Origin: Cyanophora paradoxa CCMP329 | Lineage: Eukaryota > Plantae > Glaucophyta | DNA length: 37,018 nucleotides | Assembly: GCA_004431415.1 (NCBI GenBank) | Contig: QPMI01000585.1 | Location: 1 to 37,018 of the forward strand | Direction: 5' to 3' | Part shown: positions 1 through 37,018 of the stretch, piece by piece | Layout: each line of letters starts with the position of its first letter | How positions within the stretch are numbered: the first letter of the stretch is position 1 | Notes under the pieces: generated by a model | Seen by the model: only the letters and a program-made list of their open reading frames with translations | Database searches by the model: none | What the model was told of the DNA's origin: nothing | Made by a program: the position numbers and the translations under genes

Positions 1-250
1 GTCGAGGCTCAGCAGCGGCGCGAGGCAGAGGCGGCAGCGGCCTTGGCGGCGCAGCGCGAGCAGGAGCGGCAGGACTTAGTGCAGGCAGCGCAGGCCCTTC
101 CCCGCATTCCCTTAAGTCCACGCCCGAGCCCCGATTGACTTGGTTTTCCGACGATGACTCTGATTTTGAGGATGCTGTAAATAGTATTGCGTCGATTCCA
201 CTGTACAACTTGGTAAAAATTGGCCGACTATTCAGTTATGACTTGGCGAT

Positions 251-652
251 CCTGGGACTTGGGATTGGGACTTGGACTTGGGACTTGGGACTTGGGAAGA
301 GTTAGACTCAGGGTCTGGGCCCAGAGTTTCACTGGATCCGAGAGTTTGCTGCACCAAGTCACTAACCACCGGGCAGACATTTCGAGGTACGGAAATCCGC
401 AATACGACGTTTCGGTGAATTCCAGGTGAGATTTCAAGTGAGTGTCGTGTGACCAGGGGGTACGATTACGGTTACGAAAGATGTAAGATAAAAAACAGAC
501 TACGAGTAAAAAAGACTATGGATTAAAAAAGTCGTAGAAAAACTCAGCCTGACTTGTCTGACAAATTTCTGATCCTGGAGAAAGTCTGGGCGGGACCTGG
601 GTTTCAACTCTTCCCAAGTCCCAAGTCCAAGTCCCAAGTCCCAAGTCCCAGG
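251..652. repeat. Imperfect inverted repeat (arms about 251-360 and 551-652) with (GGGACTT)n tandem heptamers and a spacer of about 190 bp
   Basis: cctgggacttgggattgggacttggacttgggacttgggacttgggaagagtt (251-303) mirrors aactcttcccaagtcccaagtccaagtcccaagtcccaagtcccagg (606-652). Weaker complementarity continues inward (gcccagagtttc / gaaagtctgggc; caagtc / gacttg). Confidence 0.9.
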
Positions 653-673
653 TTTTTCCGAACCTAGGGCAAA

Positions 674-1039
674 ATGGCCCTGCTCCGGTGCACCGACTCG
701 CAAGACGTCGCCTACAACGTCCTGGTCAACTCGGACGTACCCCCGAGTGCCTTGGAGTTTCCCTGGAGAGTGGACAGGGACAGGGTGAGCAAGACATTTG
801 GAGGACGCAAGCACTACCTCTCCCAACTGATCCTCGGGAAGTCGCCACGTGGACGCTACGTGGAACACATCAACGGCAACCCGCTGGACTACAGGAGGGA
901 GAACCTGCGCTGGGTATCGATGTCGGAGATTCGAAAGAAGAGGAGGGGGTACGCCAATTTACAGGAGAAGAGCGAGGAGATTGCGGAGATGATGGAGGCG
1001 GCGCAGGCGCTAGTGCAGCTCAGCCAGTCTAGACGCTAG
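674..1039 (+). CDS. HNH endonuclease-like protein (HNH_3 type), possibly degenerate
   Basis: YLSQLILG...YVEHINGNPLDYRRENLRWVS matches the phage/viral HNH consensus lHrli...vdHingn.lDNrr.NLrwv. Start context aaaATG. Confidence 0.8.
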   Translation: MALLRCTDSQDVAYNVLVNSDVPPSALEFPWRVDRDRVSKTFGGRKHYLSQLILGKSPRGRYVEHINGNPLDYRRENLRWVSMSEIRKKRRGYANLQEKSEEIAEMMEAAQALVQLSQSRR

Positions 1040-2490
1040 TGGTGTGGATCTTAGTGTCGTACTCGCGGTCAATCGTGCTCCAGGCCACGTAGTTCTGCGG
1101 TGCCGTTTGCAAGTTGGTGTGCAGTCGTGTAGTCACCTCCGCCTCTATCAACCTCAGCCATGAGCGTAGAACCCACGACCATTCCAGAGGTAGCATACCC
1201 GCAATGTTGTTGTACAATTTGAAAGTGAAATTTCGTGAAGAGGAGCCGGGGCCAGACCTGGGTACGGGGATTCGAGGAGTAGAAAGCAAAGGCAGTACCC
1301 GAGGCGCCGCCGTGTGGCATTCGTCATCATTCCTTTGCGTCATCTTCCAGAGATTGTACATCTCAAAGGGGACGGCCTGCGTGGTCTTGTGAGTGGCATC
1401 GATGGCGCGCCGTCTATGTGGGTCTTGGAGCCGCCGTTAAAGGTGCGGTGAGGGCGGTGTTGCAGTGAACTTGAGCTCGAAGCACGCCGGATTGCGGGCC
1501 GATCGGCACGGAGGGCTCTATCTTTTTCAGGAGGCCAGAGAGCCAGAGGGCCTCCGCCTCGTCCGCGCTCACACCCGAGTCGATGTCAAAGTACACGTAC
1601 ACGGAGCAGGAGGCGGGATTCTCGAAATCGTTGGAGGTGACGCGCCGCATGATCGGATTCTGGATCTTCACGGTCAGCATGGAGGCGTAGCTGCCGTCCC
1701 AGACCACGGAATCCGTCCGCGCGTTGGCCGCTGCGCATCGCCGTAGAAATCGGGGTGGGCAGCACGGTCTTCACGATGGTGCTCGAGGTGGAAGGCATTT
1801 TGCGACCTCGGATGAGAAAGATTATCCGTAGAAGAGGGCGATGTCGTTGCGATGCCCGAGAGGCGGGCGGCGGGCTGCACGGCGTCGGAGCCCGTGGTGT
1901 GCCTGTAGGAAATCGAGCACTCGCGCAGCTCCGCGCAGAGGCTGGGCCCGTGCTGAAGTGGGGCTGGTCGGCGGCGTAGGGAGGGGGAAGACCTGGAACT
2001 TGAAAAGGTGAAGGGAAGCGGGGTAGCGGGAAGCGCGCGGGTTGCCGCCCGTGTAGAGGGCCCAGGGTCGCGGACTCGGATTGAATTTCGTGAAGAGCAC
2101 GTCGCCCTTAAGCGTACCCCGCGCCGTGTACGCACCCGTACCCGGTAGACTGTTGTCGGTGTACTGGTTCACGGTGGGGCCGTACCCCGTCTCCCTGAAC
2201 TTTACCTCGAGACAGCGCAGACGTTGGCCGTGGCCGTGGCAGGCGCCACCTTTTTCACGAGGCCGATTCGTGCAGCAGCTCGATGACCTCTGCGCTGAGG
2301 CTCAAGGGTCGAAGAAGAGCTGGTAGGAGTAGATCTTGGGCGTGGCGTAGGCGTTCTGAACGGCCTGAATCACGACGGGATTCTGCAGGAAGACGTCCAC
2401 GTAGCTGCCAGAGGAGATGCGTGCGAAATCCTTGGCGTTGGTACCAACATCCAGATCACCTTTGAGGGTCTGGTACCAGTTGGAAGTCAT
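1029..2490 (-). pseudogene. Frameshifted hypothetical protein (about 480 aa if joined), possibly structural
   Basis: Consecutive minus-strand ORF pieces with protein-like composition (2302-2490, 1822-2172, 1586-1798, 1414-1707, 1029-1361) follow a taaATG start and change frame repeatedly. Confidence 0.5.
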
Positions 2491-2527
2491 TTACACCGGG
2501 GCAGATATTTTTTCGGACTTGGGGGAA

Positions 2528-4517
2528 ATGAGGAGGGTGAAGCGCATTGTGTTGATGAGGCGGAGAGGGCCACGTCCCCTTGGACCCCCACAGAACGTGT
2601 CGGTTACGCGCGTGCCTGGTCAGTTTGCGGCTTTGATTGTGTGGTCCCCTGCCGCTGAAGCGGAAGGCTATGGTGTGAGTCGCACGGTTGGAAGTATAAC
2701 GGGCACCCCTATCATTTTCAGTAATGTCACTTCACCATTCACGAACTCCAACCTACTCCCTGGTCGCCTCTACCTCTACACGGTCTTCTCCTACCGGGAT
2801 CTGACCGACTCGGGGGGGACATATGAAGATCGCGGTGCCCCCATTGTCAGTATCATGATGCCCACGTCGCTCACATCCTCCACCTCCCAAACCTACGGCG
2901 ATTTCATTGCGGGGGGAGGCCCCACATCGCAGTCCGTACCCCTCCCCACTGTGGTTGTCACCATCAACTGGGAGGCCTTCGTGGACCCCGTCGACGAGAT
3001 TCGCATTTACAGGGATGGTGCATTTAACGGCATCGCAAACAATGCGCTATCGACCTCGTACACGGACGACAGCAACTCCCTGGTGCGCGGCACGCAGTAC
3101 TCCTACCAGGTAGCACCCGTTGTGGGCGGCATCGAGTACGAAAAGTCCGACCCGATATTGGCCTGGACGGTACCGAACGCGCCCACGAACGTGATTGCGA
3201 GCGCGCCCAACGACCAGCAGCAGCCTGTGAGCCTCACCTGGACGGCGTCCATGGGAGCGACGGGGTACAAGATCTACAGGGGCGGGGCCTACCTCGCAAC
3301 CTCCGCGACCAACTCCTACAGCGACGCGACCACGATCTGGGGTACGGGGTACGAGTTCCAGGTCTCCGCGACGAACTCGGGGGGCGAGGGGCCGAAGGGC
3401 ATTACAGTCTACGTCACAACGGACCCGGGGGCGCCCACCGGGCTCACTGCAACTCCAACGGCGGGGGCAGCCCAGCCTGTGGTGCTTGCGTGGTCCGCGC
3501 CGGCGATGGGCGTCACCGTCTCCTACAACATCTACAGGGACGGCGTTTTCCTTGCGAACGACACCAGCAGCCCGTATTCGGATACAACAACAGCCTATGA
3601 AACCACTTACACTTACATCGTCAAGGGTGTCAATCAGATTGGCGAGGAAGGCCATCGTCGTCAAAAGCGAACTACTGCAACGCTCCTGTTCTGGCTAATT
3701 CTCCTACACCGGAGCTCCCCAGACCTGGGTCGTACGACAGGGACTATGGCATTCGTGTCATCATGTGGGCAGCCGGGGGTGGAGGCGGAGAGCATGCTGG
3801 TTCGGGGGTCCGCGGGAGGCGGGGTGCTTGTGTCGTTGGTACACTGGCCGTGTCCTCGGGGGAAACGCTCATCTTGTCGTTGGATGCGGTGGTCCGAAAG
3901 GTGTATCGGGACTGCCACTGCTACTGTCTACGGAGGGGGCGGAAGGGGCTGGAGTCATAGCTGACCGGATACAAAAACGGTGCCGGTGGTGGGCGTTCTG
4001 CGATCCAACGCATTTCTGGACCGATTTGGTCGTTGCGGGGGTGGGGGTGGGGGTACATGCGATTCATTCGGAGGCGGAGGAGTAGGCGGGGGTGACCGGT
4101 GGTTCTGCTGAACCGGTTGGCTTAGCCAGTGAGGTGCAGCTCAAGGAGGCCTCAATCTCTGGTGGAGCCGGTGTTGTAGCAACAGGGGCAGGCCCAGCAA
4201 CCCAGGAACTTTACGCCAAGGTGGTGAGCCGGCCCTGATCAAACGGCTGGAGGTGGGGCGCTGGGGGGCGGCGGTTACTTCGGTGGGGTTCTGGGTCCAG
4301 CAAGAGCGGAGTGCCTGAGGCCCCGTTAGCAAGAATGTTTGGAGGTGGCGGCGGCTCGAGCTACATTGGCAATTGACGAACGCTACGACCTACCCGGGTA
4401 GGGCAAACGGCAGGAAACAGCGCAGTCCCACTACGTTGCTGGCATTGGCAGGGGTGGGAATGGTGGGTCAACGTTCAGCGATGGCGGCACGGTCACATAG
4501 TGATCTCGGCGGTCTGA
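2528..4517 (+). CDS. Fibre/adhesin-like protein: about 4 fibronectin type III repeats plus a C-terminal glycine-rich domain; frameshifted after about 3650
   Basis: FN3 signatures PNAPTNVIA..VSLTWTAS.GATGYKIYRGG..YSD..YEFQVSATNSGGEG and PGAPTGLTA..LAWSAP..YNIYRDG..YTYIVKGVN..GE. Out-of-frame pieces then read WAAGGGGG..VVGTLAVSSGETLIL and GGGGSSYIG. Start ATG 2528 follows an ATTTTTTC motif. Confidence 0.75.
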
Positions 4518-5574
4518 TATCCATTTGTTATTGGTCTGCAAGCGGCTACCTGGTCTTTGAGTGTTTGAACTTCCTGTGCAAGTTCTTGTACTGCTTTCAG
4601 CGTCAAGGAAATAAGCCTGTATAGTTTACCCCAAATCATCCGCGTTTTCAAAAACAGGTTCGGCAAGACACCTTGAACTTCCTGTGCAATGAGACCGTAA
4701 TCAATTTTCGAGCCCCCGGAGGTTGTGTTGATCCAATTAAAGGACACAGGGTTCAACTGCAGTAAAGAGGGAGAATGTTGCCAGGCTGTGATATTTGCTT
4801 TCAGGCGGCGATCGCTCGAGGAGTTTGTAAGGTTACCACTGGCATTGGAATAAACGGCCCTGTTTCGTCGCCTGTGAGCGATGAGACGATGAGCTGACCC
4901 GTTTATACCCACGCCGACGGTTCCGCACAGCAGTCGATCGCCGCCATTGTATTTCAAGGTTAGGCCAGCGGTGACACTCCCACAATCGATTATTGTAGTG
5001 TTTTGCATAGACAGGCCGCCAGAAGGGCTTGGACGGTTGAGGCGAATAGTTTACCGTTATATCCGACACCTTCAGTCCCGCACAACAGCCATCCGAGTCA
5101 CCGTACTTTAGATTTAAGCCGCCGCCACCGCCTGCAATGGTGGAGTTGTCCCGTGTATGTAGACGCTGTTGTCAGTGCTACTGTACCTGCTACCGATGCA
5201 TTTCCGTTCACTCTTAGCCACCCACCACGTTTGCCCCGCCCCCCTGCACGTACAGCGCTGCGTTCCCCTCTCCATCCGCAGCTCCGTTAAAGGTTAGGGC
5301 GTTTGTGGTGTGACCACTCCCGTCCAGGAGCCGTTCGTGACGGTGAGCCTCTGCGTCTTCACGCGCCCGGCACGGCCGATCCGCCCTCCCGCGTGCGCAT
5401 CTTATCGCAGCGCAGCTCGCCGACTCGCACGAGATCGGCCTCGGAGAAGGGGACGGCCGTGGCGTTGTAGGGGGCCTCGGTGGCCTGGTTTCCGAGGGTG
5501 GTCTCCTTAATCGTGTGATCGCCCTTGTGATTCACGCTGGCAGCGTAGGTGAACAAAGGAACAGCAACTGACAT
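4493..5574 (-). CDS. Tail-fibre-like protein with C-terminal intramolecular chaperone (Peptidase S74); frameshifted
   Basis: SSDRRLKANI...LLQLNPVSFNW...YGLIAQEVQGVLPNL followed by coiled coil LKAVQELAQEVQTLK is the S74 chaperone pattern. N-terminus at 5574 (aaaaATG after ATTTTCT). Confidence 0.75.
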
Positions 5575-5642
5575 TTTTGGATTGCATCAGAAAATCGATT
5601 ACATAGCAGCTTGCCGCTGCCATCCAGTAGATCGTGAGCCGT

Positions 5643-8600
5643 TTAGATTCGATGATCGTTTTCTGACATCGTGGGCCTGAACCTCACTCTGACGACAAAT
5701 CCGGTGTAGGTGACGTCGTAGACGTTCACTGTCATGTCGACATCCACTCCAAGTTTTATGGATGGGGTAACTGTTACGTTTGGCGGTGGGTTCCCCCTGG
5801 CTGGGCCATACAGGTAACAAGCCACACCTGCGTCGTACGCTTCCGGAAACTCATGTTGAACGTGACAATGTATGTTGTGTTGAGATCGAAAGCCGTGTTC
5901 GCGGAGTACGTGTGAAAGAAAGTGCCGTGTTGAATGTAAGCGTCCATGTTCACGTTTCTGTGCCCGTGGCCGGTGAGCGAGTACTCTGTGTGACTGTGCG
6001 TAGAGGGGGGAAGGTGAGAGGCTTCCCGTAACTTGAGTCTCCCAGTCCACGTTGTGACTGTGAGTCGAGGGGGGAAGGTGAGAGGCTTCCCCGTAACTTG
6101 AGTTTCCAGTCCACGGTGACGCCTGACAGTCGGGGCCGTCCAGTCGCTGATTTCTGAGATGGTGTGCTGGTGATCTGCGTGGGGGTACGTGCTCGGCTTC
6201 CCCGTGATGTTACCCCACGCCCAAGTTGCTGGAATTGTCGTATCATCGGCCTCCCTTTTAGATCTTGGTACTCTCCTGTATGCGCCACGGCCGCCAGCTG
6301 CGGTACGGCAACGCCACGGTGCTGACGGCCTGGCTCGCCCCGGCGCCATGTGCCACTCGTAGTTCTGCGATGCAAACACGGGCTGGCCTGGCTCGGGTGC
6401 CCAGTACTCGATGCCTTTGGCGATCTTTTTGGTGTAAGGGGCTGCAGGCCTGTCCACCAATTTATCGACGTACGCCTTGGGTACCAGCCAGTTGGCCTTG
6501 GGGCTCTGCGAATTAATCCCGTTGTCTATGAAGGCCCCGTAATTCCTGAAGGCCTCGGCCTCCCACCAATCCTGCATGCGGAAGGTCCCGGGAATTTCAA
6601 GGCGCGAGTTAGCGTCCGCCAGGCGGGCCACCTGCGCGCCTCCGTTCGACGAGACGCCCGAGTGACGGATGGCCGAGCCGAATTCGCGCCTTAATGCCTC
6701 GATGTGATTGATTCTGTTGAGGCCCTCCTGGTAGACGGCTATTAAGACGCGCTTCCGCCCCTTGGTCTCCTCCTTCACCATCTGCTTCAAATCGCGCATC
6801 AGCCGACTCAGGGCGAGCGAGGTCGACCCGAATCCCTCCTGCATTTTAACGGTGAGCTGAGAGAGGAAGAGCACGGTCGCTCTGTCAATTTCGAGCAGAG
6901 TCTTCTGGTCCTTGGGGGTACGGTAATCGTTGATGCTGTTATCGAGCGCGCGAATGAATGCCTGCAGCTCTTTCGGCTCCTTAATTTCGTTTAACCGCAG
7001 CTCCTGCGCCAAGAGCGAGGCCATTTCGCGCGCCTCCGAGGGGTCGTACACACCCAAAAATCCGGAGCCCAGCTCGCCCTCTAACCTATTAATTCGGTTG
7101 CGCAATTGGCTCGCCTCGTCGCCCCACGTCTCGACGCCCCAGTCGTAGATCTGTTGCGAGAGCTGCGCGATGAACTGTATGGTATCGGCGGCCCAGTCGA
7201 CGGGGTACTTGAAGAAGTTCTTCACGATTTCTTCCGCGCTGCGCCCGTTGATAATATCCACGATCACCTGCGCGATGGCGCCCGCGAGGATGGACAGGCC
7301 AAGTCCACCCACCGTGCCGATCCTCATTTTCGTGAGGGCGCTCAGGGCGGACGACATGCCCGTCTGCAGGCCAAAGGAGCCGACCGTCATGATCATCTGA
7401 TCGCGGAACGTATCGAAGAACTCGGCCTCCCCTATCTTGCCCTGCGAGAGCGCCTGGTAGGCCGAGAGCAGGCGCCGCCGTCGCCAGCCCAAGGCCGGCG
7501 CCGCCGCGCCCGCCCGCCGCATGGCCCGCGAGCCCGTACCCCCAGCCCGGCGCCCACCAAGTCGATGCCCGCCCCCTGAAATAAATCGGCTGCCCCGAAA
7601 GACATGCCGTCGTTGTTCGCCGTACCCGCCGCCGAGAAGAGCGTCTCGGCGCTGAGGGCCTCCTTGGCCACCCGGGCCGCCTTGCCCTCGGGCGCCCCAG
7701 GTAGGCGTCGCGCTGCTCTTTGGTGGTAAATCGCTCGAGGTCGAAATCCGCAAGGGCGTCGGCGGTGGCGCGGTTCCAGTCGCCGTAGGGCATCAGGGCG
7801 TTGCGCAAAATAACGTCCGAGTCGCCCATCACGCGCCTGTCGAGCGTCTGGAATACGCCCTCGGAGGGCAGGCGAGCTGTGCCCGGGCGCATTTCCTCCA
7901 CGGAAACGTCGTCCCTCTCCGCGAGCGTGATATCGTCCGGGCTGGCCGAGCCCACGCCCGCGCCCTCGTCGGCGTAGGCCCTTCCCCTCCTTTTTAACAG
8001 TTGATTGGCCTCCCGTTTCAATGCTTGGTACTCTGTCTCTACCTTGGTCTTTCTTGCCTCTTCCTCTGCCGCCTTGCGCTCTGCGATCTTCCGCCTCTGC
8101 TCTTCTATCTCGGCGTTGCGTCTCGCCGCGTTCTCCTTGGCCTGCTGCTTCCGCTCTTCGATCACCCTGTTTGCGTACTCCTTGTCCGCTTGGGCCTTTC
8201 TGTAGCGCTCCTCGATCTGACTCTTGGCCTCGTCTCCTCTCTTCCTTAGTTCGCCTATGAACGCCGTTGTATCTATGTAAAGCTTGTATTTGGCGGGTGG
8301 ATGCTCACGTTTAAAGGCCTCCAGATCGCGCACCATGGCGTCGTACTGTGCAAGCCCCTCCGCTGGAATGACGGCTCTTCGCTTTTCCCAAAACTTGCTC
8401 AGCTTCTCCACGTAATTGACCATGCCGACGTACGCGCTCTGTGCGCCGATGCTCACCGTTTTCGGATTGGCTCGCAGCTCTGCCAGAAACTCCCGCTTGT
8501 ACATCCCGTACATTGACGATTCGAGGGCCCCCCGCCACAGGCTCGCTTCCGTCCGCAGTTCGCGGTGCATCTCCTCCGCGTCGCCGTATGCTATCCAGAT

Positions 8601-10708
8601 GGCATCGCTGATGGGCCTCTGAACTGCCTTGCGCTCAAAGTTTTTCCACTTCTCATCGGCCATCTTTCTCCTCAGTTCTTCGGCGTCTTTCTGGCCCCTT
8701 CCTGACAGCTGGTTCATCACATATGTGAATTCGTGAATGTCATCCCCGAGAGCTCGTATTTTCTCGCCGTTGCGCGATTCGTTCCTCTTCAGCTCTCGCA
8801 TCTTTGCCCCCATAGCATCGAGGGTGGCGTTCTTGAAGGCCTCGAGGGCCCTCTTCCGCCCCGCAACCTTTGGCTCCTCCAGCCGTGCAAATTCCTCGTC
8901 TGATGCAGTTTGCATTGCCTTCAGTCGTTCCTCTTCTGTCTTGGCGGCTGCCTCTTCGTCTGCCCTGCGCCGCTGCTCTAACGCATCGAAGAGGGCCCTC
9001 TGGTCCTCGATCGTGAGGCCGATGAGCTCTTTCACCTGGTCGCTCCTACCCAGACGCGCAAAGGGTAGCCTCTCGGCGGCCGGCCTTGGATCGGGCCTTG
9101 GCGTCGTCTGCGTCTCCATTGTGCCCCTTGGCACAGCCGTCCCTATCCTCTGCAGCTCGGCCGTCAGCGTTTTCACTTGCTGCTCTAGGTTGAATCGTAT
9201 GGTGGATGCGAGCCCCTCTGCCTTCTGCCTCTCCTGTTCTCGCAGTTCGAGCTGCCTTAAATCCTCCTTTGCTTTTCTGGCTTGCTCCTCCGCTGCCTTT
9301 CGCTCATCGTCCAGCATCTTTGTGCCCTCTTCGACCTCGTTTGCTATGTTGACCTTGTTTGCTATTTCCATGTCCAGTTTCTCCAGCTCGGTCCTTGCCT
9401 GCTCCTTTGCCTCCCTTATCGCGTTTTCCACGATCCTATCGGCCTCTCTCTCCGGATCTCGGCTTTCTCCTCGGCCTCCAGGGATTTCTCAATTCTATCG
9501 CTCGCCTCTTTCAAATCGTCCGCTATCTTTTTCTCGGCCGCTGTCCTCATTTCGTTAAATTGCCGCTCCCTTGTCTTCAGCTCCTCTGCCAGTATTCTCA
9601 CCTGCTCGTCTGAGTAAACGATCGTTTTGTTATCTTTCTGCAGCTCTGCAATGTCCCTTTCGTACGCCTTCCGATCCCTGTAGTACTTTGCACCGCCTGC
9701 AATCAGGGCCGCGCCGAAGATTCCCGTTGTTGTACCAAGGATCGGCACGAGCGTACCCCCTCCGCCGCTCTCTCCGCCCGAGCCGCCGCCACCCGAGCCG
9801 CTGCTACCCCCGCCCCCTCCCACGGGCGTGCCACTGGAGCCCCCTCCACCCGTACCCCCGCCCCCTGTACTCCCACCCCCCGTACCCCCTCCACCCGTGC
9901 TCCCACCCCCTGTACCCCCGCCTCCCGTGCTTCCGCCGCCCGTACCCCCACCCGGAATCGCGCCCGGCACCTTGGGCCCGCCGATGATGTCGTCGTACAG
10001 GTGGCGGTGCGCCCAGTCCGTGATGTCGGCCTTCACATGCGGGTGCTTGACGAGGGTGTACCTCTCGTCGTGGAAGTGGTCCTTCAGCGCCCAGTTCTGC
10101 GTCTTCGCCCAGTCCGAGCGATCGGGGAGCACGTCGGGTGCCGTTGGGATGCGGCCCCCGCCCGTCGTCTCCGGCGTCTCGCCCGTCCTGTCGGCGCTCA
10201 GGGCGCGGATGTTCACCTTGAAGTGGTCGAACCACGCGAAAAACTCCTCCCTGTCGCGCCTGTACTGCTCGGGCTCCATGCTCGGCAGCGCCTGTCGGCT
10301 CCAGTAGATGTGGCGCAATGGGCCCGCGATGCGCTCGAGGGCGTTGTACCCGGGCCTCACGTCCCCCTCTGCGCCCTTTAGAGTCAGTTTCACGAGGTTC
10401 AGGGTGGCGTCCTTTGAGGTGACCGAGTTTGCGATTTTCACGTCGGCCGCCCTCTTGATAATGTTCCAGTCCACGCCCGTCTCGGTCGTCACGCCCCAAA
10501 GCCCCTTGATAATTGCGGTGAGGTCACCGTAATCGTCCAAGGTACCGACGGACGTCAGGAAATCGCTGTAGGTCGCGCCCTTGCGCAGCCGAATCTCGTC
10601 CGCGTAAATTCCCCTCACGCTCAGGCTCCCGTCTATCGCGAAGGCGCCGTTCAGCACCTCGTCCGGATTCGGGATGGCCATGCGCCAGGGGTCGTCGAGC
10701 ATCGACAT
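5643..10708 (-). CDS. Very large (about 1,700 aa if joined) virion protein: Gly-rich linker, long coiled coil, hydrophobic segment, phage-fibre-like HxH repeats; several frameshifts
   Basis: ORF pieces 9416-10708, 7089-9431, 5774-7753 and 5643-6050 overlap end to end with frame changes. They contain DHFHDERY/KHPH/AHRH, (GGGGTGGGST)n, an E/K/R-rich coiled coil, and WGNITGKPSTYPHADHQH / ETQVTGKPLTFPP..HSH repeats. Confidence 0.6.
5989..6114. repeat. Tandem duplication of about 63 bp encoding the WETQVTGKPLTFPPSTHSH fibre repeat
   Basis: Two copies of tgtgactgtg.gt.gaggggggaaggtgagaggcttccc.gtaacttgagt.t.ccagtccacg. Confidence 0.85.
9840..9955. repeat. 30-bp tandem repeat encoding GGGGTGGGST
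   Basis: Periodic cccc..tgtacccccgcc / ccacccgtgctccca units; translation GGGTGGGSTGGGGTGGGSTGGGGTGGGSTGGGGTGGGG. Confidence 0.85.
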
Positions 10709-10733
10709 TTTATCCGCGAGAGAGAAAAATTAA

Positions 10734-11210
10734 CTAATGCTCCGCGTCCCACGTCCACTTCAGCTTGCCGCTCACCTCGCCCGTTGTCCAGCGGCCCACG
10801 GGCACCTGCCAGAAAACGTCGGCGTAGGGGTAATCGGGCCTGATAGTGATCTGCTCGTCACGCAGCCAGCGGTAGGCCTCGGAGGCATCGCGTATTTTCG
10901 GCTCCCAGTATTCCCCGCCCGCGCCGTTCGGCAGCGAGTACCCCTCCCTTGCTACCCGTACCCTGTAGAAGTGCTCGCCCGTTAGCGTGTCTACCCCCCT
11001 GTACTCGAATTCTACGATTAAGGCCAAGTCCTGCCATGCGCTCTCGCCGAGACGGATGTGACTGAGGCTGTGCAGCAGCCCGCATTTAATTGGACCAGAG
11101 GCGGTTACAAGATCGACTCTGTAAGTGAGGGGTGAGGGGTAGCCTGGCACGCCCGCAAAGGTGCGCGTCTTGACGCCCGAGCCCTTCCGCGGAAATATGA
11201 TCAGGCGCAT
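10734..11210 (-). CDS. Hypothetical protein (beta-rich, possibly structural)
   Basis: Intact 158-aa ORF, taaATG start with upstream ATTTTC, co-oriented within the structural cluster. Confidence 0.7.
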   Translation of the reverse strand: MRLIIFPRKGSGVKTRTFAGVPGYPSPLTYRVDLVTASGPIKCGLLHSLSHIRLGESAWQDLALIVEFEYRGVDTLTGEHFYRVRVAREGYSLPNGAGGEYWEPKIRDASEAYRWLRDEQITIRPDYPYADVFWQVPVGRWTTGEVSGKLKWTWDAEH

Positions 11211-11230
11211 TTAAGGGGGCCTGCGAAAAT

Positions 11231-11680
11231 CTATTTCGCAAAGGCCCAGAGGCCGAAGTTCTTGACGATGAAGGCGTTGTTCTTCTTGGTGGCGCCCGTG
11301 ATGTCGGTGAAGCGCACGCGCAGCTCCTGGAACTTGTCGTACGCGACGTAGTTCGGGCGCACGGCCATGGGCACCTCGAACCAGTAGAGGATGGTGTTCT
11401 CGAGGCCGTCGTGGCCCCACGTCGGGATCACGACCTTGTTGATGCACGAGTTCACGTTCGAGATGGTCGTGACGTTCAAGTCGGGCACGTCCATCAGCAG
11501 AACGTTGACGGTTTTCGCGGCGGTGGGGTCCGGAATCGCGGTCGTATCCAGCTCCAGGTAGACTCCCTTGATCTGCAGCGTGTCGATGTCGGCGGGGATC
11601 TGGTTCAGCCTGAGGCGCCAGAAGCCCTCGGAATCCTGCGTCTCTCCGTTCGACTGGACGTAGAGGTTGACGCAGGACAT
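11231..11680 (-). CDS. Probable minor capsid (penton, single jelly-roll) protein
   Basis: 149 aa of alternating beta-strand pattern: LYVQSN..FWRLRL..IDTLQIKGVYL..LLMDVPDL..VVIP..FQELRVRFTDITG. This resembles NCLDV/PLV penton patterns (l.idS ... L.vrf.D..G). Confidence 0.55.
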   Translation of the reverse strand: MSCVNLYVQSNGETQDSEGFWRLRLNQIPADIDTLQIKGVYLELDTTAIPDPTAAKTVNVLLMDVPDLNVTTISNVNSCINKVVIPTWGHDGLENTILYWFEVPMAVRPNYVAYDKFQELRVRFTDITGATKKNNAFIVKNFGLWAFAK

Positions 11681-11703
11681 TATTTAGGAAGGGGCCTGAG
11701 AAA

Positions 11704-11892
11704 TTATGCCTTCCTCAGGCCGTTGAGGAGGTAGGGCCCCACGAAGTAGTAGCCCGCGAACTGCGCGGCGAGGATCCGCACGAGGTAGTAGCGGGCGGGC
11801 GACATGTAGGCGACCGCGCCGAGGGTCAGCAGGCTGCCCAGGTAGCGGGAATCGCTGGTGATATCATCGAGGCTCGGGAGCATGGACGACAT
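11704..11892 (-). CDS. Small membrane protein
   Basis: 62 aa, two hydrophobic segments, ATTTCT motif upstream of the ATG. Confidence 0.65.
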   Translation of the reverse strand: MSSMLPSLDDITSDSRYLGSLLTLGAVAYMSPARYYLVRILAAQFAGYYFVGPYLLNGLRKA

Positions 11893-11914
11893 TGTTAAGG
11901 GCCCATTCAGAAAT

Positions 11915-12285
11915 TTACTTGGGCATGAAGAAATTCCTCACCCGCTCCCCCTCCTCGTGCAGCGCCCACTGCAGCCGGTCGATGACGGCGGCCATCACGG
12001 GCGGGCTCGCGGCGGGGTTTTTCGCGTACGCCCTGGCGTCCTCTGCCATCTGGGGTGGTACTGCTCGACCCGCTTGGCGTAGCTCGCGATGGCGCGGCGG
12101 GTGCACCGATCCAGGTCAGCCGCCATTTCGGCCGGCTCCTTCGGCTGCTGCTGCTTCTTTCGCGCGTAAGTCCTAAGAAGCCAAGGGAACGCTGTGCTGG
12201 TGCTGGTGCTCGTACTGTTGCTGCTGCTGCCGGGGCAGGACGACGGAGCCTCTGCGCTGGGGGCTGTTGTCGCGGGAGTCTCCAT
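11915..12285 (-). CDS. Hypothetical protein, one apparent frameshift near 12055
   Basis: METPATT...AKRVEQYHP joins QMAEDARAYAKNP...RNFFMPK across a G/C run. TTTTTTCT motif upstream. Confidence 0.4.
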
Positions 12286-12565
12286 TTCCCATGTTCTCTA
12301 GAAAAAAACGCGTACCGGTCTGCGTCATCTGGATGTCCACGTGGTGCGGGCCGATCGCCTGCACGCTCTCGCGCCTCTGCTGCTCGGGTGGGGGCTCGGG
12401 CTCGGGCTCGCCGCGACGCACGACCCTCAGGGCCGCCGCCTTCAGGGCGCCCAGCACGGTGTTGGGACGCACGCGCTCCGTGCCGCCCAGGAGCTCGGAA
12501 ACCAGGAAGAGCGCGCCGCAGATTACGGTGATGACGTCCGAGTGGGTGCATGCCCCCTCGAACAT
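12173..12565 (-). CDS. Small protein with N-terminal transmembrane helix
   Basis: VITVICGALFLVSELLGG..RPNTVLG hydrophobic N-terminus. Confidence 0.55.
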   Translation of the reverse strand: MFEGACTHSDVITVICGALFLVSELLGGTERVRPNTVLGALKAAALRVVRRGEPEPEPPPEQQRRESVQAIGPHHVDIQMTQTGTRFFLENMGNGDSRDNSPQRRGSVVLPRQQQQQYEHQHQHSVPLAS

Positions 12566-12586
12566 CTTGCGGGCGCGTCAGAACAA

Positions 12587-14617
12587 TTACCCGCTACCCC
12601 TGCCCCTTCCGCGCCCCTTGCCCTTTCCGCGCCCTCGGCCCCTGGCCCTCAGATCGCCGATTTCCGCGGCCTGCGGCGCAAAGCGGGGGTCGTCCGCCTG
12701 GCCGGCGTCCGCTTGGAAAATCGTGAAGAGGTACCCGTCCGTGTTGTTGTCGGTGTTGTTCGTGTTTCGCGCGTGCGACCACTCTTTCAGTAAATCGCGC
12801 CTCTGCTTGTCGGGCAGCGTCTTCGAGAGGTACTCCTGCAGCTTGCTCGCGTAATTTTCCTCCGGAATCAGCGACGCAAGGACGGTGGGCGGATCTTTCC
12901 CCATGCCTATCTTCTCTTCCGTCAGCATGCGCTCGAGCTCTGCGATTTCCACCATCGTATCGATGCTCGGCTGCGGTCCTGCCTCTGCTCTCTTCTGGTC
13001 TACGAGGCGCTGCCCGGCCGCTGTGAATTTCGCGGACAGAATTTGGTGCAGCCGCTCGTACACCGTCGTGGTGCCCGGCTCCTTCTCCTTGAGCAGCACC
13101 ACCCAGTCGTAATTCGCCCACAGCACCTGCAAATTCGATATGTGATCGATCGTCACCAGCACGTGGGCGTGCAGCGCCCCGTCCGTCGGCCCCACCTCCA
13201 CGCCCCCTTGCACGCGAATTCCGATGATTGCGTTGGCGTACGTGTCGTCCTTGTACTTGCCGTTCTCCTCCTTCAAATTGAAGCGGATGAACTTGTAGAA
13301 TTCTGCGTCCGAGAGCACCTCTGCGAGGCTGTCGCGCAGCGCCGCCGCCTCGAATTCTCGCGCCTCTCCCAGGCGCTTGTGTGTGTTGAAGAGCACCCAG
13401 TAGCGCGACTGGCGCGCCTGTCGTATGTCGTACCGCGTGCTTCCGTCGGGGTTCTTTTTGTTGAGGATGAAGACCGACCGCCCCGTCTCGCTGATTTCCG
13501 TGATCACCTTCTCGAGCGCCTCCAGCCCGTTTGCCTGCGCCGCCTGCAGTCCCGTTTTCGCCTTCTCTATGTTCTGCTTCACCTCTTGCGCGTCCGCGAA
13601 GGTTGCCATTAAATCTTCCATGCTCGGCGCCACGATTTTCGCCTTTCTGATTTTCGACTGTGCGGAGTTGGGCTCGATGACGGACGATCCGAAGTCAGCG
13701 GCCGTATCCTTTGCCTTTTTCGTGGTCTTTGGCTTCGGCCCGCCGAGCACGCTCTCGACCATGTGGTCGCGCGTCTGCTTGGAGACGGTGGCCGTGTCGC
13801 CCCTCTTTCGCCTCTGCAGGCCCAAGATCACGAGCAGGCCCTTGTTGCCGAGCAACGTGACGCACTTCTGGCAGAGCCACGAGTTTCTGGGCGACACCGT
13901 GGGCACCTGCGCCGGCTTCTTGTCCTTGATGAGGGGGTACGGCTCCTGGCCCTTTTTCTTTCCCTTGCCGTTTTGCTTGGCTGCCCACGCGTTTGCCTTC
14001 TCTATGACTGCAATGTACTCTTCGTACACGGCATCCTTCCTCGCCTGCGCTGCCTCCCTCGCGGCGATTTTCTCTGGCGTGTTGGCCCCCTTGGCGCTCG
14101 GCACGGGTGTGGCCTCGTACATGAGGCGAAGGCAGCGGTAGCAGATCGGCGGCGATTTCTGCGCGCTCTGGTACGTGCGCGGTATGGCGCGCAGTCGCTC
14201 CTCGGGGAGTTTATCGTACTCGATTTCGCTGTGGATGCTCCAGAGGGTCGCGGGCTCGTGGTATGATTTATCAAGCAGCGATGGGAGCATCTGAACTTCT
14301 TTGGTGGCCGAGAGCTTGATGTAATCGGATATGCTCTTCTGCTGCTGGAATATGCCATCCTCGCCCTGCACCAGCACGTATCGCTTCGGAATCTCAACGA
14401 CGGGCGTCTCGAGCTCGTCCACGCCGGTATCGGGCGCGTTTCCCTTTGCCTTTCCCTTTCCCTTCCCCTTGCCCTTGCCCTTCGGCTTAGGCTCCGGCTC
14501 CTCTTCCTCTTCCTCCTCTTCTTCCTCTGACTCGGAGGACGGGGACGTGGGCTCCTCTTCCTCTGACTCGCTCGAGCTCTCTGGCTTCTTCTTGCGGCCT
14601 CGGCGCTTCGGAGGCAT
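12587..14617 (-). CDS. HUH-superfamily endonuclease, long paralogue (acidic/basic N-terminus, CxxC..CxxC, C-terminal HUH domain)
   Basis: Motif I-like RYWVLFNTHK; motif II GVEVGPTDGALHAHVLVTIDH; motif III-like LQEYLSKT. CYRC/CQKC pair in the N-terminal half. Confidence 0.75.
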   Translation of the reverse strand: MPPKRRGRKKKPESSSESEEEEPTSPSSESEEEEEEEEEEPEPKPKGKGKGKGKGKAKGNAPDTGVDELETPVVEIPKRYVLVQGEDGIFQQQKSISDYIKLSATKEVQMLPSLLDKSYHEPATLWSIHSEIEYDKLPEERLRAIPRTYQSAQKSPPICYRCLRLMYEATPVPSAKGANTPEKIAAREAAQARKDAVYEEYIAVIEKANAWAAKQNGKGKKKGQEPYPLIKDKKPAQVPTVSPRNSWLCQKCVTLLGNKGLLVILGLQRRKRGDTATVSKQTRDHMVESVLGGPKPKTTKKAKDTAADFGSSVIEPNSAQSKIRKAKIVAPSMEDLMATFADAQEVKQNIEKAKTGLQAAQANGLEALEKVITEISETGRSVFILNKKNPDGSTRYDIRQARQSRYWVLFNTHKRLGEAREFEAAALRDSLAEVLSDAEFYKFIRFNLKEENGKYKDDTYANAIIGIRVQGGVEVGPTDGALHAHVLVTIDHISNLQVLWANYDWVVLLKEKEPGTTTVYERLHQILSAKFTAAGQRLVDQKRAEAGPQPSIDTMVEIAELERMLTEEKIGMGKDPPTVLASLIPEENYASKLQEYLSKTLPDKQRRDLLKEWSHARNTNNTDNNTDGYLFTIFQADAGQADDPRFAPQAAEIGDLRARGRGRGKGKGRGRGRGSG

Positions 14618-14640
14618 ATTTATTGGACACGAGAAAAAAT

Positions 14641-15483
14641 TTACACGAGCTTTACAGCGCCCGTCTCGAGGGCCTCTACCGTCTTCGTAATGTACAGCTG
14701 CAGCAGATCCTTAAGGTTGCTCTGCGGCAGCAATTTTACGTCTACGTGCATCTGCCTGGCGGTTTCTCGCTTCCTGTAGCCCGTCTCCTTGCCCGTCCAC
14801 TGCATGCCGAGGGCGTCCTTTCTCCGTATCGGTCGCACCGCCGTCTTCTGGTACTCCTCCCCGAACCAGTCGTCCTTGTAGAAATTCGGCAGGCCGCCCT
14901 GCCCCTCCGTTTGCATGAACTTGATGAGGAAATCCGACGCCCGCTTGCCGTCGAATTGCACGCGCGAGTAGTGCACCAGCGTGAGCAGGATGTGCGCGTG
15001 GAGCCGCCCCGACCGCGGCCCGTACTCGATGCCGATGTTCGCGTTGCCCTTCTCCACGTGCGTGTCGTACTGGTCGGACTTGAAATCGAAGCCCTTGGGG
15101 TTCGCCTTGTCGGGGTACACCCCCATCTTTATGCACCGCGCCAGCTGCCTGTCGTCGTAGAAGAGGGCCTCCAGCCCCCTGTGAAAGGCGTCCTGCACCT
15201 TGGAGCCTTCTCCCCTGCTCCGCGGCTTGTAGTTGGTCTGGATGGTGATCATGAAATTCGACTCGCGCTGGGGCCGATCCTCTCCGTTCAGTTTCCTCAC
15301 GGGCGCCGCGTCCAGCACCTTCTGGAACCACGTCTTGTCGGGTGCCAGCACCTTGTCGTTGATGTTGCCCACTACGATGTGAGTCTCTACCCGGGAGCGG
15401 CCGGAGGCGTCCATGCGGAGGTGCGGGTTCGGGGCTCGGGCTTGCCTGTTTGCTGCCACGCCCCTCGCGATGAGGTTGAGCAT
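14641..15483 (-). CDS. HUH-superfamily (rolling-circle Rep-like) endonuclease, short paralogue
   Basis: Motif I NFMITIQTN; motif II GIEYGPRSGRLHAHILLTLVH; motif III LQLYITKT. Start placed at ATG 15483 downstream of ATTTTCT. Confidence 0.8.
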   Translation of the reverse strand: MLNLIARGVAANRQARAPNPHLRMDASGRSRVETHIVVGNINDKVLAPDKTWFQKVLDAAPVRKLNGEDRPQRESNFMITIQTNYKPRSRGEGSKVQDAFHRGLEALFYDDRQLARCIKMGVYPDKANPKGFDFKSDQYDTHVEKGNANIGIEYGPRSGRLHAHILLTLVHYSRVQFDGKRASDFLIKFMQTEGQGGLPNFYKDDWFGEEYQKTAVRPIRRKDALGMQWTGKETGYRKRETARQMHVDVKLLPQSNLKDLLQLYITKTVEALETGAVKLV

Positions 15484-15558
15484 GTCAAACCAAGGCCTAG
15501 AAAATTTTCCGAGGCTGGGGTGAGCTTCCACGTGGGGCCCCGGGGTACGTCCGCACCT

Positions 15559-15598
15559 CACCTGAGCACCACCTGAGCCTCACATGAATCACCTGAGC
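15559..15598 (+). promoter_or_regulatory. Three CACCTGAGC copies upstream of VLTF3 (candidate early/regulatory element)
   Basis: CACCTGAGC at 15559, 15570 and 15590; related copies at about 27219, 27622 and 28212-28244. Confidence 0.5.
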
Positions 15599-15714
15599 AA
15601 CGCCTTCTGTCACATCTGCGGGCTCACCTGCGGTTGGGACCCACTCGATTGCGCGAAGCCCGTTTGCCACTTCTGCAAGGGAATAGCCCAGCTGCGGTAC
15701 GAGGACTCGGAGGA

Positions 15715-16545
15715 ATGGCAGACTCTGGCGAAATCGATCTCCTCCTCCGAAACTTCGAGCAGATCCAGCGCTACGGCGCCATCCTTCACGACGAGGGGGA
15801 CCCAGACTTCGACACTCCGGCACCGTACCCCGCCGCCGCCGCCGCCATCGCCAACTCCTACCTCGGGGCCGGAGAGCGCCCCCGCAAGCGCAACCGCCGC
15901 ACCCAAGGCCCCCAAGGCGAAGCCGCTGTCCCCTGCGGAAATTGCGGCTCTACCGCCCTCGTTGGTGTTCACCTGGATGGGGATCTGGTTTGCCAAGGCT
16001 GCGGTCTGGTCCTGGATTTTTATTATCCGGACCATCAACCCCTGGCTGTCAGCGAGCTCCACAGCAACTACCTGCGGAAGTACCACGTATCTGAGCGACT
16101 TAAGCAGCACTGCCTGGAGGATTCTCCGGTACCCGAGGACGTGCTGGCAGCTATTGCGAAGCGCATGGCGGGGAAGGAGTGGAGCAAAGACAATATCCGC
16201 CAAGTTCTCCGGGCTCTGAAGCAGCAGAAGTACATCGAGCGCTGGGCGCAGATCAAGTGGCGCATCACGGGCGAGCGCCCGCCTCCGATGAGCGCGGAGG
16301 ACATGGACCGGGTGCAGGAGATGTTCGCCCTGGTGGAGGTCCCCTTCAGCATCTTCAAGTCGCAGGGCAGGAAGAACATGCTCAACTACAACTACGTCTT
16401 CAGGCAGATTTTCGTGCTGCTAGATTTGCCCCAGCACCTCCCCTTTTTCCCCTTGCTCAAGAGCAGGCAGAAACTCTCGGAGTTAGATTCGATTTGGAAC
16501 AGGATCTGCGAGTACAACGACTGGCATTTCTTTCCTACTCTTTAG
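15715..16545 (+). CDS. VLTF3: Viral late transcription factor 3 (poxvirus A2-like)
   Basis: Zn ribbon CGNCG...LVCQGCGLV; C-terminal RKNMLNYNYVFRQIFVLL...FPLLKSRQKLSELDSIWNRICEYNDWHFFPTL is the NCLDV VLTF3 signature. Confidence 0.92.
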   Translation: MADSGEIDLLLRNFEQIQRYGAILHDEGDPDFDTPAPYPAAAAAIANSYLGAGERPRKRNRRTQGPQGEAAVPCGNCGSTALVGVHLDGDLVCQGCGLVLDFYYPDHQPLAVSELHSNYLRKYHVSERLKQHCLEDSPVPEDVLAAIAKRMAGKEWSKDNIRQVLRALKQQKYIERWAQIKWRITGERPPPMSAEDMDRVQEMFALVEVPFSIFKSQGRKNMLNYNYVFRQIFVLLDLPQHLPFFPLLKSRQKLSELDSIWNRICEYNDWHFFPTL

Positions 16546-16879
16546 TGATCGCGGCGGCCTTCCGCTCGAGCGCCTGCTTGATTCCGAAGCTAGCGCTGGT
16601 AGCCTTGATTAGCATGTTCGTCTGCCCGTGTGTAAATCCGAGGATGAACATAATTCCGCCCGTGGGGTCGTCGTCGAAAAACTTGAGGGTGAGCACGTAT
16701 TTCGAGAGCAGGCCGAGGGAGAGGCCGTTGACGGCGACCTGCGCGGCGAGCTCGGCCGCGTGGCCCGTCCTGTTTTCGCCTTCGTGCGAGGAGAAGGCGG
16801 CGTCGATGAGGGAGCCGGATGCCAGGCCGAGGGCGTACTGCACGATAGCCTGGGAGAGCCCTAGGAGCACCTTTGACAT
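16535..16879 (-). CDS. Membrane protein
   Basis: 114 aa with about 3 hydrophobic helices, aaaATG start. Confidence 0.7.
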   Translation of the reverse strand: MSKVLLGLSQAIVQYALGLASGSLIDAAFSSHEGENRTGHAAELAAQVAVNGLSLGLLSKYVLTLKFFDDDPTGGIMFILGFTHGQTNMLIKATSASFGIKQALERKAAAITKE

Positions 16880-16914
16880 TTTCCTGGGGCCTCGGAAATT
16901 TTTAAGGGGCGCGC

Positions 16915-17265
16915 CTAGGCGTCGGAGTCCTCGTCCTCTTCCTCCTCTTCCTCCTCCTCCGAGCCCGATTCCGAGGTCGCAAAATCGTCCGGGTCGCGCA
17001 CGTAAATAACCCTGTCTCCCTCCTCGTCCGTCATCTCCTCCGAGCTGGTGTCCTCGCTTCCCAGCGACTCGGCCGCGGCCTCGTCCGCCGCCTCCGCGGT
17101 CAGGCGCTCCCAGTTAATTCCCAGCGCGTCGCAGATCCTCTCCAGGGCGCTGCTGACCTCGCCGTCGTTGAAGGGCGAGGAGGGGTCGAGGCTGGCCTCC
17201 AGGAGGCAGTCGTAGGCGATGGACTCGACGCGGAAGACGGAGGCGATGTGGGCGCTGGGCGACAT
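16915..17265 (-). CDS. Acidic hypothetical protein
   Basis: 116 aa, D/E-rich tail, ATTTTTTCT upstream. Confidence 0.65.
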   Translation of the reverse strand: MSPSAHIASVFRVESIAYDCLLEASLDPSSPFNDGEVSSALERICDALGINWERLTAEAADEAAAESLGSEDTSSEEMTDEEGDRVIYVRDPDDFATSESGSEEEEEEEEDEDSDA

Positions 17266-17291
17266 GGTTACGCACGTAGCCTCAGAAAAAA

Positions 17292-18362
17292 TCAGGCGAG
17301 GCCGCGGTGCTTCCTGAAATTATCTATCATGCCCAGGAGCGTCTTGTCCACCGTGCCGTCGTCCGGACCCACGAGATTTTCTCCGTTGACGGTTTCGCCC
17401 TCCCAGTACTCCTTGGATCCGATGCGGAAGGGGGGCGGCTCCTCGGCCTTGTAGACGTAAAGGACGTCCAGAGGGTTCGTAGAGTTGTTGGAAGAATCGA
17501 TGATAAGGCAGTGGTTATCCTGGGTGTACTTGTCGAGCAGGTAGTAGAAGGCGCGCTGGGAGATGATGTCGCCCCACTCCTTTGCGAGGGCCTTGCGCTG
17601 CATCGCCTGCGAGCACTTGAAAATGACAGCCAGATCAGTATTGGAGCGCAGGACGGGATTGATGCCCTTGGCATACTGCGTCGTGATAAGGGTCATGATT
17701 TTGTAGTGGCGCCCCGCCACGAAGAGCTCGTTGAGGGCCTCGTCGTACCGCAGCCGAGCGTCGGAAATCACGTCGTCGAGCAGCACGAAAAATCGCGGGT
17801 CGACGGGATCCTCCTTTCCCGCGAGCACGTCTTCGGACTTGTTGTGCTGCATGATCGCCTGCTGCCTCCTGAATAAATGGAAGAGCACCCCCGGGTTGTA
17901 CTTGGGCCAGATGAAGCGCTGCGGGATGTACTGCTTCCAGTACCCGTTCAGGCGATCGGTCTGGCTGATTACGATACCCCCCGGGAAGGTGCCGGAGAGG
18001 TTGAACATGAGATCGCGAAGGAAAAAGGACTTGCCCGTGCGCCGCTTGCCCACGCAGACGACGGTGGCGTCGGGCTTGACGGTGTTCACGTCGAACCACT
18101 TAAGTTCCGGCAGGCAGGCCATGCGCTCGATGCCGCCCGTCTTCGAGTTGTCGAGGAAGGCGTTGACCTGCTCGGGCGTGAGCTGCATGCCGTCCTCTGT
18201 CATGCCCATGGCGCAGCTGGCGCCGGCGGCGGGGGCGGTGCCCGAGCCCGAGCCCGAGGCCTGGCCGGCGGGGGCGGGTGCCGCGGGGGCCGCGCCTGCG
18301 GGCTGGGCGGGCTGGGGCTTGGCCGCCTTCGGCTTCTTCGGCTTCTTGGGGTCCTTGGCCAT
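17292..18362 (-). CDS. A32: A32-like genome packaging ATPase (FtsK-HerA superfamily)
   Basis: Walker A VCVGKRRTGKS, Walker B FFVLLDDV, AGRHYKI (Arg motif), TTQY, LRSNTD. Start MAKDPKK at 18362. Confidence 0.93.
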   Translation of the reverse strand: MAKDPKKPKKPKAAKPQPAQPAGAAPAAPAPAGQASGSGSGTAPAAGASCAMGMTEDGMQLTPEQVNAFLDNSKTGGIERMACLPELKWFDVNTVKPDATVVCVGKRRTGKSFFLRDLMFNLSGTFPGGIVISQTDRLNGYWKQYIPQRFIWPKYNPGVLFHLFRRQQAIMQHNKSEDVLAGKEDPVDPRFFVLLDDVISDARLRYDEALNELFVAGRHYKIMTLITTQYAKGINPVLRSNTDLAVIFKCSQAMQRKALAKEWGDIISQRAFYYLLDKYTQDNHCLIIDSSNNSTNPLDVLYVYKAEEPPPFRIGSKEYWEGETVNGENLVGPDDGTVDKTLLGMIDNFRKHRGLA

Positions 18363-18399
18363 TTTACCCCCTTCATTCAGATTTTCTTGCGACCCTGGA

Positions 18400-18876
18400 A
18401 TGAAGATCCTCGGCGTGGATGTGGGGGTCATCAATTTCGCCTGGTGCCTCATCGAATTCGATCCGCAGACAAAGGAATCCCAGATTCTCGACTGGCAGAA
18501 GATCGCCCTCTTCCCGTCTGCGCGCTGCTGTGGCCGCCTTGTGGCGCGCCTGGTGGAGGTTACTCGCGGCCATAGCGCCTTCGGCCTTCCCGACCAGATC
18601 GCGATCGAGGGCCAGAGGACGGGAATCAATCGCTGCATCGAGTGCACGCTCCACGCCCTCCTGTACGGGCGTGCGCGCATCGTGAGCCCGCGCGCCATCA
18701 AGCACTTCTTCAAGATCTCGAACCCGAGCTACAAGGAGCGCAAGCGCGGCGCCGTGGACAAGTGCCGCGACCTCGTACCCGCCCAGCTCTCGGAAATCGC
18801 GGATCGAAACGGCAAGCTAGACGACCTCTGCGACGCCTACTTAATCGCCCTCTACGCCGCCCTCAATCCGTTGTGA
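18400..18876 (+). CDS. RuvC-like Holliday junction resolvase (poxvirus A22 family)
   Basis: MKILGVDVGVINFAWC, IAIEGQ, RKRGAV, KLDDLCDAYLIA: RNase H-fold catalytic D, E, D, D pattern. Confidence 0.88.
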   Translation: MKILGVDVGVINFAWCLIEFDPQTKESQILDWQKIALFPSARCCGRLVARLVEVTRGHSAFGLPDQIAIEGQRTGINRCIECTLHALLYGRARIVSPRAIKHFFKISNPSYKERKRGAVDKCRDLVPAQLSEIADRNGKLDDLCDAYLIALYAALNPL

Positions 18877-18908
18877 TCCCATTGTGATTTCTAGGCCCCG
18901 CCCGCCAG

Positions 18909-19070
18909 ATGGGATCCTCGTGCCGCAAGCCCAGGCCCCTCTGCTGCGAAATCTGCCGCCTGCCCCAGACCAAGCGCGGCTGGGTGCTCAAGGCGGGCGT
19001 GTACGTCTGCTGCGCCCGGTGCGCCGTCCGCTACTACGCACTTTTTTCTGAAGGCTGTCTACACCCGTAG
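18909..19070 (+). CDS. 53-aa Cys-rich zinc-finger-like protein (below the ORF-track cutoff)
   Basis: MGSSCRKPRPLCCEICRLPQTKRGWVLKAGVYVCCARCAVRYYALFSEGCLHP; CxxC...CxxC; preceded by ATTTCT. Confidence 0.6.
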   Translation: MGSSCRKPRPLCCEICRLPQTKRGWVLKAGVYVCCARCAVRYYALFSEGCLHP

Positions 19071-19079
19071 CTAGATCCC

Positions 19080-19475
19080 ATGGAGCACGCCCACTACTGC
19101 TTCAAGTGCCGCTCCAACACCAAGCTCGCCAACGTCGAGGTGCGTACCAGCAAGAACAACCGCCAGGTGGCCGTCGGCTCCTGCACGCAATGCAGCGGCC
19201 GCGTCTCGCGCTTCATGCGCCGGGTCCTCGAGGAGGGGGCCCGGGAGACCAGCCCGCCGCCGCAGCGCCCGCAGGTGACCGACGCCGCTGGCCCGGCCGC
19301 CGGCTCGAGCCAGGCACCGGCAGCCCCTACGGCCCCGAAGCCCCCCGCGGCGCCCCGGCAGAAGGCCAAGGCGGCCCCCGCGGAGGGCGACCCGAGCCCG
19401 CTCGAGGCCCAGCCCAAGCGCCAGCGCGCGCCGAGGAAGGCGGCGAGCGAGCCCGCGATTGCAATTCAGATGTGA
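19080..19475 (+). CDS. DUF5679-like zinc-ribbon protein with Pro/Ala/Lys-rich tail
   Basis: HYCFKCR...TSKNNRQVAVGSCTQCSGRVSRFM fits YC.KCr....tkNgr....G.C..Cg.k..rf. Confidence 0.75.
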   Translation: MEHAHYCFKCRSNTKLANVEVRTSKNNRQVAVGSCTQCSGRVSRFMRRVLEEGARETSPPPQRPQVTDAAGPAAGSSQAPAAPTAPKPPAAPRQKAKAAPAEGDPSPLEAQPKRQRAPRKAASEPAIAIQM

Positions 19476-19720
19476 TCCGGCGGCGCAACTGCCCAGTTCA
19501 CTGCTTCGTCTGCGACTACCCCCCCACCTGCTTCCCGGGCCACCTGCAGTTCGGCCACGAGATCTCGGTGGCGCGCGTGGGCGGGCGGGCCCGCCTCGTC
19601 TGCAGGCGCTGCGCGCGCGGGCTCTTCGCGGATTTTCGCAGGATCCGCGACAGGGAGCTCACGGGCAGTATTTCTAAGTCCCTCCCCAAATTGAGAAATG
19701 GCCTCCCTGCTGTTCGATAG
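19472..19720 (+). CDS. Cys-rich putative zinc-binding protein (start uncertain)
   Basis: HCFVCDYPP...LVCRRCARG fills the gap between neighbouring genes. Only a GTG start is available locally. Confidence 0.4.
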   Translation: MIRRRNCPVHCFVCDYPPTCFPGHLQFGHEISVARVGGRARLVCRRCARGLFADFRRIRDRELTGSISKSLPKLRNGLPAVR

Positions 19721-19961
19721 GGACATGTACCAAATGCAGAACCGATTCGACGGCATCTACCCCGAGCGCATGCCGCAGGAGCAGTTCCCGCGCCCGCACT
19801 GGGCGGACCACCGCACGCACGGCCTGCGCAGGCCCGGGGCGGGGCAGCTGATGGTGACGCCCGGGGGCGCGCCGGCGGAGCGCGACTGGTCGCCCCTCTG
19901 GATTATAGCGGGGATCCTGGTGGGGTACCTCCTCTTCCGACCCAGTGTTATTTCTCAGTGA
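19698..19961 (+). CDS. Small protein with C-terminal transmembrane helix
   Basis: WSPLWIIAGILVGYLLFRP; ATTTCT upstream. Confidence 0.7.
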   Translation: MASLLFDRDMYQMQNRFDGIYPERMPQEQFPRPHWADHRTHGLRRPGAGQLMVTPGGAPAERDWSPLWIIAGILVGYLLFRPSVISQ

Positions 19962-19973
19962 CCCCGTACCCCG

Positions 19974-20312
19974 ATGTCTCGATCTATCCCTTATTGGGCC
20001 CCAATCGATACGCAAATTGAGATGCTGCGCGCTCGCATGCAGAAGCTTACGCTCGAAGAGGATCCCACGGATGTACCCGAGATCAAGGCGGGGTTGGCCA
20101 CGCTGCCGACGGATATCGTCGAGAACATTCGCGATTGGGTGTACAGACTGCAGGACGAGGTCCGTGCACGGCTCTGGCAAATCGTGATGGGGCAGAGGGC
20201 CGCGGCCTACCGTAGCTTCGACGACCAGAGGGACGCGGCCATGCGCAGGTGGGAGAGGCAGTTCCCCGAGACGTACGGGGGCGCCAACCCATATTTTTCT
20301 GGTGATGGGTAA
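19974..20312 (+). CDS. Hypothetical protein
   Basis: 112-aa helical ORF; ATTTCT upstream. Confidence 0.7.
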   Translation: MSRSIPYWAPIDTQIEMLRARMQKLTLEEDPTDVPEIKAGLATLPTDIVENIRDWVYRLQDEVRARLWQIVMGQRAAAYRSFDDQRDAAMRRWERQFPETYGGANPYFSGDG

Positions 20313-20314
20313 AC

Positions 20315-20593
20315 ATGCCGGAGGCGCAGAAGAAGCCCGCGAAAAAGGCGCCCACGAACGGGCAGGAGCGGCCCACCAAGGCCGAGGTGAAGGAGGCGAA
20401 GGAGAAGCTGAAGGGGCCGCCCGAATTTCCTAAGGGACCGAAGCCGCTGTACGAGGACGTCTCGCCCGGCGAAATATTCGTGGCGATGCGCCCGACGAAG
20501 CAGGGGAAGAAGGGGGCCGAGAAGAAGGACGGGAAGGAAGACAAGGCCAAGACCGATAAAATTTCAAAGCCGGCTCCTAAGAAGTGCAAATGA
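20315..20593 (+). CDS. Lys-rich basic protein (possible DNA-binding/core protein)
   Basis: 92 aa, very K-rich; ATTTTTCT upstream. Confidence 0.65.
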   Translation: MPEAQKKPAKKAPTNGQERPTKAEVKEAKEKLKGPPEFPKGPKPLYEDVSPGEIFVAMRPTKQGKKGAEKKDGKEDKAKTDKISKPAPKKCK

Positions 20594-22520
20594 GGGGGCT
20601 CGCCTCGCGTTTCGCGCCGCGCAACGTGCTCGCGATCCCGGGGGGCGGGGACTCGCACATCACGCCCTTCGAGAGCGACAAGTACGCACACTTTCAGCAG
20701 CTGATGAAGACGGCGCTGGCGAGGGCCACGCCGGAAATTCGGTTCGAGGAGCGCGATCAATCGGACAAGCTCGCCGAGGTGGAGGCGCAGGCCATCGCCA
20801 ACGCCTACTACATCAACAAGTTCCAGCAGATGGAGTCGAGCCTCGACGAGGAGTACGAGGAGGGCTTCCGCGCCTGGCTGATGGGCCAGTCGGCCTTCAC
20901 CGCGAACCTGAAGGCCAAGGGGGCGGGCGCCTGCGACGTGGACGGCAAGAACCTGACGGTGCTGCCGGGCGTGCGGGAGTTCTGCAAGTCGAAGGAGGAT
21001 CAGATCACCGAATTCCTGAAGCGCAAGAAGCGCCTCGAGACGCTGGGCCCGATGAACCTCGAGGACGCGTACTACTACTACAAGTACATCATCAACGGCG
21101 AGGAGTTCAAGCCCACGAGCATCTACGCGCGCGAGAACAAGAAGCCCGAGGAGCTGATCGGAGGGAGGTACGACCCCGACTACGCGAACCGCAACACGCG
21201 CCAGCCCTTCGCCCAGGCCGAGCCGCCCTCGAGCTCGGACAGCGAGGGGCCGGGGCCGGACGAGAGCCGCCAGCGCGACGTACCCAGGGAGAAAAGGCGG
21301 GCGAAGAAGCGGATGGACAAGGAAAAGTACATCAAGGCCCGCCGCGAGCAGAAGGTGCGCATCACGGACGGGGACAACGAGGCCATCGAGGCCAGTTTCC
21401 CGGAGGCGGCCATGGGCAGAGCAATCAAGGCGGGCAAGGGCGCGCGCGAGGCCCTCATTCAGAAGGCCCTACCGTCCAAGGAACCCAGGGACGAAATGAT
21501 CGAGTCCGACGACGACGACGAAGGGGGGGCCCCGCCTCCGCCGCCTCCGCCCCCCGGGCCGAAGACGCCGCCGCTGGCGCCGCAGCCCGGCCCCTCGCAG
21601 CCCCCGGACACGGTGGCCAGGCCGTCCGCACCCCCAGCGGAGCAGCCCCCGCCGCCGCCCCGCCGCCGCCGCCGCCCGAGCCACAGGCGGGGCCCTCGCG
21701 CCCGCCAGAGGTGGTGGCGGCCGAGGCGGCGGCTACGGCTGCGGCCAACGCGGTCGTGCAAGGGCTCGCAAGCGCGGGCATCACCCTAGCCCCGCAAGTG
21801 GCCGTACCCCCGCAGTTTGCACTGGGCGAGGCACCAGCTTCCCCGTCGGAACCTATTAGCGCCCTTTCCCAGGCCCTTGAGAAACGCAAGAGCAAAGGAA
21901 AGCAGGGCATCGCTGCCGCCTTGCTCCTGGACGGTCATAACCGACGTGCAGAGGCCACCAGCGAAAGGTTGGGTGCAAATCGCGAATACATGCTCGCGAA
22001 ACGCCGCGGGGATATTTCGGTGCCGGAGCCGGAGCCGATGGACGAAGACGAGCAGCTGCGACGGGAGGGGGTCCTGGAAAGCCTCCCCCCCGAGGTCCTG
22101 AACCTGGCGGGAAAAACCAACGTGGAAGAGTATCTCAGAGGAAATCTTCAGCGTGAGGATCTTCTGCAGAGGGCGCGGCTCGTCCAAGCTGCAACAACCG
22201 AGGAGCAGCGTGCGCAGGTTGCCTCCGCGAATCGCCTTCGAGAGCTTGCGCTGGATGCGGCCGACATTCTCAACGAAGTCAGAGAGCAAAACCCGCTTGA
22301 ATTCGCGCAGATGGGCGGACAGAACTCATACGAGCTGCTCGAGTCGCGCACAGCGCGGCTTCGCGCGATGCCCCAAGAGGTGTTTAACCGCCTCGATTCC
22401 GAAACGATTCGCACATTCCTTGTTGGTAGAATCAGCTGGAGCGACCTGGAAGATATCCTCACAAATATGCCGCGCCCCGCCGCCAACCCTGTGGTATATG
22501 CTGGGCGCAAGCTCACCTAA
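20590..22520 (+). CDS. Large hypothetical protein, one frameshift near 21660 in a poly-Pro G/C tract
   Basis: Globular N-terminal part (FRAWLMG..LPGVREF..LGPMNLEDAYYYYKY), Pro-rich linker, continuing in ORF 21711-22520. Confidence 0.6.
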
Positions 22521-22532
22521 GACGCCCCCCAC

Positions 22533-22562
22533 AAAATTTTCTCAACGCACCCCTAAACCACC
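22533..22562 (+). promoter_or_regulatory. Example of the recurrent ATTT(T)CT upstream motif (candidate late promoter), here before the MCP
   Basis: aaaattttctcaacgcacccctaaaccaccATG. The same motif precedes most genes on both strands. Confidence 0.6.
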
Positions 22563-23936
22563 ATGGCTTCCGCGCTCATCTCCACCCCCACGACCGCCCT
22601 GCACCACTCGCTGCGCAGCTCCGACGCGTCGGTGCACGTGCACGAGACCTTTGACACGGCGATGCCGTTCGTGGACGAGGTGCTCGAGGTGAGCCCCGTG
22701 CAGTCGGGCGTGAGCTTCAGCCAGACCGTCGACATCGTCATCCCACACTCGGCGCCGATGTTCAACGACTCCTGGCTCAAGGTGACGCTGCCGGCGCTGA
22801 CGAACGCGGACCACTTCTACATCCCGAAGGCCGGCTACGTGCTGCTCAAGAAGGTGAAGATCTTCGTGGGCGCGCAGCTGATCCACGAGTACGACGGCCA
22901 CCACGACGCCATCTACGGCGAGTTCGAGGACGACAAGTCCGTCGTCCAGCACGTCGACATGGTGAACAACCTCTGGGCGCACCAGCCGCTGCGCCGCCGG
23001 GGCAAGGCCCCGAACACGCTGTACATACCGATTCGCATCGCGACGGGCCACGGTCGAAAGTTCGCCGTGCCGCTCCACAAGCTCCGCTGCTCCGGAAACG
23101 ACATGAAGCTGCAGATCACCTACGCCTCGCAGAAGGAGATCACGGCCTCGTACGTGGACGGCGGCCTGCACACCAACACCAACCTGACGAGCACCGTCAG
23201 CCTGGACACCAAGCTCATCCTGCGCTACGTGCACATCGACTCGCGCGAGCTGGCGCTGCACCCGAACTCGTTCACGTGGGCCGGCAAGTACGTGCAGCAC
23301 TACCACGTCTCGTTCGAGTCGGGCAAGGCCATCCGCCTGCCCTTCACCGGAATCTGCTACGAGCTGATCATCGTGGTGCGCGACAAGCCGCACACCGACA
23401 ACGGCGAGCACTTCTGGCGCTTCCGCCCGCTCGACAAGATCGAGCTGAAGTGCGACAACATCAAGGTGCTCGACAGCTCGAACCACGACGCGCACTTTTT
23501 GCGCACGGCCATCGCGCACAAGGAGCACACGCACGCCCCCGCGCGCAAGCACCTCGAGCTGCTGCGGGGCGTGACCTCGATGGACGGGACGGCGGCGGCC
23601 GACGTGGCCGACGCGCTGCACCCGCACCCGTGGTCGGGCAACGACACGCCCCCCACGACCCTCGCGACCCACGACGGGCACAGCAGCGACATCCAGCCCC
23701 GCAACGTGGGCCAGTTCGGGACGGAGTTCATCTACTCGCTCCCCTTCGGCACGGACGTGGCCGACAACACCAAGATGTTCGGCGGCCTCGACATGGGCGC
23801 CTTCAAGACCATCGAGCTCACGCTCACCACGCTCAAGACCTACACGTCGGAGGCCAAGCCCGTGGCCGACATCTACTGCCGCTACTACAACGAGATCACC
23901 TTCACCAACGGCGGCGCCTACCGCCGCTTCCATTAG
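22563..23936 (+). CDS. MCP: Major capsid protein, NCLDV-type double jelly roll
   Basis: FSQTVDIVIPHSAPMFNDSWLKVTLPAL, GYVLLKKVKIFVGAQLIHEYDG, LYIPI..VPLHKL..MKLQITY, IYSLPF...GGLDM, YCRYYNEITFTNG parallel conserved NCLDV MCP blocks. Strong codon bias. Confidence 0.9.
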   Translation: MASALISTPTTALHHSLRSSDASVHVHETFDTAMPFVDEVLEVSPVQSGVSFSQTVDIVIPHSAPMFNDSWLKVTLPALTNADHFYIPKAGYVLLKKVKIFVGAQLIHEYDGHHDAIYGEFEDDKSVVQHVDMVNNLWAHQPLRRRGKAPNTLYIPIRIATGHGRKFAVPLHKLRCSGNDMKLQITYASQKEITASYVDGGLHTNTNLTSTVSLDTKLILRYVHIDSRELALHPNSFTWAGKYVQHYHVSFESGKAIRLPFTGICYELIIVVRDKPHTDNGEHFWRFRPLDKIELKCDNIKVLDSSNHDAHFLRTAIAHKEHTHAPARKHLELLRGVTSMDGTAAADVADALHPHPWSGNDTPPTTLATHDGHSSDIQPRNVGQFGTEFIYSLPFGTDVADNTKMFGGLDMGAFKTIELTLTTLKTYTSEAKPVADIYCRYYNEITFTNGGAYRRFH

Positions 23937-24015
23937 ATTGCTTGTTAGCCAGGGTGTGCTTGGTAGGCCGATGTGAACCAATAAATTTTCCCACTGGGAT
24001 CCTAACCGAGGCACG

Positions 24016-25140
24016 ATGACGAAGGGCCACTCTATGATGGACATTGGGGAGGGCTCTAAGAAGCAGCGCCAGTCGCTGAAGAACGACCTGAAGGCCGACA
24101 TGGACGGCATCGTGAACAAGTTCCTTCCGGGCACGATTATGCCCGAGGTGCCCGTCGTAGATGGGACGAAGGCGGACATCTACACGCCCGAGGATAAGGC
24201 GCGGGGCCTGGGGCTCAGCGGGGGGGAAACGAAGACCCTGCCCGCGATGAAGTACACGCCCTCGATGGAGAAGCTGATGCGCATGGGCATCCGACAGCAG
24301 CTGCAGAACGCGAACCCCGGCCGCACGATCAACGAGGAGGATGTGGAGAACGCGTTCAGCCTGCGGAAGGAAATCATGATTCGCGATTTCGACCAGTGGG
24401 CGATGACGGCCTTCGGCCTGAAGCAGCCGGGCGTCGCCAAAATGCTCGAGGAATATTACCCCGAGCTGCTGGAGCGAATTACGAACATGATCGAGCAGGA
24501 TATCGAAATTCAGCGCTTCGACAAGTACCAGAAGGTTTTCTTCCCGATGAACTACGATGATCTCGTCATGAAGTGGGCGCGCGAGCGCGGCTGGATCAAG
24601 ACGATGGAAGAGATCGAGAAGGAGAACCTGCTCGGGCCGGCCGGCCGCTACGGGCAGACGGAGGCGAACCCCCAGGGGCTGCGCGCGGGCTACACCCCCG
24701 ATCTATCGCCCATGTTCAACGCGCAGACGGCCAACATCAGCAGCGCCGTCAACAAGCCCTACGGCCGCAACGACGTGGACTTCAGCCGGGGCAATCCGTT
24801 TGGGGCGATGCTCCTCGATCAGCCGGGGACGCGCGGCCCGGCCCTGCCCACGGCCACGCCTTACGCGGACCAGAACCTGCTGCCCCGCGTCGTCAACCCG
24901 CTCCCTGCGCTGCAGAGCAACCAGCTTGCCACGCCGTTCGAGAAAGGGCGCATGGAAGCGCTCCGTGCAAGGGGGACGGTGGCCGGTATGTCCGAAGCAT
25001 CGCAGACTGCAATTCAGACAGCCTTCCAGGCCCTCGTCCGGAACACGGAGAACAGTCAGATTACCATGCTCGCGGAAACGAACGCCCGGAAGGCGGAGAT
25101 GTACGACCTAGCAGCCCGGGCCCTCCGACCCGGTCAGTAA
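24016..25140 (+). CDS. Hypothetical protein next to the MCP (possible virion protein)
   Basis: Intact 374-aa ORF with strong codon bias. Confidence 0.75.
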   Translation: MTKGHSMMDIGEGSKKQRQSLKNDLKADMDGIVNKFLPGTIMPEVPVVDGTKADIYTPEDKARGLGLSGGETKTLPAMKYTPSMEKLMRMGIRQQLQNANPGRTINEEDVENAFSLRKEIMIRDFDQWAMTAFGLKQPGVAKMLEEYYPELLERITNMIEQDIEIQRFDKYQKVFFPMNYDDLVMKWARERGWIKTMEEIEKENLLGPAGRYGQTEANPQGLRAGYTPDLSPMFNAQTANISSAVNKPYGRNDVDFSRGNPFGAMLLDQPGTRGPALPTATPYADQNLLPRVVNPLPALQSNQLATPFEKGRMEALRARGTVAGMSEASQTAIQTAFQALVRNTENSQITMLAETNARKAEMYDLAARALRPGQ

Positions 25141-25162
25141 TTTCTGAGGCCCACGCGAGCAC

Positions 25163-25490
25163 ATGGCAGCGACGGAGGCGACGCTGGGCGAGCAGATCGA
25201 GGCGCGCTGGGGCCGCTTCCTCGACCTGCTGGAGCCGGAGGCCAAGGAGCCCGGGGTGCGGGCGCAGATCCAGTCGCTGCGCGGCATCGGGCCACGGCGG
25301 TCATCGTTCTGTTCAGGAGGCACATCAACGCGGAGGCGGAATTGATCAAGGCGAAGGACGACTCGGTTTTCGAGAGGCTGCCGCAGGAGTACGCCTCGGC
25401 CGTGCGCTCGCTATTCTACGGCAGCGGGCCCGAGCTGCGCGAAAAGCTCTGGCTTTACATCGAGCTCTTCGTCGAGCTGACCTCGGAGTG
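25163..25490 (+). CDS. Small helical protein, frameshift near 25295
   Basis: MAATEATLGEQIEARWGRFLDLL... continues as FVQEAHQRGG/ELIKAKDDSVFERLPQEY...KLWLYIELFVELTSE in other frames. Confidence 0.5.
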
Positions 25491-25520
25491 AAAAATATTT
25501 CTAAGGGGCAGGCGTAAAGG

Positions 25521-26324
25521 ATGGACCCCTCGGCGATGCTTGGCTTCGAGGCGCTGGCCGTGGACGGGCCGAACCCCGTGGGAATCCCGCAGCCCCGGAA
25601 GAAGGGCCGCCCCGCGAAGGAGGGCAAGGAAAAGGGCGAGAAGGCGCCGAAGGCCGACAGGATGGCGCTGCCGGGCGACGGGCCCGCGGTGCCGCCGACG
25701 GCGCCGAGCAAGGGCGCGAGCTTCAGCGTGCAGGAGCACATCGAAATGACGAAGAAGAAGGAGCAGAGCGTGAAAAAGGCGCTGGGAATCGACCTGCAGG
25801 AGCGGCCGCGGGACGAGGCGCAGGTGGACGTGGACGAGAAGAAGCAGGTTCTGCGGCAGATCGCGCAGTACCGGCGCTCGTTCGGGGGCGAGCTTACGTC
25901 CACGAAGAAGCTGAGCCTGGCGACGCCGCTGGACGAGCTGAAGGAAGAGTACGAGGAGATTCAGCGCGAGCTGAGCACGCGGGGTTCGCTGGAGGCGGCG
26001 CGCCTCTTTCTGATCGCGGGCATGCACTCGCTGGAGCACCTGAACAAGGCGTACGATCCGATCGGCCTGAAGCTCGACGGGCTCGGGCAGGCGACGCTCT
26101 CTTCGATGGACCAGGTGCAGCCGATCCTGGAGGAGCTGGTGATCAAGTACTCGCGCTACGTGACCCTGGGGCCCGAGGCGCGCCTGGGGATGGCCCTGGT
26201 GCAGACGGTGCTGGCGGTGCACGCGGCGAACGCGAACCCGGAGGTGATGAAGGAGGTGACGGAGGCGGCGGCCTCGACGGCGGCGGAGCCCAAGGCGGTG
26301 GGCGGCAAGTTCAACGGCCTTTGA
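25521..26324 (+). CDS. DUF5767-like conserved NCLDV protein
   Basis: LDELKEEYEEI..RLFLIAGMHSLEHLNKAYDPIGLKLDG..ILEELVIKY...GPEARL matches the recalled family pattern (EflN..fDPf..kLDGws...feEL..KY....PEl.L). Confidence 0.7.
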   Translation: MDPSAMLGFEALAVDGPNPVGIPQPRKKGRPAKEGKEKGEKAPKADRMALPGDGPAVPPTAPSKGASFSVQEHIEMTKKKEQSVKKALGIDLQERPRDEAQVDVDEKKQVLRQIAQYRRSFGGELTSTKKLSLATPLDELKEEYEEIQRELSTRGSLEAARLFLIAGMHSLEHLNKAYDPIGLKLDGLGQATLSSMDQVQPILEELVIKYSRYVTLGPEARLGMALVQTVLAVHAANANPEVMKEVTEAAASTAAEPKAVGGKFNGL

Positions 26325-26377
26325 GTGTAAAAGCTTGTAATCAATTGCACCAAAAATTCACAATTTATTCGTCCGAG

Positions 26378-27160
26378 CTACTGCATGGGGGCTGCGTACA
26401 TAGACTCGGGGTTTAGGTAGGGCTCGAAGCTGGCCTCGTTGTCGTAGGGCCTGAAGGCCAGCTCGGGCGTGCGGCCTGCGAAGCGAAAGGCGCCGACCTT
26501 GCACTGCTGCACGGCGAGGAAGGACCACTTGAGGCCGAACTTGCCCTCGGGGATGGCGTAGGCGGTGTCGATTTTGACGAGGGCGGCCACCAGGTCGCCG
26601 GTGCCGATGGTGGCGCGCTCGGTGATGAGGTAGTTGGACATGTCGACGACGGGGATGGTCTTGCGCTTGCCCGCCATCGTCTGGGTGCGGATGCGCATGT
26701 TGAGGTACTTGTAGAAGGCCTGGCCCGACTCCTTGTCGACCTTGATGCGCACGCTGGGGGTCTGCAGCACCGAGATCTGGTCCTTGGAGAGGGAGCGGCC
26801 GGGCGAGACCTTGAGCTTGGCCTGGTTCTGCTGCACGAACTCGCAGAATTTCGCGTCCAGGGCCTCGAGCAGCTTGAGGAACTCGTCCGCGGCGGGGTTC
26901 GTCTGGCCGTCGACGGCGCTGAGATCGGTGAGGTCCAGCGTGTAGAATCCGCCGTTTTCTTCCATGACGAAGGCCTTCTTCTCGTCGCTCCACGCCTTGC
27001 CTTGCTCTGTGTTGATGCAGGGGTTGATGGTGACCATGGGCGGCGCGTACATCATGAGGCCCTGCAGGCCGTCGTACTTGGCCTTGATGCGGCCGGTGGC
27101 GTCGATCTCGAAGGCGAGCTTGGCGGGGTCGATCTCGTTGGCGTTGCGGACGGTGGCCAT
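26378..27160 (-). CDS. Single-stranded DNA-binding protein (NCLDV / T7 gp2.5-like OB fold)
   Basis: FLKLLEALDAKF..PSVRIK..LNMRIR..GDLVAALVKIDTAY...GKFGLKWSFLAVQ resembles viral SSBs (fG..w....q). Confidence 0.7.
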   Translation of the reverse strand: MATVRNANEIDPAKLAFEIDATGRIKAKYDGLQGLMMYAPPMVTINPCINTEQGKAWSDEKKAFVMEENGGFYTLDLTDLSAVDGQTNPAADEFLKLLEALDAKFCEFVQQNQAKLKVSPGRSLSKDQISVLQTPSVRIKVDKESGQAFYKYLNMRIRTQTMAGKRKTIPVVDMSNYLITERATIGTGDLVAALVKIDTAYAIPEGKFGLKWSFLAVQQCKVGAFRFAGRTPELAFRPYDNEASFEPYLNPESMYAAPMQ

Positions 27161-27264
27161 GTTGTCTGAGCTTAGCGTGCGATCAGCCTAGCGCTAGAAA
27201 ATATTTAAAGGGCGCCCCACCTGACTTCAGCTGAGCGCTCGGGTGATTCAGGTAAAACACGTGT

Positions 27265-27555
27265 TCAATTCGTCTCACTGGGGAGGGGAAGGGCTTCGAT
27301 CACGGCTACGCGAATATTCGAGAGTCTAAATCTGGCGCTGGGGCTGGCGACGGCGTACAGGGCGATCTCGTTCTTGGCGGGATTGAGCATGATGTGCTGG
27401 AAGCAGTCGCCCTTGCGGCACTCCAGCGAGATGTTGCGCAGCAGCCTGCAGTAGTTGAAGCAGATCTCGCCGTTCTCGTCCAGATCCTCTTCCATGGCCT
27501 CGTACTCGAAGATGCCGAAGGTCAGGCAGCAGGTGAAGTACTTGGGGGCGCACAT
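27265..27555 (-). CDS. Hypothetical protein
   Basis: 96-aa ORF with its own upstream TATA-like and CACCTGA elements. Confidence 0.6.
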   Translation of the reverse strand: MCAPKYFTCCLTFGIFEYEAMEEDLDENGEICFNYCRLLRNISLECRKGDCFQHIMLNPAKNEIALYAVASPSARFRLSNIRVAVIEALPLPSETN

Positions 27556-27663
27556 TCTCTCGTTGGCTTACGGTTAAAGTGTGAGGAACCGAGGCCCCGT
27601 GCCCCCTCTTAAGGCCCCGCGTCAGGTGAGCTTCAGACGAAGTCAGAAAACACGCGTTCAATT

Positions 27664-28137
27664 TCAGAGGGATACAGAGCCATCAAGATCAAAGGAAATC
27701 ATCCTATCGTCAAGGCTAAAGGGGTAGCCGCACTGCTGGTGCAGCTGATCGACCTTCATCTGGGGGGAGCCCATCTGCCTCCGCAAGACCCAGATGTTGC
27801 ACTGATACCCCTCAAAGAATGTGTAGGCGAGGGAGCGGCCTGAGGGAGAGATCGCCGCGCAGAACGAGGCCCACTCGGGTACTTGAACATGCGTGCAGTT
27901 AAGGCGCCCCGCGGAGAAGGTCACGATGTAGGCCGTCTGTCCGGTTTGGGTCTTGGCGCAGGAGACCAGGGTGAAGGAGAAGCCATCGTCGGAGAGCTTC
28001 ATGAGGAGGATCTTACCGGGGCAGTCCTTGCAGTCATCTACTTTGCCGTCCTTGAGAACTTCCACCTCGCGGTCAATGGGCTCGCCGATCACGCGCACGG
28101 TGTATTCCTCGACGAAGAACTGGGCAACAAGGGCCAT
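27664..28137 (-). CDS. Hypothetical protein with beta-propeller-like (TolB/WD) blades
   Basis: MKLSDDGFSFTLVS and AAISPSGRSLAYTF..NIWV resemble propeller blade repeats. Confidence 0.5.
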   Translation of the reverse strand: MALVAQFFVEEYTVRVIGEPIDREVEVLKDGKVDDCKDCPGKILLMKLSDDGFSFTLVSCAKTQTGQTAYIVTFSAGRLNCTHVQVPEWASFCAAISPSGRSLAYTFFEGYQCNIWVLRRQMGSPQMKVDQLHQQCGYPFSLDDRMISFDLDGSVSL

Positions 28138-28395
28138 GTTGCTTGCTGGTTGCGTTGAGAGAGATTGAGAGTGTGAGGGGAACGCCGCGTGCCGCGTGCT
28201 TATAGAGGCCGTTCAGGTGAGGTTCAGGTGAGCGCTCACCTGAGGAGGGGGGGAGAAGTGACGCGGACGCGAAAGATTCCGTCATGGGTTTTTCCGTCAT
28301 GGGCTGGAACTTGGACCTGGGACTCGGGCCCAAACTCTCCCGGTAAAAAAATAGATTCGAACTTGGCGCCATTTTCTGATGCTAGTCTACCCACC

Positions 28396-28797
28396 ATGGA
28401 GCCCGCCATCTCCCAGCTGGTCTCCCAGGGCGCCAAGCTCGACAAGGCCCTCAACATCTACCTTCAGCTGATCGAGCTGGCATGGCCCGAGCCAATGATT
28501 GCCCAGGCCTGCAAATCGCTCCACGTGGCGTTCGATGCGCCGTTCTCAGGTGACCCGGATCAGGTGACATCCTGGACCAAGGAGGAGATAAAGGCAGACT
28601 TTGAGGCGCTTTTCTCATTTATGAGCAAGAAGTATGCCGAAATCGAAGCAGCCAAGGATGCCGAAGCCCAAGGCGGTGAAGACGCAGAAGCCCCAGAAGC
28701 CCCAGCCCAAGGCCCTGCCGGCGACCAAGGCACCGAAGTTCAAGGCGCTGGGCCCCCTGCAGAGGGCGAAGGCCAAGGCCGACCTGCGTCCGCGTAG
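28396..28797 (+). CDS. Hypothetical protein inside the repeat locus
   Basis: MEPAISQLVSQGAKLDKALNIYLQ...; ATTTTCT upstream and Kozak-like caccATGG. Confidence 0.6.
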   Translation: MEPAISQLVSQGAKLDKALNIYLQLIELAWPEPMIAQACKSLHVAFDAPFSGDPDQVTSWTKEEIKADFEALFSFMSKKYAEIEAAKDAEAQGGEDAEAPEAPAQGPAGDQGTEVQGAGPPAEGEGQGRPASA

Positions 28798-29062
28798 GCC
28801 CAAGGACATAGCCAAGGAGGCAAGCGGCCACAGGCCGGACTGGCCGGCGCCGGCGCCCTACCGCTACCTCAAGCTGGACAAGAGCAACGATACCGGCTTC
28901 ACCAGGAGGAGGTGGCCTGAGCCTCTCAGGTGGCTGGAGCCAAGGGAGATCAAGGCCGGAGGCGGTATCGAGCTAGCGCTAGCGCTGGGAGGCGGTGGTG
29001 GTGCAGACTTGGAGGAGCAGGCCTTGCTAGATACCATCAACTTGGGCAAGGTAGAGCTGTGA
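28634..29062 (+). CDS. Lys/Pro-rich basic protein overlapping the previous ORF
   Basis: 142-aa ORF that ends exactly where the inner inverted-repeat arm begins. Confidence 0.4.
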   Translation: MPKSKQPRMPKPKAVKTQKPQKPQPKALPATKAPKFKALGPLQRAKAKADLRPRRPKDIAKEASGHRPDWPAPAPYRYLKLDKSNDTGFTRRRWPEPLRWLEPREIKAGGGIELALALGGGGGADLEEQALLDTINLGKVEL

Positions 29063-29785
29063 TATCTAGCTAGTGCTTGCTAGCGCTTGCTTAATTAATT
29101 AACCTGAAGTTACCTGACATTTACCTGAAAGGTTACGGAGGTTGCGGACGCGTCACAATTCCGTCATGGGTTTTCCGTCATGGGCTGGAACTTGGACTCG
29201 GGACTCGGCCGCAAAACTCGGCGTAAAAAAATACACGTGTTTTTGTCAAGTCTAACGTACCGACTCTGTACCCCTCTATTCGACTTGAAGGTAATTTCAA
29301 GTTGCTATGACATTATCGTTATTCACAATCAATGAATACTGTAATGTAGTATAGAACGGTCACAAGTGGGGTACGTCGTTCTTGTTCAAGTCTCGAACTT
29401 ACCGGGAGAATTCCCGGCCGAGTCCCGAGTCCAAGTTCCAGCCCATGACGGAAAACCCATGACGGAATTGTGACGCGTCCGCAACCTCCGCAACCTTTCA
29501 GTTAATTAATTAAGCAAGCGCTAGCGCTAGCTAGCTAGATATCGATACCACCTAGCTAGTACTACTTAGTACTACTAGGATACTAGGACATTTGGACATA
29601 GGGGGTACCCCGCCGAGTTCAAGTCTTGAACTTACCAGGAGAATTCCCGGCCGAGTCCCGAGTCCAAGTTCCAGCCCATGACGGAAAACCCATGACGGAA
29701 TCTTTTGCGTCCGCGTCATTTCTCCCCCCTCCTACGTTCGCAATCTCCGGACGCCTCCCACAATTTTCCAAGGTACCCAGCAAGC

Positions 29786-30073
29786 ATGGACTTTACTGAC
29801 TGCGCAGGTATCAAGCAGGAGCCTGAGGACCTTCTCACCGCCGCCGCCTCGGCGCCCAAGCAGCGCCGCCGCCGCGGGCCCAAGTCCCTCTGCTCCGAGC
29901 CCGAGATCCTGGCGGCTCCGGCGCGCGGGCCGGAGACCGTGGACCTGACCCTGGAGGAGCCGGCGCGCGGCCCGCCGCGCCTGCTGATCCTTGCGGCGGC
30001 GGCGGCCGCGCTCTACTACGCCGCCCGGCGCCTGGGCCCGCAGCTCTCGGGCCTGGTCCGGAACCTTTTCTAA
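29786..30073 (+). CDS. Small protein with C-terminal TM helix
   Basis: MDFTDCAG...LLILAAAAAALYYAA; ATTTTCC upstream. Confidence 0.6.
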   Translation: MDFTDCAGIKQEPEDLLTAAASAPKQRRRRGPKSLCSEPEILAAPARGPETVDLTLEEPARGPPRLLILAAAAAALYYAARRLGPQLSGLVRNLF

Positions 30074-30083
30074 GTCTTTCCCA

Positions 30084-30425
30084 ATGGAGGCCCTGCTAGA
30101 TCTCATGGCCTTTGCGTTGCCCATCTTCTTCCTGGTAGGCCTCAGCCGCATGGAGCGCGAGGCGCGCCAGCCCGAGCGCGTCGAGCGCGGCCTCACCCCC
30201 GCAGAGCAGCGCAACCTCACCGAGTGGGACCTGGCGCTCATGGCCGGCCGCATGCTCGACGGCAACCGTCTCGAGCCGGGCCACCGCCTCAAGCTAGAGG
30301 ACGGCGGCACGGCCCTCTGGGACGGCGAGGCCTGGAAGCACGATTCGACGGGCGAGCCGATGAAGCTGCTCGCCTCCGGCAACAAGTACTGGCGCGGCGA
30401 CTCGATGGAGTTCCGGCGCCCGTGA
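30084..30425 (+). CDS. Small protein with N-terminal TM/signal segment
   Basis: MEALLDLMAFALPIFFLVGL; TTTTCT upstream. Confidence 0.65.
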   Translation: MEALLDLMAFALPIFFLVGLSRMEREARQPERVERGLTPAEQRNLTEWDLALMAGRMLDGNRLEPGHRLKLEDGGTALWDGEAWKHDSTGEPMKLLASGNKYWRGDSMEFRRP

Positions 30426-30473
30426 TTGCTAGTGATTTTCTGGTCCCTCTTCTAGCCCTTCTACCAGCAAAGA

Positions 30474-30757
30474 ATGCCCGACCCTCGCCCGACCCCGCCG
30501 CAGGTGCCGAGAGCGCGGGCAGCTCGGACGAGTACTCCGAGCTCACGGATCCCGACCCCGACGAGCCCGGCGACGCCTTCGCGACGGAGAACGAGCGCTC
30601 CCTCATGCGCGTCTACGAGGCGCTGCGCGAGGCGATCTACTGGGAGGATCCCCGCCTGGGAACCCTGATGAACTTTGCCAAGTTCGCCGAGTTCATGTTC
30701 GCTATGACCGTGCCCTTCACCCGAGTCGTGCTCTGGGATAGGAACAGGAACTGGTAA
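30474..30757 (+). CDS. Hypothetical protein, probable frameshift near the start
   Basis: ATG 30474 follows ATTTTCT, but the coding-like frame (SSDEYSELTDPD...LMNFAKFAEFMF) is offset. Confidence 0.45.
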
Positions 30758-30784
30758 AGGCATTGAATACAACAGTACAGAGCC

Positions 30785-31162
30785 CTACGAGCTAGAGCTG
30801 CTATCGCCCGAGTCCAGGCGCGCCTTCTTGGCCTTGGAGCGGCGGAGGCGGGAGACGTACTGCAGGCGCAGGTTGCGCACTAGGAGCTCGCCGGCCGTGG
30901 TGCCCGGCAGCCCGGGAACCGAGTCCGTGGGCAGCAGCTGTCCCTCGCGTATCGCCTTGTACGTCTTGCGCTTGTTGAATGCAACCTTCTCCGTATCCTC
31001 CGCGACCGGGACCTCCAGCGCCAGCGTGCGCTTGGCCTTCTTGACGGAGACTGCGTTCGCACGCTCCAGCTTCACTCCGGGCTCCAGGGGGGTAGGGGCG
31101 ACTGCGTTCGCCACCGGGTTCTCAGCGAAGGAAACACGGGGGGAAGAGCCGCCGCGGGGCAT
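30785..31162 (-). CDS. Basic hypothetical protein
   Basis: 125 aa; ATTTTCT upstream. Confidence 0.65.
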   Translation of the reverse strand: MPRGGSSPRVSFAENPVANAVAPTPLEPGVKLERANAVSVKKAKRTLALEVPVAEDTEKVAFNKRKTYKAIREGQLLPTDSVPGLPGTTAGELLVRNLRLQYVSRLRRSKAKKARLDSGDSSSSS

Positions 31163-31178
31163 GGTTCGCTCAGTTTAC

Positions 31179-31505
31179 CTAGCGTTTAGAAAATAGCGCG
31201 CGAGCCTCGAGCACCAGGAGACCCGCCACAACCGCTGCGGCGATGACAACGGCCACCTTGAGCCAGTGCCAGAAGCGCTCGGCCCCGTCCGTCAGCGCGC
31301 GGCCCGCCTTGCCCGGTGCGGTGAGCGCGGAGCCCAGGGCGCCCGCCGCAATGTCGGCCCACGCGCCTCCGTCGCCGCGCAGGACGTTCTCTCGGTTCTT
31401 CGTCTCCACCGTGGCGCCAATCGCCGCGTTGATCTCGCCGAACTGCAGGCGCGGCTGGCCCTTGGGGCCGAAGGTCTTCGTGAGCAGCGCATCGAGCCAG
31501 CTCAT
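31179..31505 (-). CDS. Membrane protein (C-terminal TM)
   Basis: FWHWLKVAVVIAAAVVAGLLVL. Confidence 0.65.
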   Translation of the reverse strand: MSWLDALLTKTFGPKGQPRLQFGEINAAIGATVETKNRENVLRGDGGAWADIAAGALGSALTAPGKAGRALTDGAERFWHWLKVAVVIAAAVVAGLLVLEARALFSKR

Positions 31506-31542
31506 CCTTGGCTAGCTTCCAACCGGGGTTTCGAAAAACTAT

Positions 31543-32022
31543 CTAAATGACCAGGCCGCGCAGGTACCAGACCATCAGGAGCGAGCCGCCCAGCGCCACC
31601 AGCAGCGGCAGGTGCCCGTCCACGGCGCGCCGCATGCGGTTGTCGCACAGCTCCTGGCAGCTCAGCCGGTTGGCCTCGTCGAAGTAGGCGCTCACGGCGT
31701 AGGGGCGGCCGGCCGGCGGGTGCAGCCCCCGGCCCAGGCACGGGTAGGCCTCCGCCTGCCGCCGCGCGGCCAGCGCCGCCGTCGCGGCGTGCGCCGCCTC
31801 CCTCTGCCCCGGCGCGATCGCCACGAGGGGCAGCGCCCCCACGCTCCTGCCCTTGCCCGCCCCCTTGATCGTTTTCAGCGACGGCGGCGCGGGATCCGCC
31901 GCCTTCACCCTGGGCCCCTCCGCCGCCGCCCCACCCTTAGCCCTCGCCGCCTCGCCAATCTTGCTGCATCGCGAATCCGATTTGAACACGGTGCACAGCA
32001 GCTTCTCTACCGCGCTCGACAT
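31543..32022 (-). CDS. Cys-containing membrane protein (C-terminal TM)
   Basis: Five Cys residues and a C-terminal LPLLVALGGSLLMVWYL; ATTTTCT upstream. Confidence 0.65.
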   Translation of the reverse strand: MSSAVEKLLCTVFKSDSRCSKIGEAARAKGGAAAEGPRVKAADPAPPSLKTIKGAGKGRSVGALPLVAIAPGQREAAHAATAALAARRQAEAYPCLGRGLHPPAGRPYAVSAYFDEANRLSCQELCDNRMRRAVDGHLPLLVALGGSLLMVWYLRGLVI

Positions 32023-32351
32023 CTTCGAACGTGTAACGAGAATGAAGAAAATTTAAAAGGGAACGCCAACGGACTCGGAACTCGGAAAGGGGGAGGGGAG
32101 AATGAACTTTGAAAAGTTAGCGCCCGGCGGGGCGCATGCCGGCCGCCGCCTGCGAGGCGCCGCCGGGGGCGTAGAGGGACTTGGCGGCATAGCCGAAGCC
32201 CACGCCTATGACCGCCGAGGCCGTGGGGTGCCGCCGAGGAGCCAGGTGAGGGTCGCGCCAGCGCTCCTAGCGAGTAGTGGGCAGGATAAGCTTCGAAGGC
32301 CATCGCGGGACCGAATTGAGGGAGGGTTGAGAAAAAATACCGCCTCGGGCC

Positions 32352-34780
32352 TCAGTGGTGCAGGTGCCGGAAGCGCGCGTTGTCCTCGGCCTCCTCGCGC
32401 GCCGCCTGCTCCTCCGCCGCGTCGATCTCGCCCGCGAGGCCTCCCGCGCCGCCCGCCTTGCGTACGAGGTGGGCACCGGCGCCCGTCGGTAGCTGTAGCC
32501 GAGGCCCTTCGCCAGCTCCACGGTCCCGTCCTCGAACGCCCGCCAGCTCTCCACGGCCTCCGCCGCGCTCATCCGCTTCGCGCGGAAGCCCGCCTCCAGC
32601 TCGGCGCGGAAGCGGCGGTCTCCTGCATGCGCCGGGCCCAGAGGCCCTGGCGCCGCTCCTCCGCCTCGCGCGCCTGGCGCGCCGCCAGCGCCCGCCGCTC
32701 GGCCTCCTGCTGGGCCCCGAAGCCCTGGATCGCGGAGAGGACGGCGCTGGGGCCGGGGACGGGGCTGGGGCCGTCGGCGCTCGCGGAGGAGGCCGAGCTC
32801 CCGTAGCCGCTCGGGCCCGCGCCGCCGTTCGTCGGGGTACCCTGCCCTTGGATCAGGAGGGGGGCGGGGGAGGGGGGTACGGAGGAAGACGGGGGGTACG
32901 CGGGCCGGACCTGGCGCGGCAGCATCTCGTCGATGCGCTGCTGGCCGGGGCGCTGCTGGGGGGCCGTGGCGGGGCTGGGCGGAGGAAGGCCGGCGCCGAG
33001 TTGCGGGTGCGCTTGCCCTTGCCCTTGGTGTGGGGCTGGACGAGGAAGGGCCCGACGTCGGCCACCGGTCCTTGAACTGGGCGACGGGATCGCGATCGCC
33101 TCCAGCGCCGGCTGGCTCTCGCCGAGGGAGAGCGGGCCTTGGGGACGATGCCGCGGATGTAGGTCTGCCAGATGCCGCGAGCTTGTAGGAGTAGAGGCGG
33201 CACGAGGAGCCGAAGCCGGCGAGGGTCTCGTCCAGCCGGCCGTTCTCGATGTCGGCGCCGACGCGGCGGAGGTGTCGGGGCCCTCCGTGCGCGCGATGTA
33301 CTCGACGATGCCCGCGACGCTCGTCATCCAGCCCTCCGTGTTCGGGGCGGCGACGTAGGTGGTGGGGTCGACGGCGCAGTGGGTGACGATGAAGCGGGTG
33401 AGGGGGCACTTGGTCGTCTCCTGCCAGAAGCCGAGGCGCTGCGCCCGCAGCCACGCCGGCTCGAAGGCCTGGATGCAGGAGGCCTTGCCGTCGGAGAGCG
33501 CGTGGATGATCTTCCAGGCGAAGGTGAAGGCCGCGACCATGAGCGCCGGCAGCTCGTTCTCGCGGATGTCGGAGTGGAGGTAGGTGCGCTTCTTGGCCGG
33601 CTTGTGGTCGAGGGGGATGAGGACGACGCGGGCGAAGAACTCGAGCATGCGGTTCTCGAGCTGCGCCGGGGCAGGTGAGCAAGGGCGCCGGGGAGAAGGA
33701 GGGGAAGGGGAACGGGCGCACCTGCGGGAAGCTGTTGCAGACGATGACAAGCACCTTGCGCGTCGCCTTGGTGCGCACATCGTCGCCGCGGACGTTCTTG
33801 AAGTTGCGGGAGTAGGCGTCGCCGGAGCGCATCTTAAGCTCCTCCTCCGAGCAGGCCCGCGGGTCGAGGCCCTCCGCCATCACCATGCAGATCGCCTCCT
33901 CGCCGCCGTGCTCCGAGAAGGCCGAGCCCTTGGAGGGGCGGTAGACGCAGACGCGGCTTGGCGGCAGGCACTCCGTCATGATCTGCGTCACCATCGACTT
34001 GCCTGTGCCCGACTGGCCCTTGATGATGCCGCAGTACTGCAGCATGGCGCCCTCGGACGGCGGCTCCATCTCCGCGCGCGGCTCCCGGTCGAAGACGGGC
34101 TTGTCGCAGAAGTTCCACGGCCCGACGAGGTTGAAGGCGTAGAGGACGGCCGCCGCGTAGCCGAACTCGTCGGCCGTCACGTAGCCGTTGTCCGCCAGGT
34201 GCTTGACGACGTTGGGCATGAAGGGGTGCAGCATGCCGTACACGGTGGGCCAGTCGCAGGTCTCGGTCGCCTCCTCGATGCCCGCGGGCAGGCGCCCCTG
34301 GATGTAGCAGGTGTTCATGTAGCCCGCGTACCGCTCCCGTGCCTCCTCGTGCGTCATGACGAGGACGCAGGCGCTGCCCGTGCTGTCCTGCGGCGCCCGC
34401 ACCACGAAATCTGCGCAAGGGGCGTCGGCGGGGTACGGGGCGGGGCGCAGGGGTACGGGCGGCGCACGCGTGTCGCAGGCGAAGGCGAAGCCGGGGATGA
34501 CGGGCATCTCGGGGCAGACGTCCTCGAGCTGGAGGGACTCCTCCACGAACGTGCGCGTCCGCCCCGAGAGCACCTCCTTCGAGAAGGTGAACTCGAAGGA
34601 GCCGGGGTTGGACTCGTAGGTCTTGTGGAAGGTCATCGCCAGCAGCTGGATGACCTCCTTCATCGTCCCGCGCCCGGCGTGCCTGTTCGCGCTGACCTTG
34701 TCGTACACGAAGAGGTTCGGGAGCTCGACGTAGAAGGTGGGCGGGGAGTTCGGGCCGTAGGGTCTCTGGCGCACGATCCG
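32352..34780 (-). CDS. Superfamily 3 (D5-like) helicase core and C-terminus, intron-containing, with additional frameshifts downstream
   Basis: Walker A GIIKGQSGTGKS, Walker B-like CMVMAE, motif C VIVCNSFPQ. Removing intron 33661-33721 joins LENRMLEFFARVVLIP (Arg-finger region). Probable stop TGA at 32352-32354 after EEAEDNARFRHLHH. Confidence 0.75.
33661..33721 (-). other. Spliceosomal-type intron (61 nt)
   Basis: CAG|GTGCGC...GCTCAC...GCGCAG|CTC. Phase 0; joins two ORF-track frames exactly. Confidence 0.85.
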
Positions 34781-34931
34781 CTGCGCCGGCAAAAGGGGGT
34801 TAGCGGGGTTCGAACGCGGGAGGGGGGCGCACCGGCCGAAGGCGGCTCGGGCCCAGCGCCTTAAGCAGCTGGGCCACGGCCGCCTCCGGCCTCTAAGGGG
34901 CGGGGCGCGCAGCTAAGGGGGCGGGGCGCAC
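34781..34931 (-). other. Spliceosomal-type intron (151 nt), or two introns (34893-34931 and 34781-34832) around a 60-nt exon
   Basis: Donors AAC|GTGCGC (34931) and CCG|GTGCGC (34832), branch GCTAAC, pyrimidine tract, GCGCAG acceptor (34781). Both solutions keep the frame. Confidence 0.75.
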
Positions 34932-37018
34932 GTTGTTCTTGACGAAGAGGCGGAGCGCATCCTGAATGGCCGCCTCCTTCTTGGACTTGTTGTCCTTGCT
35001 GTACGTTGTCACGTCGTCGTACTTGGACATGTCGATCTCGGGCGCCTCGCGCGGCTGCGCCGCCAGCTCCGCCCGCGCCAGCTCCAGCCTGGTGGCGCGC
35101 GGCGGCTCGCCGTCGCTCTCCGACGCCTGGCCGTCGTCGTGGTCCGCCTCCGCCTCCGCCCGCTGATCGCGCAGCAGCTGCCGCTCGCGCTCGCGCCGCT
35201 GCTGGGCCCGGCGGGAGAGGCGGCCGGCGCGGGGGCCGGAGGGGGCGGAGGGGGCATGTGGCCGAGGGAGGAGGCGGGCGTGGCGACGGGCGTGCCCCGC
35301 GGCGGCGAGGGGATGGGCGGGCGAGGGGGTACCCTGGACGGAGGGCGGCGGGCGCTGCGAGGGCTGCGAGGGGCGGAAGGGACTGAAGGCCGAGGGGTTG
35401 CCGCTCGGGCGCCAGGAGACGTCGGAGGCGGCGGGGCTGGCGGGGGCACGGGGCGGGCGGGCGGCGGGGGGAGGAGGGGCGGCCTGGGGCCGGCGTCGCC
35501 GGGCTCGTCGTCCGAGAACTCCTCGATGGGCGGCGGCGGGGCCGTCGAGGGAGGGGGAGGGCGGGAGGGGTAGAACTCGTCGACGGGGGGCTCGGGCTCG
35601 AAGGTGTCCCCCGCCCCCCGTCGCCGCCAGCTCCGCATCGGGCTCGCCCTCGCGCTCGCGCTCGCGCTCCAGCTCCATCGCGTACTCCTCCGCCACCTCC
35701 AGCTCGCGCCGAGGCCTTCGCGTCCGCCGCCGCCGCCAGCGCGGCCTCCATCTCCATCTCGCGCTCGGCCTCCAGCTCCTCCTCTGTGGGCAGGGTCATT
35801 CCTTTGCGCCTCTGGAACGCCCTAGGCTCAGAAATTAGGGGCGGGGAGGGCGCACCGGCCGCCTGGGGGCCGCCGCCTCCATCTCCTCGCCGAGATCGCG
35901 CCGCGCCGCCGGGGCACCCGCCTCCTCCTCCTCGAACCGCAGGTCGATGTAGGCGGCCTTGCCCTTGCCCTTGCCCTTCGCCTGGGCCTGGGCCTGGGCC
36001 ACGCGCATGGCGCGCGCGAGGCCCTCCGCCGTGATCATGCTGCCGCCGGCCCGGGCGCCCGAGGCGGAGGCCGTCGCCTCGCCGATCGCCGCCTGGAAGG
36101 CCGCGGCCATCGCCTGGCCGGCGCGCGGCAGGCTCCGCGCCCGCTCCAGCTCCTCCTCCGTGAAGTCCAGCGCCCGGGCCGCGGCGGCGGCCTCGGCCTC
36201 GCGCTCCGCCTCGGAATCCGAGTCGGAATCCGAGGACTCCGCGGCCGCGAGCATGGGGCGGGGGCGGGAGGCGGCGGCGGCGGCGGCGGCGGCCGCCTTG
36301 TCGAAGACGGGGACGAAGAAGGTGAGGGCGAGGGTGCGCCGCGGCACCACGTACTTCACGGCGCCGTGGATCATGGGCCGCCGTGCGAGTCCGGCATCGA
36401 GCACCGGCGGATGACCTGCGAGGGGGTTTAAATGGCATCTAAATAGTCTAAATAGCATCTAAATAGCATCCAAATAGCATCCAGCGGCGACCTGCACCAC
36501 GCGGTCGCCGATGGTGACGCCGGGCACCTCGAACTCAGGAACCAGGTCGAAGGCGCAGATGCCCTGGCGCCCGTGGCGGTCCCGGCACGTCCGGCAGGCC
36601 GCCTCCAGCACGATGCGGATGGCGTAGGCGTCGGTGAGGACGCCGGTGTCCGGCCGCTCGCCCCAGACCGCCGAGCTCTCGTGCGCGTGATGAACGCGCG
36701 GCTGTTCCGCATGATGCAGCGCGCCTCGACGCCCATGATGCCCTTCGCCAGCCTCTGCGGGCCGGCGGGGGTCGGCGGGGAGGGGGCACGGGCGGCCGGG
36801 GCGCACCTCGGGCGTGTAGGCCGGGTCCGAGCTGAGCACCAGCAGCCAGAGCAGGTGCGGGGCCGCCTCCGCCATGCGGTTGAAGTAGAACTCCTCCGGG
36901 CCCGCCAGCAGGCCAATCGTGCGCCACTCGCCCTTGGCGATGTGCCGGGCACGGCGCCCATGAGCAGCCGCAGCGCTGCGCCGCGAACAGCCGGCGGGCG
37001 TCGGCATCCGCCCGGGCT
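34932..37018 (-). CDS. Upstream exons of the helicase gene (or an adjacent spliced gene); 5' end outside the window; several frameshifts
   Basis: Coding-like pieces (EEFYFNRMAEAAPHLLWLL; AYAIRIVLEAACRTC; MIHGAVKYVVPRRTLALTFFVPVF; MTLPTEEELE; KEAAIQDALRLFVKNN) are linked by GT-AG introns. Confidence 0.5.
35812..35855 (-). other. Spliceosomal-type intron (44 nt)
   Basis: CCG|GTGCGC..CCTAAT..TTCCAG|AGG removes an in-frame stop and joins APRRP to RRKGMTLP in phase 0. Confidence 0.6.
36416..36491 (-). other. Probable intron (76 nt) containing (GATGCTATTTA)n tandem repeats
   Basis: CAG|GTCGCC ... AT-rich 11-bp repeats ... CCCCCTCGCAG|. A nearby indel is needed for the frame to continue. Confidence 0.5.
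36755..36806 (-). other. Spliceosomal-type intron (52 nt)
   Basis: GAG|GTGCGC..GCCGAC..CCGCAG|AGG joins DPAYTPE to RLAKGIMG in phase 0. Confidence 0.75.

Follow-up and report, generated by a model that had tools for sequence, protein, structure and literature searches.

Two questions arise from the replicative helicase gene at the right-hand end of this locus: whether the interruptions of its reading frame are spliceosomal introns or damage, and why the other genes of the same element lack them. An earlier note, made from the letters of the window (the whole 37,018-nt stretch that was analysed), had proposed five to six introns. The gene is laid out as follows.

32352..37018, minus strand: SF3 (D5-like) helicase gene, eight exon stretches in view; stop codon TGA at 32354-32352, 5′ end beyond 37018
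36755..36806, minus strand: intron, 52 nt, GTGCGC...GCAG, phase 0; skipped in 2/2 runs of one study (X15, X16)
36416..36497, minus strand: intron, 76-82 nt in the window copy, with its donor at either 36491 or 36497; AT-rich, containing an 11-nt tandem repeat
35784..35855, minus strand: intron, 72 nt, GTGCGC...ACAG, phase 1
34781..34931, minus strand: intron, 151 nt, GTGCGC...GCAG, phase 0; skipped whole in X15, X17 and X19, not in X2
34411..34467, minus strand: intron, 57 nt, GTGCGC...GCAG, phase 1, in frame without a stop; skipped in X15, X16, X17 and X19, not in X2
33995..34018, minus strand: Walker A motif (GQSGTGKS) in the translation
33661..33721, minus strand: intron, 61 nt, GTGCGC...GCAG, phase 0; skipped in X15, X17 and X19, not in X2
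32842..32910, minus strand: intron, 69 nt, GTCCGG...GCAG, phase 0, in frame; skipped in X15, X16, X17 and X19, not in X2

Seven segments of this minus-strand gene are skipped in contigs of RNA-type runs; this label is a guess, since none of the runs is recorded as RNA, but the GT-AG skips support it. The introns therefore stand and the earlier count does not, as the in-frame 57-nt and 69-nt introns had been missed. Four introns are skipped in 3/3 RNA-type runs from three studies (X15, X17, and X19) and in 0/1 DNA run (X2). For the three further introns (36755-36806, 36416-36497, and 35784-35855), the RNA skips come from one study (X15, X16), and the DNA is continuous in X2 contigs 20 and 21. 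Removal from RNA and retention in DNA are expected of spliceosomal introns, and the window helicase introns are real and spliced from RNA. This RNA derives from copies approximately 98-99.5% alike to the window, not provably from the window locus. GT...AG ends are exact in 6/7 introns, while the seventh is 3 nt off between the window copy and the expressed copies. All five segments named in the earlier note are present with GT...AG ends, four of them starting with GTGCGC, and three were placed exactly: 33661-33721 and 34781-34931 are skipped to the letter in 3/3 RNA-type runs and 36755-36806 in 2/2. Since splicing is shown, transcription of the helicase gene by nuclear Pol II follows, as had been supposed.

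The breaks could instead have been sequencing indels or decay, and at many single bases the window disagrees with all runs. The remaining frame changes in the helicase are of this kind, distinguishing the window from every covering run, and are most simply explained as assembly errors. Against this reading, RNA skips GT-AG-ended blocks of 52-151 nt that DNA contigs retain, which refutes sequencing indels for the window.

At some boundaries the RNA corrects what had been read from the letters. An intron does lie at 36416-36491, with other ends: the RNA skip spans 79 nt, 36419-36497 (X15, X16), and in the window sequence this segment would not end in AG. This intron is real, and the expressed copies differ from the window copy there by about 3 nt. 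The donor proposed for a 44-nt intron at 35812-35855 is used at 35855, but the acceptor is at 35784, giving 72 nt in phase 1, and the 44-nt form is absent from the RNA contigs. There, the RNA joins at 35784-35864 in two copy types, which have 8 or 23 intervening letters; the 8-letter joint, a skip of 79, resolves to intron 35784-35855 plus a 1-nt difference, and the junction is present in 8/18 paralog models. For 34781-34931, which had been offered as one intron or two, RNA contigs contain the single 151-nt excision and, dropping rare forms as they do, not the two-intron form. A second GTGCGC donor at 34832 within this intron would delimit a possible 60-nt, in-frame cassette exon (34833-34892), which is found in none of these same RNA contigs. 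GTGCGCCC occurs in five copies on the helicase sense strand, compared with 0.4 on average and at most 3 across 200 dinucleotide shuffles. The statement that most of the introns carry a branch site was too strong, a YTNAY branch-like word being found in the last 45 nt of 3/7. Two more GT-AG skips occur in X16, outside coding frames.

The 61-nt intron falls between SF3 motif C and what we take to be the arginine finger. Full paralog models of the helicase are ~135 residues longer than the part visible in the window. In the ESM Atlas, its features lie nearest to the DUF5906/D5_N/Pox_D5 clusters (score 0.97), whereas Pfam gives only AAA_22 (E 5e-4, under the cut-off), the N-terminal part, where D5-like primase-helicases (SF3_hel1 type) carry an AEP domain, has no match, the PDB has no sequence match, and the fold model is unusable (pLDDT 32). 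Comparison with SF3_hel2, the helicase of gamadvirus-type viruses, gives an hhalign probability of 0.2% from shallow profiles, and this family (F24) has no tblastn match in the window. The window helicase has no outside relative: a search of 1.84 billion representatives gives 10 matches, each 60-100% alike, and viral contigs give none. Capsid scans of viral contigs found nothing, DUF5906 was not matched in the 3 records searched, and a pattern scan of prokaryote genomes returned 0.

The identity of the element rests on its other genes.

12587-14617, minus strand: long HUH protein (HUH_long), intact ORF; 676 aa compared with 1,700-aa relatives
14641-15483, minus strand: HUH endonuclease, intact ORF
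15715..16545, plus strand: VLTF3, intact ORF; Pfam Pox_VLTF3, E 1.7e-24
17292..18362, minus strand: A32 packaging ATPase, intact ORF; 49% identical to gamadvirus-type ATPase; Pox_A32 at 22.2 bits (cut-off 22.8)
22563..23936, plus strand: major capsid protein gene; Pfam Capsid_N, E 2.7e-7; unspliced contig in X15 and X16, no intron
26378..27160, minus strand: putative ssDNA-binding protein (label inferred), a gamadvirus-family gene with matches in 49/80 loci; no intron in the covered part

With RuvC (a Pfam Pox_A22 match), the window contains the Mriyaviricetes set of nucleocytovirus-type capsid, A32 ATPase, VLTF3, RuvC, and HUH endonuclease, along with two features of the 'Gamadviridae', the long HUH protein and the inferred ssDNA-binding protein. 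The HUH pair (12587..15483) matches gamadvirus-type loci by tblastn (E 2e-11, 3e-5, and 4e-12), and the HUH endonuclease has no Pfam match. Nine of 24 gamadvirus-type gene families match the window, one only at E 0.006, and nuclease family F04, considered for the PDDEXK nuclease of Mriyaviricetes, has no match there. Mriyaviricetes have genomes of 35-45 kb and lack DNA and RNA polymerases; a Pfam scan of 36 window ORFs found neither polymerase, in an element that runs past the right end of the window. The 'Gamadviridae' of Mriyaviricetes share the capsid, A32 ATPase, VLTF3, RuvC, and two HUH genes with the window (Yutin et al., 2024; PMC11253617). However, the window helicase is D5-like and not detectably SF3_hel2, and the window capsid is shorter and remote (E 0.007). 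Judged by sequence, the window element is a gamadvirus-related mriyavirus, related to but not filed in the 'Gamadviridae' because that assignment calls for an SF3_hel2 helicase.

The absence of introns from the capsid gene, claimed in the earlier note, is borne out by one unspliced contig over 22570-24008 in 2/2 runs; capsid RNA is thus present in runs that show helicase splicing, a point against the split into an early helicase and late intronless genes that the earlier note had supposed. Unspliced RNA contigs also cover 24229-26352 and 26446-27027 (the latter in X16). HUH, HUH_long, and VLTF3 lie outside the stretches compared with RNA and are taken as intron-free from their intact ORFs. Bins without RNA cover (5/30 in X15, 7/30 in X16) are not taken as silence, and depths are not used for gene ranking.

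The element is multicopy, with 18 paralog helicase gene models on 18 differently named contigs and 15 capsid clusters, and its copies are likely integrated in the genome of a microbial eukaryote. The introns may therefore have been gained in the host genome, the helicase region being the most transcribed in latency, and metagenomic contigs would likewise be host-resident elements. Such gain would suit an element that is multicopy in one eukaryote gene set and whose introns are short and C-rich, and there are precedents: latency genes of punuivirus acquired host-like introns (bioRxiv 10.64898/2026.10.09.758095), and introners enter viral elements after integration (PMC12166617). However, divergent copies with a core 66-69% identical retain the DNA of the 151-nt intron (P0014, E 5e-14) and of the 72-nt intron (P0013, E 4e-9); since positions are common to subfamilies 66-69% alike, gain predates multiplication of the element. 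One divergent DNA contig (record 16) has a same-length replaced stretch over the 61-nt intron and ~62 extra nt of its own. The seven introns are mutually alike only in C-rich words of 10-18 nt and thus form no introner family. With positions also common to viruses 54-78% alike (below), gain in the host is improbable as an explanation, and accumulation after endogenisation, which had been offered as an alternative, is disfavoured, as gamadvirus-type contigs have helicase introns too. Intron gain during an ancient integrated phase is still compatible with these observations.

In 6/6 distinct gamadvirus-type metagenomic viruses (V1-V6; 47-78% identical), SF3_hel2 is interrupted where homologues run on. 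Candidate introns number 8, 5, 4, and 1 in V2-V5, with one of 128 nt in V6; in V1 and V6, the frame also changes at a 5′ break that a GT-AG intron would close. Over 20 SF3_hel2 junctions, GT-AG ranks 1/256 among dinucleotide pairs (loss 81; next 176; median 430), with 13 junctions at the best score, five within 3 points, and two poor; centred on junctions from a GT-AG-aware aligner, this comparison tests placement within 24 nt only. The 20 junctions include an in-frame 126-nt insert in V6 that is left out of the intron count. Ahead of reference residue 200, the aligner proposed five further 'introns' (three in L086 and two in L096), which were dropped because the frames are open there. One intron position is common to 4/6 viruses, and positions are shared among viruses 54-78% alike. 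One shared intron of ~500 nt contains an antisense gene for a zinc-knuckle-like protein.

The helicases of two of the six viruses had already appeared in print, described as split or 'frameshifted'. PMC11253617 takes the SF3_hel2 frameshifts to be due to decay; they are read there as degradation (5′ end decay); its Table 1 gives the PEV2 helicase as the range 2045..6606, which may be annotated as joined in GenBank. Yet the gamadvirus breaks are insertions of 60-550 nt with GT-AG ends, identical in independent V2 assemblies. Based on these sequences, the breaks in the six relatives are likely introns rather than decay. With the RNA from the window copies, sequencing indels or decay are hardly credible as the general cause, and the published reading of helicase decay at the 5′ end is likely overturned.

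The restriction to the helicase was measured against 23 other families. Their 926 gene-locus pairs, with 208,402 aa aligned, contain no frame-changing split and no same-frame split with a stop, compared with 19 and 6, respectively, in 9 helicase pairs (7,312 aa), 4 of which come from one virus. ATPase-centred loci served as controls (80 loci, representing 62 distinct viruses), families were seeded from ORFs of at least 110 aa, and HUH_long was seen in 6 loci only. Introns confined to the helicase are therefore probably a trait of gamadvirus-related mriyaviruses, not post-integration decay, and for the splicing of this one gene these viruses probably depend on the nucleus of the host.

An inherited trait does not itself require a regulatory split. 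Introns could land anywhere in a virus transcribed in the nucleus, be purged from highly expressed structural genes, and survive in a low-dose helicase. Without a promoter difference, purging would explain why 25 breaks fall within 7,312 aa and 0 within 208,402 aa, and it fits an intron number that ranges from 1 to 8 and the involvement of two unrelated helicase families. However, presumably low-dose genes are also unsplit, namely VLTF3 (79 loci), nuclease family F04 (70), and RuvC (34), and mirusviruses tolerate many introns in capsid genes (PMC12768974). Purging is accordingly considered unlikely, though a stronger candidate than gain in the host.

The reading we moderately favor is that the seven spliced introns of the window helicase belong to an inherited, helicase-restricted trait that likely exists because the helicase is the first, host-promoter-driven nuclear transcript. 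The helicase would be read first, like a host gene, so that introns cut out by the host spliceosome would be tolerated or would aid expression. Most other genes would run from a virus-wide TTTCTRA-like upstream motif, presumably with viral late factors, and stay intron-free. [AT]TTTC lies upstream of 23/31 window genes, compared with 8.3% of random windows, and TTCTGA is 21-fold enriched upstream of gamadvirus genes. With start codons guessed, the motif is absent within 120 nt of 3/4 gamadvirus helicase starts and present at 1/4; the promoter of the window helicase is outside the window. Because motif-less genes, VLTF3 among them, are intron-free, a host-type promoter need not imply introns. 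Host RNA polymerase must also serve every gene of a virus that lacks such an enzyme, and nuclear transcription alone therefore fails to explain introns in the helicase only. More tentatively, and with considerable doubt, the replicative helicase might be the one gene under spliceosome control across gamadvirus-related mriyaviruses, whichever helicase family is used, as a host-sensing replication switch; all published 'frameshifts' would then be introns, and the antisense gene would be tolerated since it is spliced out.

Spliceosomal introns are already known in other algal viruses. As the earlier note had suspected, no description of mriyavirus introns was found in the literature searched, with subscription papers and bioRxiv supplements outside the search; 'intron' and 'splic' have 0 occurrences in the main text of PMC11253617. 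A preprint describes Mriyaviricetes-related regions in a glaucophyte assembly, which are, as is likely for the window element, integrated mriyavirus-like DNA and lie in an alga; they may be of the same family as the window element, whose gene-model names resemble those of a glaucophyte gene set. That preprint states that introns were not considered (bioRxiv 10.1101/2025.04.19.649669). The window RNA directly supports nuclear transcription of a mriyavirus, previously inferred only from missing polymerases (PMC11253617). It also follows that prokaryote-style gene calling mis-annotates a key replication gene of this group.

Punuivirus, a latent giant virus of Chlamydomonas, has spliceosomal introns in a subset of genes (61/506), enriched in those expressed before virus production, while virion genes are under a viral promoter (bioRxiv 10.64898/2026.10.09.758095). 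Punuivirus is a giant virus with many intron genes, whereas the window element is of the ~37-kb class with one, a pattern that recurs across two helicase families unrelated to each other. With a single spliced gene, a genome of the 37-kb class, and a host whose RNA data are public, such a virus offers a direct test of why introns in viruses concentrate in early or latency genes. In mirusviruses (and chloroviruses and pandoraviruses cited in the same text), GT-AG introns mark nuclear transcription, and genes reside within introns, as here (PMC12768974). In mirusviruses, it is the virion genes that are enriched in introns, and homing endonucleases are encoded inside these, whereas here virion genes lack introns and the product of the nested, antisense gene is zinc-knuckle-like.

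Seven helicase introns are visible in the window in contigs of RNA-type sequencing runs, and the observation of introns in this gene is real. The sequencing-run search returned 20 rows containing the stretch, with 0/20 recorded as RNA. Positions 32000-37018 were compared with contigs of three RNA-type runs (three studies) and one DNA run, and positions 17019-37018 with contigs of X15 and X16, two RNA-type runs from one study. Among the joints listed in the former comparison (15 of 47), four with intron ends occur in 3/3 RNA-type runs and in none of the DNA run contigs.

32842-32910, minus strand: helicase intron, skipped in 3/3 RNA-type runs, DNA run zero
33661-33721, minus strand: helicase intron, skipped in 3/3 RNA-type runs, DNA run zero
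34411-34467, minus strand: helicase intron, skipped in 3/3 RNA-type runs, DNA run zero
34781-34931, minus strand: helicase intron (151 nt), skipped in 3/3 RNA-type runs, DNA run zero
35784-35855, minus strand: helicase intron (72 nt), RNA skip resolving to these ends (X15/X16)
36419-36497, minus strand: helicase intron, 79-nt RNA skip (X15/X16)
36755-36806, minus strand: helicase intron, joint in X15/X16

The main X15 contig differs from the window at 9 letters in about 1,770, thus splicing is shown for near-identical copies. Skipping of intron segments in RNA-type contigs, with zero at four in the DNA run, contradicts the earlier note's refuting case, in which transcripts retain them. The five segments with GT...AG ends named in the earlier note are present on the minus strand, and the donor word it described as shared, GTGCGCCC, is enriched (5 observed vs 0.4 expected). 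Its intron list missed two introns because both keep the frame and misplaced one acceptor; the ends of one intron lie ~3 nt apart between the window copy and the expressed copies. The remaining helicase frame breaks are single-base differences against every covering run, for which assembly error is the simplest explanation. The intron at 36419-36491 (minus strand) is the sole AT-rich one (43% GC) and is made of an 11-nt tandem repeat. A candidate 60-nt in-frame cassette exon (34833-34892, minus strand), flanked by 39-nt and 52-nt GT-AG pieces, is conserved in the divergent copy P0014 and used in gene model P0034; it was not found in the RNA contigs.

The proposed confinement of introns to the helicase holds for the capsid gene, which is covered end to end by a single unspliced contig in both X15 and X16; 24229-26352 and 26446-27027 are likewise covered by unspliced contigs. 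The claim is qualified by two GT-AG skips outside the helicase, found only in X16.

30432-30503, plus strand: weak GT-AG skip, intergenic, linking the 3′ end of the upstream gene to the next gene
31321-31554, plus strand: GT-AG skip, antisense to two small genes

The same screen as used for helicases gave no frame-changing split in 23 other families (0 in 926 gene-locus pairs, from 80 ATPase-centred viral loci with 62 distinct ATPases, not deduplicated and mainly sampling the late cluster). It also picked up 100 in-frame inserts that stay open, 8 small frameshifts, and a single 42-nt insert containing a stop.

Yutin et al. (PMC11253617) describe frameshifts in some genes for SF3_hel2, the gamadvirus helicase family, interpreted as decay, and for several contigs their table divides the gene among 2-4 ORFs. 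SF3_hel2 was located in three viral records and further contigs (L091 and L093 are named in that table), which sort into six distinct viruses, V1-V6. Spliced alignment to the V1 protein, uninterrupted across the core, predicts introns of 60-549 nt, numbering 8, 5, 4, 1 and 1 in V2 to V6 respectively, including one clear GC donor and one doubtful. At the 5′ end, both V1 and V6 carry a break that changes the frame and that a GT-AG intron would close; V2 and V5 run on at the same spot. For break placement, GT-AG is the best of 256 dinucleotide pairs (20 junctions). Four predicted positions recur in at least two viruses, and the position just before motif C is found in four. As judged from these alignments, the SF3_hel2 breaks are likely introns, which would reinterpret the published frameshifts. 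A remote member of this broad helicase family (L071:4893-8018) has an open 1,042-aa frame with no evident break.

Inside the ~500-nt intron just before motif C, which is common to four viruses, lies a conserved antisense ORF; it is 173-182 aa long and weakly matches a zinc finger (CxxC-H-C, zinc-knuckle-like).

L096:3603-4142, minus strand: nested antisense gene in helicase intron
L092:639-1187, minus strand: nested antisense gene in helicase intron
L086:5524-6045, minus strand: nested antisense gene in helicase intron
L082: nested antisense gene in helicase intron

In two viruses, the gene extends beyond the donor into antisense of the exon. It is a separate gene in V6 and lies free-standing at about L093:14339-14809.

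Splicing, confinement to the helicase where tested, and inherited intron positions are established. With no viral RNA polymerase apparent among 36 window ORFs scanned, all genes would need that of the host, so the asymmetry between the helicase and other genes would need a second cause. Introns may have been purged from genes of high dose with no split in regulation, a reading we consider doubtful. We lean towards a two-programme model, in which the first gene read would be the helicase, a host-like unit that tolerates introns or benefits from them, and most other genes would be driven by a viral motif and remain without introns. The sequence [AT]TTTC lies 11-50 nt upstream of 23/31 window genes (8.3% background), and TTCTGA is enriched 21-fold upstream of gamadvirus genes. 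A TTTCTRA-like motif, common to most window and gamadvirus genes some 20-30 nt ahead of the start codon, is a candidate mriyavirus promoter element.

The element is multicopy, with 18 helicase models and 15 capsid clusters in one EukProt naming series, and this spread suggests integration in the host genome. Introns are already left out of the 18 helicase models (8 to 14 of 18 per junction), so the host annotation contains a spliced helicase protein without a viral label; these models are predictions and not independent proof of splicing. Mriyavirus-like regions in a glaucophyte assembly are described in a preprint (bioRxiv 10.1101/2025.04.19.649669), which leaves introns out of account. For copies whose helicase core is 66-69% identical, the gene models read across the 151-nt and 72-nt introns; at the 61-nt intron, a divergent DNA contig retains a stretch of equal length, with ~62 further nt inserted nearby. 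The introns are therefore older than the subfamily split, with some turnover, and the form that multiplied was the intron-bearing one. Gain of introns while the element resided in the host is rather unlikely.

Spliceosomal introns are reported in mirusviruses, chloroviruses, and pandoraviruses (PMC12768974) and in punuivirus latency genes (bioRxiv 10.64898/2026.10.09.758095), thus viral introns of this kind are already known. As far as our searches reach, the new observations are the occurrence of introns in mriyaviruses, the limitation of these introns to the helicase across two unrelated helicase families, the intron reading of the SF3_hel2 frameshifts, and the antisense gene nested in a helicase intron.

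Pfam matches in the window comprise a nucleocytovirus-type capsid, A32 ATPase, VLTF3, and RuvC, and 9/24 gene families built from 80 ATPase-centred viral loci match it, HUH among them. Beyond its ten closest matches, relatives of the window ATPase are ~50% identical, including a Pleurochrysis protein. ATPases P0042 and P0046 (ENA and Logan contigs) are 90% and 80% identical to it, so close relatives exist beyond the EukProt gene set. Because the window helicase is D5-like by language-model features and has no detectable likeness to SF3_hel2, we call the element gamadvirus-related and do not assign it to that family. Likely fibre genes at 2417-5008 encode a protein with fibronectin-III repeats and one of the intramolecular-chaperone type (Peptidase_S74). 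Region 28248-29729 is mostly non-coding, with inverted and direct repeats nested in one another (arms 43-91 nt, up to 98-100%), and may be an origin or the point where the ends join. At 250-650, short tandem repeats of the GGGACTT type, oriented opposite ways, resemble words within the 28-29 kb repeats.
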